This document shows positions 1 through 56,571 of a DNA stretch of 56,571 nucleotides, one piece after another. The stretch spans positions 1 to 56,571 of the IMG/VR virus record IMGVR_UViG_3300032214_000909. The stretch is one strand, 5' to 3'. Position 1 is the stretch's first letter, and each line of letters starts with the position of its first letter. The stretch comes from a virus (lineage: Duplodnaviria > Caudoviricetes). Position numbers and translations under genes: made by a program. Below the pieces are notes generated by a model. It did no database searches and had not been told where the DNA came from. It saw only the letters and a list, made by a program, of their open reading frames with translations.

Positions 1-84
1 AAAAAAATAAAAAATTGTCAAAGGTAAATAAACCATATTTAAATAAAGGAGGGAAGGTAAGAAATTACCAAGATGAAGTAGATA

Positions 85-444
85 ATGAATATTAAATCAA
101 TAGTTGTCATAATAATTAATGTAGTATTATTTTCATTATCACTAAAGTTTCAGAGTGTAACGCCATTCGCAGTAATGTGGTTGGCGTTACATTCTTTTTA
201 TTTAAGTTATAAATTGGAAGAATATAAAAACGCAATTCTTGTTAGTATCGATGACGATAAGAAAAAATTGGAAAAAGAATTAAATACCTTGTATTTGAAT
301 CAAAAGACTGTATTATCGGTTCTTAATGCTTTAAGAGCACGAATCAACAATCATTATGGGAAGACCCAAAAAACAAAAAACCCCTCTCTCAAAGAACGAT
401 TCAAATCAATCGAACGAAGAGACACAGAACTTAACGAAGACTAA
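85..444 (+). CDS. hypothetical membrane protein
   Basis: Two hydrophobic N-terminal stretches followed by a coiled-coil-like charged region; overlaps the next ORF by ~90 nt. Confidence 0.5.
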   Translation: MNIKSIVVIIINVVLFSLSLKFQSVTPFAVMWLALHSFYLSYKLEEYKNAILVSIDDDKKKLEKELNTLYLNQKTVLSVLNALRARINNHYGKTQKTKNPSLKERFKSIERRDTELNED

Positions 445-883
445 ATCTTTATTTGATCATATCAATCAAATTAGGGAAGTTAAGAATCCTAAGTATTTTG
501 ATACACTTACTGCTGCAGATATTAAATCGTTCAATAAGTATACATTATTGATGGGACTTGGTATGGATCAAACGATTATTGAAGAAATTGCGTTTGTATC
601 CAAGTATTTTGACATCTTACCTGAGAAACATCTTTATAAGGTATTGTGTGACTTTGTACCGCATGGCAGACGGTTTTGTAAGTGGATTAAACCTAACAAA
701 GTAAAATTCAACAAAGATTTAATTCAATTGGTATCAAATAAATTTGAGGTTAGCAAAGATGATGCCTATAGTTATTGTGTACTATTTTTCAGAACGGAAA
801 GTGGTATTAATAGTCTGATTGATATATGTAAACAATATGGTAAATCAGAAAAAGAAATAGAAGGGTTAATGGAGAATGAATAA
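356..883 (+). CDS. clamp loader small subunit (T4 gp62-like)
   Basis: SLFDHINQI...FNKY...RRFCKWIK...LVSNKFEVSKDDA pattern resembles phage clamp-loader A subunits; size fits. Confidence 0.65.
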   Translation: MGRPKKQKTPLSKNDSNQSNEETQNLTKTKSLFDHINQIREVKNPKYFDTLTAADIKSFNKYTLLMGLGMDQTIIEEIAFVSKYFDILPEKHLYKVLCDFVPHGRRFCKWIKPNKVKFNKDLIQLVSNKFEVSKDDAYSYCVLFFRTESGINSLIDICKQYGKSEKEIEGLMENE

Positions 884-1526
884 AATTTATATAGGAGTAT
901 CTGGATTTGCTAGAAGTGGCAAGAATTTATTTTGTGATATTGCTCAAAAAGTCTTAAAAGAAAAGTACAACTTGACATCTAAAACATATGCACTTGCATA
1001 TTTTTTGAAAAAAGATTGTGAACCGTTTATTCAAGAAAAGTTGGGATTGAGTTCTTTCAGTGAAAAGACCGAAGATAAGAATGCCTTTAGAGAAATGTTG
1101 GTATGGTATGGTGGTGTAAAACGAAAACAGACTGAAGGTAAATATTGGACGGGATTATTACATGAAGAGTTAAAGAAAGATACTAACGATGTTAATTTTA
1201 TCAGCGACATTCGTTATGTAGAATATACCGATGATGAAGTATTTTGGTTGAAGAAACAACTGGGTGGCAAGTTGGTTCATATTAGTAAATATACTTATGG
1301 ATTTGCTACTGATGGAAGACATTATAGAGTCAATGATAAAAGTAAGAAAATCTATACAGAAGCTCCTAATCAACATGAAGCGTTGAATGATCCTAAGATT
1401 AGATTTCTTGCCGATTATAAAGTTGAATGGGAACAAATAGTTACTGATAAAAATCACAGTGATTTGATTAATAATCCGAATTTAAATCTTATTGTAGAGG
1501 ATTGTCTTAAGGAGATACTGAAATAG
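876..1526 (+). CDS. deoxynucleoside monophosphate kinase (T4 gp1-like)
   Basis: N-terminal P-loop GVSGFARSGK, REMLVWYG and ISDIRY motifs. Confidence 0.75.
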   Translation: MNKIYIGVSGFARSGKNLFCDIAQKVLKEKYNLTSKTYALAYFLKKDCEPFIQEKLGLSSFSEKTEDKNAFREMLVWYGGVKRKQTEGKYWTGLLHEELKKDTNDVNFISDIRYVEYTDDEVFWLKKQLGGKLVHISKYTYGFATDGRHYRVNDKSKKIYTEAPNQHEALNDPKIRFLADYKVEWEQIVTDKNHSDLINNPNLNLIVEDCLKEILK

Positions 1527-1800
1527 TTTTGATGTGAATAGAATTATCATAAAATTCTATTGATTTTTCATCTGTTACTGAGAACAATAAATCTATAGTT
1601 TGTTGGTCAATGTTATTTATTGTAGAAACATATTTGTTATTACAGTCAAATAATTTTTGACCTTTTTCTTTTGCTTTACAACTGCATATATTTTTAAATT
1701 GATCTATACAAGCACATAGTTGCATTAAACTTCCATTGGATGTTAATTGTTCTTTTGTTTTGATATAATTGTATAATTCATTTAAATTGGCGATTCTCAT
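1507..1800 (-). CDS. hypothetical protein
   Basis: ORF coupled to upstream gene by ATGA overlap; several Cys. Confidence 0.55.
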   Translation of the reverse strand: MRIANLNELYNYIKTKEQLTSNGSLMQLCACIDQFKNICSCKAKEKGQKLFDCNNKYVSTINNIDQQTIDLLFSVTDEKSIEFYDNSIHIKTISVSP

Positions 1801-2129
1801 GGTGATAACTTATTGAATACAAAATATGTAATTAGTGATGTTACATAAATAGTAGGTATTTCTAGAAATGAATAACCAAAAATAAATTTTCCTATTAAAA
1901 TCAACCAAAAATTTAAGCAAAATGGACATGTAATCAATCTAGTAAAAAAACTATTATGTTTTTGTAGTAGATATGAATGATATGTGAGTGTAAAATCTGT
2001 TTCTTTTGAATTTAAATAGTCATTTACTTTAAACCATTTAAGTCTTAATAAGTGAATGTATTCAACAAATGCTTCAGTATTGAACCATATTATTAATATG
2101 AATGTGTATATAAATATAATTCCAATCAT
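1797..2129 (-). CDS. small membrane protein with CxxC (DUF1360-like)
   Basis: Hydrophobic segments and LITCPFCLNFW motif. Confidence 0.5.
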   Translation of the reverse strand: MIGIIFIYTFILIIWFNTEAFVEYIHLLRLKWFKVNDYLNSKETDFTLTYHSYLLQKHNSFFTRLITCPFCLNFWLILIGKFIFGYSFLEIPTIYVTSLITYFVFNKLSP

Positions 2130-3295
2130 AATTTAATTTGTTTGATGATATAATCTGCGATTGATAAAGACGATGTTGCAGCAGGACTTGGACAGTTTAC
2201 AACATTACATACATTATCTTTAATAACTATTTCAAAATCTTGAATTAATTCTCCTGTATTTGACATTGCTTGTGCTCTTACACCTGCATCTCCCTTGATC
2301 AAGTCATTTTCTTTAATATTTGGTACTAATTTTTGTAATGCGTTGACAAATTGTTTTTTGCTGATTGATTGATATAATTCTTTAAAACACATGTATTTGT
2401 GTTTGAATATGAATTTCCAAAATCCTTTAAAAGTGATATAATCAAAAATATCAATTAGATTTATATCAAACAACGAATATCCTTCTCTAGAGAATGCTAA
2501 TACTGCATTTGGACCTGCTTCAATACCACCGTTAACTAATCTAGTAAAATGAACCCCTAAGAATGGATACTTAGGATCAGGTACTGGATATATTAGATTT
2601 TTAACTAAATGTTCTGATTCTGGTTTTAGTTTATAATACTCACCTCTAAATGGAACAATTTTTGATTTAATTTTAGTAGTAAATTTTGAGATTTTATCGG
2701 AATGTAATCCTGTACAATTGATTAAAATGTCGTAATTAAATTGTTCATTTTCAACAAATACTTTATCTTTAGTAATATTAATTACTTTGGAATTTAATTT
2801 TATTTTATGTCCGTTGTTCGTAATTAGTTCTGATAATTTTTGTATTACTTTTTTATAATCAACAATTCCTTCTTGTGGAACATGTAGAGCTTCAATTCCT
2901 CCTACATTTGGTTCAATTTCAAGCATTTGTTGTTTGTTTAATTTTCTAATATTTTTTAATCCGTTTTTTGTTCCACGTTCGAACAATTCATTTAATTTTG
3001 CGGATTCTTCTTGATTTGTAGACACTACTAATTTTCCGCATATTTCATGTGGAATATTGTATTTTTTACAAAATTCTGTCATTTGTTTAATGCCTTCGAC
3101 AGATAATATTGCTTTTAATGAACCAGGTTTATAGTATAAACCACAGTGTAATACTCCGCTATTGTGAGTACTTTGATGTTGTCCTAGATCGTTTTCTTTT
3201 TCTAATACTATAATGTTTAAATTTTTATTGGAAGATAGTTTATATGCTACGGCCAATCCAACGATTCCGCCGCCTACGATAATTACATTTTTCAT
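2126..3295 (-). CDS. lhgO: L-2-hydroxyglutarate oxidase-like FAD oxidoreductase
   Basis: GGGIVG, QSTHNSGVLHCGLYYKPGSLKA, PFRGEYY, PVPDPKYPFLGVHFT, AGVRAQA, SPAATSSL; start moved to ATG 3295 (ATGA overlap). Confidence 0.9.
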   Translation of the reverse strand: MKNVIIVGGGIVGLAVAYKLSSNKNLNIIVLEKENDLGQHQSTHNSGVLHCGLYYKPGSLKAILSVEGIKQMTEFCKKYNIPHEICGKLVVSTNQEESAKLNELFERGTKNGLKNIRKLNKQQMLEIEPNVGGIEALHVPQEGIVDYKKVIQKLSELITNNGHKIKLNSKVINITKDKVFVENEQFNYDILINCTGLHSDKISKFTTKIKSKIVPFRGEYYKLKPESEHLVKNLIYPVPDPKYPFLGVHFTRLVNGGIEAGPNAVLAFSREGYSLFDINLIDIFDYITFKGFWKFIFKHKYMCFKELYQSISKKQFVNALQKLVPNIKENDLIKGDAGVRAQAMSNTGELIQDFEIVIKDNVCNVVNCPSPAATSSLSIADYIIKQIKL

Positions 3296-4506
3296 ATTAT
3301 TTCGTATTCGATTTCGGTTTCTGAAAATCCCCATGAATCTTCGTTTCTAGATATCAATATTTGGTTATTTTCTATATATTTATCAAAATATTCTACCCAA
3401 TCCATTGCATTATTATAAAACTGTTTACTTGGAGAACTTCCATCATTTGACATTCCTGTATGACTCATATGATATAACGGAACATCGTATATATCTTTTA
3501 ATTTAAATCCGTATAATACTGATTTTTTTTGAACATTAGTATCAACAAAACAAGCATATTTCATTTGTTCTTCATAACCTTTAACTTTTAACCAGATATT
3601 TTTGGTTGCAAATTGAAAATCGCCGCAACAATTGAACAAACTATAATTGTCGTTAGGTGTAACCTTTGCGGGAAAATATCTTGGTTTGCTTGTATTATTT
3701 AAATAATTTACATAATCATTTAAATTGTCTTTATTATTAATGACATCTTTATAATCAATATCTCTTCTACTCAAAACATACATTGTGTGTTTATTTGTTT
3801 TTTTGATAAATTCTTGAAGAATTTCTTTTGTAGGAGGAATAATGTCAGTGGTAGATAAAACTATATATTCTGCGTCTGTTCTTCGTATACCTATATTAAA
3901 AGAAAATACAGTAGAACATGCTTGTGCGTTGGGATCATAGTTTTCTAAAATTTTAGCAATTTTTGGTTCTATTACAAAATGTTTTAATCTTCCTGTTTTA
4001 GGAATATCGTCAATAATCTCATATAAGAAACTTCTTTTTTCAGAATTCCAATCAACATAAATTACTTCATCAAATGTTTCTAACATTCTAGTTATGTGAA
4101 TAATAAATCTTTCTTTTTCTTTATAACCATCATTTCTACCAAAAACTATAACACATGTTTTATCTTTAATTTTGTTTGGCAAATTATACTTTTTAATATT
4201 GTCTTTATGTACACATAAAAAGTTTCCATTATTAGATACATTTTGTATAAAATATGTAAATTCATTTTTATCTAACGGACCAACACAATCGTTTATATTA
4301 TCAAATGGAAACGAATCGTAGATTTTATAATCTAATGAATCAATCAAATTAAAATACTCATTTATTTGTGATTCTGTCATCGTTTTTGACGATTTAATCA
4401 CCAATTCTGATTTAGTGTTTTCTATAGATAAAACTTTTTCTTTTAATTCTTTTTCCGTGTTAATATATAACACAGATTGGCTTAAATTTTTAATCGTATT
4501 AATCAT
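3292..4506 (-). CDS. putative GT-A fold glycosyltransferase with N-terminal extra domain
   Basis: GRNDGY, YVDWNS, FNIGIRR, TTDII, CCGDFQ motifs typical of GT2-like proteins. Confidence 0.55.
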   Translation of the reverse strand: MINTIKNLSQSVLYINTEKELKEKVLSIENTKSELVIKSSKTMTESQINEYFNLIDSLDYKIYDSFPFDNINDCVGPLDKNEFTYFIQNVSNNGNFLCVHKDNIKKYNLPNKIKDKTCVIVFGRNDGYKEKERFIIHITRMLETFDEVIYVDWNSEKRSFLYEIIDDIPKTGRLKHFVIEPKIAKILENYDPNAQACSTVFSFNIGIRRTDAEYIVLSTTDIIPPTKEILQEFIKKTNKHTMYVLSRRDIDYKDVINNKDNLNDYVNYLNNTSKPRYFPAKVTPNDNYSLFNCCGDFQFATKNIWLKVKGYEEQMKYACFVDTNVQKKSVLYGFKLKDIYDVPLYHMSHTGMSNDGSSPSKQFYNNAMDWVEYFDKYIENNQILISRNEDSWGFSETEIEYEII

Positions 4507-5039
4507 ATATCTCTTTTTGATAGAATTGGATTTTTGATTGGCCAGAATACATTGTATGTTGGATCATTCCATTTAACATGAATTTGTTTTTCTATAGAAA
4601 CATAACTTTTTGTTAATTTATAATGAAATAAACATTCATCTGATGTAACTAGATGTGCGTTTACACATCCAGATGGAACGAGAACTTGATATCTATTTTT
4701 ATCATTTAATTGAAAATATTGTATATTCTTATATGTAGATGAATTGAGTCTTACATCAATTACTACGAAATATACACTTCCTTTTAATACATCAATTAAT
4801 TTCCAATTCTCTGTATCGCCGTGAAATCCTCTTAAAACATTTTTGGTTGAATTAGAAAATGAATCTATAACAAATTTTAAATCCTTATTTTTGAATTCTG
4901 ATATCGATTTGAACATTTTAGAATAATGTTCTTCATTATATGTTTCAAAGTTTTCGCCTCTATGATCATAAAATGACTCTGGTTGAATTACTATTAAATC
5001 ATTGATAATAGTACTACATTCTTTTATTTTGGAATTCAT
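4503..5039 (-). CDS. rmlC: dTDP-4-dehydrorhamnose 3,5-epimerase family (RmlC-like cupin)
   Basis: DHRG, VLRGFH, VIDVR, WND...WPI..PILSKRD. Confidence 0.85.
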   Translation of the reverse strand: MNSKIKECSTIINDLIVIQPESFYDHRGENFETYNEEHYSKMFKSISEFKNKDLKFVIDSFSNSTKNVLRGFHGDTENWKLIDVLKGSVYFVVIDVRLNSSTYKNIQYFQLNDKNRYQVLVPSGCVNAHLVTSDECLFHYKLTKSYVSIEKQIHVKWNDPTYNVFWPIKNPILSKRDI

Positions 5040-6211
5040 ACATTATTTAGTACATTTAATAGAGTATCAATTTTTTCTCTTTGTAGACCTGGATAATTAC
5101 CAATATACCAACTAAAGTTATGAACATGGTCTACTACTTTAAAGTCGTTATAGTCGATGTTGAAATGTTTTTTGATGTATGGTTGACGAAGTTGATTTCC
5201 TCCACCGGACATTCCTCTTCTGAATTCAATACTAGCTTCTTTTAATCTCAACTCTACATTTAGACGAGTAACAAAAGAAGGATCTTTTAAAATTACTGTA
5301 AATGCATAATTGCATTGTCCATCTAATTCTATGTCAGTAATGTACTTGGAAGGATCTAATTTACTCATAAAATAGTTATAATTGTCTATTCTATTTTTGT
5401 TATTTTTGTCTAATTTTTTCAACTGAGACAGACCCAATACAGCATTAAGTTCGGTGCTTCTAAAATTATGAGATGGACGAAGGAAAATAAAATCTTTATT
5501 GAGATCCGGATTATTATTAATAATTTCATTTCTCATGGATTCATTAGTCATTTCTCTAATCATACCATGTGATCTTAATGCTCTGCAAATTTGATAGAAT
5601 CTTTCATCGTTAGTACAAATTATACCACCTTCAATAGTAGACATATGATGTGCAAAGTAAAAACTAAAATTGCTTACAAATCCATATGATCCTACTTTTT
5701 TACCTTTAAATGTAGTACCATGAGACTCGCATACATCTTCAATTAGATGAATGTTATTCTCTTTACAAATGTTCAATAGTTCGTCTGTAAGACCATTGAT
5801 TCCCAAAACATGAGTCAAAAATATTGCTCTGGTTTTTGGTGTAATTAATTTCTTAAGTTTTTCCAAATCAAAAGATAGATTTTTTAAATTGATATCGCAA
5901 AATACAGGTGTAAATTCGCTAAATATTACTGATGAAACATCTGATATCCATGTTAGGGGTGGTAAAATCACTTCGCCGTCTTCATATAATTCGTTTAATG
6001 CAAGTATCGTCAATTCATTTGCACTGGCACCACTATTAACCATCAAATTATATTTAGTACCCAACCATTGACCCCACGCATTTTCAAATTCAACTACTTT
6101 TGGTCCATTGGTTAGTTTTGGAATTGGTGTTTGATTTAGAAAGTTTATTAGTGTATTGACATCTTCTCTGTCAATATTGTCTTCCATTAAGGGTAGGTAA
6201 AAATTATTCAT
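5036..6211 (-). CDS. DegT/DnrJ-fold PLP enzyme, His-type NDP-4-keto-6-deoxyhexose 3-dehydratase (ColD/RfbH-like)
   Basis: VNSGASAN, EDVCESHG, SFYFAHHMSTIEGG with His in place of the Schiff-base Lys. Confidence 0.8.
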   Translation of the reverse strand: MNNFYLPLMEDNIDREDVNTLINFLNQTPIPKLTNGPKVVEFENAWGQWLGTKYNLMVNSGASANELTILALNELYEDGEVILPPLTWISDVSSVIFSEFTPVFCDINLKNLSFDLEKLKKLITPKTRAIFLTHVLGINGLTDELLNICKENNIHLIEDVCESHGTTFKGKKVGSYGFVSNFSFYFAHHMSTIEGGIICTNDERFYQICRALRSHGMIREMTNESMRNEIINNNPDLNKDFIFLRPSHNFRSTELNAVLGLSQLKKLDKNNKNRIDNYNYFMSKLDPSKYITDIELDGQCNYAFTVILKDPSFVTRLNVELRLKEASIEFRRGMSGGGNQLRQPYIKKHFNIDYNDFKVVDHVHNFSWYIGNYPGLQREKIDTLLNVLNNV

Positions 6212-6630
6212 AACTTTTTTAATAGTTCACTTGACGAGTATATTTTCGGTAGATCAAGAATCGATTCTTCTATTCCAATTTCTTTACATACTTCCGATTC
6301 TGCAGTAACTAAATTTGAACCTTTTCTGTCGCCACTGTTAAAAAATATCAAGTGATCTTCTTTATATTTATTTTTTAAGTATCTAAGAGTCTGACATTGA
6401 GTTTTGTCTTTGTCAACAGAAATAAATACATCATCAACTGATTTCAAATTAAATATAATTTTAGATCTGTGATTTTCATCCATGAATTCTTTTGTTCCTT
6501 TTAATTCACGTTGGTAATCACTATTGATGACTGCAATTAATTTATCACATTTTTCTTTTGCAGAATTGATGTATTCGATATGTCCATAGTGGACGGGATT
6601 AAAATATCCAGATACTATTCCTATTTTCAT
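6208..6630 (-). CDS. cytidylyltransferase-family nucleotidyltransferase (TagD/RfaE-II-like)
   Basis: SGYFNPVHYGH (HxGH), VINSD, NSGDR, C-terminal SSS. Confidence 0.85.
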   Translation of the reverse strand: MKIGIVSGYFNPVHYGHIEYINSAKEKCDKLIAVINSDYQRELKGTKEFMDENHRSKIIFNLKSVDDVFISVDKDKTQCQTLRYLKNKYKEDHLIFFNSGDRKGSNLVTAESEVCKEIGIEESILDLPKIYSSSELLKKL

Positions 6631-7703
6631 ATATTATATGATTTTTTTATTCTATCCAACAATAAATTATTATTTAATTTTCCATGAAAAAATCCACAGG
6701 TAAGAGAATCTATTTTAGCTAAATCTCTTTTGTTTTTATAATGATGTTCATTATAGTCATTGTGCATATTAATATTTACAATTCTTTTTTTCCAACAATA
6801 AGGGATCTCAGATAAAAAACATTTTAAATCGGTTCCATTTAAATCTGACACTGTATAATTTTCTTTTTTAAGATTTATATTTACACATTCATTGTTATTT
6901 GTTTCAAATCCAACATTTAGTTTTATTTTATTTTCAAAAAATCCATGTGGAATGAATAATGGAGGAGTAATGTTTGATATTTCAATTTTAGAATCGAGAT
7001 CATTTCGTATATGACTATATCCATCAAAATGTCTAAAAAATTCTCTATATGGAACTGATTGAATTTTATTATATTTACTTGGAATGAAACTACTAAAATA
7101 ATCGGTTCTAGGAAATAATTGATTGGAGAATTCTTGGCTAAACCACCATTGATAATATGTTTTTTTTGTTATAATTTGTGCACTATCTACATTATCATTC
7201 ATTGAATGTGCAAATGTATTTTTAAATTCTGATGTATGTTCAAAAAATAAAACATTAACTTCCTGCCAATGAGAAAAATATAATGTAGCATGTTCATTTG
7301 AGAATTCATTTCTAAACTCATCAATACAATTTTGAAAATGAGTTATATCATCATCAATGAATATATGATCATGATTACAACAAAAAAAGATTAAATCGTC
7401 ATTTAATTCTTCATATAATTTTTTCCAATCAGATTGATACTTACATCGGGTTGGAGAAATGTCGCAATCATAATCTTTAAACAATAAACTTATATAATTT
7501 ATTAATTCCTCTGTTTTATTTTTGTAAGAATTGCACAATTCAAATTTAATAATTACCTTTTTCCAATTATATATATTTACTACACTGTTTAGTGTATATT
7601 TGAATACATCAACTGTACTTATATTTTCTCCGTAAAGTCCTCTAAAATAATATCCTGGAGATCTTGTTTTATCGTCTAAATATACATTATATATTAAGAT
7701 CAT
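6627..7703 (-). CDS. hypothetical protein, possible glycosyltransferase
   Basis: CNHDHIFID and RHFDGY motifs; located in glycan operon. Confidence 0.45.
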   Translation of the reverse strand: MILIYNVYLDDKTRSPGYYFRGLYGENISTVDVFKYTLNSVVNIYNWKKVIIKFELCNSYKNKTEELINYISLLFKDYDCDISPTRCKYQSDWKKLYEELNDDLIFFCCNHDHIFIDDDITHFQNCIDEFRNEFSNEHATLYFSHWQEVNVLFFEHTSEFKNTFAHSMNDNVDSAQIITKKTYYQWWFSQEFSNQLFPRTDYFSSFIPSKYNKIQSVPYREFFRHFDGYSHIRNDLDSKIEISNITPPLFIPHGFFENKIKLNVGFETNNNECVNINLKKENYTVSDLNGTDLKCFLSEIPYCWKKRIVNINMHNDYNEHHYKNKRDLAKIDSLTCGFFHGKLNNNLLLDRIKKSYNI

Positions 7704-7705
7704 AT

Positions 7706-8662
7706 TTAATAAATTGAAGTTACTCCTGTTTTATCAACATTAAAATCTAATATTGATTCTTTATATTTTTTAAGAATACGTTTTTTAGTTTTTTCATTAC
7801 ATATTGTTAATACGAATCCACATCCACCGCTTCCTAATAACTTAGCGCCATAAGCACCCATATACATTACATCGTCTACAATTTGTTTAATTTTGTTATT
7901 CGATATATGTGGGGAAATTTTTTCTTTATTTAACCAGCTTTGATATAATAACTTTCCTATATTTTTAAGATCTTCTTTTAGAAACAATTCATAAGATTCT
8001 TTTGCAACCTCAAGTATATTCAATTTATTATTTACATCCGATTCGTGTGATTTGGCAATTAAGTCACTAGTTCTTTGTTCATCGGTATAAATTAAAACCA
8101 TAGAACTTTGTAATTGATGTTCAAATTGTTCCGTAATAGGAAGTGGTTTTGTAAAAAATCTACCGTCTTTTGCAATTTCAATTGAACTAAACCCTTTTGC
8201 AAATGGCCAAATTTGGTCTTGTATTCCTCCGCTTTCATTTAAAATTTCTCTTTCAATTTTAATCGCAGAATTAATTAGTTCAATTTTATCTATTTTTTCC
8301 TCATTCATTTTTTTAATTGAATATGCCATTGCAATACAATACGAGGATGATCCTCCTAATCCTGTTCTGGATGGTATATCAGAATAAGAAAACAGTTCAA
8401 TTGGTTTGTTTACATTAAAATATCTTAATGTTTCTCGTATCAATGGATTTTTTAATTCGTTGATAGAATCAACCAATTCATATCTTGAATATGTACATAG
8501 ATATTGTTTAGATAAAATCTTAGGTCTATGTCTAATCGATATATAACAATATTTATTTATTGTCGTGCCAATAATAAATGATCCGTATTTTTCATAAAAT
8601 CCTTTATAATCAGTAGACCCTCCAAATAATGATATTCTAAACGGTGATTTAACAATAGTCAT
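7706..8662 (-). CDS. GHMP sugar kinase (HddA heptose-7-phosphate kinase-like)
   Basis: SPFRISLFGGSTD, GLGGSSS, GGIQDQ, GAKLLGSGGCGF; start moved to ATG 8662. Confidence 0.85.
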   Translation of the reverse strand: MTIVKSPFRISLFGGSTDYKGFYEKYGSFIIGTTINKYCYISIRHRPKILSKQYLCTYSRYELVDSINELKNPLIRETLRYFNVNKPIELFSYSDIPSRTGLGGSSSYCIAMAYSIKKMNEEKIDKIELINSAIKIEREILNESGGIQDQIWPFAKGFSSIEIAKDGRFFTKPLPITEQFEHQLQSSMVLIYTDEQRTSDLIAKSHESDVNNKLNILEVAKESYELFLKEDLKNIGKLLYQSWLNKEKISPHISNNKIKQIVDDVMYMGAYGAKLLGSGGCGFVLTICNEKTKKRILKKYKESILDFNVDKTGVTSIY

Positions 8663-8663
8663 G

Positions 8664-9200
8664 TTATTTTTCTCCGTAATAATCGCCCCATTCAACTAAT
8701 ATAGTAGATCTATTATCAGTTCTTTCATAAGCATATTGGAATGATTCAAAAATTTGATGTGGTTCATCCAATCGAATGATATCAACTGTATCACACATTG
8801 CTTTAAATCCTCCTGTAAAATCACTAATATGTTGATGTTGTGGATGTAATGGGCGTTGAGAACCAATTGATGTTCTAATAATTACTTTTGGGTTATATCC
8901 ACCATCAGACATAATTTTCATTTTATCCAAATGATTTACTAATTGATTTGCGGCTAATAATAGAAAATTCCATCTGGGATATATAGAAATAGGAATTGTT
9001 CCGTTTAATGCCATTCCTATTGACACACCCATTTGCATATCTTCATTGACTGGCATTTCTAATAACTTAGATCTATCTACATCTTTTAATGTATTTGTCA
9101 TACCAGTACCAGCATATTCTACTGCCTGACCTAAAAACAAAGTGTTTTCTTTAGTTGCCAACCAATCCATTGATTTTTTAAGTTCATCGAAATATTTCAT
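8664..9200 (-). CDS. TPP-dependent E1 beta-like subunit (pyrimidine-binding domain only)
   Basis: LGQAV, LLEMPVNEDMQMG, NQLVNH, PQHQH; 178 aa from ATG 9200. Confidence 0.8.
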   Translation of the reverse strand: MKYFDELKKSMDWLATKENTLFLGQAVEYAGTGMTNTLKDVDRSKLLEMPVNEDMQMGVSIGMALNGTIPISIYPRWNFLLLAANQLVNHLDKMKIMSDGGYNPKVIIRTSIGSQRPLHPQHQHISDFTGGFKAMCDTVDIIRLDEPHQIFESFQYAYERTDNRSTILVEWGDYYGEK

Positions 9201-9204
9201 AATA

Positions 9205-9810
9205 TTAAAATTGAATTCTTTTGCCTGCGCCAGCGTGAGGATACTTTGTATCGTATTTGTAATATTTAATTTTGCGAGTTTCTTTTGCAAAGAATAATTC
9301 TTCACAGTTCCATACTTTTAATGTATCAGTACAAACTGATTTACCATTGTTTTCTATAATATAAGTAATAGGTAAATCATGATTCACCGAATATTTCCAG
9401 TTTTCAAAAAAGGTTCCTGTTTCAGATGTCATATCTCCAACGAAACACCAAACCTTTTCATTGGAACCTTTTCTTTTAATGTCCAATGCTACTCCGGTTG
9501 CAATAGGAATATTTCCGGTGACGATTGCTGATGAATATACTTTATATTCTGGATAACATAAAGTAATCGATTTACCTTTAAGAATGTCTGATTTAATAGT
9601 TTCTGGTGGTACTCCTTTTAATAAACATTGATAATGTGATCTCCATGTACAAAAAACCCAATCTTCATCTTTAATATCATTGAAAATATTAATCATTTGC
9701 GATTCGTTGCCGTTATACAAATGAATTGGTGCTTTAATTTTTGAACTATTAAATTGTTCGGCAATGTCTTCTTCAAATAATATTAACTCTGATGGTGTAT
9801 ACTTTTTCAT
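9205..9810 (-). CDS. TPP-dependent E1 alpha-like subunit (short)
   Basis: APIHLYNGNE, TWRSH, GD..SETG..FE..IENN TPP-binding motif. Confidence 0.85.
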   Translation of the reverse strand: MKKYTPSELILFEEDIAEQFNSSKIKAPIHLYNGNESQMINIFNDIKDEDWVFCTWRSHYQCLLKGVPPETIKSDILKGKSITLCYPEYKVYSSAIVTGNIPIATGVALDIKRKGSNEKVWCFVGDMTSETGTFFENWKYSVNHDLPITYIIENNGKSVCTDTLKVWNCEELFFAKETRKIKYYKYDTKYPHAGAGKRIQF

Positions 9811-9827
9811 ATAATCTATATAGTAAT

Positions 9828-10649
9828 TTAAAACTTCAAATATTTATTTCTATTTAATTTCATAATATTATAAATCGTATTCCATTTATCGCTCATTCTA
9901 TGACCAATAAAAACTTTGCTTTTTTCATGTGCGTCAGCAACTCTTTTTGTAATTTCGTCAAATTCGTTTTTTTTATTATGAATAGAATAATGATTAATTC
10001 CTAATATTGAAGTAAAATCTAAAACCAAAACATTTGATGCTTCCATTATCATATGATTTAAACAAGTATCTGCACTCCAAGAGGGAATTTCTTTTGGATA
10101 AAATTCGCCTAAATCATTACAATAATTTGAAGACAACATTGGAAAACAACAACTTGAATCTATTGCATTTATATTGTCATTAGAAACCCAATGTGTATCA
10201 TCGGATATACGAATATAATAATATAAATTATTTTCGTCTATGTCATTATAAATATTACGATCATATTGTTGTAAACCAAGGCATAAGATTTCATCCCAAT
10301 TTTCTGTTTTAATTTCACAATCGTTTCCTAAAATCCATGTAAAATACGATTTGCTTTTTAATTTTAAACCTAAATCATAATAGTCGTTCGGTAAATCTAA
10401 ATTTTCTTTCTGTTTTCTACAAATATAATAAAAGTCGTAGGTTAATGTACTTGAAATAGAATTGAAAAAATTAATAGTCTCTGTATCATCTTGGTCTACA
10501 ATTGAAATCACTTCAATTGCAGATTTATCTTTTGTTTTTTCTTCTATAGAAATAAGTAACTTTTTTACTAAATCTAATCTTGATCGTGATGGAAATATAA
10601 TTGATACCAGTTTAGTTTTATTCATAAAATCCTCTGAACATATATTCAT
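9828..10649 (-). CDS. glycosyltransferase family 2-like
   Basis: VSIIFPSRSR, VDQDD, GNDC, FPM motifs; start uncertain (10676/10649/10625). Confidence 0.65.
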   Translation of the reverse strand: MNICSEDFMNKTKLVSIIFPSRSRLDLVKKLLISIEEKTKDKSAIEVISIVDQDDTETINFFNSISSTLTYDFYYICRKQKENLDLPNDYYDLGLKLKSKSYFTWILGNDCEIKTENWDEILCLGLQQYDRNIYNDIDENNLYYYIRISDDTHWVSNDNINAIDSSCCFPMLSSNYCNDLGEFYPKEIPSWSADTCLNHMIMEASNVLVLDFTSILGINHYSIHNKKNEFDEITKRVADAHEKSKVFIGHRMSDKWNTIYNIMKLNRNKYLKF

Positions 10650-10729
10650 TATGGAGTGTTTGTAGTATTTTGTCAAATAATGTTTCTTTTTCTTCCGTAT
10701 GCATTTATTAATGCCATATATTTTCCTTA

Positions 10730-12253
10730 TTATTTTATAATTTTTCTTTTTAATTTTACCTTCAACATATTTGTAATATTATCGACTGCAATTTGTCCAA
10801 ATTTATTTTTAATTTTTTCTAAAAATGGACCATATGAATGATATTCATCGAATGCTTTGTCTCTAAATTCTAATATTTCTGATGCGGTTAAAGTTTCAGT
10901 TGAAAGAGGAAATGTTTCATATCCATGAAATGAATATCCTTCGTATGTACTTGGTAATGGTACACCATTATTTAATGCATCTTTATATAATTGACTTCCT
11001 GGTAGTGCCATTGCGGCATATGCATTCCAACCGAATGTACATAACTCTTTAGACAATTCTAAAGTTTTATTCATACTTTCTTTTGTATCTCCTGGCAAAC
11101 CAAAAATATAATTTGCCATAACTTCAATATCGGCATCATGTACTTGTTGAATAACTCGACGAATATCAACTTCTTCAAATTTACCTTTTGAAACTTCTAA
11201 TCTAACTGATTTGTCTGCACTTTCAATTCCTAATGCTAACCATTTAATACCTGCAGATCTTACTAATTTCAATAATTCTGGGTCTCTTACAGTATCAATT
11301 CTTGAATATGCCCACATTCTCAATTTGTCACCATATCCTCTGTCTCGTAACATTTCACATAAAGGTGCATAATATTTTTTATTTAACAAAAACATTTCAT
11401 CAGTGATTTTGATTGTATATACACCTAGTTCAATCAATTTATCAAATTCATTAATAATGAACTGTGGACTCCAATAACGCATGTTACTGTAATTACCAGC
11501 TACACCAATTTCTTCATTGTCATTTCTATTTAGAATATTAATCATGCAAAAATTACAAGCAAATTGACATCCTAATGAAGTTTGAATTGCAGCATATGGT
11601 GTTCTATTTTCTAATTTATATTCTGCATGCCACATTGGAGAACGGTATAAATCCAATGGTTTTTCTTTATATGGTAATAAATCCCATGCATATCCTGGCA
11701 AATCTATATCCATTCTATTATTAGGAACTGATTTTTCAGGAGGATTCATTACAATTTCGGAACCGTTTCTCCAAACTATACCATTTATTGATTTTAAATC
11801 ATTAAAATTTGGTTGTTTTAAAAGATTTCTCAATGCATAGACGGCTTCATTAGTAAATCCAAAATCGATAGAACATTCATCTTTTAATGTTTTAATTGGT
11901 AATGCTTGAATATATGATCCTACGAACGCAATTGGAGTGGAAATTCCTTTTTCTTTTATGTATTTAGACATAAAAGTTGCACCAGACATATTAACTGTAC
12001 CTGCATTTACATTTTGTCCATATACAACAAAACACAAAAGTCTTGGATTTAAAGATTTAATTCTATCAATAACTAAATCTTTGTCTAATCGTTCTGCATT
12101 AATATCAAGAATATCTACTTTATTTCCATCGGATCTACAAGACTGTGCCAATAAAAGGGCCCATGTAGGAGGTTCTATTGCAGAATATGTCTCTGATAAT
12201 CCTTGATAAATTCCTGTTGAATTTCCAGGTGAAATGAATAATACATCAATCAT
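10730..12253 (-). CDS. cobalamin-binding radical SAM protein (class B methyltransferase-like)
   Basis: N-terminal B12-binding domain, TSLGCQFACNFC (CxxxCxxC), LGIESA, YIFGLPGDT. Confidence 0.9.
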   Translation of the reverse strand: MIDVLFISPGNSTGIYQGLSETYSAIEPPTWALLLAQSCRSDGNKVDILDINAERLDKDLVIDRIKSLNPRLLCFVVYGQNVNAGTVNMSGATFMSKYIKEKGISTPIAFVGSYIQALPIKTLKDECSIDFGFTNEAVYALRNLLKQPNFNDLKSINGIVWRNGSEIVMNPPEKSVPNNRMDIDLPGYAWDLLPYKEKPLDLYRSPMWHAEYKLENRTPYAAIQTSLGCQFACNFCMINILNRNDNEEIGVAGNYSNMRYWSPQFIINEFDKLIELGVYTIKITDEMFLLNKKYYAPLCEMLRDRGYGDKLRMWAYSRIDTVRDPELLKLVRSAGIKWLALGIESADKSVRLEVSKGKFEEVDIRRVIQQVHDADIEVMANYIFGLPGDTKESMNKTLELSKELCTFGWNAYAAMALPGSQLYKDALNNGVPLPSTYEGYSFHGYETFPLSTETLTASEILEFRDKAFDEYHSYGPFLEKIKNKFGQIAVDNITNMLKVKLKRKIIK

Positions 12254-12258
12254 ATATT

Positions 12259-12942
12259 TTATTTGTATAATACTAACAACTTGTCACATTGATGAAGACC
12301 TGAATATTGATATTTATGTTTTGGTTCAATAAATAAAATGTTTGAATAGAATTGTTTAAATGGTTCTATTGCTTCTGCGAATTTTTCATCTATATAATCA
12401 ATTCCTTTATGTACATCTGGGTAAATGTCTTCAATTATCATTACTCCTCCTGGTTTAATGTACTTATGCATTATTTCGATAAAGTTAATTTGACTATCAA
12501 ATCTATGAGAACTGTCTTCAATTACAATATCAAACTGTCCACCAGATTTTTCCATAGCTTCAATAATAGTTTCTTTATAGAACGCATCTAACCAGAAATA
12601 TTTTGTGTTTGGAATATTTTCATTTCTTGCATTTTCTAGAAATTCATTAACATGATCAAATCCGTATAATTCGGCTTCTGTAAAATACTCTCTGAAACAT
12701 CTACCTGAATTATTATACTGAACACCTATTTCGGCCAATTTAATTTTTTTATGACGCATGCCAGAAAAAAGAAAATCATAAATTGCAGTGTATGCATGTC
12801 CATATTCAATTGGATTATATACATAGTTTGCAATTGGACTACTTAATGGAGATTTATCTGTTCGATGTTTTGCTCCTAATAAGCACAAATCCGTTACAGA
12901 TTCAGTCGAATCTATAATTAGTTTATTAATTTTTTTTGTCAT
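12259..12942 (-). CDS. class I SAM-dependent methyltransferase (sugar O-methyltransferase-like)
   Basis: TDK..HAYT..Y, EIGV, FDIVIEDSSH, KPGGVMIIED. Confidence 0.75.
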   Translation of the reverse strand: MTKKINKLIIDSTESVTDLCLLGAKHRTDKSPLSSPIANYVYNPIEYGHAYTAIYDFLFSGMRHKKIKLAEIGVQYNNSGRCFREYFTEAELYGFDHVNEFLENARNENIPNTKYFWLDAFYKETIIEAMEKSGGQFDIVIEDSSHRFDSQINFIEIMHKYIKPGGVMIIEDIYPDVHKGIDYIDEKFAEAIEPFKQFYSNILFIEPKHKYQYSGLHQCDKLLVLYK

Positions 12943-13877
12943 AAATTGGTGAAGTCCTTATTCTTAAATTTGTTAATTAACTTATAACCTTGTAAGAGTT
13001 CTTTTATACCATCATCCAATGAATATTGAGGAATCCATCCAAGTGATTCTAATTTTTTATTAGATACCATATAATTTCTTTGATCGAAATCTTTTTTGAA
13101 TTCGTTTTTAACAATAACTAGTTCTGGTACATACTCTTTAATTTTTTCGGCTAGTTGTAGTTTATTACAATTTGCGGAAGAAAGACCTACATTATAAGCA
13201 TTACCATTACATTTATCATAATTTTCAATCATGAAAAGAAATGTATTCGCAATATCACGAATATGAATATAATTTCTAATAAAATGGGATTCAAATAGTA
13301 CTAAATAACCATCGGTAATAGCTTTATATGTTAAGTCATTAACTAACAAATCCATTCTCATTCTATATGAAATACCAAATACTGTTGCTAATCTTAAGGC
13401 AATACCATTTTGGTTATCTAACAATGCTTTTTCTGCATCACATTTAGTTTCTGCATATAAAGACAATGGTTTAAATGGACTTTCTTCAGTAATGATTTCT
13501 GTAGAAGATCCATACTGGCTATTTGTATTTGGAAGAATAATCTTTTTATTTTTACCAGCAAATTTTAATACATTTACGATGTGTTTATAATTAACATCAA
13601 TTGCTACTTGAGGATATGATTTACATGCTGGCATACCAACGATTGCAGCTAGTGGAATAATAATATCTACATTGTCTACCAATTCTTTCAAAAGAGTTTC
13701 ATTTCTAACATCACCATGTACAAATTTAAATTGTTTATTGTGACAAAATCCCAATAGAGATAATTGATTATAAATCAAACTATCTAAAACGGTGACATTA
13801 TAACCATTTTGTAATAATTTTTCTGTAAGAATAGAACCGATATAACCTGCACCACCTGTAATGAGGACATTATTCAT
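12939..13877 (-). CDS. NAD-dependent epimerase/dehydratase (extended SDR)
   Basis: TGGAGYIGS, LAAIVG, YAETK (YxxxK), LRLATVFG. Confidence 0.9.
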   Translation of the reverse strand: MNNVLITGGAGYIGSILTEKLLQNGYNVTVLDSLIYNQLSLLGFCHNKQFKFVHGDVRNETLLKELVDNVDIIIPLAAIVGMPACKSYPQVAIDVNYKHIVNVLKFAGKNKKIILPNTNSQYGSSTEIITEESPFKPLSLYAETKCDAEKALLDNQNGIALRLATVFGISYRMRMDLLVNDLTYKAITDGYLVLFESHFIRNYIHIRDIANTFLFMIENYDKCNGNAYNVGLSSANCNKLQLAEKIKEYVPELVIVKNEFKKDFDQRNYMVSNKKLESLGWIPQYSLDDGIKELLQGYKLINKFKNKDFTNL

Positions 13878-14383
13878 AATAATTTTATAACACTTTCTTT
13901 TAGTAGAAATCTACCTTTATTGTAATTTTCAATCCAATCAACATCTTGTTGATCAGCACCTACTATATCTGATATATATTTAAAACAAAAGAAATTTATT
14001 TTCTTTAATTTACAAATTTTAGCAAAGGCAAATCCTTCCATATCTATCAAATCACATTTTCTTTCGGGTAAAGATTTTTGAAAAGAATCAAATGTAGATA
14101 AAGTATATTTAGAAGATTGAAATGTCAGAATTTCAAGTTCATATGATGGATACATCATATCCCCTTGAATATAAAGCCCACATTCATATACTTGATATTT
14201 ATTAACGGATACTCCACCGGCTGTCCCAACATTTATTATGTTTTTTATATTGGGATTATCGTTTAAATATGATAGTAGATGAATACTTGCATTTACTTTT
14301 CCTACACCTGTATAAAGAATATTAAATTCATCTTTAAATGGAAATTCTTGTTCTAAGGCAGTAACAATTACATAATCTTTCAT
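13874..14383 (-). CDS. MTA/SAH nucleosidase family protein
   Basis: TGVGKVNA, INVGTAGG, DME, KYISD. Confidence 0.8.
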   Translation of the reverse strand: MKDYVIVTALEQEFPFKDEFNILYTGVGKVNASIHLLSYLNDNPNIKNIINVGTAGGVSVNKYQVYECGLYIQGDMMYPSYELEILTFQSSKYTLSTFDSFQKSLPERKCDLIDMEGFAFAKICKLKKINFFCFKYISDIVGADQQDVDWIENYNKGRFLLKESVIKLL

Positions 14384-15264
14384 ATATTATTTAATTTCGT
14401 TATTTCTTCAAAAAATGAATATAATTGTTTTTCAAACGAATCTTGTAGTGCAATATCATAATTATAATCAATATATTTTTTCATATCATAATACATTTTT
14501 GGTGTAAGATTATTAATTATATTGATTAATTCTTCTTTTGTTTCAAATGTAATTATACCACGTTTATCGTAAAAATCACCTATATTTGGACATCCCCAAT
14601 AGATTGGAACAGTTTTAGTGCAAAATGATTCGCCTATTTTTTCAGTATACCAATTGTTAGATTTAATGTTTTCAACACATACATGAAACATTGATTCTTC
14701 ATAACAAATACGTTTGCCAAAAACTTGAGGACAACTAAGTAAATGTTTGGGTATATGATTTAAATTTTTGTTATATTCATTGTATCCTGGTCTAACATTA
14801 TTTTGTATATCGAAATCATCTAATACTTTAAACCATTTTTTCGGTATGTTAATTTCGTTTATTAAATTATATATTTCGTGTCTATATTTATGACCGTCTG
14901 ATATATTTTTTATACCACATAAAAAACTTACTTCAAATTTTTTATTAACATTTAAAAACTTATCATAAAACTCTTTATTATCTTGTTGATAATTACAAGT
15001 AAATATTGATGTATTGTCGCAAATTTTTGCGATGTCTTCATTCCATGTTAATATAGCAGTATATAAATGATGATTTTCTTTTATCCATCTATGGTACCCA
15101 AAAAATTCATCAGGTTCATGTATCATTATGAAATTATATGGATTTATATCCAATTCTTTTCTATTTTTAGGAAGATAATCATAGAAAAAAGTAAATGGTT
15201 TATCTTTAAATTTATCTAAAAACCAAAAATCTTCTTCTTTTCTAAAATTTATAAATAATTTCAT
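14380..15264 (-). CDS. glycosyltransferase family 10 (alpha-1,3-fucosyltransferase-like)
   Basis: FHVCVEN..NWYTEKIGESF..TVPIYWG GT10 motif. Confidence 0.8.
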   Translation of the reverse strand: MKLFINFRKEEDFWFLDKFKDKPFTFFYDYLPKNRKELDINPYNFIMIHEPDEFFGYHRWIKENHHLYTAILTWNEDIAKICDNTSIFTCNYQQDNKEFYDKFLNVNKKFEVSFLCGIKNISDGHKYRHEIYNLINEINIPKKWFKVLDDFDIQNNVRPGYNEYNKNLNHIPKHLLSCPQVFGKRICYEESMFHVCVENIKSNNWYTEKIGESFCTKTVPIYWGCPNIGDFYDKRGIITFETKEELINIINNLTPKMYYDMKKYIDYNYDIALQDSFEKQLYSFFEEITKLNNI

Positions 15265-16136
15265 AATTTATTTAAATATTCTTGCACTGATTCATTGAAA
15301 TTATTCTTTGCAATATCCATGAATTCGTCTTTTTTGTTTATTGTTACGATATAATCTTTATATGGATTATATCTAAACTTATTATTTTCAATTATAACTT
15401 CGTTATTTATTACGAATTGTGACGCATTGAATCCTTTTTGTTGTCCATAAATACAACATACCATTATAAAAGTATCGTCCATATAGTATGGTCCCATTCT
15501 ATTTGGAATATCAACTTTTTTTATTAAATCGTTTGATAATAATGTAAACCATCCACTTGCAAATTTAAATGTATTAATTTTAGATACATTCACTTCACCA
15601 ACCAAACCTGTAGTAGTATACGGATCTCTATTAAAATAATTTTCTTTAGATGCTTCTTCTTTTAAACAATTTTCATTTGTAATTACATCCCATGTATTAT
15701 CCCATATTCGTGTAGTTTCGGGAGTGATTACAAAATATTTTTCTGATTTAGATAATTGTTTATGTGCCTCTACTATGTGATATAAAAGACTGTCACTGAA
15801 AACAATATCTACATCTAACCAAATAAATGCATTTGGATTGTATAATCTTCCTGATAATCTATGTAGATCGGTACATCCTAAAACTTCATTATTTTTACTT
15901 GTCCAAAATCTTGTCTTTGCCCATGTTGATGTTAATTTTTTAAACTCATTTAATTTGTTTTCAAAAAAGTTTAAGTCTAATTTGCTCTTATTCCAGTCAG
16001 TTAAATTCGCATTAAGACAGACTTCTACTAAAAATTCTTCATTCTTAATATAATTGTTACTCTTTTTTAGTCCGATTAAAGTTTGTTCTAATTGGTCTAT
16101 TTCAGAAGGCATTATATGTATTAAAATTTCAATCAT
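15261..16136 (-). CDS. putative GT-A glycosyltransferase
   Basis: WLDVDIVF DxD motif, RIWDNTWD, GPYYMDDTF. Confidence 0.5.
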   Translation of the reverse strand: MIEILIHIMPSEIDQLEQTLIGLKKSNNYIKNEEFLVEVCLNANLTDWNKSKLDLNFFENKLNEFKKLTSTWAKTRFWTSKNNEVLGCTDLHRLSGRLYNPNAFIWLDVDIVFSDSLLYHIVEAHKQLSKSEKYFVITPETTRIWDNTWDVITNENCLKEEASKENYFNRDPYTTTGLVGEVNVSKINTFKFASGWFTLLSNDLIKKVDIPNRMGPYYMDDTFIMVCCIYGQQKGFNASQFVINNEVIIENNKFRYNPYKDYIVTINKKDEFMDIAKNNFNESVQEYLNKL

Positions 16137-16827
16137 AAAAATATGTTAACAGTTTTGTTGTTTCTAATGTCATTTGATGGTTTTTTACATAATCAATTTT
16201 ATTTTCGAAACACATCTGTATTGATTCCATTAAAGGATCATTCGTTGGTGTTGATAAATCAATTATATAATCATCGATTTTAATAATTTTTGTTTTGTTT
16301 CCTGTATATTCTCTATTGTAATCTATTTTAACTAAAACATCCTTGTAGATAAAACTAATTTTAAATTGATTATGTGTATTTTTATTTATTTTTAAATTTT
16401 CTATAAAAGAAACACCCAAAAAATATATAAGTAAGTATAAATCGTGATATAATAAATCGTTAAATATTGTATCTTTAAATGGTCCGTTTTTATACCAGTT
16501 AAATTCTATAACTTTTTTTGGAAATAAATTGCAATATTTAATTTCGTTTCTTAACAAAAACAAATTATCAACATACAATTTTTTATTTACTGATATTGAC
16601 AAATCAATTAATTCTTGTGTTTGTTCTACACTTAAAGTCAAGGGTTTTTCACAGAATATGTTTTTTCCTTTATTAAGATATTCTTTTACGATATTAAAAT
16701 GAGAATTTGTGGGAGTTGTTACAAAAATCCAATCTACATCATCGTATGGAGGATTAATAATGCAATTATTTAGTTTACTATGAACAATTTTTCCCCAATA
16801 CCCATATCCTATTAATCCAGATCTCAT
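16129..16827 (-). CDS. Gfo/Idh/MocA family oxidoreductase
   Basis: GYGYWG, TPTNSH, FCEKPL, DLLYHD. Confidence 0.85.
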   Translation of the reverse strand: MRSGLIGYGYWGKIVHSKLNNCIINPPYDDVDWIFVTTPTNSHFNIVKEYLNKGKNIFCEKPLTLSVEQTQELIDLSISVNKKLYVDNLFLLRNEIKYCNLFPKKVIEFNWYKNGPFKDTIFNDLLYHDLYLLIYFLGVSFIENLKINKNTHNQFKISFIYKDVLVKIDYNREYTGNKTKIIKIDDYIIDLSTPTNDPLMESIQMCFENKIDYVKNHQMTLETTKLLTYFYD

Positions 16828-17840
16828 ATATTATAAACCAATTTATTTTTAATTTTTTTAGCAATTACAACACAAGTTGAAACTTTCCCTGAAAATATAG
16901 TAATAAAATTTGGTTTATCTATATATGTTATTATTTTGGTGAGTCGTTCGTCATTTTTATTGATTGGTAAAACTCTAATAGTTCTCCAATAATCAGTATA
17001 TTTTACATCTTTTAAGAACGGATAATATCTTACGGAATCTTTTTTAATTAATTCCAAATTATCTGATATATCTTTTTTTAGATTTGTTATTTTACTGTTG
17101 GAACTTTGAATTACAGAATGTTTAACATGATATAATAAAAACTTGTTTTCTTTTACACCATTCGGCATTATTGAACAGTAATCGCCATCCATAATAGTCA
17201 ATCCTATTTTTGTATGATTGTATTCAAATATGGGAATTACTACATCTTGATATTTAAAATCAAGCGGTTCAACACCAATTATTTTGTTTACTTCATTTAT
17301 ACCAGAATATGAACAGTTAATTATGTAATCATAATTCAAATAAGTTTCGTTAAAAGATTCATTTAATTTTATATTGACATTATTAATCCTAGAAAGGACA
17401 ATATTTCTTAAAACATCCCAATCATATATTGGTTCAGTTACTCTAAAACAATCTTCAATTAGAGTAGAATTTATTATATCAGATTTAGGATATTCTGATT
17501 TATACGGAATGCCTACAGTATCACAAAATATTTTATATTGCTTTGAATCAATCTTACTATCATATTTGCCAATTGCATAATAGTTTTCAAAATTTGAAAC
17601 TATAGATTCTTTATACGAATTTTCAAAAAGTAAAATTCCTTCCAAACTTTGTTTTGCTGTTTCTATACTTCGTGGATAATGATAACCATAATGGATGCGA
17701 TTATGATTACATTTGGAAGCATTCCGCATTAATTCTGAATCTTTTTCTATTAAAGTTACATCGAAGTGATTAGATAATTCAATCGCAGTTGTGCATCCAA
17801 ATAATCCACCGCCAATTATTAATACTCTCTTCGATGACAT
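16824..17840 (-). CDS. FAD-dependent oxidoreductase (DAO family)
   Basis: IIGGGLFG, AS..NHNRIHYGYHYPRS, TIMDG, SGK. Confidence 0.8.
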   Translation of the reverse strand: MSSKRVLIIGGGLFGCTTAIELSNHFDVTLIEKDSELMRNASKCNHNRIHYGYHYPRSIETAKQSLEGILLFENSYKESIVSNFENYYAIGKYDSKIDSKQYKIFCDTVGIPYKSEYPKSDIINSTLIEDCFRVTEPIYDWDVLRNIVLSRINNVNIKLNESFNETYLNYDYIINCSYSGINEVNKIIGVEPLDFKYQDVVIPIFEYNHTKIGLTIMDGDYCSIMPNGVKENKFLLYHVKHSVIQSSNSKITNLKKDISDNLELIKKDSVRYYPFLKDVKYTDYWRTIRVLPINKNDERLTKIITYIDKPNFITIFSGKVSTCVVIAKKIKNKLVYNI

Positions 17841-17843
17841 AAT

Positions 17844-18512
17844 TTATACTTTAAACCCTTTATTTTCTTCTTCGGTAAACAGTTTGTTATATTTAACATT
17901 CGTTTCTATTTGTTTTTCTATTGTTTTGTTATGATGTAAAGATAATTCATATACTGCTGGTAAATGTACATATGTTTTTGCACCTTCAACTTTTTCATGT
18001 AATCTACGTTTCCATTCAATATAAGATGTATTTTTAAACAATCTACCTTGAGGATCTGGCCAATTGACGATCAATCTATCTTCATATGGTGTTAATCTCC
18101 ATCCCCATTGTTTTGCATTATTATGGTTTACTCCTTTAAAATCATTTATACGAGGTATCCAGAATAAGTCAACATCATTATTTAATTCAATTAATTCATT
18201 TAATGATTCTAACAATATTTCTGAAGGCAATTCATCATCATCAATTTGAAAAATATATTCTCCTTGACATTGATTCTTACCATAATTTTTATGTTCACTG
18301 TAATTTTTATCTAATTTATGTTTATATACTTTATAAAAAGCATTACCAGATACATTATTTAATATTTGTAATGTATCTGGATTTTCACTATAATCATCTA
18401 ATATGATACATTCATTATTTTGACCATACTTAAATAGTCTTTCTAATAGAATTTGAAGTTCAAATCCTGTATTTTTACAAGTTACTAAGTATGATATAAA
18501 TGGTTTTGACAT
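17844..18512 (-). CDS. glycosyltransferase family 2
   Basis: LDDYS, YIFQIDDDE, PRIN, WPDPQGR, LHE. Confidence 0.85.
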   Translation of the reverse strand: MSKPFISYLVTCKNTGFELQILLERLFKYGQNNECIILDDYSENPDTLQILNNVSGNAFYKVYKHKLDKNYSEHKNYGKNQCQGEYIFQIDDDELPSEILLESLNELIELNNDVDLFWIPRINDFKGVNHNNAKQWGWRLTPYEDRLIVNWPDPQGRLFKNTSYIEWKRRLHEKVEGAKTYVHLPAVYELSLHHNKTIEKQIETNVKYNKLFTEEENKGFKV

Positions 18513-18513
18513 A

Positions 18514-19824
18514 TTATGATGTTTTGTCAGTCTTAGGAAGTTCGATTTTCTTCAATTTAGGCAATACGATTTTCTTTTCTACCGCAAATTCCGGAACATA
18601 TTTGTCCAAAATACCCCATAGTTTTTTATCCATCGCATCGAGACTAAACTTCTCTGCATTTTCAAGTCGAAGTTGTTCTGCCTTATCAGTATATGATTGG
18701 TTATAACTGTGATAATATTGTTTGAATTTATCTTCTGCCAATCCATAAGCAACATAAAACCAACTGGATTCTTTAATCAACCAATCATTTGAAGATTCTG
18801 GATGAATTTGTTTGAGTGAACCTTCAAAGAATGATGTATACTTTGGATTCAAGAAATCCAAATGTCCACTCCAATTTGATGACAATACTGGTTTACCACT
18901 CAGTGTAGCAAGTAACAATGGATGCCCAAATCCTTCCCCGTGAGTAAAACTTACATGTACTTTTACCTTTTCATGATTTAACAAACCATTCATTTCAGTA
19001 GGAGTTAATTCGCCATGGAGTAAATATACATTTGGACAATTATCACCAACTTCTGCTTGAATTTGTTTAATTCTATTTAAGATCTCATCACGATCAACAG
19101 CCGAGAAATTTACTCCGCTTGTTTTTAACAACAAACATGGTCTATTCTCTGGAGATTTATTTTTAAATGCATTGCTAAATGTCTTAATAAGATTTCCAAT
19201 GTCTTTACGATCATTATACAAACTTCTATGTGTCCATTGTCCTACAAACAAGAACGCAAACTTTTCGGGAATTGATGATAAAACATTTTCAATTGATTCG
19301 ACTTTTTCATCGGTTTTTTTATAAATGTTTGTATCTGCACCCCAGAAACATACTTCCATTGGTTTATCACTCTTGAGAAGTTCTTTTCTACCATCTTCAA
19401 ATTGTTTTTGATATTGTGCAGATTCAAATACTTTTTTAACATGATTACTGGTGACAATGTTCACATTCATTCTATTTAATCCATCAACGAATTGACCAGA
19501 TGCCATAGTAGTTTCAATTCCGGCAGTAATACCAATATTATATTTTCCTGCTGGTTGAAATTCATTTGGAATACTGATTTGAATGAATAAATCTGGTTGT
19601 TTATTCAAAGGTTGATTGAGAAACATTGTTGCCAATTGTCTGTCCTCTTCAGTAGACAAATCATCAATTGTTGTCTTAGATGGACACCCACCCCAACGAG
19701 TAGGATTGATTTTCACATCATACTTTCCATATCTAACAAGACTTTTTGCTAGATCGGTTGCCAAATCGCCATATCCACTTCTATTGAAGACTGGACCTTG
19801 AATTACACATAATGGTTTACTCAT
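18514..19824 (-). CDS. glycosyltransferase family 4 (GT-B)
   Basis: RSGYG, TAGIET, FLFVGQW, RKDIG, GEGFGHPLL, WSGHLDF. Confidence 0.85.
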   Translation of the reverse strand: MSKPLCVIQGPVFNRSGYGDLATDLAKSLVRYGKYDVKINPTRWGGCPSKTTIDDLSTEEDRQLATMFLNQPLNKQPDLFIQISIPNEFQPAGKYNIGITAGIETTMASGQFVDGLNRMNVNIVTSNHVKKVFESAQYQKQFEDGRKELLKSDKPMEVCFWGADTNIYKKTDEKVESIENVLSSIPEKFAFLFVGQWTHRSLYNDRKDIGNLIKTFSNAFKNKSPENRPCLLLKTSGVNFSAVDRDEILNRIKQIQAEVGDNCPNVYLLHGELTPTEMNGLLNHEKVKVHVSFTHGEGFGHPLLLATLSGKPVLSSNWSGHLDFLNPKYTSFFEGSLKQIHPESSNDWLIKESSWFYVAYGLAEDKFKQYYHSYNQSYTDKAEQLRLENAEKFSLDAMDKKLWGILDKYVPEFAVEKKIVLPKLKKIELPKTDKTS

Positions 19825-19828
19825 AAAT

Positions 19829-20536
19829 TTATCCTAATTGTCTTTCTCTTTCTTTAATTGAATCTACATATTTTTTTGATGGAGTGGTAATATTTCCACT
19901 AATTTTTTCATACAAATCTGTAATATTTTTGATTGTTTGTTTAGATTGTTCTGTTGATTTAGTGTCAGTACTACCAAATCCACCTTCGCCTCTATTAGTA
20001 GAATCTAATTCGTCTACCAAAACAAACTCTACATTTTCAACTTTTGTTACTTTGAGTTGACAAACTTTATCACCTTTATTATAAAGTTTTTCAACATTTG
20101 GTTTTCCTACTATAAAGTTATATAAAGGAGACCCATCATTGGATATGTAGGGATATATACTATAATCCTCTGGTTGCCAAATGTACTTGAAACGAAGTAA
20201 TACTTCACCACGATAATCTGCGTCAATTAATCCAATACAGTTAGCTAATACCAAATTATACTTACTAACACTACTACGAGGAAATGCTAGAATATCATAA
20301 TCCAAATCAGTATAACCAAAGTTACTGAATTGACGATCTTTTTGAACTGCCAATTTAAGATTGGTCTTGTATTGAATGTAGTCAATGCGTTTGTATGCAC
20401 CATTCTCATACTGATCACCAACGATTTCTGGATCAGTTGTAACAACTACATCAAATCCAGTAGCTCTATCAGTACCTTTCTTGGGTAGATTATCTGTAGA
20501 CTGATATGTATCATTCTTTAATACTTGAATCTTCAT
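19829..20536 (-). CDS. dut: trimeric dUTPase
   Basis: All five motifs: ATGFDV, PRSS, GLIDADYRGE, DKVCQL, RGEGGFGST; C-terminal extension. Confidence 0.9.
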   Translation of the reverse strand: MKIQVLKNDTYQSTDNLPKKGTDRATGFDVVVTTDPEIVGDQYENGAYKRIDYIQYKTNLKLAVQKDRQFSNFGYTDLDYDILAFPRSSVSKYNLVLANCIGLIDADYRGEVLLRFKYIWQPEDYSIYPYISNDGSPLYNFIVGKPNVEKLYNKGDKVCQLKVTKVENVEFVLVDELDSTNRGEGGFGSTDTKSTEQSKQTIKNITDLYEKISGNITTPSKKYVDSIKERERQLG

Positions 20537-21519
20537 AGTTTAGCTACTGTAGTATTGATTTCATTTTTCAATTTGTCAATATCAATCTTTGGAATTTCTA
20601 CACCAATACTATTATGTGGTTGATAATTTCCTACATGATCTTTAACTGTAAACAAATTGAAACCTGTCTCAGGAATAAAGTTATTAATAGTATAATCCAT
20701 CGCTTTAATAAATTGATCGCACATATTCTTTGAATTAATACCACCTTCATTCATTGCCCATCTACGTCCTTCTAATCCACATTTTTCTCGTTGTTCAGAA
20801 GACATTAAATACCAATACATGATTGCTTCGGCGGATTCCTCCCATGTACATACATCATCAAAGATATATGGTGTAGGTACACTTCCTTGAATTGTTTTAA
20901 CACATGGCCAAATTGGCTTTGCCCATACACCATGATTTCTATATTTAGCCACACTGTTAGTGCCAAAGTTCAAATCAAATTCTAATGGTTTACCATTATC
21001 ATCTACTTGTCCAATTTGATCTTGCAGACCTCCGGTAACATTAACAATTACTGGAGTACCACACATAATTGATTCGGCAATACTCAATCCAAATCCTTCA
21101 TTTGAACTGGTTAGAATTGTTGCATCTGCAATATTATACATTGCACACATTTCTTCTGGACTAATCTTATGTTCAACAAATACAACATCATAATTAGGAC
21201 ACAATGCTTTAATTACTTCAGGTAAGTCTGTACCAGCATCTTGTACTTTTTCAGTATGTAATACAAACACACACTTAGCAGCTTGTTCTGGTGTAAGATT
21301 ATCACAAAAAGCTCTAAAAGCTAATACAGCATTACTAGTTTTCTTTCGTTGTACATTACGACTATTGTAAAATAATACAAAGTCATATTGTTTGTCACCG
21401 AATAATTGTTTTTTCTTTTCTTTAATAATCTTTTCAGTAGAACTCAATGGTCTAAATACATCACTGTTAATACCGTGAGGAACTAAATGTAACAAATGTT
21501 TTTTATTTTTAAATGGCAT
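20533..21519 (-). CDS. glycosyltransferase family 4, C-terminal (nucleotide-sugar-binding) half
   Basis: VPHGI, NSRNVQRK, NEGFGLSIAESIMCGTP, TGGLQDQ. Confidence 0.8.
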   Translation of the reverse strand: MPFKNKKHLLHLVPHGINSDVFRPLSSTEKIIKEKKKQLFGDKQYDFVLFYNSRNVQRKKTSNAVLAFRAFCDNLTPEQAAKCVFVLHTEKVQDAGTDLPEVIKALCPNYDVVFVEHKISPEEMCAMYNIADATILTSSNEGFGLSIAESIMCGTPVIVNVTGGLQDQIGQVDDNGKPLEFDLNFGTNSVAKYRNHGVWAKPIWPCVKTIQGSVPTPYIFDDVCTWEESAEAIMYWYLMSSEQREKCGLEGRRWAMNEGGINSKNMCDQFIKAMDYTINNFIPETGFNLFTVKDHVGNYQPHNSIGVEIPKIDIDKLKNEINTTVAKL

Positions 21520-21526
21520 AACTTTA

Positions 21527-22057
21527 TTAAGCTGGTTGGTTGTTTACTTCGTCTAGTGAGAAACAGTTTTCTGCTCCTAATACATGTTTAGCAATATTAT
21601 TTGATTGTTTACTAATAGCAAACAATGCATCACAACTCTGATAGAACGGTCTATTCCACATAGGATATGGCAAATCATCCCAAATATGAAGATATGTTAG
21701 TGGAATCTTTGCACGAACTTGTTTTTCAATTGCATATAACCATCCCCAGAATCTAGGATCGGTAAAATGCATAATTGCATCTGGTTTTTCTGCTTGCATA
21801 ACAGCAAATAATATTTGATCGTTACCATAACCATCAGTAGGATACAATTTAACATAAGCATCTGGCACATTAACCATATCTCTAGTAGCTTGACTCAAAT
21901 CAACAACTTTATTTGCTTCTGGATGTTTAATTGCTCCTGCAATTTGAACCCAGTCATAATGATGAACAGTACCCAAAACCAATTCTCTGGACATAGTAGC
22001 AATACCACTATGCATTCGTAAATCATCTGACAATAATAGAATTTTCTTTTTACTCAT
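21527..22057 (-). CDS. glycosyltransferase family 4, N-terminal (acceptor) half
   Basis: ILLLSDD...SGIAT, KPDAIMHFTDPR, WDD, CDALFAISKQ; ends TAA TAA 7 nt before the C-terminal half. Confidence 0.75.
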   Translation of the reverse strand: MSKKKILLLSDDLRMHSGIATMSRELVLGTVHHYDWVQIAGAIKHPEANKVVDLSQATRDMVNVPDAYVKLYPTDGYGNDQILFAVMQAEKPDAIMHFTDPRFWGWLYAIEKQVRAKIPLTYLHIWDDLPYPMWNRPFYQSCDALFAISKQSNNIAKHVLGAENCFSLDEVNNQPA

Positions 22058-22284
22058 ACTTTTTTAGATCCTGAAATGTTTAAAACTGTTTGTTGTGACG
22101 CTTCACTTAATACCGGCAATATAAAATTATAAAGTTTATCTCTAAACTCTTTGTCGTTCATATACAAATACATTGAACGACTTACTAAATCTTGTAAATT
22201 GAACTTACTCTTAATATTGTCGATCTTAAATGAATCATATAACTGTTTGTTTACCTTTATTGTTGTTATACTATCATATTTCAT
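22054..22284 (-). CDS. small DNA-binding protein (ribbon-helix-helix-like)
   Basis: TTIKV strand followed by two predicted helices (QLYDSFK; LQDLVSRSMYLY). Confidence 0.45.
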   Translation of the reverse strand: MKYDSITTIKVNKQLYDSFKIDNIKSKFNLQDLVSRSMYLYMNDKEFRDKLYNFILPVLSEASQQTVLNISGSKKV

Positions 22285-22296
22285 ACAACATATATG

Positions 22297-22316
22297 TATA
22301 TGTATATATACATATA
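22297..22316. promoter_or_regulatory. 20-bp perfect palindrome TATATGTATATATACATATA, possible operator
   Basis: Self-complementary; lies 12 nt upstream of the RHH-like gene heading the leftward operon; low complexity. Confidence 0.3.
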
Positions 22317-22324
22317 TATTAATT

Positions 22325-23233
22325 TTAATTCAACAATTTATCTTCTTTACCATCACAGTTTACTTTGTGATGTGAACAGTATTTACAATTCTTCTTTGCT
22401 TTACCAGGAATCTTTGGATATGAACCACTTACATTATAAGTTCCATCTACCGTAAAACATTCTGTAACAAATGTACCAAAATCATTGATGGTAGATATCA
22501 CTGCTTGTTTATTATGCATTGGTTCAAAGATTTGAATACGACTTTGTGGGAAATCTACATTTTCATATAGTTTTCTCTTCAAGATAAAGAATTCTACTTC
22601 AATCATGTTCAAATCTACAGCGAACTTCTTCGCATAAAATGCTTTATATAGTAAGATCTGACTAAACTTTGCTGGATCTTCCTTTTGATACTTATTCCAT
22701 CCATTAGAACTGGTTTTAAAGTCATAAATCTTATATTTGCCAGTTTCTTTATCTTTAAGAACCAAGTCTAGATACGCAATAAAATCCACATTGTTTTTAA
22801 TAGACATATCCAATGGTACTTCAATACCAATAAATTCATATTTTTGTGACGGAAAGTATTTGAGCCGATTCTTTGAACTTAGAAATGTCTTTAAAATATC
22901 TTCTCCGTCAAAGATAAATTCAGTGTATTCATCATCGGTAAATGTAAATTTACTATCTGGTTTACTTTTTTCTTTTACAATTTCATCCTCAAATTTAACT
23001 TTGAACAATTCATATAAATTAAGACTATCTGCTTTTTCAACAGATTCAGTATATAGTGTTTGTAAAAATGTTTGAATAGAATGATGAATTGCGGTACCAA
23101 AGAATATATTTAAACTAGCATCATAGATTCGTTTACCTTCCAGATAGTTAAGTTTCCAGCTATATGGACACTTCATCCACATAGAATACTGACTGAAACT
23201 TACTTTTTTCTTTTTTATTTCTTGATTTTCCAT
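22325..23233 (-). CDS. PD-(D/E)XK nuclease, Cas4/RecB/AddB-like exonuclease
   Basis: SFSQ...CP, E..., LDLV, IYDFKT, QILLY, C-terminal CKYC......C (1+3 Cys Fe-S staple). Confidence 0.85.
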   Translation of the reverse strand: MENQEIKKKKVSFSQYSMWMKCPYSWKLNYLEGKRIYDASLNIFFGTAIHHSIQTFLQTLYTESVEKADSLNLYELFKVKFEDEIVKEKSKPDSKFTFTDDEYTEFIFDGEDILKTFLSSKNRLKYFPSQKYEFIGIEVPLDMSIKNNVDFIAYLDLVLKDKETGKYKIYDFKTSSNGWNKYQKEDPAKFSQILLYKAFYAKKFAVDLNMIEVEFFILKRKLYENVDFPQSRIQIFEPMHNKQAVISTINDFGTFVTECFTVDGTYNVSGSYPKIPGKAKKNCKYCSHHKVNCDGKEDKLLN

Positions 23234-23241
23234 TTGAACAC

Positions 23242-23270
23242 TTTACATTATAACTAAGATAAGTCAATTT
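23242..23270 (-). promoter_or_regulatory. possible sigma70-type promoter for the nuclease gene
   Basis: Minus strand TTGACT-16 nt-TAAAGT just upstream of the ATG; coordinates approximate. Confidence 0.35.
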
Positions 23271-23290
23271 ATAACAACTATTTATTCTAT

Positions 23291-24025
23291 ATGAACAAAA
23301 TTATAATTATTCTACTAAGCTGTGTGTCCTTGTTTGCCAATGAATTATTTTTGTATGACGCAAACGAAAAGACCGAACTATCTGAAGTCGTTGATAACAA
23401 ATTGAATTTATTACCAACTACTAGTGGTAAAACATTCACTTTGTCAAATGGATTGTCCATTACCACCAAAACCAATGATTATGCCAACTATGTATTTCCA
23501 CATCAAATTGCAGTAAATCAATTGGAAAATACATCTGTATATTTTAGCCAAACTCAAACAGTATATGAAAATGATTTCAAATTGCCAAATATCGTTAAAG
23601 TAAAGGAAAGTTTGTTTAATTTTACATTTGACGGAGAGATTTATTGTGTCAACGCAACCACTAATGTATATAACATCGGTACTGCTATGGGATTCATTAA
23701 CTTCGGTAAAAGTAAATTCTTTGCTAAATCTGGTTCAAAATATACACACATATATGTAGTAGAAGGTAAAATTCTAGTATTGGATGGCAAATCCAGTAAA
23801 AAGAAAGAATTAAAAGAAGGTGATTACTTGGTAATTACACCACAAGTTAATTTAAGTCCTAGAAGCAATGTGGGTATTAGTACAGGTAATAGTTTCAGTG
23901 TCAAAGAAGTAGATGATGCAGAAAAAGAAATTCATACAAAAGAATTAGAAAAAATAAAAAATAAACTTGACAATGTTTTGTTCGTTAGTTATAGTACCAA
24001 TATATTTGGTATTAAACTAAAATGA
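23291..24025 (+). CDS. exported protein, weak FecR-like beta domain
   Basis: Signal peptide MNKIIIILLSCVSLFA; THIYVVEGKI...LKEG motif. Confidence 0.45.
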   Translation: MNKIIIILLSCVSLFANELFLYDANEKTELSEVVDNKLNLLPTTSGKTFTLSNGLSITTKTNDYANYVFPHQIAVNQLENTSVYFSQTQTVYENDFKLPNIVKVKESLFNFTFDGEIYCVNATTNVYNIGTAMGFINFGKSKFFAKSGSKYTHIYVVEGKILVLDGKSSKKKELKEGDYLVITPQVNLSPRSNVGISTGNSFSVKEVDDAEKEIHTKELEKIKNKLDNVLFVSYSTNIFGIKLK

Positions 24026-24249
24026 CATTAGATCAGTTACATTCATTAACAGAAGACGAAGTTATAATGCTTTGGGGTATAGTCAATATGGGAAATCCTC
24101 CCGTATTAGCTGGCCATCAAATGGAACCTGTACTTTTTCCCTCTATAAAAGACCATAAACTCAGAGAAAGAGTGATTCAGTTTGACAAATATGTCAAACC
24201 AGAGTACATTGGTATATACACTTCACTTAGAAGTAAGTTGGGTTATTAA
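24022..24249 (+). CDS. hypothetical protein
   Basis: ATGA-coupled ORF filling the gap before the polymerase. Confidence 0.6.
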   Translation: MTLDQLHSLTEDEVIMLWGIVNMGNPPVLAGHQMEPVLFPSIKDHKLRERVIQFDKYVKPEYIGIYTSLRSKLGY

Positions 24250-24251
24250 TT

Positions 24252-26786
24252 ATGTATCAAAATATATTCATCGACAAGAAGGAAAATGTTGTTCATTTGT
24301 GGGATGACGAAAAGGGTTATGTAACATTTCCATTCAGAAATTACGCATATAGAAAGAGTCCAAATGGTATTTATCGTTCGATTTATGGCGATAAACTAGA
24401 AAAGGTTTATAACTTCAATCCAAGAGATCCATCATTGTTTGAAAGCGACGTTCCTATGGAAACTCGTATTCTTATTGATGCATATGAAGATAGTGATGAA
24501 CCATCAAAGGGTCACCGTGTAGTAACAATCGATATCGAAGTTAGTTCCGAAGGTGGATTTCCAGTCATTGAAGAAGGTGATAAAGAAATCACTGCTATTG
24601 CTATTCATGATGATGCAACAAAACAATACACTGCGTTCATCTTAGATAAAGAAATGAAGTTGAAAGATAGTGTTAGTGACGGTGTTGAGATCAAATCTTA
24701 TGATAACGAAGAATCATTATTGATGCATTTCTTTACCAAATGGGAAGAAATTCAACCAACTATTGTTACGGGTTGGAACATCGATAACTTTGATATGGTT
24801 TACTTATACAACCGTGCAAAGCGTGTTGTTGGTGAAACTAATGCCAAACGATTGAGTCCAATTGGAATTTGTTACTTTAATAAATTCTTGGAAAGAATGT
24901 CCATTGCGGGTGTATCTTGTTTGGATTATATGATTCTATACAAGAAGTTCAGTGGTAAGAATGAACCAAGTTATGCTCTAGGTGCTATCGGAAAGAAGGT
25001 TGTTAATATCGATAAAATTAGTTATAAAGGCAGTTTAAATGATTTGTATAAAGAAGATATTAACAAGTACATTGAATATAATTTGAATGACGTTAAGATT
25101 GTTGTAGCTCTTGATAAGAAATTACAATTTATTGATCTAGCTAGAGGTATTTGTCATACTGGACATGTAGGTTATGAGAATTTTGGTATGAGTTCCAGAT
25201 TTCTGGAAGGTGCTATTCTTATTTATCTTCGTAGAAAGAAGCAAGTTGCTCCTAACAAGTCATTGGAAGGTCGAGCCGAATATGAAAACCAATTGGAACA
25301 GAATGAAGAAGGTTTTGAAGGTGCTTATGTTAAAGATCCTATTCCCGGCCGTTATGATTGGGTTTTTGACTTGGACCTCACATCAATGTATCCGAATATC
25401 ATCATCAGTCTTAACATCAGCCCTGAAACCAAGGTTGGTAAAGTAGACAATTGGAATGTGGAAGAATATGTAAAGAACGGATTGAATAGTATATACATCT
25501 CTGGCACTCCATATACTCCTTCTGATTTTAAATCAATGTTGTCGGAGAATAATTTTAGTATTGCTAGTAACGGAGTTCTGTATAAGAAACCAGGTGAAAG
25601 TGGTGAAATGGGAACTATTCCTAGTATTCTAGTCAAGTGGTTCGATGAACGAAAAAACTTAAGAAAGTTAGCTAAGAAACATGCGGATTTGAAAGAATGG
25701 GAAAAATATGAATTCTATGATAACAGACAAAAAATTCAAAAGATTTTGCTTAACAGTATTTATGGTTGTTTGGGTCTACCTGTATTCCGTTTTTATGATA
25801 AAGACAATGCTGAAGCAGTCACTTTGACTGGTGTTGATATTATTAAAACTGCGGGTAAATCTATCAATCAATATTATAAAACTGTATTAAAGGAAGATGG
25901 TGATTATCTTATTTACACTGATACCGACTCTTGTTTTGCTAGTGCTTTACCAATCATTCAAAAGACAATGCCAGATATTGATCTCAAGAATGAAGAACAA
26001 ATGACACATGCAATTCTAAAAGTTTGTGGAGAAGTTCAGACATTCGTAAATCAAATGTTTGATGTTATGGCAGATCGTATGTTTAATGTACAAAAACATA
26101 GATTTGATGCTAAACAAGAAGTTATTGCTAAGACTTCATTCTGGTTAGCTAAGAAGAGATATGCACAATTCATTATCAATAAAGGTGGTGTAGTGTGTGA
26201 TGAATTGGAAGTCAAAGGTATTGATGTTGTAAGAACATCATTTCCAGCCAAGTTTCGTACATTCATGCACGGTTTCTTGATTGACTTACTAAAGAAAGTA
26301 GAAAAAGAAACCATTGATAAGAATATCTTAGACTTTAAAGAAAGTATCAAGACATTGAATGTTATTGATATTGCTAAGAACACCAGTGTTAAATTTAGTA
26401 GTCAAGATAAAACAAAGGTGTATGATAGTAATAAACGACCAGCATTTAAGTTTGTAAGTGGTACTCCTGCACAAGCTAAAGCTGCTTTGGCTTATAATGA
26501 TCTACTTGTTAAGTGGAACTTGGTCAAATCAGTACCAAAGATTCTACATGGACAAAAGATCAAGTGGGTGTATATGAAACAAAATGAATATGGTATTGAA
26601 GGATTGGCTATGAAAGCTGATGGTACTGATCCTGACCAAATTATGGATTTCATTTTAAAGTATGTTGATCGTGAGGCAATGTATGAACAAGAACTAAAGA
26701 GTAAACTAGAAGACTTTTATAAGGTTCTTGGTTGGGATTATCCTAATGAAAATGATGCAAAAGCTAGTGAGTTTTTCGGATTTTAA
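24252..26786 (+). CDS. family B DNA polymerase (T4 gp43-like)
   Basis: Exo DIE, GWNIDNFD, YNLND; Pol DLTSMYP, KILLNSIYG, YTDTDS, KKRY; no intein or intron seen. Confidence 0.97.
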   Translation: MYQNIFIDKKENVVHLWDDEKGYVTFPFRNYAYRKSPNGIYRSIYGDKLEKVYNFNPRDPSLFESDVPMETRILIDAYEDSDEPSKGHRVVTIDIEVSSEGGFPVIEEGDKEITAIAIHDDATKQYTAFILDKEMKLKDSVSDGVEIKSYDNEESLLMHFFTKWEEIQPTIVTGWNIDNFDMVYLYNRAKRVVGETNAKRLSPIGICYFNKFLERMSIAGVSCLDYMILYKKFSGKNEPSYALGAIGKKVVNIDKISYKGSLNDLYKEDINKYIEYNLNDVKIVVALDKKLQFIDLARGICHTGHVGYENFGMSSRFLEGAILIYLRRKKQVAPNKSLEGRAEYENQLEQNEEGFEGAYVKDPIPGRYDWVFDLDLTSMYPNIIISLNISPETKVGKVDNWNVEEYVKNGLNSIYISGTPYTPSDFKSMLSENNFSIASNGVLYKKPGESGEMGTIPSILVKWFDERKNLRKLAKKHADLKEWEKYEFYDNRQKIQKILLNSIYGCLGLPVFRFYDKDNAEAVTLTGVDIIKTAGKSINQYYKTVLKEDGDYLIYTDTDSCFASALPIIQKTMPDIDLKNEEQMTHAILKVCGEVQTFVNQMFDVMADRMFNVQKHRFDAKQEVIAKTSFWLAKKRYAQFIINKGGVVCDELEVKGIDVVRTSFPAKFRTFMHGFLIDLLKKVEKETIDKNILDFKESIKTLNVIDIAKNTSVKFSSQDKTKVYDSNKRPAFKFVSGTPAQAKAALAYNDLLVKWNLVKSVPKILHGQKIKWVYMKQNEYGIEGLAMKADGTDPDQIMDFILKYVDREAMYEQELKSKLEDFYKVLGWDYPNENDAKASEFFGF

Positions 26787-26791
26787 TTGTT

Positions 26792-27208
26792 ATGAGTAAA
26801 TATAAAGAAATGCTAACCATCCCAATAGAGGATGGATCAAATATCCCTTTGTATCTAAATGCTCCACATTTTGCTATTTCTAAAGGTTATAACAGAGTGG
26901 TTATAGGACAACGGGGACCATATGTAGAATTTAATAAAAATCAAATCATTTGTAATGCATTGCATATACCGTGTAGTCAGTTATATAGATTAAGTGATCC
27001 AAAAGTATATTACATTGAATTTAGAACAACTGATTTTGATGTAAAAGTGTACTATCAAATGAGAAGTGTAGCTTATGCAGACTACAAGATAGGATATTTT
27101 TATATCTCACCAAGTGATTTATATAAAGTTGACGGATCTTCATGTATGGTTTTACCTGATGATTACACTGAAACAGCCAAAGAATTTTTTGATTTCGAAT
27201 CAAAATAA
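26792..27208 (+). CDS. hypothetical protein
   Basis: Conserved-looking RVVIGQRGPYVEF and YADYK motifs; no function recognised. Confidence 0.6.
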   Translation: MSKYKEMLTIPIEDGSNIPLYLNAPHFAISKGYNRVVIGQRGPYVEFNKNQIICNALHIPCSQLYRLSDPKVYYIEFRTTDFDVKVYYQMRSVAYADYKIGYFYISPSDLYKVDGSSCMVLPDDYTETAKEFFDFESK

Positions 27209-27212
27209 AAAA

Positions 27213-27241
27213 TAGACAAAACAAAAAAATGGTGGTAAATT
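27213..27241 (+). promoter_or_regulatory. sigma70-type promoter for the sliding clamp
   Basis: TAGACA-17 nt-TAAATT with extended TG. Confidence 0.45.
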
Positions 27242-27249
27242 AAAAAAGT

Positions 27250-27987
27250 ATGACAAAAGAAACATTAAAAACATTTATCAATAAATATTATCTAGGTGGA
27301 ACAATTGAATCCGTAAAGTGGGTTGCAAATACATCAAACAAACAGTTGATTACAAATGCAATTACTGAGGATAAGAATGTTCTATTGAAGGTTACACTCA
27401 ATAACTTCAGTGAATTGGAAGACGGTGAGTTAGGTATCAATGATACATCCAAGTTGGTTAAACTTCTTGGTGTATTAAAGGATGAAATCAAGGCCGAATA
27501 TAATAAGACTGGAGACAAACTTACCAGCGTACTGTTTAGTGACGAAACTACTGATGTACAGTATGTAATTGCGGATTTGAGTGTAATTCCATCTGCTCCT
27601 CCACTTAAGAAAGTTCCTCCATTTACTGTAGAAATTCCATTGGATGCTGACTTTATTTCGAAGTTCGTATCATCTAAGGGTGCATTGGCTGATGTAGATA
27701 CATTTACATTGACCATGAATAAGAAAGGTAAGTTGGAAATGATTATTGGTTATTCTAGTATCAATAGTAATCGTATTAAATTGGCAGTAAATGCGGTTGA
27801 AGGTAAAGATACTGTTACCAAGAATATTAACTTCAATGCTAATCATTTGAAGGAAATTCTTGTTGCTAATAAGGATTGTACCAATGCTCATTTGAAAGTT
27901 AGTGAAGCTGGATTGGCGAGTGTTGAATTCGTATGCGGTGATATTACTGCCGAATATTACCTTGTTGAAGTCAAGAGTATTGATTAA
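27250..27987 (+). CDS. DNA polymerase sliding clamp (T4 gp45-like)
   Basis: 245 aa between PolB and clamp loader; GIND..KL..LL and C-terminal LKVSEAGLA.VEF...AEYYLV clamp pattern. Confidence 0.75.
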   Translation: MTKETLKTFINKYYLGGTIESVKWVANTSNKQLITNAITEDKNVLLKVTLNNFSELEDGELGINDTSKLVKLLGVLKDEIKAEYNKTGDKLTSVLFSDETTDVQYVIADLSVIPSAPPLKKVPPFTVEIPLDADFISKFVSSKGALADVDTFTLTMNKKGKLEMIIGYSSINSNRIKLAVNAVEGKDTVTKNINFNANHLKEILVANKDCTNAHLKVSEAGLASVEFVCGDITAEYYLVEVKSID

Positions 27988-28006
27988 TAGTTATTAATAA
28001 AATGTT

Positions 28007-28039
28007 ACCCCGTATATTGTAAAGTATACGGGGTTTTTT
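28007..28039 (+). terminator. intrinsic terminator
   Basis: ACCCCGTATA-loop-TATACGGGGT perfect 10-bp stem followed by T run. Confidence 0.85.
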
Positions 28040-28044
28040 GTTGG

Positions 28045-28072
28045 TTGACATTTGGATTTCGTATGGTAAACT
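28045..28072 (+). promoter_or_regulatory. sigma70-type promoter for clamp loader and downstream genes
   Basis: TTGACA-16 nt-TAAACT with extended TG, directly after the terminator. Confidence 0.6.
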
Positions 28073-28081
28073 AATAAAGAT

Positions 28082-29032
28082 ATGAGTTTTATTGCATTTG
28101 AAGAAGTTAAACAAACTGAAACGCAACATTATCTATGGGTTGAGAAATATCGTCCCAATACATTAGAAAATTATATTGGAAATCAACAATTAAAGGATAC
28201 TGTCAAAGGTTATATTGAGAAACATGACATTCCTCATTTGTTGTTTTATGGTACTGCTGGTACTGGTAAGACTACATTGGCTAAAGCAATCACAAAGAAT
28301 ATTGATTGTGATGTGATGTATATCAATGCATCCGATGAAAACAGTGTAGACAATGTACGAACCAAGATTAAGAGTTTTGCCAGTAGTGTTGGTTTTAGGA
28401 AGATTAAGGTTATTATCCTTGACGAATCTGATTTCTTGAGTCCAGAAGCTCAAGCAGCTCTTCGTAATATGATGGAAACTTATAGTTTGACTACACGGTT
28501 TATTTTGACTTGTAACTATGTAGAAAAGATTATCCCTCCTATAGTTTCTCGTTGTCAGACATATAAAATTGAACCGTTGAGCAAAAAAGAAGTGGCGGTA
28601 CATTTAAAGATGATTTTGGATAAGGAAAATGTACAATATACACCAGAAGATTTGGGTTATATTGTTAATACATATTATCCAGATATTCGTAAGGTTCTAA
28701 ACTACAGTCAACAAAGTGTTATAAATAATAAGATTAAGATCAGTGAATTGAATAGTACTAATGTTGATGTTAAGAACAAAATTGTAGAATTGTTAAAAGT
28801 TCGTGGTTCAACTGCTTTTAATGACATTAGACAGTTAATTGCGGATAGTGACATCAAACATTATGAGGAAATTTATGAAGTATTGTTTGATAAGGTGGAC
28901 GAATATTCAAATGGTAAACAGTCTCTTGTGATTTTAACTCTTGCGGAATATATATATCAAAGTGCCATGGTAGTTAATCGTGAGATTACTTTCATGGCTT
29001 GTATTGCCAAGTTACTTAAAGATTTAAAATAA
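28082..29032 (+). CDS. clamp loader AAA+ subunit (T4 gp44/RFC small-like)
   Basis: WVEKYRP, GTAGTGKTT, INASDE, LDESD, AQAALR, SRC. Confidence 0.95.
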   Translation: MSFIAFEEVKQTETQHYLWVEKYRPNTLENYIGNQQLKDTVKGYIEKHDIPHLLFYGTAGTGKTTLAKAITKNIDCDVMYINASDENSVDNVRTKIKSFASSVGFRKIKVIILDESDFLSPEAQAALRNMMETYSLTTRFILTCNYVEKIIPPIVSRCQTYKIEPLSKKEVAVHLKMILDKENVQYTPEDLGYIVNTYYPDIRKVLNYSQQSVINNKIKISELNSTNVDVKNKIVELLKVRGSTAFNDIRQLIADSDIKHYEEIYEVLFDKVDEYSNGKQSLVILTLAEYIYQSAMVVNREITFMACIAKLLKDLK

Positions 29033-31641
29033 TGGTTTCTACTGACAAATTTAATTTATTACATAGTTATATCTTTAGAAAGAAGAATGTTATAATGGAC
29101 AATACATTTTCATATAAAGATAAATCTATATTATATATTTGTCAAAATGGTACTAGTGGATATGCTAATGCAGCTAAAGGGTATATATATGACTATATTA
29201 ACAAAAAAATACCTGTAAAAGCACAGTATTTTAATTGTAATGATTTAGTCAATGAAAATGATAAATTTCATCAGTATTTGAATTGTAATACGAATAAAGA
29301 TATTGAGTATAATACAATAATTGTACATTCTACTCCTGACATTTGGGATGTTGTTATAAAAAATGCTCCTGATGTTAAATTAGAAAATAAATTAGTAATT
29401 GGTAGAACGGTGTGGGAGTTTGATAAATTATTACCTTCGTGGGTTGATATTATCAATGCCAGTGTAGTAGACATAGTTAGTGTTCCTACAAGATGGAACA
29501 GAGAGTGTTTTATTAATAGTGGCGTAATAAAACCTATTATAGTAGAACCTCATGTATACATTGATTATCCCTATAAAAAAACAGGATTAAAACATTTACT
29601 TTCTAAGAGTTTAATTATATGTAAAAACGAAAGTCATCTAAATATAGAAAAATTATATAAATTTTATTGTATTGGTCAGTTGATTGAACGAAAAGGTATA
29701 ATTGAAACTGTTGATGCATATTGTAACACATTTACATCTAATGATAAGGTTGTATTGTTTGTTAAAACATTTAAGTTTAATTATACAAAAGAAGAACAAC
29801 AAAAGTGTGTTGATGAAATAGTTAATATAACAAACAAATATAATCATGCTCCTATAATTTATATTAAAGATAATTTAAATTATGATGAAATTAGAACATT
29901 ACATGATATAGGTGATTGTTATGTTCAATTAACTAAGACTGAAGGGTTTGGATTAGGAATATTTGATGCATTTAATGTTGGAAAAAAAGTAATTGTTACT
30001 GGATATGGTGGTCAAATTGAATATTTGGGTAAAGATTATAATGGATTAGTGAATTATAATTTGAAATCCTTATCTAAAAATGACAGTGTATTTTTTCAAT
30101 TTAAATTGAACGAATCGTATTTATGGGCAGAGCCAAATAAAACGCATGCTAGTAAGTTATTACGATCTTCTTTGGATATTAAAAATGAATTAGAATTGAT
30201 AAATTTCGGTGAAGGATTTCATATTTTAGAAAATGACGGAGAACAATATAAATGGATGAGTGAACGCAATGAAATTTATATTAATGATTCAAATATTGAG
30301 AAAATTTCATTGGATTTATATAACGAAATACCATCCAATGTTTTTAATGTAATTAAAAATGATTTAACAAAGACACAATTGTCAATTCGCAACGGTAGAC
30401 AAAAAGTTGAAATTGACACTAAAAATGTAATAAAAATTGTAATTGAGTCCAATTATTTTATACCATCATTAAACAATTCAAATTCAAGTGATGATAGAAA
30501 GTTGTCGTGTAAACTTTATAATGTAATTGTAAATGATACAGTATTATCAATAGATAAAGTTGATTATATCAATGAAAGCATACGAAATATAAAGACTTCT
30601 GAAAATCATTTATTAGAATATGTAGGTGATTATGGTGAAATGAGCATTCGTATAAAAACAAATACTAATGTTGGTAAGATCAACTTAGGAGTTCAAACTT
30701 CCTTTTATTCGCATAGATCAGGATGGGACTATGTTATTAGAAATATGGGAGAATTTAACAATCCAAATGGTGTATTTTTCGATGGTTTCATAGAAAATGC
30801 ATTTAGTTGGAGAAAAAATCAGTACCTTGAAAAAAATATAATACCATATAAAGATCCTTGGATTGGATTTTTACATAATCCTCCTAATATGCCATTATGG
30901 TTTAGTGATAATAATTCATATCCTCAGACATTAATTCACGATGAACATTTTAGAGAAAGTCTGCGTAATTGCAAAGGACTATATGTTCTATCAGATTATT
31001 ATAAGAGATTTTTAAAACATTACATACCAAGTATACCAGTAAATGTACTATATCATCCAACGGAAATACCTGATGTAAAGTTCAATTTTGATAAATTTTA
31101 TAAAAACCAAAATAAAAGTATAGTTAATATTGGTTGGTGGTTAAGAAGATTAAATTCAATATTTTTATTGAACGGCGGAAATTATCAAAAAATTAGATTG
31201 ATGCCTAATAATAAGTGTAAAGACACCATATTAAGATTGACTAATATAGAAAGAGATTTATTTGGAATTCGATTAACTCAAGATCAAATAAATTCTGTAA
31301 AAATAATAGATCATTTGGAAAACAAAGAGTACGACAAACTTTTGACAGAAAACATTGTATTTTTAGATTTGTATGATACAAGTGCCAATAATGCTGTAAT
31401 TGAATGTATTGCGAGAGGTACACCATTATTAATTAATAAACACCCAGCTACAATTGAATATTTGGGAGAAGAGTATCCATTTTATTTTGATTCTTTAAAA
31501 CAAGCATCAGACAAATTAAATGATATTGATTTAATCAAATATACTCATGAATATTTAATGTCATTTGATAAACGAAAACAAATAACAATTGAATATTTCA
31601 AACAACAATTCAATGAATCGGAAATATATAAATCACTATGA
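29032..31641 (+). CDS. multidomain glycosyltransferase (GT4 + beta domain + second GT-B-like domain)
   Basis: SGYA, TVWE, RKG, TEGFGL in the N-half; SANNAVIECIARGTP in the C-terminal domain. Confidence 0.75.
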   Translation: MVSTDKFNLLHSYIFRKKNVIMDNTFSYKDKSILYICQNGTSGYANAAKGYIYDYINKKIPVKAQYFNCNDLVNENDKFHQYLNCNTNKDIEYNTIIVHSTPDIWDVVIKNAPDVKLENKLVIGRTVWEFDKLLPSWVDIINASVVDIVSVPTRWNRECFINSGVIKPIIVEPHVYIDYPYKKTGLKHLLSKSLIICKNESHLNIEKLYKFYCIGQLIERKGIIETVDAYCNTFTSNDKVVLFVKTFKFNYTKEEQQKCVDEIVNITNKYNHAPIIYIKDNLNYDEIRTLHDIGDCYVQLTKTEGFGLGIFDAFNVGKKVIVTGYGGQIEYLGKDYNGLVNYNLKSLSKNDSVFFQFKLNESYLWAEPNKTHASKLLRSSLDIKNELELINFGEGFHILENDGEQYKWMSERNEIYINDSNIEKISLDLYNEIPSNVFNVIKNDLTKTQLSIRNGRQKVEIDTKNVIKIVIESNYFIPSLNNSNSSDDRKLSCKLYNVIVNDTVLSIDKVDYINESIRNIKTSENHLLEYVGDYGEMSIRIKTNTNVGKINLGVQTSFYSHRSGWDYVIRNMGEFNNPNGVFFDGFIENAFSWRKNQYLEKNIIPYKDPWIGFLHNPPNMPLWFSDNNSYPQTLIHDEHFRESLRNCKGLYVLSDYYKRFLKHYIPSIPVNVLYHPTEIPDVKFNFDKFYKNQNKSIVNIGWWLRRLNSIFLLNGGNYQKIRLMPNNKCKDTILRLTNIERDLFGIRLTQDQINSVKIIDHLENKEYDKLLTENIVFLDLYDTSANNAVIECIARGTPLLINKHPATIEYLGEEYPFYFDSLKQASDKLNDIDLIKYTHEYLMSFDKRKQITIEYFKQQFNESEIYKSL

Positions 31642-32624
31642 GTTTAAAAAAACAAAAATATATGAATAAATATATTATTACAGAAAGACGGGGGGGATTA
31701 GGAGATATTTTTGCTACATTTATAGGAACATGGATATTAGCTAAATATAGTAACAGAGAAGTAATAATAGATTGGAGACGAAATCCTTATAATTGGTATT
31801 GTGGGAATAACATAAAACAAAAACTTTCTGGTGCATATGTTCCTATCAATTCTTTTTTGACAATATTTGATGTTCCTACAACTTTGTGTGGAGTAAATTT
31901 TTATTTGCCTGAACATATATCTGAATATGGAGTAAGAAATAACGAAAATAATTTTTGGGAATATAATGATTTACAACTTTTATCTCAAAATAGTTCTAAC
32001 ATAGAAGAATCAAATTCTATTTTATTTTCTGATGACATTTTTATTAGAAACGAAATACGATTTGGTACATTATGCACCGGCAGTCCAATTAATATGAATT
32101 TAGAATCGTATTTTGATGAAAAAATAAAGATTAACGACTTTTTTGAGCACATTAAAATAAATCAATTTATTTCGTCTAAAATAAAATTTTATGAAAATTT
32201 ATTTCTCAATAAGAAAGTTTGTGGAATTCACATAAGACATGGCAATAATACAGAAGTAACAAATCCTTTGAGGTATCCAAATTGGATTAGTGATGATGAT
32301 TTAATTAAAAATATAAAAAGAGAAATTAAGCAGTTTTGCGAAGATGAATATTATTTTTTCATTTGTACTGATACAGAGAAAATAAATAATTTGATATTAA
32401 AGGAAATTCCTAATTCTTTTAGTTTAAGTAAAGAGTATTCTTATGAAAAAGAAAATTGTTTATTGTTAAATGATAGAATAAATCCGATATCTTCATTTCA
32501 ACAAGCATTTTTAGATATGTATTTTCTCACTAAATGTTCTAAATTGTTATATACAAGAGAAAGTGTATTTACATTAATTCCTCAATATTATTATAACATT
32601 AAAGATAAAAAATCTATTTTTTAA
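31638..32624 (+). CDS. NodZ/GT23-like fucosyltransferase
   Basis: GGLGD, IIDWR, GIHIRHGN, FICTD, AFLDMYFLTKC, SVF. Confidence 0.75.
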   Translation: MSLKKQKYMNKYIITERRGGLGDIFATFIGTWILAKYSNREVIIDWRRNPYNWYCGNNIKQKLSGAYVPINSFLTIFDVPTTLCGVNFYLPEHISEYGVRNNENNFWEYNDLQLLSQNSSNIEESNSILFSDDIFIRNEIRFGTLCTGSPINMNLESYFDEKIKINDFFEHIKINQFISSKIKFYENLFLNKKVCGIHIRHGNNTEVTNPLRYPNWISDDDLIKNIKREIKQFCEDEYYFFICTDTEKINNLILKEIPNSFSLSKEYSYEKENCLLLNDRINPISSFQQAFLDMYFLTKCSKLLYTRESVFTLIPQYYYNIKDKKSIF

Positions 32625-32625
32625 T

Positions 32626-33636
32626 ATGTTTGAGATAAAATATAAAATTGAAAGTGATATAACACTTCATTCGTTTGAATTAAAAAATATACATCTTTTT
32701 TTTCATAATCATCCTGCGTTTATAGAAATATTAAAAGAAAATACAGATTTAACTTATTTGTTAAGAAGACAGTATTGGATAGATAATAAAAAACCAAATT
32801 ATAAAGATAGTAATATCAAATATGATAGAGAAACAATTAGAATAGAACATCCTTCTTTTTTTCTATTTGATGATTATTATGGAAATTATTTACATTATTT
32901 TGTAGAAACATTTCCAAAGATAAATTATTTTCTACAAATAAAAGAAAAAATACCAAATATAAAATTAACAATTCCTAATTTTATATGGGATATGTGTTTT
33001 ATAAAAGAATCGATTTTGATGTATCTTGATAATGATATCAGTGATGTCGTTGTATTAGATAATAATAAAAATTATATTTTTGACATATTACTTATACCAA
33101 ATAATATATACTTATGGCCTGATAAGTTTACTTTTTCAAATATCATATTCGATAGTTTTAAAAAATTAAGTGATAAAGTCTCGGTTGATGAGGAAAAAAC
33201 AGGTGTTTATATATCAAGACAAGACACAATTAAGGCTGGTTGGTGGCATAAAAGACATTTAGTAAATGAATTAGAATTAATTGAAAATGTTAAAAATAAT
33301 TTAAATTATGATATTGTTGAACTTTATTATTTGAATTTACATGATAAAATTAAAATTTTCAAAACATATAAAAATATACTGCAGATTAGTGGCGCTGGAA
33401 TGATTAATTTATTGGCTTGTAAACCATTAACAAATTTTCATATTATTTCTCATCCGTTATATAAATGGTCGGATATTATCTTAAAAATAACGGCGGAAAA
33501 ATTAAATATAAATTTTTATGAATATGATTCTGCGAAAGTTATTTATGAAACTGACGAAATTTTAGGGGATCAGAGTAATCGTCCGTGGAAATTAGAAAAC
33601 ATGGAAAAAATAATATCAAAAATAAAAACTATATGA
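32626..33636 (+). CDS. glycosyltransferase family 61-like (DUF563)
   Basis: NYLHYFVETFP, YISR, RHLVNE, GAGMIN. Confidence 0.75.
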   Translation: MFEIKYKIESDITLHSFELKNIHLFFHNHPAFIEILKENTDLTYLLRRQYWIDNKKPNYKDSNIKYDRETIRIEHPSFFLFDDYYGNYLHYFVETFPKINYFLQIKEKIPNIKLTIPNFIWDMCFIKESILMYLDNDISDVVVLDNNKNYIFDILLIPNNIYLWPDKFTFSNIIFDSFKKLSDKVSVDEEKTGVYISRQDTIKAGWWHKRHLVNELELIENVKNNLNYDIVELYYLNLHDKIKIFKTYKNILQISGAGMINLLACKPLTNFHIISHPLYKWSDIILKITAEKLNINFYEYDSAKVIYETDEILGDQSNRPWKLENMEKIISKIKTI

Positions 33637-34619
33637 ATGATTTAAATGACAGAATAAAACTTAAAGGAGGTTCTTTAAGCGGTGTTTATCTTGTAAATGC
33701 CGACGGATTTAGATTTGTAAGAAAAGAAGTTTCATTGATTGAAAATAGAGAATATGGATTTCAAAGATGGTATTCACAATTAAAAAAAATTCAACGATTT
33801 AATAATTTATTTCCTGACTTTTTTCCTGAATTGTTATCATACGGAATTGAAGGTGATATTGCGTATTTTGATATGCAATATTTAGATAATGCAATTTCAG
33901 CGCATAAATTTATTTGTAATACAACTGATGTAAGAAAAATTGAAATATTTTTTGAAAAATTAATATCTTCAATGAATCAAATCCATTCTTTGAAATTTAA
34001 ATCAAATGCAAGTTCTTTGAATTTATATATTAGAGAAGAAGTTACGCAAAAATTAAATGATGTATATAATGATTACATTTTTTCTAATTTTTTAAAATAT
34101 AATTATTTAATAGTAAATGACATTGAAATTAAACCATTTTGTTATGATATAGAACGATATAAAGATTTGTTTAATAAAGTTTATAAAAATCCATTTGAAT
34201 GTTTTACCCACGGAAACATTACTTTAGAGAATTTATTATATGACGAATTTGAAAATAAATTGTATTTTATAGATCCATATGAAGAAAATATTATAGATTC
34301 ACCATTAACAGAATATTCACAAATTTTTCAATCTTCAAATTCTAAGTATGAAATTTATAATGAATTAGATATTAAAATTGAGAATAACATTCTAAATATA
34401 GACAATCAATTCAATTTTGGATTGGATTATTTTAATAATTTATTTAAAAAACATTTAGTTGATGAATTAACAAGCGATCAATATATTAGTGTAAATTTAT
34501 TTGAAATCTCTCAATTTATTAGAATGTTGCCTTTTAAGAAAGAAATTGATAAGAATAAAATGTTGTTCTTCTATGTATTAGCATCGAAATTATTTAATGA
34601 TATTAAAATTTCTATATGA
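33633..34619 (+). CDS. APH/choline-kinase-fold phosphotransferase
   Basis: GGS loop, VRK, HGNITLEN (HGDxxxxN-like), FIDP; start moved to ATG 33633. Confidence 0.65.
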   Translation: MNDLNDRIKLKGGSLSGVYLVNADGFRFVRKEVSLIENREYGFQRWYSQLKKIQRFNNLFPDFFPELLSYGIEGDIAYFDMQYLDNAISAHKFICNTTDVRKIEIFFEKLISSMNQIHSLKFKSNASSLNLYIREEVTQKLNDVYNDYIFSNFLKYNYLIVNDIEIKPFCYDIERYKDLFNKVYKNPFECFTHGNITLENLLYDEFENKLYFIDPYEENIIDSPLTEYSQIFQSSNSKYEIYNELDIKIENNILNIDNQFNFGLDYFNNLFKKHLVDELTSDQYISVNLFEISQFIRMLPFKKEIDKNKMLFFYVLASKLFNDIKISI

Positions 34620-35734
34620 CAGAATATACAATTAATACATCGATTCCAATAAATTATAAAATCAAAAATTGTAAAAATATTTTTGATGTTAATAATTCGG
34701 ATTTACTTTATTCAAATTCAGATGTCTATTCAAATAAAAGATTAATTATAGTAGACGAAAAAATATATAAATTATACGGCAATCAAATAAAAAAATATTT
34801 TGATGTTAAAAATATTTATCATAAAATAATAGTAATAGAATCGGAAGAAATTTATAAAACAGATGATAAACTAATATGGTTATTAGAAGAGATTGAAAAT
34901 TTTAATTTAAATAGAAGAAATGAACCAATAATATGCATTGGTGGAGGCGTAACATTAGATATAGTTGGTCTCGCATCATCAATGTATCGTCGTGGCGTTC
35001 CTTACATAAGAGTCCCTACTACTTTATTAGGAATTGTAGATGTATCCGTTGCTGCTAAAACCGCAGTCAATTTTAAAAATAGAAGAAATAGATTGGGTTC
35101 ATATTATCCTCCGATTTTAAGTTTGATAGATAAATCTTTTATATATACTCAAAACTTAACCGATATTAGTTCAGGTATGGGAGAAATCTTAAAAATGGCA
35201 GTTATAAAAAATTATGATTTGTTTGAAATATTGGAAAAATATGGTAATGATTTATTGTTGAATAAATTTCATCATGAATTTGCAGATCAAACAATTGATT
35301 TATCAATAAAAGGAATGATAGAAGAACTTGAAAACAATTTATGGGAAAAAGATTTAAAGAGATTGGTTGATTTTGGACATACATTTAGTCCTATAATTGA
35401 AATGAGATCGTTAGGAACAGATTGTGAATTAAAACATGGACAAGCAGTTACGTTGGATGTAATATTTTCTTCTATAATTTCTTATAAAAGAAACTATCTT
35501 TCTTATGAAAGTTTAATTAGAATAATCAATACCGCAAAAAATATTGGATTGCCTACAAAACATGATTATTTTTTCAATTTTTCGTTTTTAATCGAATCAT
35601 TAAACGATGCTATAAAACACAGAAATGGCAGTCAAAATATTCCAATTCCATTGAAAATCGGCGAAGGAGATTTTTTAAATGATTTAACAGAATCAGAAAT
35701 AAATGATGCAATTAAATTTTATAAAACATTATGA
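34616..35734 (+). CDS. sedoheptulose 7-phosphate cyclase (2-epi-5-epi-valiolone synthase-like; DHQS superfamily)
   Basis: GGGVTLD, YRRGVPYIRVPTTL, NRLGSY, GEILKMA, MIEELENNLWE, LVDFGHTFSP, HGQAV. Confidence 0.85.
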   Translation: MTEYTINTSIPINYKIKNCKNIFDVNNSDLLYSNSDVYSNKRLIIVDEKIYKLYGNQIKKYFDVKNIYHKIIVIESEEIYKTDDKLIWLLEEIENFNLNRRNEPIICIGGGVTLDIVGLASSMYRRGVPYIRVPTTLLGIVDVSVAAKTAVNFKNRRNRLGSYYPPILSLIDKSFIYTQNLTDISSGMGEILKMAVIKNYDLFEILEKYGNDLLLNKFHHEFADQTIDLSIKGMIEELENNLWEKDLKRLVDFGHTFSPIIEMRSLGTDCELKHGQAVTLDVIFSSIISYKRNYLSYESLIRIINTAKNIGLPTKHDYFFNFSFLIESLNDAIKHRNGSQNIPIPLKIGEGDFLNDLTESEINDAIKFYKTL

Positions 35735-36408
35735 AAAAAACAGTTATTATTACAGGTACAAGTAGTGGTGTCGGAAAACAATGTGTTGAAAAGTTTTTAA
35801 ATAAAAATTGGAACGTTATTGGATTATCAAGAACAAATGTAGATTTTTATAATAAAAATTATTTTCATGTTCAAACTGATATAAAAGATCCACGATCAAT
35901 TAAAAATTCATTTGATGTTATTTCAGAAAAATATAAATCAATTGATTTATTGATTAATAATGCTGCAATTTTTAAAATGAAACCATTGATTGAATTCAAC
36001 GAAGATGAAATTAATGATATCATTGATACTAATCTTAAAGGAACAATATTTTGTACATTAAATACTCTTAAAATTATGAATAGGGGTAGAATTATTAATA
36101 TAAGTTCGGTATCAGGAACACATGGTATAGAAAATCAATCGGTTTATAGTTCAACAAAATATGCATTAAATGGATTTGCAGAATCTTTAAATCAAGAATT
36201 AATTAAAAAGAATATATTGATAAGCACAATATGCCCTGGGGGGATTAATACTCCTTTATGGAATGATAAAAATCAATATCCAGGTAGTGACACAAATAAA
36301 ATATTAAATCCTGATGATATAGTAAATATGATTGAATATATTGTTGATTTACCCGAAAATGTTGTTTTAAAGAATGTAATTTTGTTTCCAACTTGTGAAT
36401 GGCATTAA
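35731..36408 (+). CDS. classical SDR oxidoreductase
   Basis: TGTSSGVG, LINNAA, NISS, YSSTK, PGGINT. Confidence 0.9.
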   Translation: MKKTVIITGTSSGVGKQCVEKFLNKNWNVIGLSRTNVDFYNKNYFHVQTDIKDPRSIKNSFDVISEKYKSIDLLINNAAIFKMKPLIEFNEDEINDIIDTNLKGTIFCTLNTLKIMNRGRIINISSVSGTHGIENQSVYSSTKYALNGFAESLNQELIKKNILISTICPGGINTPLWNDKNQYPGSDTNKILNPDDIVNMIEYIVDLPENVVLKNVILFPTCEWH

Positions 36409-36412
36409 AAAT

Positions 36413-37120
36413 ATGAATCTAATACTAACAATGGCAGGTAAATACTCTAGGTTTGTAAATGAAGGATATAAAATTCCTAAATATTTATTGCCTTGGTCAA
36501 ATCATACAATATTATCTGAAATATTATTTAACATTACAAAAGATAATATATTTAAAAATATTTTTCTTGTTGCAAATAAAAATGACAAGAATTTTATACA
36601 TCAAATTTTACATACCATGAAATATTATAATATTCAAAGTGAAAATTTGATTTATATAAATGATACTAAAAGTCAATGTGAAACTGCTTTAATTTCAATA
36701 AATGAATTTAGTGATAAAATATCAAATAAAGAACCAATATGTTTTCATAATATTGACACAATATTGTATAAAAGAAATTTTGAACATGTATATGAGTGTT
36801 TAATTAAGTACGATGGTTACATTGACATATTTACATCAAACAATCACGAATATAGTTATGTATTAAAAGACCAAATGTTTGTTAGAGATATACAAGAAAA
36901 AATATTGATTTCATCAACTGCTAGTTCAGGATTTTATGGATTTGCAAATGTTGATGTATTTATTGAGAATTATGAAGACGATTACTTTAGTAAAACATAT
37001 AGAAAAATGATATCAAATAATAAAAAAGTAATCTGTGGAAATTTACATGATGAAAACGATACTTTAGTATTAGGAACACCAAAAGAGTATTTTTATTTAT
37101 CTACTAAAAATGTTTTTTAA
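36413..37120 (+). CDS. sugar-phosphate nucleotidyltransferase (NTP_transferase family)
   Basis: MAGKYSRF...GY..PK.LL, NID, EK...S..ASSG.YGF, LGTP; start moved to ATG 36413. Confidence 0.75.
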   Translation: MNLILTMAGKYSRFVNEGYKIPKYLLPWSNHTILSEILFNITKDNIFKNIFLVANKNDKNFIHQILHTMKYYNIQSENLIYINDTKSQCETALISINEFSDKISNKEPICFHNIDTILYKRNFEHVYECLIKYDGYIDIFTSNNHEYSYVLKDQMFVRDIQEKILISSTASSGFYGFANVDVFIENYEDDYFSKTYRKMISNNKKVICGNLHDENDTLVLGTPKEYFYLSTKNVF

Positions 37121-37137
37121 TATAAAAAATTTGTAAT

Positions 37138-38028
37138 ATGTATGGATCAATGAAAGTCAATCTATATTATTGGAACAATGGTGTTGGTGTAGTTAATCAT
37201 AGTAGATTGATAAAATCATTATTTTGTGAACATGATGTTATTTCATATGATATATCATCAAAAAATGAATATAGAAAGTCAGATCTTGGTATTTTTATAC
37301 AAAATATATTACCCGATGAATTATCAAATAATAAAAAAAATATATACATTGTATGTGAAGAATGGTTGACAGATTTTGAGATGTCTCATATTGATTGGTT
37401 TGATTATATATTTGTTCATTCTAATCATGCAAAAAACTTATTAAGTTTATATCATAAAAATGTAATTAACACTGGTTTTTTCAGTTTGGATAGATATTTT
37501 TTTCCAACTAATACCAAGGAATTACTACATTTAAAAGGTAAATCTATACAAAAAAATACTGAATTGGTTTGGAATTATAAAAAAGACATAAATATATTAG
37601 ATTCAAGTCATAGGTATCTATCAGAGAATGAGTTGATTCATGAATTAAACAACCATGATATTCACATATGTTGCAGTTTATATGAATCGTGGGGACATTA
37701 TTTATGGGAAGCAATGAGTTGTGGTAAATTAGTAATTTGTAGCGAAATACCTGTATTTAAAGAATATTTAAATCCCGAATTGGTTAAATTTGTACCAATT
37801 AAAAATATATATGATTTTGTTATAAATTACGAATTTTTAAATACAAAAAACTATAAATTTAGAAAAGGTTACTTTGTTGACAATTTCAAATTTAATGAGT
37901 TGTTAAACAATAAAGAAGACTTATTTGAATTTCAAAAAAGAAATAGTGACAATATTAGACAACATTTTTTAGACATAAATAAAACAAATAAACAAAAGTT
38001 TTTAGAAACGATTAAATTTATATTATGA
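37138..38028 (+). CDS. glycosyltransferase family 4-like
   Basis: NGVG, GKS.QKNT, ESWGHYLWEAMSCG. Confidence 0.75.
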   Translation: MYGSMKVNLYYWNNGVGVVNHSRLIKSLFCEHDVISYDISSKNEYRKSDLGIFIQNILPDELSNNKKNIYIVCEEWLTDFEMSHIDWFDYIFVHSNHAKNLLSLYHKNVINTGFFSLDRYFFPTNTKELLHLKGKSIQKNTELVWNYKKDINILDSSHRYLSENELIHELNNHDIHICCSLYESWGHYLWEAMSCGKLVICSEIPVFKEYLNPELVKFVPIKNIYDFVINYEFLNTKNYKFRKGYFVDNFKFNELLNNKEDLFEFQKRNSDNIRQHFLDINKTNKQKFLETIKFIL

Positions 38029-38888
38029 AAAAAAATGTCATATGTTATTTATCTAAATCGGATGATAAAACTATTAATAATTTAAAGACATCGTTGAAAA
38101 AACTTTATAGTAATTATAAATGTATATATAATAGTGACGTAATAGTTTTTATCGAAAATGATTTTTCATATGATATTATAAACGAATTAGAAAAATTATA
38201 TAACAATTTAAAATTTAAACATATTGAATTAAACTCATCTAAAAATTTTAATATTGATAATATAGAATTTGAAGACGGTAGATTAGAATTTAAAATAGGT
38301 TATAGACATATGTGTCAATTGTTTTTCAGTGAAATATATTCATATATACAAGATTATGAATGGTATATGAGACTTGATACAGACTCTTTTATTGAAAGTC
38401 CTATTGAATACGATTTATTTGATTATTTGGATAAAAACAACAAAATATATGGATATACCGCTGAATTGGCAGAATGGCCACCAGTTGTAATTGGAATGGG
38501 TGAATTTTTTATCAATTTGGTTAGAAAACATAATCTTAAATTGACTTTTTTTAATAAGTTAATAGAAAATGATCGTTATAATCTTAGACAAATTTATAAT
38601 AATTTTGAAATAATTAAAGTTTCTTATTTTGAAAATGAATTGGTACAATTGTTAGTAAATGAAATAAATAAAAGTGGAAATATATATAAAAAAAGATGGG
38701 GTGATTCCCCGTTGAGAACTTTTGTGTTATCATTGACAGTTGATAGTTCTGAAATACATAAATTTAATGATTTTGATTATATGCATAGTGCTTATAATAG
38801 AATAAACGGTATAGAACTTTGCAGTTATAGTGGTTATCAACAAGATTTATTTCAACAATGGAAAAAAGAAGGATGGTTAAATAAATGA
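38025..38888 (+). CDS. glycosyltransferase family 15-like (Kre2/Mnt1 mannosyltransferase)
   Basis: GYRHMC, YEWYMRLD, YNNFEI, RWGDSP match GT15 hallmarks. Confidence 0.8.
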   Translation: MKKNVICYLSKSDDKTINNLKTSLKKLYSNYKCIYNSDVIVFIENDFSYDIINELEKLYNNLKFKHIELNSSKNFNIDNIEFEDGRLEFKIGYRHMCQLFFSEIYSYIQDYEWYMRLDTDSFIESPIEYDLFDYLDKNNKIYGYTAELAEWPPVVIGMGEFFINLVRKHNLKLTFFNKLIENDRYNLRQIYNNFEIIKVSYFENELVQLLVNEINKSGNIYKKRWGDSPLRTFVLSLTVDSSEIHKFNDFDYMHSAYNRINGIELCSYSGYQQDLFQQWKKEGWLNK

Positions 38889-39946
38889 AAAATATACTTT
38901 ATGTAGCAGTTTATGGAACATGTGGTTATGCAATATCTGCAAAATACTTCATGTTTAATTATTTAATGAATGGTTATAATGTTACATTCATGCCTCAATA
39001 TGTAGACAATACAAAAATAGAAAATCCTGATTTAATTGAGAAGGCAGTAGAAGAATGTAAAGAGAAAATGTATGATTACTATGATTTATGTGTAGTAAAC
39101 TTTTTACCCGATCAAGTGGATAATATAATCATGGGATACAAGAAACATTTTAACAATCCAAATATTAAAATAGTATTGCAAACTACATGGGAGACAACAA
39201 CTTTACCACCAGAATGGATGCCTTTCCTTAACAGTCCTAATATACATGAAGTATGGACATCATCCGAATTTACTAAAAAAGTATTTGAAGACAACGGAGT
39301 CACTACTCCTATTAGAGTCAATAAATATTTGAGTTATAATTTCTTTAATAAACGACCAAAAAACGAATTAGATATTCCAGAATATGTTCAATATGGTAAT
39401 AAAGATATTCGTCGTACATATAACTTTTATAACATTGCTACTTGGAATGATAGAAAAAACAATGTAGGTACGGTCAAAACATATTGTAATACTTTTACAT
39501 CTGATGATACTGTAACATTAATAATGAAAACCAATTATTATTATTATACAGATGAAAGTATAAATATTATTAAGAAACAAATTGAAGATATAAGATCTCA
39601 ATATCCAAATCCACCAGATATAATCTTATTTTTTGGTAATTATTCAACTAAACAAATAAACGAAATACATAACTTAGGTGATTGTTATTATTTATTGCAT
39701 AGAGGTGAAGGACTTGGATATGCTGCATATGAAGCTTATTTGAATCATAAACCAGTCATAGTTACAAAATATGGTGGTCATATAGATTACTTCACAGAAA
39801 ACTATCCGTATTTAGTTGATTATACAATGTGTGATGTATTTGGTATGGAATTTGCACTATTTTATCAACATAAACATCAATGGGCGGAACCAAATTATGA
39901 ACATGCAAAACAATTATTACTAAACATATATAATAAATACAAATGA
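38885..39946 (+). CDS. glycosyltransferase family 4
   Basis: GTCGYA, TTWET, RKN, GDCY...GEGLG, WAEPN; paralog of the N-half of 29032..31641. Confidence 0.8.
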   Translation: MKNILYVAVYGTCGYAISAKYFMFNYLMNGYNVTFMPQYVDNTKIENPDLIEKAVEECKEKMYDYYDLCVVNFLPDQVDNIIMGYKKHFNNPNIKIVLQTTWETTTLPPEWMPFLNSPNIHEVWTSSEFTKKVFEDNGVTTPIRVNKYLSYNFFNKRPKNELDIPEYVQYGNKDIRRTYNFYNIATWNDRKNNVGTVKTYCNTFTSDDTVTLIMKTNYYYYTDESINIIKKQIEDIRSQYPNPPDIILFFGNYSTKQINEIHNLGDCYYLLHRGEGLGYAAYEAYLNHKPVIVTKYGGHIDYFTENYPYLVDYTMCDVFGMEFALFYQHKHQWAEPNYEHAKQLLLNIYNKYK

Positions 39947-40701
39947 TATATTATAGCACAATATTAAATGATGAAATTGATTTTTTAAAGTTACAATTAG
40001 AATTGAATTATCCATATGTTGATAAGTTTGTAATTACAGAATCATCGTTTACATTTTCAAATAGACCAAAACCACTTTATTATTTTGATAATAAACATTT
40101 ATTTGAAAAATACCAAGATAAAATAATTCATTTTATTGTAGATTTTGATGAATTGGATACATGGATAACATATCCATCAACGGTATTTAATGCTGATGAC
40201 TGGCGACGAGAAAGAAAACAAAGAAATTATATACTTGAAAACATTGTATTTACGAATGATGATATATTAATATGTGTAGATATTGATGAAATAGTATTTT
40301 TAGAACAATGTATTAATGAAATAGATAAAAATGATGTTAATTATTTAGAACTTGACATGCGCAAATATTATATGAATTTACAATGTACTATCAATAATCC
40401 ATGGATAAGAGCATTGTCATTCAATCCAAATTTATATAAACAGGAGATACATGACTTGTGGCATTTAAGATTTTTAAGAAATAAATATAGTTCATATAAA
40501 TTGATTAAAAATGCAGGTTATCATTTTTCGTGGTGTTATAATGTTGAAAATAAATTGTTATCATTTGCACATCAAGAGGACAATACCATTGAAAGATACA
40601 ATATGGTCAGAGATAGAATAAAAAGATTGGAAGATACAAGAATAATGAATAATTTGCCAGAATTTTTATATTCGGATTATTCAAAGTACATTTACAAATA
40701 A
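39943..40701 (+). CDS. glycosyltransferase family 17-like (MGAT3-type GlcNAc transferase)
   Basis: VDKFVITES..TFS..PK, E..QRN, DIDEI, GYHFSW, K..SFAHQE. Confidence 0.8.
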   Translation: MIYYSTILNDEIDFLKLQLELNYPYVDKFVITESSFTFSNRPKPLYYFDNKHLFEKYQDKIIHFIVDFDELDTWITYPSTVFNADDWRRERKQRNYILENIVFTNDDILICVDIDEIVFLEQCINEIDKNDVNYLELDMRKYYMNLQCTINNPWIRALSFNPNLYKQEIHDLWHLRFLRNKYSSYKLIKNAGYHFSWCYNVENKLLSFAHQEDNTIERYNMVRDRIKRLEDTRIMNNLPEFLYSDYSKYIYK

Positions 40702-40719
40702 ACAAAACTATATATTAAT

Positions 40720-41307
40720 ATGGTATACTATTCTGGAAATTCTCAAGACGAATTTGTACTAAATATTCTTAATCATATTAATAATGGATATTTTATTGAC
40801 ATTGGTTGTTTTGGACCAAAACAATATATTAATTCGTATACAATGGAATCGATTGGATGGAATGGTTTAGCATTCGATTTGATTGAATATGAACAATTTT
40901 CATCTGAAAGGAAGTGTAAATTTATAATAGGAGATGCCACTTTACATGATTACGAAAAAATTTTTATCGATGAAAAAGTTCCATTTGTTATTGATTATTT
41001 GTCTATAGATATAGACCGTGGAAGCTTAGATGTTTTAAAAAAAATACCTTTTAAAAATTTTAAATACAAAACAATTACAATTGAACATGATTATTATAGA
41101 TTTGGAGATGAACTTAGAAAAGAACAACGGGAGATATTAAATAATAATGGTTATTTCATGTTATTTTCTGATGTTGATGCGTTTTGTAATACGAATACAT
41201 TTTTTGAAGATTGGTGGGTTCATCCAAGTTATGTGGATGTAAATAAATATAAACATTTAAATAGAGATAAAAGATGTAATAAAGATATAATAAAAGATTT
41301 GTTCTAA
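40720..41307 (+). CDS. FkbM-like methyltransferase
   Basis: SQD.FV, GYFIDIG, GWNG, IDYLSIDID, ITIEHD, EDWWV. Confidence 0.7.
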   Translation: MVYYSGNSQDEFVLNILNHINNGYFIDIGCFGPKQYINSYTMESIGWNGLAFDLIEYEQFSSERKCKFIIGDATLHDYEKIFIDEKVPFVIDYLSIDIDRGSLDVLKKIPFKNFKYKTITIEHDYYRFGDELRKEQREILNNNGYFMLFSDVDAFCNTNTFFEDWWVHPSYVDVNKYKHLNRDKRCNKDIIKDLF

Positions 41308-41337
41308 TTTTTTATTATATGATTGTTCAAACTATAC

Positions 41338-42033
41338 ATGAAAAATAAATTGATTATTTTCAGTCATCATTATGTCGATGATATTGTAATTGAAAGGTTT
41401 AATAATTTAAAGAATTTAAATCCTACATGGGATATTGTTTCGATAGGATTTGATGGATATAATTTGATTCCAAATTCATTGGTAATAAATAAAGAAAAAT
41501 ATCCGACAAATAAAGCAATTAATTATTATGTTCTGAACAAATCAATTGATTGGTTTGACTGTGATTTGTTTGCATATGATGCTTATTTACAAATGCCAAC
41601 TTATGATGAATATTTTCTTTATGAATATGATACGATCTGTAATGTTCCAATCGAATCGTTTTTTAATACAAATGTAGATTTTTTTGGAAATCGTATATGT
41701 GATCCATCGTCAGAGGATTGGGAGTGGATAAAATTATATAGAAAACATAATTCGCATCACATTAAGTTTTCTGCTTTATATGCATATGGACAATCAACCT
41801 GTGTATATTTTAAAAATTATATATTGGGTAAATGTGTGAATGAAGTTTTAACCAACAAACATTTATATGACAATATGTTTTGTGAAGTAAGAGGCGGTAC
41901 ATTAGTTAGTAAATTTACAACACTAAAAAAAGGAAGAGAAGATATTCAGAAATATATTAGTTGGACTTCCGATGATATTGCAATCGATTTAAATCAAAAT
42001 TACTTTTATCATCCTATCAAAACTATAGTCTAA
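41338..42033 (+). CDS. hypothetical protein, possible glycosyltransferase
   Basis: EYD, WEW, FCEVR, YHPIK motifs; last gene of the glycan island. Confidence 0.45.
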   Translation: MKNKLIIFSHHYVDDIVIERFNNLKNLNPTWDIVSIGFDGYNLIPNSLVINKEKYPTNKAINYYVLNKSIDWFDCDLFAYDAYLQMPTYDEYFLYEYDTICNVPIESFFNTNVDFFGNRICDPSSEDWEWIKLYRKHNSHHIKFSALYAYGQSTCVYFKNYILGKCVNEVLTNKHLYDNMFCEVRGGTLVSKFTTLKKGREDIQKYISWTSDDIAIDLNQNYFYHPIKTIV

Positions 42034-42073
42034 AATAATAGATATTAACTGTTATTTTCTTATATTTATAGTT

Positions 42074-42670
42074 ATGTCAAAAACTATAAAAGAAAATGAT
42101 ATGGGGGATAGAATGTACACTGGTCAGTCCTATGTACAAGGTGGATTAGGTGGTGCATCTAGTTTAGATACTTTTAACTCTCCAGATGTATCTCAAAATC
42201 CTAATTCATTCAAATATGCTCCCTCTATAGCAGGTTCTGCAAGTGATATTAGTACTCCTCCACCTGACGATTATGATAATAAATCAACATATGACCCAGG
42301 TCAATATGAAAAAGATGTTCAAGACATTAAATATAAAGTTACACCTGATGAAGTTTTGGCAGGACTACAATATGAATTAAAGAAAATGGTATTTAAAAGA
42401 AAAGACTTGGCTAAGGAACTTGTAGTTAGAAATTTAAAAGAAGACAACAAATACTACAGTAAACTACACATGTTGAACATAGATGATGATGACAAATTAC
42501 CAGTAAAACCATCATTCATGAGTCCAGAATCAAAAGCAGAACCATACAATTTAATGGCTACTCCCCAACAAGAAGCTGTAGATTATCGTACACCACAAGA
42601 AAAAGAAATTGCTAAAATCATTAGAGAAATGGCTCAAAAGAAATATGAAAAACGATTCCCAAAAGCCTAA
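42074..42670 (+). CDS. hypothetical virion-associated protein
   Basis: GLQYE...A..LV..NL.ED..YYSKL resembles the DUF5661-like module of the next gene; TATTTAT upstream. Confidence 0.55.
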   Translation: MSKTIKENDMGDRMYTGQSYVQGGLGGASSLDTFNSPDVSQNPNSFKYAPSIAGSASDISTPPPDDYDNKSTYDPGQYEKDVQDIKYKVTPDEVLAGLQYELKKMVFKRKDLAKELVVRNLKEDNKYYSKLHMLNIDDDDKLPVKPSFMSPESKAEPYNLMATPQQEAVDYRTPQEKEIAKIIREMAQKKYEKRFPKA

Positions 42671-43439
42671 AAAAGAACCAAATGATCCATTAATTGGTGA
42701 CCCTAGAATGAAGGGTAGAAGATGGATGATCGACCCATATTGGGACGACGGTAAAACTTTCAAAAAAATTGCTAACATGAAGAAACTTAATGAATTTGAT
42801 AAATGGACAGATACAGAACATAACGATTGGGATGTATCATATAGAGAATTTTATGAACATTTGACGGAACAAGTAGGCGAATTAACTGGTGGTGTTGGTG
42901 ATGCTACCGCACCGGCAAATGTAAATACACATGAACTAGCAATAGGTGTTCAAGTTGAAATGGAACACACAAACGATGAAAAGATTGCCACTGAAATCGC
43001 ATTAGACCATTTAACTGAAGATCCCAATTACTATACGAAATTAGTAGATGCTGGACTTGCAAGTGAGTTTAAACCAACTGCTAGTTCCGGTTTAGGAAAC
43101 CCAAATCAAAGTTTTAATGATAAAGCAAGAGTAGGCAATAACAGTGTTTCTTCAGGAAATATGGGTGGTACTATTGGTAAAACATCTAATGGACAAGTAT
43201 CTGGAAGAAAAAGTCAACCAATCATCGATAAAACTGTTGAAATTGACATTGAAGAACCAACATTAAACGAAGCAAAAACAAAGAAAAAGAAGAAGAAAAA
43301 GGGAGCCAAACCAACAAATAGTAAACTATGGTCAAGAGCTAAATCATTAGCAAGATCAAAGTTTGATGTTTATCCTAGTGCATATGCCAATGCATGGGCA
43401 GCTAAATGGTACAAATCTAAAGGTGGAGGTTGGAGATAA
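42645..43439 (+). CDS. modular phage protein (DUF5661-like module plus basic C-terminal module)
   Basis: GVQVEMEHT....A.EIALDHL.EDP.YYTKL; KFDVYPSAYANAW...YKSKGGGW; start moved to ATG 42645. Confidence 0.6.
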   Translation: MKNDSQKPKKEPNDPLIGDPRMKGRRWMIDPYWDDGKTFKKIANMKKLNEFDKWTDTEHNDWDVSYREFYEHLTEQVGELTGGVGDATAPANVNTHELAIGVQVEMEHTNDEKIATEIALDHLTEDPNYYTKLVDAGLASEFKPTASSGLGNPNQSFNDKARVGNNSVSSGNMGGTIGKTSNGQVSGRKSQPIIDKTVEIDIEEPTLNEAKTKKKKKKKGAKPTNSKLWSRAKSLARSKFDVYPSAYANAWAAKWYKSKGGGWR

Positions 43440-43443
43440 TTTT

Positions 43444-45357
43444 ATGAGTGACTACCAAACATATATAAAATATGCTAAGAAATCAATTCGTGAATTGGAA
43501 CAATTAGCTGATATCAAGAAAACCTTAAAAGGTAAAAAATTGGCTGAAAAGATTCGTGAATTGGGATTGAAGTGGATCACCAAGAGTGCGGTTGATTCTG
43601 TATTGCATGGTTTGGGTGAAAACAATGGATTTTCAAATCTTAACCCACAACAAAAACAAGTAGCAGAAAAGTTAGCATCATTGAAAGATACTGCATTGAC
43701 TCATAAATCATCAAGTATTCAAGGCGTTATTGATGAAAATGCTGAAATGGCTCAGAGTGATGTTACCAAACTAATTGATTATAGTGAAAAATTACAATCA
43801 ATGTTTAGTGTGGATGATAACTTGGAAGATTGGGTTAAGGCTAAATTGAATCATGCATGTGATTATGTAGCTACAGTAAGAGATTATCTTAAGTTTTATA
43901 GTGAAGAAAAGGCAAAAGGTACACAAAATATTGAAGAAAAGTGGACCAATACTTATAAAAAATCAATAAATTGTAGTAATCCCAAAGGTTTTAGTCAAAA
44001 AGCACATTGTAGAGCTAGAAAATTAAGACAAGCTGGTAAAGATACTAAGAGTAAGCCTGTCAAAGAATGTTATAAAGAAGCTATACAAGAACTATTAAGA
44101 GAACAAAATAGTAGTATGGCAATGGGTGCGTTAAAACAAATCAATAATGACGCAAAAGAATTACAATCAATGTTGCAACCAACTACTCAATTGGAAGATT
44201 GGGTGAAGTCTAAATTGAATCTTGCAGGTGAATATCTTGATGATGTTTATCATCATTTAGACCATTTTGGACCAGAAGGTAGAAAATTAGATGAAGGTTA
44301 CTATGATGATAAGGAGAGAGAAAGACAACAAAGAAGACTAAGATTCAGTTCTACAATACCGCCAGAAAAGAAATATTGGTTTACGCCAAGTGGTACTGTA
44401 GCTGAAGCCGGTTATAGTCACGAAGATTGGATTAAAGAGAACGATCCATCTTTGGTAGGTAGAACTTTGATTGATACTTACGATAATGCAGTTAAAAAAG
44501 GTTATATTAGAGCAGTTTTGGATACAAGTCATAATTTCTTGACGCTATCCAATCTGCAAAATTATGACTTTTCTATGAACGGAAATACTAATCAAAATGT
44601 ACCTGCAGTAAAATCATCTGTATTAGATGCAATTAGAAACTTTATTGCAGAGAAAGGTATTTTGATTACCGCTACTGGTAAAGGTAATCTCATTAAAGAT
44701 TTAACCAGTATCGATGAATCCAAATTAAGTGAAGGAGTAAAAGATTGGCTTGCTGCTGGTGCTTTGGGATTAGGAGCATTGACTGGAAATGTTGATGCAG
44801 CAAAACTTCCACCTACAGTTCCAATTGTACAAACAGCAGTAAAAGATAGTGAATTGTCATTATTAAACAAAAAAACCAGTGATTACATAGCTCACTGGGA
44901 AGGTAAAAGATACAAAGTATACAATGATAGTGAAGGAAAACCAACAATTGGTATTGGACACTATTTGAATGGTTCTGAACAAGATAGAAACTTGTTTAAA
45001 TCATTATTTGGTAATGCAGTTGATTATAACAAAGTATTGAATGGACAACAAAAGTTATCATCTGATCAAATTGAAAAATTATTCAATGTAGATGTAAAGG
45101 TCAAAGAAAAGTTGGCATCAAGTATAATTAGTAACTTCAATAGTTTACCAAATTCAGTTAAGAATGCAATAATTAATGCTTTATATAGAGGTGATTTGGG
45201 TCCAAAGACTATTGGACTAATTAATAGTGGTAAATGGGATTCAGTGGCTAAAGAATATTTGGATCATAAAAATGCAAGAACTGGACCTGAACAAATCAAA
45301 AGAAGAATGAATACAAATGCTATGGCATTTGCGCAATTTGCAAAGAATAAAGGTTGA
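43444..45357 (+). CDS. modular protein with C-terminal GH24 phage lysozyme
   Basis: E-x8-D-x5-T triad (EGKRYKVYNDSEGKPTIGIGH); duplicated LQSM...LEDWVK.KLN.A..Y module; KKSINCSNPKGFSQKAHC module. Confidence 0.8.
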   Translation: MSDYQTYIKYAKKSIRELEQLADIKKTLKGKKLAEKIRELGLKWITKSAVDSVLHGLGENNGFSNLNPQQKQVAEKLASLKDTALTHKSSSIQGVIDENAEMAQSDVTKLIDYSEKLQSMFSVDDNLEDWVKAKLNHACDYVATVRDYLKFYSEEKAKGTQNIEEKWTNTYKKSINCSNPKGFSQKAHCRARKLRQAGKDTKSKPVKECYKEAIQELLREQNSSMAMGALKQINNDAKELQSMLQPTTQLEDWVKSKLNLAGEYLDDVYHHLDHFGPEGRKLDEGYYDDKERERQQRRLRFSSTIPPEKKYWFTPSGTVAEAGYSHEDWIKENDPSLVGRTLIDTYDNAVKKGYIRAVLDTSHNFLTLSNLQNYDFSMNGNTNQNVPAVKSSVLDAIRNFIAEKGILITATGKGNLIKDLTSIDESKLSEGVKDWLAAGALGLGALTGNVDAAKLPPTVPIVQTAVKDSELSLLNKKTSDYIAHWEGKRYKVYNDSEGKPTIGIGHYLNGSEQDRNLFKSLFGNAVDYNKVLNGQQKLSSDQIEKLFNVDVKVKEKLASSIISNFNSLPNSVKNAIINALYRGDLGPKTIGLINSGKWDSVAKEYLDHKNARTGPEQIKRRMNTNAMAFAQFAKNKG

Positions 45358-45358
45358 T

Positions 45359-45685
45359 ATGGAAGAATGGCCGTCAATAGGAAATGAAATGTTTGGCGGT
45401 ATGTCTATGCAAAGACCTACCGCTACAAGAGTTCCAGATTTTGATCCTGTTGCATTAATGACAAAAAAGAAACAACAACAAGAAGATCCTAATAATATTC
45501 CTGTTGTTAATTATGATGAAAAGGATATCAATGAATTGGAATCTTTTTGTCGTAAGTATGGTATTATAGGATTCAATTGTGGTAGAATGCATCCAAGAGC
45601 AGCATTAAGAATGCTTAAAATGAGAATGGGTATTCCCAATGAAGAAAAACCTATTGTTGAAAATAAGTCGTTACTAAAAGGTTAA
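45359..45685 (+). CDS. hypothetical protein
   Basis: ORF following the lysozyme gene; start moved to ATG 45359. Confidence 0.6.
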   Translation: MEEWPSIGNEMFGGMSMQRPTATRVPDFDPVALMTKKKQQQEDPNNIPVVNYDEKDINELESFCRKYGIIGFNCGRMHPRAALRMLKMRMGIPNEEKPIVENKSLLKG

Positions 45686-47190
45686 GTTGTCCATCTAACA
45701 ATTGGTGTTCTTACCCATACATTATTGGTGTATATATAAATAAAATTGTTATCAATTCTTATTTCCCCAGGCATACCAGTATCTGTATATGATGTTGGAG
45801 CAGATCCTGTATTATTTAGATTTAAATATATAAACGAACCTGTGTCTGCGGTAATGGTATTTTCTACATATACATTTGATCCCGTAATATTACCACTTGC
45901 ACTTATATTACTTGATGTAACATAAGTGAGTATATTGTTTATCGAACTTAAATTGGTAAAATTAGCAGAAGAACCACTAACATATCCACTTGCACTAATA
46001 TTGCTTGATGTAACATTAACTAATGTATTGTCATTGGAAATTAATGTAGAGGAACTAATTGTAGATGCGGTGATTGTATTTGCAATAACAGAACTGCCTG
46101 ATAAACTACCTGTAATATCACCTATTATACCGGCATAAGCATATATTTTATTAAATACTTTTAAAACTCCGCCGATTAATACATCTAAATTAAAGAATGC
46201 GGATGATGCACTTACTGCAGAGGAACTTATAGTTCCATTATAAGTTAATAAACTATCTACTTCTGTTAGATTTGATGCAGTTAAATTACCAATTGCAGAT
46301 TCTACTTTTAAGAATGTATTAATTGGAAGTTGTTTTTCATTGCCAAATTCACTAATTGGTCCTTGTAATATTAAAGCACTACTAGTTACAACTGGATTTG
46401 AACCAGTCTGATTATTTGTTAATAACCAGTAATTGTTTGCACTATCCCACAATAACGAACTGGTTACATTATTATTACTACCACTATCTGTTAAATCCAA
46501 ACCTGCATATCTTTGACTTAAAGAACCTGTACTCCAAGCATTTAATTGTATTCTATTATCTCCAATAATTACTGTACTAGAGCTAATATTAACAACTGAT
46601 CCGGTACCATATACAGTAAAGTCTCCATAGAATGTAGTGTTACCTCTTACTGCTAATGTGCCTAATTCTGCATTGCCACTTGCACTTATATTACTTGAAG
46701 TAATATTAGTCAAGATATTATTTACGGATACTAAATCGGTTGAGTTTACTATTGACGCAGAAATATATCCACTTGCAGTAATATTACTCGCAGTAACATT
46801 AAATAATGTTGACGAGTTTGAATTTAGGGTGTTAAAATTTGCAGCAGAAGCGCTAATATAACCACTTGCGCTTATATTGCTTGAAGTGATATTAATTAAA
46901 TTAGAATTTGCAGCGGTTAAATTATTAGTAATTATAGAACTACCTGATAAACTACCGCTTAAATTTCCAATAAATACAGAAGAGCTTACTACTGAAGCAG
47001 TAACATTAGTAAAATTTGCTGTGCTTGATGATATTGTTCCAATCGCAACACCTTCTAAAGTACTGGCACCAACAACAGATCCTGTGGAATCTGTTCTTAT
47101 AATGAGACTATTACCGTTTACATATTTTTCTTGATATGCGGTATTAGTTACATTTCTCTGGTCAAACCGAATGTCTTTAGCACTTGCCAT
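45682..47190 (-). CDS. Ser/Asn/Thr-rich repeat protein, putative fibre or structural protein
   Basis: Five N(I/V)T(S/A)SNI(S/T)ASG-type repeats; IGDNRIQLN..AGL..LLWD and C-terminal PGEIRIDNNFIYIY...WVR motifs typical of phage fibres. Confidence 0.65.
   Translation of the reverse strand: MASAKDIRFDQRNVTNTAYQEKYVNGNSLIIRTDSTGSVVGASTLEGVAIGTISSSTANFTNVTASVVSSSVFIGNLSGSLSGSSIITNNLTAANSNLINITSSNISASGYISASAANFNTLNSNSSTLFNVTASNITASGYISASIVNSTDLVSVNNILTNITSSNISASGNAELGTLAVRGNTTFYGDFTVYGTGSVVNISSSTVIIGDNRIQLNAWSTGSLSQRYAGLDLTDSGSNNNVTSSLLWDSANNYWLLTNNQTGSNPVVTSSALILQGPISEFGNEKQLPINTFLKVESAIGNLTASNLTEVDSLLTYNGTISSSAVSASSAFFNLDVLIGGVLKVFNKIYAYAGIIGDITGSLSGSSVIANTITASTISSSTLISNDNTLVNVTSSNISASGYVSGSSANFTNLSSINNILTYVTSSNISASGNITGSNVYVENTITADTGSFIYLNLNNTGSAPTSYTDTGMPGEIRIDNNFIYIYTNNVWVRTPIVRWTT
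45893..46890 (-). repeat. intragenic 93-bp (31-aa) period repeats
   Basis: CCACTTGC..TATT.CT core at 45893, 45986, 46676, 46769 and 46862 (93-nt spacing within each block). Confidence 0.8.
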
Positions 47191-47243
47191 ATTTTATAAA
47201 TATTGATTATTTATACTTAATTACATTATATTTATAAAGGATT

Positions 47244-47858
47244 ATGTCATACCCGATTGAGAAATTAGAAAATCAAATGATTGATTTAATAGATGAAGTT
47301 TATGCCAATAGTGGTTTAGGTAGATGGTTTGGTAAAGGTGGTGTAGGTAGTTCATCTGGTGGTGGTTGGGATAGATATGATAGTAGTGGAAAAAAAGCGG
47401 GTAAATGTGGTGATGCTAAAAAAGGAAGTAGTTACAGTGCTTGTTTGGGTAAGAAATATGCAGCTAGATTAAGATCCAAAGGTGGTCGTAAAGCTATTGC
47501 GAATTGGGTAAAAAGAAAAAAAGCAGCTCAAAATAAAGCTGGTAGAGGACAAAAAGGAAGTGGAGGTAAAGGTAAAGCTCCAGTAAGAGTAAGTTATAAA
47601 GAATCTCTTAGTGAAATATTCGTTATTAATAATAAAGAAAAATTAAAACAAGATCTTATTCAATTTTTACACAATGAATTTGAAAAAGGTAGTTTAAAGC
47701 CAATTCATAGTGGACCAAGTATAACTGAATACAAACCAGAAGATTGGTTGGAAGATATAGCCGATAATGTAATTAACAAATTATTACAGTATTTTGAAAT
47801 TATTCGTGGACAAACTGAAAGAAATCTTCAAACAGACATTCCACTATCCAGAGATTAA
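47244..47858 (+). CDS. Gly/Lys-rich basic phage protein
   Basis: GLGRWF...GGWDRY...GKCG...CL module; TATTTAT upstream. Confidence 0.6.
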   Translation: MSYPIEKLENQMIDLIDEVYANSGLGRWFGKGGVGSSSGGGWDRYDSSGKKAGKCGDAKKGSSYSACLGKKYAARLRSKGGRKAIANWVKRKKAAQNKAGRGQKGSGGKGKAPVRVSYKESLSEIFVINNKEKLKQDLIQFLHNEFEKGSLKPIHSGPSITEYKPEDWLEDIADNVINKLLQYFEIIRGQTERNLQTDIPLSRD

Positions 47859-47921
47859 TAATAACTTGTTTTTCATTTATTATATTGTAATATATACACA
47901 TATACAACTATATATAAATGT

Positions 47922-48227
47922 ATGAATAAATTTTACATTATAGATACTACATTAACAAATTCGCCTTTAATATTTGAAAATATACAAGGTTTGGTAAAAC
48001 ATTTAGAAGGCACTGTGAAGCGAAAATTTGGAAAGTCTAGAGACCTTTATATGCAAAATCTTATTGATTTGGGACATGGCGAAGACGATTCACAAGGAAG
48101 AAATTTTACAGAATCAATGAGAACAGTATTTAACATTGGCATTGTTGGAAAAGGTGGTATACTAAAAAGCTGTAACATTCATGATGTTGCACATTATAGT
48201 AAATACCGTACCGAAATGGGTGATTAA
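47922..48227 (+). CDS. hypothetical protein
   Basis: Clean ORF heading a co-directional run. Confidence 0.6.
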   Translation: MNKFYIIDTTLTNSPLIFENIQGLVKHLEGTVKRKFGKSRDLYMQNLIDLGHGEDDSQGRNFTESMRTVFNIGIVGKGGILKSCNIHDVAHYSKYRTEMGD

Positions 48228-48229
48228 AA

Positions 48230-49843
48230 ATGATTAATTTGGATGTAAAATGGAGTGATCCGTATGAAATTGAATCAAAGAGCGGAATACCTCTTTGGAC
48301 AAGACATTGGTTAATTCCAGTTAATTATCGTAACGAATTCTTTGTTTATTGGAAAGGTAATAGTTTCAAATTAAAAGACAAAGGTTATGGTGTTAAAAAA
48401 GTAGACAATGATTGGTTCTTGACCGAAACACATACTACTAAAGACAGTTTTTCTAAGAAGAAAACAACGGATACAGTCAAATCTGATGAACCATTAAAAC
48501 CATATGAAGTAAAAACGAAAGATGGTTTGCGTCCATGGCAAGTAACTGCTGTATCAAAACTATGTGCAGCTATTAAAAAATGGGGATGTGCAATTGATGG
48601 TAGTGATGTAGGCGTTGGTAAAACATATAATGCATGTGGTACTGCAAGAGAATTAGACATGGATATTCTTGTAGTATGTCCAAAAGCAGTTATGGAATCT
48701 TGGAAAAGAGTAATCAAAAACCATTTTAAAATAAATCATAGATTGATCGGAGTAATCAATTATGAAATGCTTAGAATGGGTAAGAAAGACAGTATGATTG
48801 CGTCTTATGTCAAAAGAAGAGACACTAGACGCAATGAATTTGTATGGAAGATTCCTAAATCAACCCTTATTATTTGGGATGAAAGTCAAAAATTAAAAGG
48901 TGCAAATACAAAAAACAGTGAAACTTGTTTGGAAGCATTGAAACAAGGTTATAAGATGTTGTTTTGTTCAGCAACTAATGCAACCAACCCATTAGAGTTA
49001 AAGACAGTTGGTATGGCTATTAAATTGTTTGAAAACAACAAACAATATTATACTTGGTTATATGCACATGGTGTTACCAAAGGTAGATTTGGATTACAAT
49101 TTAATAACGATAAAGAAGTATTAAAGAAATTGCACAATGACATCTTTATCAATAGAGGTGTAAGATTAACCAGAGATACAATACCAAACTTTCCAGAAAG
49201 TCAAATTGATGCTGAATGTTATAACATGGAAGAAGACGCACAAAAGAAGATCAATAGTATTTATGCGGAAATGGAAGCTGAATTGGCTAAGTTACAAAAG
49301 AAGATAAAGAAGGAAAGTAAAGAAAATACTAGTGAATTGACTGCAATTCTTAGAGCTAGACAAAAAGTAGAATTGGTTAAAGTTCCATTGTTTATTGAAA
49401 TGATTGAAGAAGCAATTGAAAATGGAATGAGTGTGGTTGTATTTTGTAATTTTACTGAAACTATTGATGCTTTATCGGAAAGATTAAATACCAAATGTAT
49501 TGTTAATGGTGAAGCTAAGTATGCAAAAGCTAGACAACAAAATATCGATGATTTTCAGGCAGATAAAGAACGGGTAATATTGGTAAACATTCAAGCTGGT
49601 GGTGCAGGTTTAAGTTTACATGATTTGAACGGTAAACATCCTAGAATGTCTATTATATCACCCAGTTATTCTGCTGTATTAATGAGACAATCAACTGGAA
49701 GAGTTTGGCGTGATAGTGCCAAAAGTAAAAGTATTCAGAAAATTGTCTTTGTTGCTAATACGGTGGAAGAAAAAGTTTGTGAAAGTGTAAAACGCAAACT
49801 TGACAACATGGATCTACTAAATGATGGAGATTTGGACTTATGA
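48230..49843 (+). CDS. SF2 helicase, SNF2-like
   Basis: LRPWQ, DVGVGKT, VVCP, WDESQ, SAT, VVVFCNF, AGGAGLSL, QSTGRVWR. Confidence 0.9.
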   Translation: MINLDVKWSDPYEIESKSGIPLWTRHWLIPVNYRNEFFVYWKGNSFKLKDKGYGVKKVDNDWFLTETHTTKDSFSKKKTTDTVKSDEPLKPYEVKTKDGLRPWQVTAVSKLCAAIKKWGCAIDGSDVGVGKTYNACGTARELDMDILVVCPKAVMESWKRVIKNHFKINHRLIGVINYEMLRMGKKDSMIASYVKRRDTRRNEFVWKIPKSTLIIWDESQKLKGANTKNSETCLEALKQGYKMLFCSATNATNPLELKTVGMAIKLFENNKQYYTWLYAHGVTKGRFGLQFNNDKEVLKKLHNDIFINRGVRLTRDTIPNFPESQIDAECYNMEEDAQKKINSIYAEMEAELAKLQKKIKKESKENTSELTAILRARQKVELVKVPLFIEMIEEAIENGMSVVVFCNFTETIDALSERLNTKCIVNGEAKYAKARQQNIDDFQADKERVILVNIQAGGAGLSLHDLNGKHPRMSIISPSYSAVLMRQSTGRVWRDSAKSKSIQKIVFVANTVEEKVCESVKRKLDNMDLLNDGDLDL

Positions 49844-50154
49844 AAAGAGTTGTAGTAACCAGTATTAATTGGAAAGAAACAATCGAAGTAGACGAAACTA
49901 TATTTGATGATTACAAATTAGAGGCGTGTACACAAGCAATGGAACGAGCAATAAACAATGGAAGTTTAACAGTAACTGCTTTATTACAATGTTGGGTCGA
50001 ACCAAAGAATCCTAAATCAAAGAAAAATGTATCGGTATACAATACATATAAGATATTAATTAACGCAGGATTTCATAGTAAAGCAGAAATTTTAAGGTCA
50101 GTATTTTTATCAAAAACCAAAGTTGATTTAGCGGACGAACCAATCAAAGGTTAA
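49840..50154 (+). CDS. hypothetical protein
   Basis: ATGA-coupled to the helicase. Confidence 0.6.
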   Translation: MKRVVVTSINWKETIEVDETIFDDYKLEACTQAMERAINNGSLTVTALLQCWVEPKNPKSKKNVSVYNTYKILINAGFHSKAEILRSVFLSKTKVDLADEPIKG

Positions 50155-50156
50155 TT

Positions 50157-50930
50157 ATGAGTAATGTTCCAGATATAAATGTAATTTTGGCTCAAATGGC
50201 CGAAATGCAAAAACAGTTAAATGATTTACAATCTCTTAAAAAGGATGTTAAAGAAATAAAAGAAATTAGTAGTCTTGGTGAAGATGTTGCTAAAGAAGTA
50301 GCAGAAGAAGTAAATCAATTAAAAGAAAATGGTGTTATTATTCCTCATTTGGAAAAACAGGCAGAATCTGTATTGTTTCCAAAAAGAAAAGAAAAGAATG
50401 GAATTGCAAGGGTATTATTAGAATCGGAAATCAAAGAAGCAAGAGCAAATAGTAGAAGTGCAAGAGAATGCTCTAAAAAACTGGGTGTAAGTTATACTAC
50501 TTATAAAAAGTATGCTAAAATGTATGGTGTTCATGTTGTATGTGATCCAACAGTAAGAAAAACAAGAGACTTAAATAGTACAATTGATCCATATAAAGGT
50601 AAATATCCATTAAGTAAGATACTAGCAGGCAAATGTCCTAATTTTCCTGTTCACAGATTAAAAGATAAATTGATTAGATCAGGTACAAAAAAAGCCGAAT
50701 GTGAACAATGTGGGTATGGTGAACGAAGAATTACTGATGGTAAAATACCATTGTTATTAAACTTTGAAGATGGTGACAAAACCAATCATAAGTTAGAAAA
50801 TTTAAAGATATTATGTTATAATTGTACATTTTGTACTGGTAGAGGTTATATTAGACGAGGAACAATTCATTTTAATATGGATCCTGATGTAATTCAAGGT
50901 GCAAAGAAACCAATAAGAGCTAGATTTTAA
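50157..50930 (+). CDS. HTH plus degenerate HNH/zinc-finger protein
   Basis: SARECSKKLGVSYTTYKKYAK HTH; CEQC...LNFEDGDKTNHKLENLKILCYNC. Confidence 0.65.
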   Translation: MSNVPDINVILAQMAEMQKQLNDLQSLKKDVKEIKEISSLGEDVAKEVAEEVNQLKENGVIIPHLEKQAESVLFPKRKEKNGIARVLLESEIKEARANSRSARECSKKLGVSYTTYKKYAKMYGVHVVCDPTVRKTRDLNSTIDPYKGKYPLSKILAGKCPNFPVHRLKDKLIRSGTKKAECEQCGYGERRITDGKIPLLLNFEDGDKTNHKLENLKILCYNCTFCTGRGYIRRGTIHFNMDPDVIQGAKKPIRARF

Positions 50931-50967
50931 AATAAAGTTATTATATCTTAAGTGATATTTATGCTTT

Positions 50968-51483
50968 ATGAAAACATTCAATCATTTAATTGCTCAACAT
51001 GGTGTACTAGTATCATTTAGTATTGCAAAGAAGTTAAATCGTGAAAGTGTAAAAGCAATTGCTAAAGAAATTAATAAATTAGGTGGTGATAAAAAGACAC
51101 GAACACAGTTATTAGAAGAAGAAATTAAGAGAAATACCATGGAATCTATGAAATTGACTGATGTTCCTGGTTTGATAATGTCGAAGACTGAAATCGTGAA
51201 AGAAAAATTCATGGAAAACAGTTTCATGAAAGATGACAAGACAGTAATTTCTTTGATGATTCTTGCAAATTCGTTATCTAAGAAAATATTAGATAAAAAA
51301 CTTCCGAAAGAACAAATGTGTTTTATTCTTATTTCGTTGATTGGTTCGTTAGGATTATCTGATGGCGATTTTAAGAATTTCCATCAAAAACATAATCCAA
51401 ACTTTATGCATGAAGATGAGGATGATTTAGATGATTTTGATGACGACGAATATGATGATGAAGAAGATGATGATGAATTTTAA
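50968..51483 (+). CDS. hypothetical protein with acidic C-terminal tail
   Basis: Ends EDEDDLDDFDDDEYDDEEDDDEF; TATTTAT upstream. Confidence 0.6.
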   Translation: MKTFNHLIAQHGVLVSFSIAKKLNRESVKAIAKEINKLGGDKKTRTQLLEEEIKRNTMESMKLTDVPGLIMSKTEIVKEKFMENSFMKDDKTVISLMILANSLSKKILDKKLPKEQMCFILISLIGSLGLSDGDFKNFHQKHNPNFMHEDEDDLDDFDDDEYDDEEDDDEF

Positions 51484-51872
51484 TAAAAATATACCTTCAA
51501 TTTATCATATCCATCAACAATTGTAAGACCTTTATAAGTCCATTTTTCTTTTTTAGTTTTTTCTATTAAATCAGAATAACTTTCGTCATTTTTATCTATT
51601 TCCAAAACAAGACCAGCTACATTATTCTTTTCTTGTTCTTTTATTTTTGGAATTAAACTATGAATTAATTTTTTAAAACTTTCACTTTTGTCTATAAAAG
51701 CCAATATTTTATTCATAGCTACATCAACATTTTCTTTGGACACATTTTGTTTTATAGTTACACATGGTGAATATAAACCGGGAAATTCTTTTACTATATT
51801 GACAAAATTATCTTTATCATTTAATATATCCAATATAATTTCTTTTGTAACCATATATTCATATATATACAT
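51480..51872 (-). CDS. hypothetical protein
   Basis: Only long ORF in the interval; start may be 51854. Confidence 0.55.
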   Translation of the reverse strand: MYIYEYMVTKEIILDILNDKDNFVNIVKEFPGLYSPCVTIKQNVSKENVDVAMNKILAFIDKSESFKKLIHSLIPKIKEQEKNNVAGLVLEIDKNDESYSDLIEKTKKEKWTYKGLTIVDGYDKLKVYFY

Positions 51873-51898
51873 ATACTAACAATTATGTTATTTTTAAT

Positions 51899-53065
51899 AT
51901 GGTTTTTACTACACAAGAAACAGAGGTTACTATGGAAATATTAAATATTGCTGATGCAAAAAATTTGATTGGTACAAATAAAGTTGTATTTGTTACTGGA
52001 GTTACTGGACAAGATGGTAGTTTTATGGCAGATTATTTGCTTAAAAATACTGATTATATTATTTTTGGTGGAGCTAGAAGATTGAGTATCAAAAATCATG
52101 AAAATATCAGTCATTTGGAAAATAATCCCAGATTTCATTTAGTAAACTTTGATTTGAGTGACGCTCATAGTATTAGTAAAATTGTAGAGTCATTAAAACC
52201 AGACTATTTTATCAATTTAGCCGCACAAACATTCGTAGGTTCATCGTGGGATTTTCCAGCACAAACATGGGAATGTAATACAACTGGTGTAATCCATATA
52301 TTAGAAGCTATTAGATTGCATAAACCATCTTGTAGATTTTATAATGCCGGTAGTAGTGAAGAATACGGAAATGTTGCATATGTACCTCAAGATGAAAATC
52401 ATCCAGCTAGACCAAGAAGTCCATATGGAGCAAGTAAATCCGCTGCAAGACAACTAGTAAAGGTATATAGAGAATCTTACCATTTATATGCAATTCAAGG
52501 TTTGTTGTTTAACCATGAAGGTACTCGTAGAGGTGAAGAATTTGTTACTCGTAAAATTACAAAAGGTGTGGCTAGAATTAAAAAAGCCATTATTGAAGGT
52601 AAATCATTTGAACCAATTGAATTGGGAAATGTAAAAGCCAAAAGAGATTGGAGTGATGCCGAAGATTTTGTTAGAGGTATTTGGTTAATGTTAAATCAAG
52701 AAAAATGTAGAATTGATATGGATAGTAATATGCAAATTGAAGAATATGTACTTTCTAGTAATGAAACACACACTATTGCAGAATTTGTATGGTATGCTTT
52801 TAAAGCCGCAGGTATTGAAGGTACATGGCACGGTGAAGCGGAAAGATCAGAGTTTAGTATTAGTACCAAAGATGCAATCAAATATGAACCAGTAGTATCA
52901 GTATTAGTTAAAATAAATCCTAAATTCTATAGACCAGCAGAAGTAGATCTTTTATTGGGTGATAGTACCAAAGCTAGAAGAGAATTGGGATGGAATCCAG
53001 AAACATCATTTGAACAACTAGTAGAAAAAATGGTACTTAACGATTTAAAACAAATTGGACTATGA
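51899..53065 (+). CDS. gmd: GDP-mannose 4,6-dehydratase
   Basis: TGVTGQDGS, NLAAQ, PRSPYGASK, LFNHE..RRG..FVTRKIT, RDW, FYRPAEVDLLLGD; start 51899 or 51932. Confidence 0.93.
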   Translation: MVFTTQETEVTMEILNIADAKNLIGTNKVVFVTGVTGQDGSFMADYLLKNTDYIIFGGARRLSIKNHENISHLENNPRFHLVNFDLSDAHSISKIVESLKPDYFINLAAQTFVGSSWDFPAQTWECNTTGVIHILEAIRLHKPSCRFYNAGSSEEYGNVAYVPQDENHPARPRSPYGASKSAARQLVKVYRESYHLYAIQGLLFNHEGTRRGEEFVTRKITKGVARIKKAIIEGKSFEPIELGNVKAKRDWSDAEDFVRGIWLMLNQEKCRIDMDSNMQIEEYVLSSNETHTIAEFVWYAFKAAGIEGTWHGEAERSEFSISTKDAIKYEPVVSVLVKINPKFYRPAEVDLLLGDSTKARRELGWNPETSFEQLVEKMVLNDLKQIGL

Positions 53066-53463
53066 ATGAATCTTATACACTATATAATGAAACAGTAATG
53101 GACCATTTTATTAACCCAAGAAATATGGGTGATATAAAAGACGCAGATGCCATTGGTGAAGTTGGTGCAGCGGCTTGTGGTGATATCATGAAAATTAGTC
53201 TTAAAATTGATGATATTACTGGAACTGTAATGGATGCAAAATTTAAAACTTTTGGTTGTGGAAGTGCAATTGCTGCTTCATCTATGGCTACTGAATTGAT
53301 CAAGGGAAAATCAATAGATGAACTTGAAAGATGTTTTAGTAACGATGATATTGTTAATGCTTTAGGGGGACTCCCCCCAGTGAAAATTCATTGTTCAGTT
53401 TTGGCACACGAAGCATTAAGTGCAGCATTAGAAGATTACAAAAAGAAAAAAGGAATCAAATAA
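53062..53463 (+). CDS. iscU: Fe-S cluster assembly scaffold IscU/NifU-N
   Basis: DHFINPRNMG, ACGD, FKTFGCGSAIA, LPPVKIHCSVLA. Confidence 0.95.
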   Translation: MNESYTLYNETVMDHFINPRNMGDIKDADAIGEVGAAACGDIMKISLKIDDITGTVMDAKFKTFGCGSAIAASSMATELIKGKSIDELERCFSNDDIVNALGGLPPVKIHCSVLAHEALSAALEDYKKKKGIK

Positions 53464-53632
53464 ATCTACTATTCATAAATTGGATTAGGTTATTATAATA
53501 CTTTTCTAATCCTCTTTTTGTGATTCTTTTTCTGGTAGTGTTTGTTCTATATGCGTTAATAATATCACTTGTGACTTCCAAGTCATTTTCTTCATTCAAC
53601 AACTTAATTTTATCAACTTTATTTTTACGCAT
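53456..53632 (-). CDS. small hypothetical protein (58 aa, not in the ORF track)
   Basis: MRKNKVDKIKLLNEENDLEVTSDIINAYRTNTTRKRITKRGLEKYYNNLIQFMNSRFI*; fills the gap; TACTTAT upstream. Confidence 0.55.
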   Translation of the reverse strand: MRKNKVDKIKLLNEENDLEVTSDIINAYRTNTTRKRITKRGLEKYYNNLIQFMNSRFI

Positions 53633-53671
53633 AAAAAACTTCTGATGAATAAGTATATCACCAGAAGTTTT
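53633..53671 (-). terminator. intrinsic terminator after HNH gene (loop carries TACTTAT motif)
   Basis: AAAACTTCTGGTGA-TATACTTAT-TCATCAGAAGTTTT stem-loop ending in a T run. Confidence 0.6.
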
Positions 53672-53684
53672 CGTTACAATTTTT

Positions 53685-54329
53685 TTATTGAATAGTTAAA
53701 AAATGTTTCCAAGTATGGTGTTTTGCTTCTCTAATCAAAGCAGACATCGGAGTTGGACTCGGTTCAATTGGTTCTTTTCTTAACTTCAAACCAAGTTCAC
53801 TATTTAACTTGTTGCCTTTTTTACTATTAAGAGTTTTGTCACATACAACCATATTAGTCCAAGTATCCTGACCTCCCTTACTACGAGGAATTACATGGTC
53901 AATAGTAGATTGATCTTTGGTCAATTTCTTGCCAGTATATTGACAAATGCCTTGATCTCTGTTCCAAATACCATCTTTGCTAGGCTTTCCTTTAAATGTC
54001 TTAATAGGCATCTTATTGAAATTTGTAGCGATGATGACGGTTGGAACCCTAATGCTTCTAGTAGGACTATTTATGGCCAAATCCCACGGTCTAATAGGTA
54101 ATGTCATCCATTCTTCCCATGAAACTGGATTCATGCTCTTAGCTTCATCAAAAATGGGCTGTCCATTATCATCTAGTTCATATTCAATATCCAATGCCAT
54201 TGTTGATGGTTTGCCGTGAGTTTCAGCACCACAAAGATCCACAATAGCATCTTTGACAGTTTTAAACCCAACTGGTTGCCAGTTAGCATTCAGATTCAAA
54301 CATATTAGTTTATTTGCAACATTATTCAT
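53685..54329 (-). CDS. HNH endonuclease (McrA-like)
   Basis: LNANWQP, VPTVI, RD..CQYTG, TIDHVIPRSKGG..TWTN, N..KGNK. Confidence 0.9.
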   Translation of the reverse strand: MNNVANKLICLNLNANWQPVGFKTVKDAIVDLCGAETHGKPSTMALDIEYELDDNGQPIFDEAKSMNPVSWEEWMTLPIRPWDLAINSPTRSIRVPTVIIATNFNKMPIKTFKGKPSKDGIWNRDQGICQYTGKKLTKDQSTIDHVIPRSKGGQDTWTNMVVCDKTLNSKKGNKLNSELGLKLRKEPIEPSPTPMSALIREAKHHTWKHFLTIQ

Positions 54330-54355
54330 AACTCACCTTACAACATAAGTATAGT

Positions 54356-54688
54356 CTACTTTTTATAAAGGTCAAGGGAAATTTTTTCTTTTGGTTGTAA
54401 ACTTTCATCCAATCTATCAATTACCATCTGTAAACTGCCAATCTCAAACCATTCATTTTTCTGACTCCTAGCAAAATATTTCATTTGTTCATGTATCTCT
54501 TTTTCTGCATTATAACAGTCTGGATGATGTATATAATACTCTATTTTGTAATTTCTTAACGGACTGCTTGTTTGATATGTGCGCAGTCTGGATTTGATAT
54601 CCTCAGTAACACCTATTTTGTAATAATTAGGGAAATTAGTGTTACTAATTACATAAATATAACCCTCTTTTTGTCTTTTTTCACCCAT
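54356..54688 (-). CDS. GIY-YIG family protein (T5orf172-like)
   Basis: GYIYVI, YKIGVT, RL..YQT..P, E..IH, EWF; start moved to ATG 54688. Confidence 0.8.
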   Translation of the reverse strand: MGEKRQKEGYIYVISNTNFPNYYKIGVTEDIKSRLRTYQTSSPLRNYKIEYYIHHPDCYNAEKEIHEQMKYFARSQKNEWFEIGSLQMVIDRLDESLQPKEKISLDLYKK

Positions 54689-54755
54689 TTGTCCAATAAA
54701 TATGGACAAATTTTAATTTTCTTTTTATTTATTTTAGGGGTACCCCCACCCCCCT

Positions 54756-54947
54756 CTATTTTGCATTAACATACTCATAATCATCATTAAACATACTATA
54801 TACACTATGATTATGTCTACCATCAATATGTTCATTTAAATCAATCATTCTTATTTCATCGTCACACATACAAGTCATTTTAATTTTACCATTTTTAATG
54901 ACTGTTTGTGAATCACAATGGGTACAATGAATGTTTAAATGTTTCAT
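54756..54947 (-). CDS. small Cys-containing protein
   Basis: CTHC...CMC; start moved to ATG 54947, downstream of the terminator. Confidence 0.5.
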   Translation of the reverse strand: MKHLNIHCTHCDSQTVIKNGKIKMTCMCDDEIRMIDLNEHIDGRHNHSVYSMFNDDYEYVNAK

Positions 54948-54973
54948 ATGTACTAATATATCATTACTAACGC

Positions 54974-55010
54974 AAAAGAAAAGGGTTGTCACGGTAATGT
55001 AACAACCCTT
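54974..55010 (-). terminator. intrinsic terminator
   Basis: Minus strand AAGGGTTGTTAC-ATTACC-GTGACAACCCTT followed by TTCTTTT. Confidence 0.75.
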
Positions 55011-55032
55011 AACACTAGTGTAACCTTACTTA

Positions 55033-55812
55033 TTATAAGTCTGCGTAATTTTTCAATTCAATTTTACCATTTGAAATAGTAATATATTGATCTAAATTAC
55101 AATCAATACAAATATTATCTGCATCTGTAATATTCATATATCCTTCTTTATGATACTGAGCAGCTCTGCCAGTTTCCCATTGATTGGTATGACCTACAAT
55201 TTGTCTTAAACCTTCAATAGGACTAAATTCATAGTCAAAATCACACCATACAATCCCACCAGCTCTAAATCTACCTCCTCTACTATGACCTACTTGGTAA
55301 AACCAATGTAAATCGTCACTCTTTAACTTGGTTGTAGCTTCTTCACTACATTGGTCAAGATATTTAAAAATATCATTATTTGTAGAACAATTAGGAGACA
55401 CTAATCGTTGGTCCAAACCAGCGTGGGTCAATAGAATACCATCAACAACACAAGTCCAGTTAAATTTCTTTTGAAAATAACCTCTATGTTTTTCAATTAC
55501 ATCATTAATTGCATCAAACTTCCATTGTTCATAACCACTACACCATACACTAGGTGCGTCAAACAAATAATGTAGATCATGATTACCAAATAGAGTGTAA
55601 TTACACTTATTAGGTAAAAACTTTTCTAGTAGATACTTTGCGGTATCTGCATAGTGTTGTGGTTCATCATATATGAAACTATCAAACCAATCACCAAGAC
55701 AGATATTAATGTCACCATCTTCTTTTTTGATGATAGTATCGAGCTTTTGATGATTGTTGTGTGGATCGGCAACAATTACAATTTTCTTTTTATCTGAACT
55801 GAAATTTAACAT
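55033..55812 (-). CDS. calcineurin-like metallophosphoesterase
   Basis: DPH, LGDWFD, GNHD, THAG, GIVW, QIVGHT. Confidence 0.9.
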   Translation of the reverse strand: MLNFSSDKKKIVIVADPHNNHQKLDTIIKKEDGDINICLGDWFDSFIYDEPQHYADTAKYLLEKFLPNKCNYTLFGNHDLHYLFDAPSVWCSGYEQWKFDAINDVIEKHRGYFQKKFNWTCVVDGILLTHAGLDQRLVSPNCSTNNDIFKYLDQCSEEATTKLKSDDLHWFYQVGHSRGGRFRAGGIVWCDFDYEFSPIEGLRQIVGHTNQWETGRAAQYHKEGYMNITDADNICIDCNLDQYITISNGKIELKNYADL

Positions 55813-55835
55813 AACCTATGTTACCATTGAATTGA

Positions 55836-56081
55836 TCAAAGGTCAAGATTTTTATTTTTAATTTTTTCAAGTAACCATTTGACCATTTCCTTTTTGGTCG
55901 GAGTTTGGTAATCATTTCTAATATTATAGAACTCCAATTCCAAGTCAAATAATTTTTTTGTTGGTTCTAATTTAGATATCCATTTATCCGATATTGTTTC
56001 GTCTGGTGAAATTATGTATAATTCTTCTAATAAAGAAACTAGAAATTCATATTCCACCTTTGAAACAATAACTTTTTTCAT
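55836..56081 (-). CDS. hypothetical protein
   Basis: Co-directional ORF with ATG start. Confidence 0.55.
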   Translation of the reverse strand: MKKVIVSKVEYEFLVSLLEELYIISPDETISDKWISKLEPTKKLFDLELEFYNIRNDYQTPTKKEMVKWLLEKIKNKNLDL

Positions 56082-56132
56082 TTAACTTTGGTATCTTTTT
56101 TAGTTCCCCAATTTATTTTATCGTAATTGGAA

Positions 56133-56549
56133 TTATAGGTTTTCTTGTTCACTGGCCGAGGTTTGCTCCCCTTCCCGTTCTGATGTGATTGATTGCTCAT
56201 AAAATGATTGATATCCTTTCTCTATTGTTGTAAAAAACTCTCCGTTATTAAGTAAATCTTCTGTTAAGATAGTGTCACTCTTCATATAAAAAGAATTTTG
56301 ATGTTTAATCCAAAATCCTTCTTTATTTTCATCTCTTTCATATCCAATGAAAACAATATTAAACAATTGTTCATCGATATAAGGACTCAATTCAGGATGT
56401 CCTTCTGGAATTGAGAATATTTCATTTTCCAACCATTTGTCATTTTCACGAATACAAATGCATAGTTGAATTTCTTGTGATTCACCCACCTTAGCTTTAA
56501 AGGCAAATGCATTTGGTTTTTCAATTGTATTATTCATATTTTTCAGCAC
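56133..56549 (-). CDS. hypothetical protein
   Basis: Co-directional ORF; start probably ATG 56537. Confidence 0.55.
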   Translation of the reverse strand: MLKNMNNTIEKPNAFAFKAKVGESQEIQLCICIRENDKWLENEIFSIPEGHPELSPYIDEQLFNIVFIGYERDENKEGFWIKHQNSFYMKSDTILTEDLLNNGEFFTTIEKGYQSFYEQSITSEREGEQTSASEQENL

Positions 56550-56571
56550 ATTTACTGCAAAGTTGACCGGC

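Follow-up and report, generated by a model that had tools for sequence, protein, structure and literature searches.

What is made by four co-directional genes set among the glycosyltransferases of a phage, and where does their product go? The genes lie on the + strand at positions 33633–37120 of the window, the whole stretch of 56,571 nucleotides analysed here. They encode a kinase-like protein, a sugar-phosphate cyclase, a short-chain dehydrogenase/reductase (SDR) and a nucleotidyltransferase. With a probability of roughly 0.6, they are read here as a self-contained precursor-supply module that would convert sedoheptulose 7-phosphate into a nucleotide-activated C7 cyclitol (carbasugar). The identities of the genes at the level of fold or family, their co-conservation and their phylogeny are established in what follows.

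Organization of the locus and its phage setting

The features referred to below are the following, all on the + strand.

29032–42033, +: glycosyltransferase island around the cassette (Pfam), downstream of a clamp-loader gene
32626–33636, +: GT61-like glycosyltransferase (Pfam Glyco_transf_61, 2.7e-13)
33633–34619, +: kinase-like protein, 328 aa, with the aminoglycoside-phosphotransferase (APH)/choline-kinase/fructosamine-kinase fold
34616–35734, +: sugar-phosphate cyclase assigned to the EEVS type, 372 aa (Pfam DHQ_synthase and DHQS_C)
35731–36408, +: classical SDR, 225 aa (Pfam adh_short, 4e-46)
36413–37120, +: small single-domain nucleotidyltransferase, 235 aa (match to PDB 4evw)
37138–38028, +: GT4-type glycosyltransferase, 296 aa (Pfam Glycos_transf_1, 6.7e-10, residues 160–214)

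The tight coupling of the four genes noted in the sequence-only reading was confirmed, the open reading frames and junctions having been read directly from the sequence. ATGA overlaps join the kinase gene to the cyclase gene and the cyclase gene to the SDR gene, and 4 nt (AAAT) separate the SDR stop codon from the nucleotidyltransferase ATG. An in-frame GTG is found at 36395, upstream of this ATG (36413). On the outer sides, the GT61-like gene is coupled to the kinase gene by an ATGA overlap (33633–33636), the nucleotidyltransferase and GT4 genes are 17 nt apart, and the GT4 gene is coupled to the next glycosyltransferase gene by an ATGA overlap (38025–38028).

According to Pfam, the island comprises members of the families Glycos_transf_1 (a protein of 869 aa), NodZ, GT61, GT4, GT15, GT4 and GT17, with no family assigned to two of its open reading frames, and it is flanked on both sides by T4-type replication genes. 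The window contains a T4-type DNA polymerase (phrog_262, 594 bits; best phage match 45% identical, 2671 phage records matching), a gp44-like clamp loader (phrog_168, 264 bits), a small clamp-loader subunit, a dNMP kinase, HNH endonucleases, a PD-(D/E)XK nuclease and a helicase. The location of the cassette inside a glycosyltransferase island of a phage was thus read correctly at the outset, and its carrier is a T4-like freshwater phage. The polymerase of the closest relative (record L002) is ~68% identical to that of the window; in record L031, the polymerase shares 33% identity with that of the window, and a major capsid protein of T4 type (470 bits) is encoded as well.

An EEVS-type cyclase

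The best PDB match of the cyclase is 4p53 (8.8e-79, 268 bits), named as ValA in PMC4426668; 5tpr scores 204 bits, AroB at most 113 and DOIS 88. Cyclase and ValA align over nearly their full length. Two motifs, MIEELENNLWE at residue 234 (window 35315) and LVDFGHTFSP at residue 250 (window 35363), had been quoted as discriminating. They are so in the alignments, where ValA (4p53) displays MLEELQPNLWE...LVDFGH and 5tpr MLELEVPNLHE...VIAYGH, and the blocks flanking them are almost identical between the cyclase and ValA. More generally, the signature NLWE/VD[FY]GH/[ST]FSP/xHR, present in the window copy as NLWE/VDFGH/TFSP/KHR, is common to actinomycete EEVS-like proteins and differs from that of DDGS-like proteins (NLHE/IAYGH/TWSP/xTR) and from the LN[YFL]GH of AroB-like outgroup proteins.

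Phylogeny leads to the same assignment. In two trees rooted on AroB (FastTree, 180 rows; IQ-TREE quick, 61 rows), the window cyclase is found within the EEVS-like group; IQ-TREE gave this group an SH-aLRT of 85, and the split of all SH7P-cyclase-like proteins from AroB one of 99. Cassette cyclases form a single clade (80/80 rows, support 99; in the second tree 30/30 rows, support 98), which is separate from all characterised EEVSs and has EEVS-like proteins as its nearest outgroups; its identity to actinomycete EEVS-like proteins is 37–45%. PDB scores, signature and trees agree in assigning the cyclase to the EEVS type and in setting it apart from AroB and DDGS, as had been proposed; clustering with AroB, named beforehand as a result that would refute the reading, is not what the trees show.

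An ordinary shikimate AroB carried as an auxiliary metabolic gene, or bacterial DNA taken for phage DNA, is hardly credible as an explanation. Some source databases do label homologues ‘3-dehydroquinate synthase’, and the Pfam matches are to DHQS domains. However, the score of 193.7 is below the NCBIfam aroB equivalog cut-off of 305, identity is 25–27% to the true AroB of five genomes versus 38–59% to EEVS-like proteins, and PDB scores and trees likewise contradict the AroB label, while T4-type replication genes flank the island and the polymerase recurs in the contig of the closest relative.

The reaction predicted from these comparisons is the conversion of sedoheptulose 7-phosphate into 2-epi-5-epi-valiolone or its C5 epimer, both configurations being retained because the comparison contained no reference 2-epi-valiolone synthase. 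Since the cassette clade stands apart from characterised EEVSs, and since a relative of the cyclase, EboD, uses mannose 6-phosphate (PMC12904256), substrate and product could differ. Action on another sugar phosphate (a hexose or another heptulose phosphate), yielding a C6 inositol-like or other cyclitol comparable to that of CDP-inositol, would fit with this distinctness and with the different true substrates of DHQS-like enzymes annotated by similarity, of which EboD is an example (same source). It is nevertheless distinctly unlikely, given the near-full-length alignment with ValA, the agreement with the EEVS type at all positions separating EEVS-like from DDGS-like and AroB-like proteins, and the EEVS-like nearest outgroups of the clade.

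Conservation of the cassette and its neighbours

A search for the four-gene synteny had been set beforehand as a test able to refute the reading; the genes turned out to be co-conserved. The locus set consisted of 161 records (81 viral rows and 80 cellular genome loci). The kinase gene is directly upstream of the cyclase gene in 78 of the 81 viral rows, the three exceptions being truncated by a contig end that lies no more than 124 nt from the cyclase gene, and in 15 of the 80 cellular loci. The complete set is present in 63/81 viral rows and 11/80 genome loci. Clustering of 90 cassette loci retrieved the kinase and the cyclase in all of them, a nucleotidyltransferase-like protein in 86 and an SDR, encoded after the cyclase, in 84. 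Two gene orders occur, kinase–cyclase–SDR–nucleotidyltransferase and nucleotidyltransferase–kinase–cyclase–SDR, and one representative protein (P0152) is a kinase–cyclase fusion. Because the genes are co-conserved in other genomes, their linkage is far above chance, and numerous other phages have the cassette, as do some bacteria and archaea. Neither an epimerase nor a dehydratase accompanies it as a conserved member in the 90 loci.

In a Polynucleobacter locus (L085), the cassette lies between GT9 and a group formed by ManC, GT2 and Wzz, and a Wzx-type flippase gene is directly upstream of it in a Woesearchaeota locus (L082). The module behaves as a portable unit, in the manner of rml- or heptose-type sugar-nucleotide cassettes, and is carried by glycan loci that otherwise have nothing in common, in phages as well as in bacteria and archaea. 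The commonest fifth gene of viral loci, found in 59/90 loci, encodes a GT-A glycosyltransferase fold; this partner family of other phages is absent from the window, and none of the transferases accompanies the cassette in all loci.

The GT4 gene had been counted as part of the cassette, which is not borne out: it has no BLASTP match in the 161 locus records and is missing from the corresponding place in the closest relative. Its product, an ordinary Glycos_transf_1 protein by Pfam, is a candidate user of the cassette product in the window phage only. The GT61-like gene has a homologue in one contig only, that of the closest relative, where it occupies the equivalent position (55% identity). 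None of the window open reading frames scanned was recognisable as a LicD- or TagF-type phosphotransferase.

Predicted activation and reduction enzymes

The window kinase-like protein has no sequence match in Pfam, NCBIfam or the PDB. Among 32 members of its family, Pfam matches are to Fructosamin_kin (11), APH (8) and Choline_kinase (7). An AF2 model (pLDDT 93.7) gives as top Foldseek matches APH(2'')-Ia, APH(3'), APH(4), fructosamine-3-kinase, MTR kinase, NahK and maltokinase, all with probability 1.0. The catalytic-loop motif is HGNITLEN. Its HGN is invariant (32/32 rows), with Asn where APH, choline and protein kinases have their catalytic Asp; more distant paralogues retain HGD. The sole PDB sequence matches of the family profile are to the JAK2 pseudokinase domain, likewise HGN. 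The protein may therefore be a poor or unconventional phosphotransferase: of the kinase initially proposed, a real and co-conserved gene remains, and the replacement of the catalytic residue across the family weakens its reading as a kinase.

The SDR and nucleotidyltransferase genes are likewise real and co-conserved with the cyclase gene in many genomes, as had been claimed. The SDR conserves TGxxxGxG, NNAG, Ser126, Tyr139 and Lys143; a C-terminal E-W-H is kept in 29–31 of 31 rows. At position 34, following strand 2, 30/31 rows have an Arg, as is typical of NADP(H) users. The enzyme is predicted to be an NADPH-dependent ketoreductase whose substrate would be the cyclitol ketone. The nucleotidyltransferase matches PDB 4evw (5e-9 as a single sequence, 2.1e-33 with the family profile), followed by ribitol-5-P/MEP-type cytidylyltransferases and RmlA-type enzymes (~5e-6 to 1e-3), and its family has invariant Gly9, Arg13, Pro22 and Lys23. 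It is predicted to form an NDP-cyclitol from a cyclitol phosphate and an NTP.

Proposed pathway

Substrate, product, order of steps, nucleotide and acceptor are given here as we infer them. The starting material would be sedoheptulose 7-phosphate, an intermediate of the host pentose-phosphate pathway. The EEVS-type cyclase would close the carbocycle with release of phosphate and so form 2-epi-5-epi-valiolone or the epimer at C5; reduction of the ring ketone by the NADPH-type SDR would yield a saturated heptol of the valiolol type, and the APH-fold kinase-like enzyme would phosphorylate it anew, these two steps being possible in either order. The small nucleotidyltransferase would then add an NMP to the cyclitol phosphate, CDP being a plausible activating nucleotide. 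As no epimerase or dehydratase is conserved, the activated product is probably a saturated C7 cyclitol and not valienol. Locus-specific transferases would install it, the candidates in the window phage being the surrounding GT61-like and GT4 enzymes. The linkage could be an ether, with the unit added as a pseudo-sugar, or a phosphodiester, with the unit added as cyclitol phosphate, the latter chemically easier for a saturated cyclitol. Candidate acceptors are those put forward in the sequence-only reading: glycans of the virion, DNA or host surface.

Alternatively, the cassette would yield a soluble small molecule (a C7 cyclitol, whether free, phosphorylated or nucleotidylated) that could serve as a glycosidase/trehalase-type inhibitor, a signal, an osmolyte, or in host take-over or anti-defence. 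This is unlikely: the nucleotidyltransferase is kept in 86/90 loci, the predicted nucleotide-activated alcohol is normally a donor and not an end product, and the cassette is located in glycosyltransferase or polysaccharide-assembly loci (the window, Polynucleobacter, Woesearchaeota), often next to the GT-A-fold gene. In favour of a soluble product are the lack of a transferase common to all loci, the atypical catalytic loop of the kinase-like protein and the outcome of characterised EEVS pathways, all leading to secondary metabolites or sunscreens and none to glycoconjugates according to PMC12904256 and PMC9200736.

If the supply of an activated carbasugar is the correct reading, a phage cassette turns a host sugar phosphate into a building block for glycans; previous descriptions of such a route come from antibiotic-producing bacteria alone, where other enzymes carry it out. 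The literature searched contained no description of such a cassette and no known viral pathway of this kind, in line with what had been stated beforehand, nor a glycan containing such a cyclitol, and no glycan is known to contain one.

Comparison with known systems

DDGS, of the mycosporine/gadusol sunscreens, and 2-epi-valiolone synthase belong to the same superfamily as the cassette cyclase and presumably share its substrate. DDGS-like proteins, with their NLHE/IAYGH/TWSP/xTR signature, form a separate clade, whereas the label ‘EEVS-type’ as used here, from a comparison without the reference sequence of 2-epi-valiolone synthase, does not separate EEVS from that enzyme.

The GDP-valienol branch of acarbose and validamycin biosynthesis also relies on an EEVS-type cyclase acting on sedoheptulose 7-phosphate, ValA being the best solved relative. 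The phage kinase has the APH fold, whereas ValC and AcbM are glucokinase-like. The proteins of the known branch are the EEVS AcbC/ValA, the cyclitol kinases AcbM/AcbU/ValC, the nucleotidyltransferase AcbR/ValB and the pseudo-glycosyltransferases AcbS/VldE. Its cyclitol is phosphorylated and nucleotidylated (PMC9200736), as that of the cassette would be. According to PMC9200736, the known route involves about eight enzymes, an epimerase and a 7-phosphatase among them, and a dehydration step; it ends in an unsaturated donor, the allylic GDP-valienol used by known pseudo-glycosyltransferases, and AcbR/ValB are ADP-glucose-pyrophosphorylase-like, in contrast to the 235-aa phage enzyme with 4evw and TarI/IspD-type proteins as its nearest relatives. 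The cassette has four conserved genes without epimerase or dehydratase, and is set in phage and polysaccharide loci instead of secondary-metabolite clusters. Among cellular EEVS-like loci, the 65 that lack the kinase are mostly actinomycete, and none of them has a homologue of the cassette kinase or nucleotidyltransferase within ~6 kb. The parallel drawn in the sequence-only reading thus stands for the shared logic and fails for homology, kinase and nucleotidyltransferase being from other families; a valienol-type donor, which this parallel would entail, is not sustained. A straightforward copy of these pathways, with an NDP-valienol-like donor and the adjacent GT-B enzyme as pseudo-glycosyltransferase, can invoke the cyclase type, the common logic and the GT-B-type GT4 following the cassette, but is very unlikely in view of these differences and of a GT4 that is neither co-conserved nor unusual by Pfam.

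LicA and LicC, a choline kinase and a CTP:phosphocholine cytidylyltransferase, activate a head group, and TarJ and TarI synthesize CDP-ribitol. Like LicA/LicC, the cassette associates a kinase of the choline-kinase/APH fold with a small GT-A-fold nucleotidyltransferase for activation of an alcohol; like TarJ/TarI, it would have a reductase forming a polyol ahead of cytidylylation, and the solved structures closest to its nucleotidyltransferase include ribitol-5-P cytidylyltransferases. It differs from both in that the alcohol would be made de novo by a carbocycle-forming cyclase and in the HGN, instead of HxD, of its kinase.

Finally, NDP-heptose supply cassettes comprise GmhA, an HddA/HldE kinase, GmhB and an HddC/HldE nucleotidyltransferase. 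They likewise lead from sedoheptulose 7-phosphate to a nucleotide-activated C7 unit and are compact, portable sets of variable surface-glycan loci. The kinase and reductase families differ, and the first enzyme of the phage cassette is a cyclase forming a carbocycle, not an isomerase leading to a pyranose.

Gene layout and phage setting

The cassette and the two sugar islands of the window are positioned as follows, the individual genes being taken from ORF calling and the content of the minus-strand island from Pfam-type family searches.

Features of the window discussed in the text
33633-34619, + strand, kinase-like gene
34616-35734, + strand, cyclase gene
35731-36408, + strand, SDR gene
36413-37120, + strand, nucleotidyltransferase gene
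37138-38028, + strand, GT4 glycosyltransferase gene
29032-42033, + strand, glycosyltransferase (GT) island that contains the cassette
about 1797-22057, - strand, sugar island with nucleotide-sugar tailoring enzymes and GTs

The junctions read from the window sequence confirm the four coupled, co-directional genes described in the sequence-only reading. The kinase/cyclase and cyclase/SDR junctions are ATGA start/stop overlaps, spacers of 4 and 17 nt separate the SDR from the nucleotidyltransferase and the latter from the GT4 gene, and the kinase start is itself overlapped through ATGA by an upstream GT61-like gene. The GC content of the window is 23-34%, a search for tRNA genes in it found none, and blastn of positions 33000-38500 against 50,697 phage records gave zero matches. 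A T4-type family-B DNA polymerase is encoded (phrog_262, 594 bits; closest phage match 45% identity), together with a gp44-like clamp loader, a small clamp-loader subunit, a dNMP kinase, HNH endonucleases, a helicase and a PD-(D/E)XK nuclease, and this replication module is broken up by the two sugar islands. The genes for the small (356-883, phrog_225) and large (28082-29032, phrog_168) clamp-loader subunits lie about 27 kb apart with the polymerase and a sugar island between them, unlike genes 44/62 of T4, which form an adjacent pair.

The minus-strand island encodes two FAD oxidoreductases, an RmlC-like epimerase, a DegT aminotransferase, a cytidylyltransferase-like protein, a GHMP kinase, a split TPP enzyme (8664-9810), a B12-radical-SAM enzyme, a methyltransferase, a 4,6-dehydratase-like SDR, PNP_UDP_1, GFO/IDH/MocA and dUTPase-like proteins, a GT2 and GT4s, a content that suggests a pathway to a branched or methylated amino-sugar. 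It also holds (6627-7703, - strand) a 358-aa protein without a Pfam family, 51% identical to the product of the gene right after the cassette nucleotidyltransferase in the viral locus L004 and with a family member in a further compared locus (L092); despite the 27 kb between them, this protein is possibly tied in function to the cassette. On the plus strand, 31638-33636 and 38025-40701 carry, by Pfam, GT families that are mostly of eukaryote type, here in a phage: NodZ/fucosyltransferase-like, GT61, GT15 (alpha-1,2-mannosyltransferase-like) and GT17.

Assignment of the cyclase

The cyclase has a DHQS-like two-domain fold (Pfam DHQ_synthase 1e-27, DHQS_C 6.8e-23), and E190, H255 and H274, presumably the metal-binding Glu and two His by analogy with DHQS, are invariant in 22/22 homologues. 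Against all PDB sequences it scores 268 bits with ValA (4p53), 204 with 5tpr, 113 with the best AroB and 88 with DOIS, and on the NCBIfam aroB model it reaches 193.7 bits, below the cut-off of 305. We take 5tpr, whose PDB title reads 3-dehydroquinate synthase, to be the sunscreen-pathway type of cyclase (DDGS).

Sedoheptulose 7-phosphate (S7P) cyclases are told apart by a fingerprint of active-site residues, according to the paper in which 4P53 is ValA (PMC4426668). Both peptides quoted in the sequence-only reading, MIEELENNLWE and LVDFGHTFSP, are present in the window sequence, and the contrast it drew between motifs is reproduced by ValA (4p53; MLEELQPNLWE...LVDFGH), 5tpr (MLELEVPNLHE...VIAYGH) and AroB-like proteins (LN[YFL]GH). 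The S7P-cyclase fingerprint of Kean et al. 2014 reportedly comprises 14 residues. Two positions of this 14-residue fingerprint were compared, the Asp of VDFGH and the His of KHR (Asp281 and His360 of ValA), which we assume discriminate 2-epi-5-epi-valiolone synthases (EEVS) from DDGS: the window cyclase has D and H there, and A and T take their place in 5tpr and in 13 DDGS-like proteins of cyanobacteria.

Phylogenies were computed with FastTree (180 rows) and IQ-TREE in quick mode (61 rows), with inputs that included genes for AroB and other DHQS-like proteins, drawn from five of the same genomes, and, from the cyanobacterial order to which genome G001 belongs, the DDGS-like genes of 61 genomes. 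Both carry SH-type supports only, compositional heterogeneity (window protein included) and long outgroup branches, and authenticated 2-epi-valiolone synthase (EVS) sequences were left out; in both, every S7P-cyclase-like protein lies apart from AroB (support 99), the sister of the EEVS-like group is a DDGS-like clade together with a second clade from cyanobacteria that bears an HAYGH signature, and the cassette cyclases form one clade (99 and 98) nested in EEVS-like proteins that come from actinomycetes and from one cyanobacterium. The window cyclase falls within the EEVS-like group (85-99), in a separate clade of 80 cassette proteins outside which the actinomycete proteins, including that of the Actinoplanes utahensis locus, are found. 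It pairs with that of L002, the closest relative of the window (100), in a 13-row subclade (99) that is distinct from the main viral clade and contains 9 cellular and 3 viral rows. The second cyanobacterial clade, sister to the DDGS-like one, consists of 15 S7P-cyclase-like rows (L192-L206) with the signature NMFE or NLYE / HAYGH / TWSP / xKR.

An AroB acting as a shikimate auxiliary gene, into whose group the cyclase might have fallen, is ruled out by the aroB cut-off, the PDB ranking, the AroB proteins of the sampled genomes and the trees. A DDGS of a sunscreen pathway is ruled out by signature and tree; no methyltransferase-oxidoreductase or ATP-grasp partner was kept with the cassette in the clustering of 90 cassette loci. 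The proposal of an EEVS-type rather than a DDGS or AroB enzyme is therefore borne out by the PDB scores, the sub-cut-off aroB score, the D/H positions and the trees.

The SDR and the nucleotidyltransferase

Judged from its sequence, the window SDR is a classical SDR with the full catalytic residue set (Pfam adh_short 4e-46; TGxxxGxG, NNAG and the Ser-Tyr-Lys triad). In the alignment, G9, G13, G15, S126, Y139 and K143 are kept in 31/31 rows, T8 and N76 in 30 and N77 in 28, and a C-terminal E-W-H is conserved and family-specific. An Arg after strand 2, which marks NADP(H) use in SDRs, is kept in 30/31 rows and thus points to NADP(H) and hence to a reduction.

The nucleotidyltransferase gave no Pfam match. 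Its single sequence matches PDB 4evw ('nucleoside-diphosphate-sugar pyrophosphorylase') at 5e-9 and its 28-sequence profile does so at 2.1e-33, followed by ribitol-5-P / MEP-type cytidylyltransferases (TarI/IspD-like) at about 5e-6, RmlA-type enzymes at about 1e-4 and, at 2.4e-4 at best, an ADP-glucose-pyrophosphorylase-family chain. The N-terminal signature of nucleotidyltransferases, G-x-G-x-R ... P-K, has its counterpart in MAGxxxRF...PKYLLP, in which G9, R13, P22 and K23 are invariant (28/28 rows). These motifs and profile matches identify the protein as a predicted GT-A-like sugar/alditol-phosphate nucleotidyltransferase.

The kinase-like protein

No family match was found for the window kinase-like sequence itself in Pfam, NCBIfam or PDB, and a PDB search with this single sequence returned nothing meaningful. 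Among its relatives, 7 to 11 of 32 match Fructosamin_kin, APH or Choline_kinase in Pfam. An AF2 model (pLDDT 93.7) compared by Foldseek resembles APH(2''), APH(3'), APH(4), fructosamine-3-kinase, MTR kinase and the N-acetylhexosamine kinase NahK (prob 1.0, TM 0.5-0.63), in agreement with Atlas clusters, where only 'hypothetical protein' and partial APH labels occur. The modelled protein is accordingly predicted to have the bilobal protein-kinase-like fold of the APH / choline-kinase / fructosamine-kinase superfamily.

The catalytic loop departs from HxDxxxxN: it reads HGNxTLEN, with Asn in place of Asp in 32/32 aligned rows of the family. In a library of 1.84 billion proteins, HGN is found in 83 of the best 100 kinase representatives (the other 17, without the motif, are mostly fragments) and HGD in 35 of the next 50, which are more distant. 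The family keeps Lys31 (ATP-binding), Asn200 and Asp214 (metal-binding), and the sole sequence matches of its profile in the PDB are to the catalytic-loop region of the JAK2 pseudokinase (JH2; E about 4e-3), a domain that bears the same Asn-for-Asp substitution. This loop lowers confidence in the protein as a conventional kinase; its genetic linkage to the cassette stands regardless. One representative metagenome protein (P0152) is a predicted kinase-cyclase fusion, although a gene-calling error or a frameshift may have produced it. Among more distant paralogues with HGD, fusions to LPG_synthase_TM, HAD phosphatase or radical-SAM/SPASM domains occur, and one representative is joined to a GIY-YIG/NUMOD3 homing endonuclease.

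Co-conservation and carriers

A 22-sequence cyclase alignment was used to scan IMG/VR (116 relatives, best 80 kept) and GTDB genomes (at least 495 relatives, best 80 kept), and window proteins were compared by BLASTP with all frames of the fetched loci. All four genes occur in 63 of the 81 viral rows (one contig counted twice), kinase, cyclase and SDR in 13, and kinase, cyclase and nucleotidyltransferase in 2; in the remaining 3 the cyclase lies at the very contig end. Among the best 80 of at least 495 genome loci, 11 carry the full set of four, kinase, cyclase and nucleotidyltransferase occur together in 3, and kinase and cyclase in 1; the 65 without kinase and nucleotidyltransferase belong mostly to actinomycetes and include one cyanobacterium and one Saccharibacteria MAG. 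The cassette occurs in two gene orders. When the 1672 ORFs of 90 cassette loci were clustered all against all by single linkage, the kinase was recovered in 90/90, the cyclase in 90/90, nucleotidyltransferase-like proteins in 86/90 and the SDR in 84/90, the next family reaching 59/90, so that four families only are conserved across cassette loci. A lack of co-conservation, which the sequence-only reading had named as evidence against itself alongside a grouping of the cyclase with AroB, was looked for in viral and genome loci, and the genes were found to travel together.

The activation set is kept in at least 75 IMG/VR contigs, T4-like phages included, and in at least 10 bacterial and archaeal phyla, where it lies in polysaccharide loci (context scanned in three loci). 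In the viral loci L006 and L031, neighbour genes fall into PHROG families (phrog_455, 371 bits; phrog_727, 387 bits). The 146-kb record of L031 encodes a major capsid protein of T4 type (470 bits), and its polymerase shares 33% identity with that of the window, the value for the L002 record being about 68%; the other three large viral records searched had neither capsid protein nor polymerase, two of them being fragments by CheckV, and the remaining viral contigs are classed as viral by their IMG/VR label alone. The cellular carriers are one Polynucleobacter isolate and, for the rest, metagenome-assembled genomes labelled Woesearchaeota, unclassified archaeon, Desulfobulbaceae, Myxococcota, Balneolaceae, Fibrobacteria, Saccharibacteria, Magnetovibrionaceae, Holophagaceae, Gammaproteobacteria and Caenarcanales. 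The cyclases of two MAG contigs, L096 (Gammaproteobacteria) and L099 (Caenarcanales), nest in the main viral clade on very short branches (0.019 and 0.052), and these contigs may derive from phages and have been binned into MAGs, or be prophages. Near-identical cassette DNA was found in 20 sequencing runs, which belong to 13 studies (one perhaps the source of the window) and are mostly labelled freshwater, lake, river or aquatic, which indicates a widespread phage lineage; no RNA dataset was among the listed holders.

Neighbouring genes and glycan context

Cellular context was scanned in three loci. In the Polynucleobacter isolate (L085) genes for ManC, a GT2 and a Wzz-like protein border the cassette at one end and a GT9 gene at the other; L082 has a Wzx-type flippase immediately upstream, and in L083 a B12-radical-SAM enzyme follows. 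The cassette kinase was detected in 1/81 sampled Polynucleobacter genomes, a sporadic distribution that fits a variable surface-glycan locus.

The GT4 at 37138, cast as a pathway partner in the sequence-only reading, is ruled out as a dedicated conserved partner: it is not co-conserved, with 0 homologues in 161 locus records, as for the window GT15, GT17 and NodZ-like genes, and the GT61-like gene recurs in the closest relative only. Nor is there a universal fifth gene, the best candidates (protein clusters c4, c5 and c6) being present in just 59, 45 and 44 of 90 loci, almost purely viral and, by hmmsearch, missing from the window. Of these, c4 (L006:3581-4285; phrog_13607; 58 of its 59 loci viral) has a weak DUF7796 match, and its model (pLDDT 85) has a GT-A glycosyltransferase fold like that of GT6 ABO transferases (Foldseek prob 1.0, TM about 0.5-0.57); as the commonest viral neighbour it argues for a GT-like enzyme using the product in those phages. 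No LicD/TagF-type phosphotransferase was detected by Pfam among the window ORFs scanned. In 16 viral loci a RuBisCO-large-subunit-like protein (c15; L022:3772-5031 and 15 more; PF00016, 1.1e-43) is encoded directly upstream of the kinase, which links a RuBisCO-like protein of phages to the cyclitol cassette, and the nucleotidyltransferase match there is weak or missing.

Proposed product and significance

The EEVS reaction frees phosphate (PMC9200736), so that a kinase would be needed ahead of nucleotidylation. The simplest product would be an NDP-linked saturated heptol, because only a reductase, a kinase and a nucleotidyltransferase are conserved with the cyclase. The cassette would then act as a generic donor supply from which locus-specific transferases install the unit. 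By analogy, we rate phosphodiester transfer, as known for CDP-ribitol, CDP-glycerol and CDP-choline, no less plausible than a pseudo-glycosyl transfer that forms an ether.

A more far-reaching reading, to which we give a probability of roughly 40%, is that an NDP-C7 carbasugar (valiolol-type) is an unrecognised glycoconjugate unit, that four genes supply it as a portable module (a cyclase from a clade of its own, an APH-fold kinase of the Asn type and a nucleotidyltransferase dedicated to the task), and that freshwater phages of several lineages use it on virions or host surfaces, where it would resist glycosidases and depolymerases. If true, primary glycan assembly would gain its first carbocyclic sugar mimic, and viruses their first S7P cyclase pathway. 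Should the NDP-carbasugar feed glycosyltransferases, it would represent a new monomer class in glycobiology, a compact natural set of enzymes for making activated carbasugars, useful for inhibitors and for glycans that resist glycosidases, and a new case of a phage rerouting the host pentose-phosphate pathway, and the Asn-for-Asp family would become a test case for kinase-fold catalysis without the canonical base.

Searches of the full-text literature, subscription papers excluded, for a link of S7P cyclases or C7-cyclitols to phages and viruses or to O-antigens and cytidylyltransferases, and for 3-dehydroquinate synthase as an auxiliary metabolic gene, returned only unrelated papers, in agreement with the earlier remark that no characterised viral pathway of this kind is known. 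The available text of a 2026 cyclitol review has 0 occurrences of 'phage', 'virus' and 'polysaccharide' (PMC12904256).

Comparison with the acarbose and validamycin pathways

The core of the earlier interpretation, a phage-borne EEVS-type cyclitol activation cassette, holds, but its specific analogy with acarbose and validamycin biosynthesis is not supported: the kinase and nucleotidyltransferase are of other families, and neither an epimerase or dehydratase nor a partner GT is conserved. The cassette kinase, with its APH fold, and the nucleotidyltransferase, nearest to 4evw (2e-33), are unlike AcbM/AcbU/ValC and AcbR/ValB, respectively, and 0/65 kinase-less EEVS-like cellular loci match either cassette protein (BLASTP E<1e-5, fetched flanks). 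For the epimerase and dehydration steps of the valienol route, no enzyme was found in all loci among the neighbour families scanned. The dedicated pseudo-glycosyltransferase of that route (VldE is GT20-like, AcbS GT5-like) likewise has no conserved counterpart, since the window GT4 is without homologues in the locus records. Known pseudo-glycosyltransferases use GDP-valienol, whose formation involves an epimerase, AcbL/AcbN, a second kinase and a phosphatase (PMC9200736). None of these enzymes is conserved with the cassette, which favours the donor-supply role. C7 cyclitols are otherwise the warheads of acarbose and validamycin and the precursors of sunscreens, made by specialised clusters in few lineages, and the cassette pairs the same ring-forming chemistry with a different, minimal activation set.
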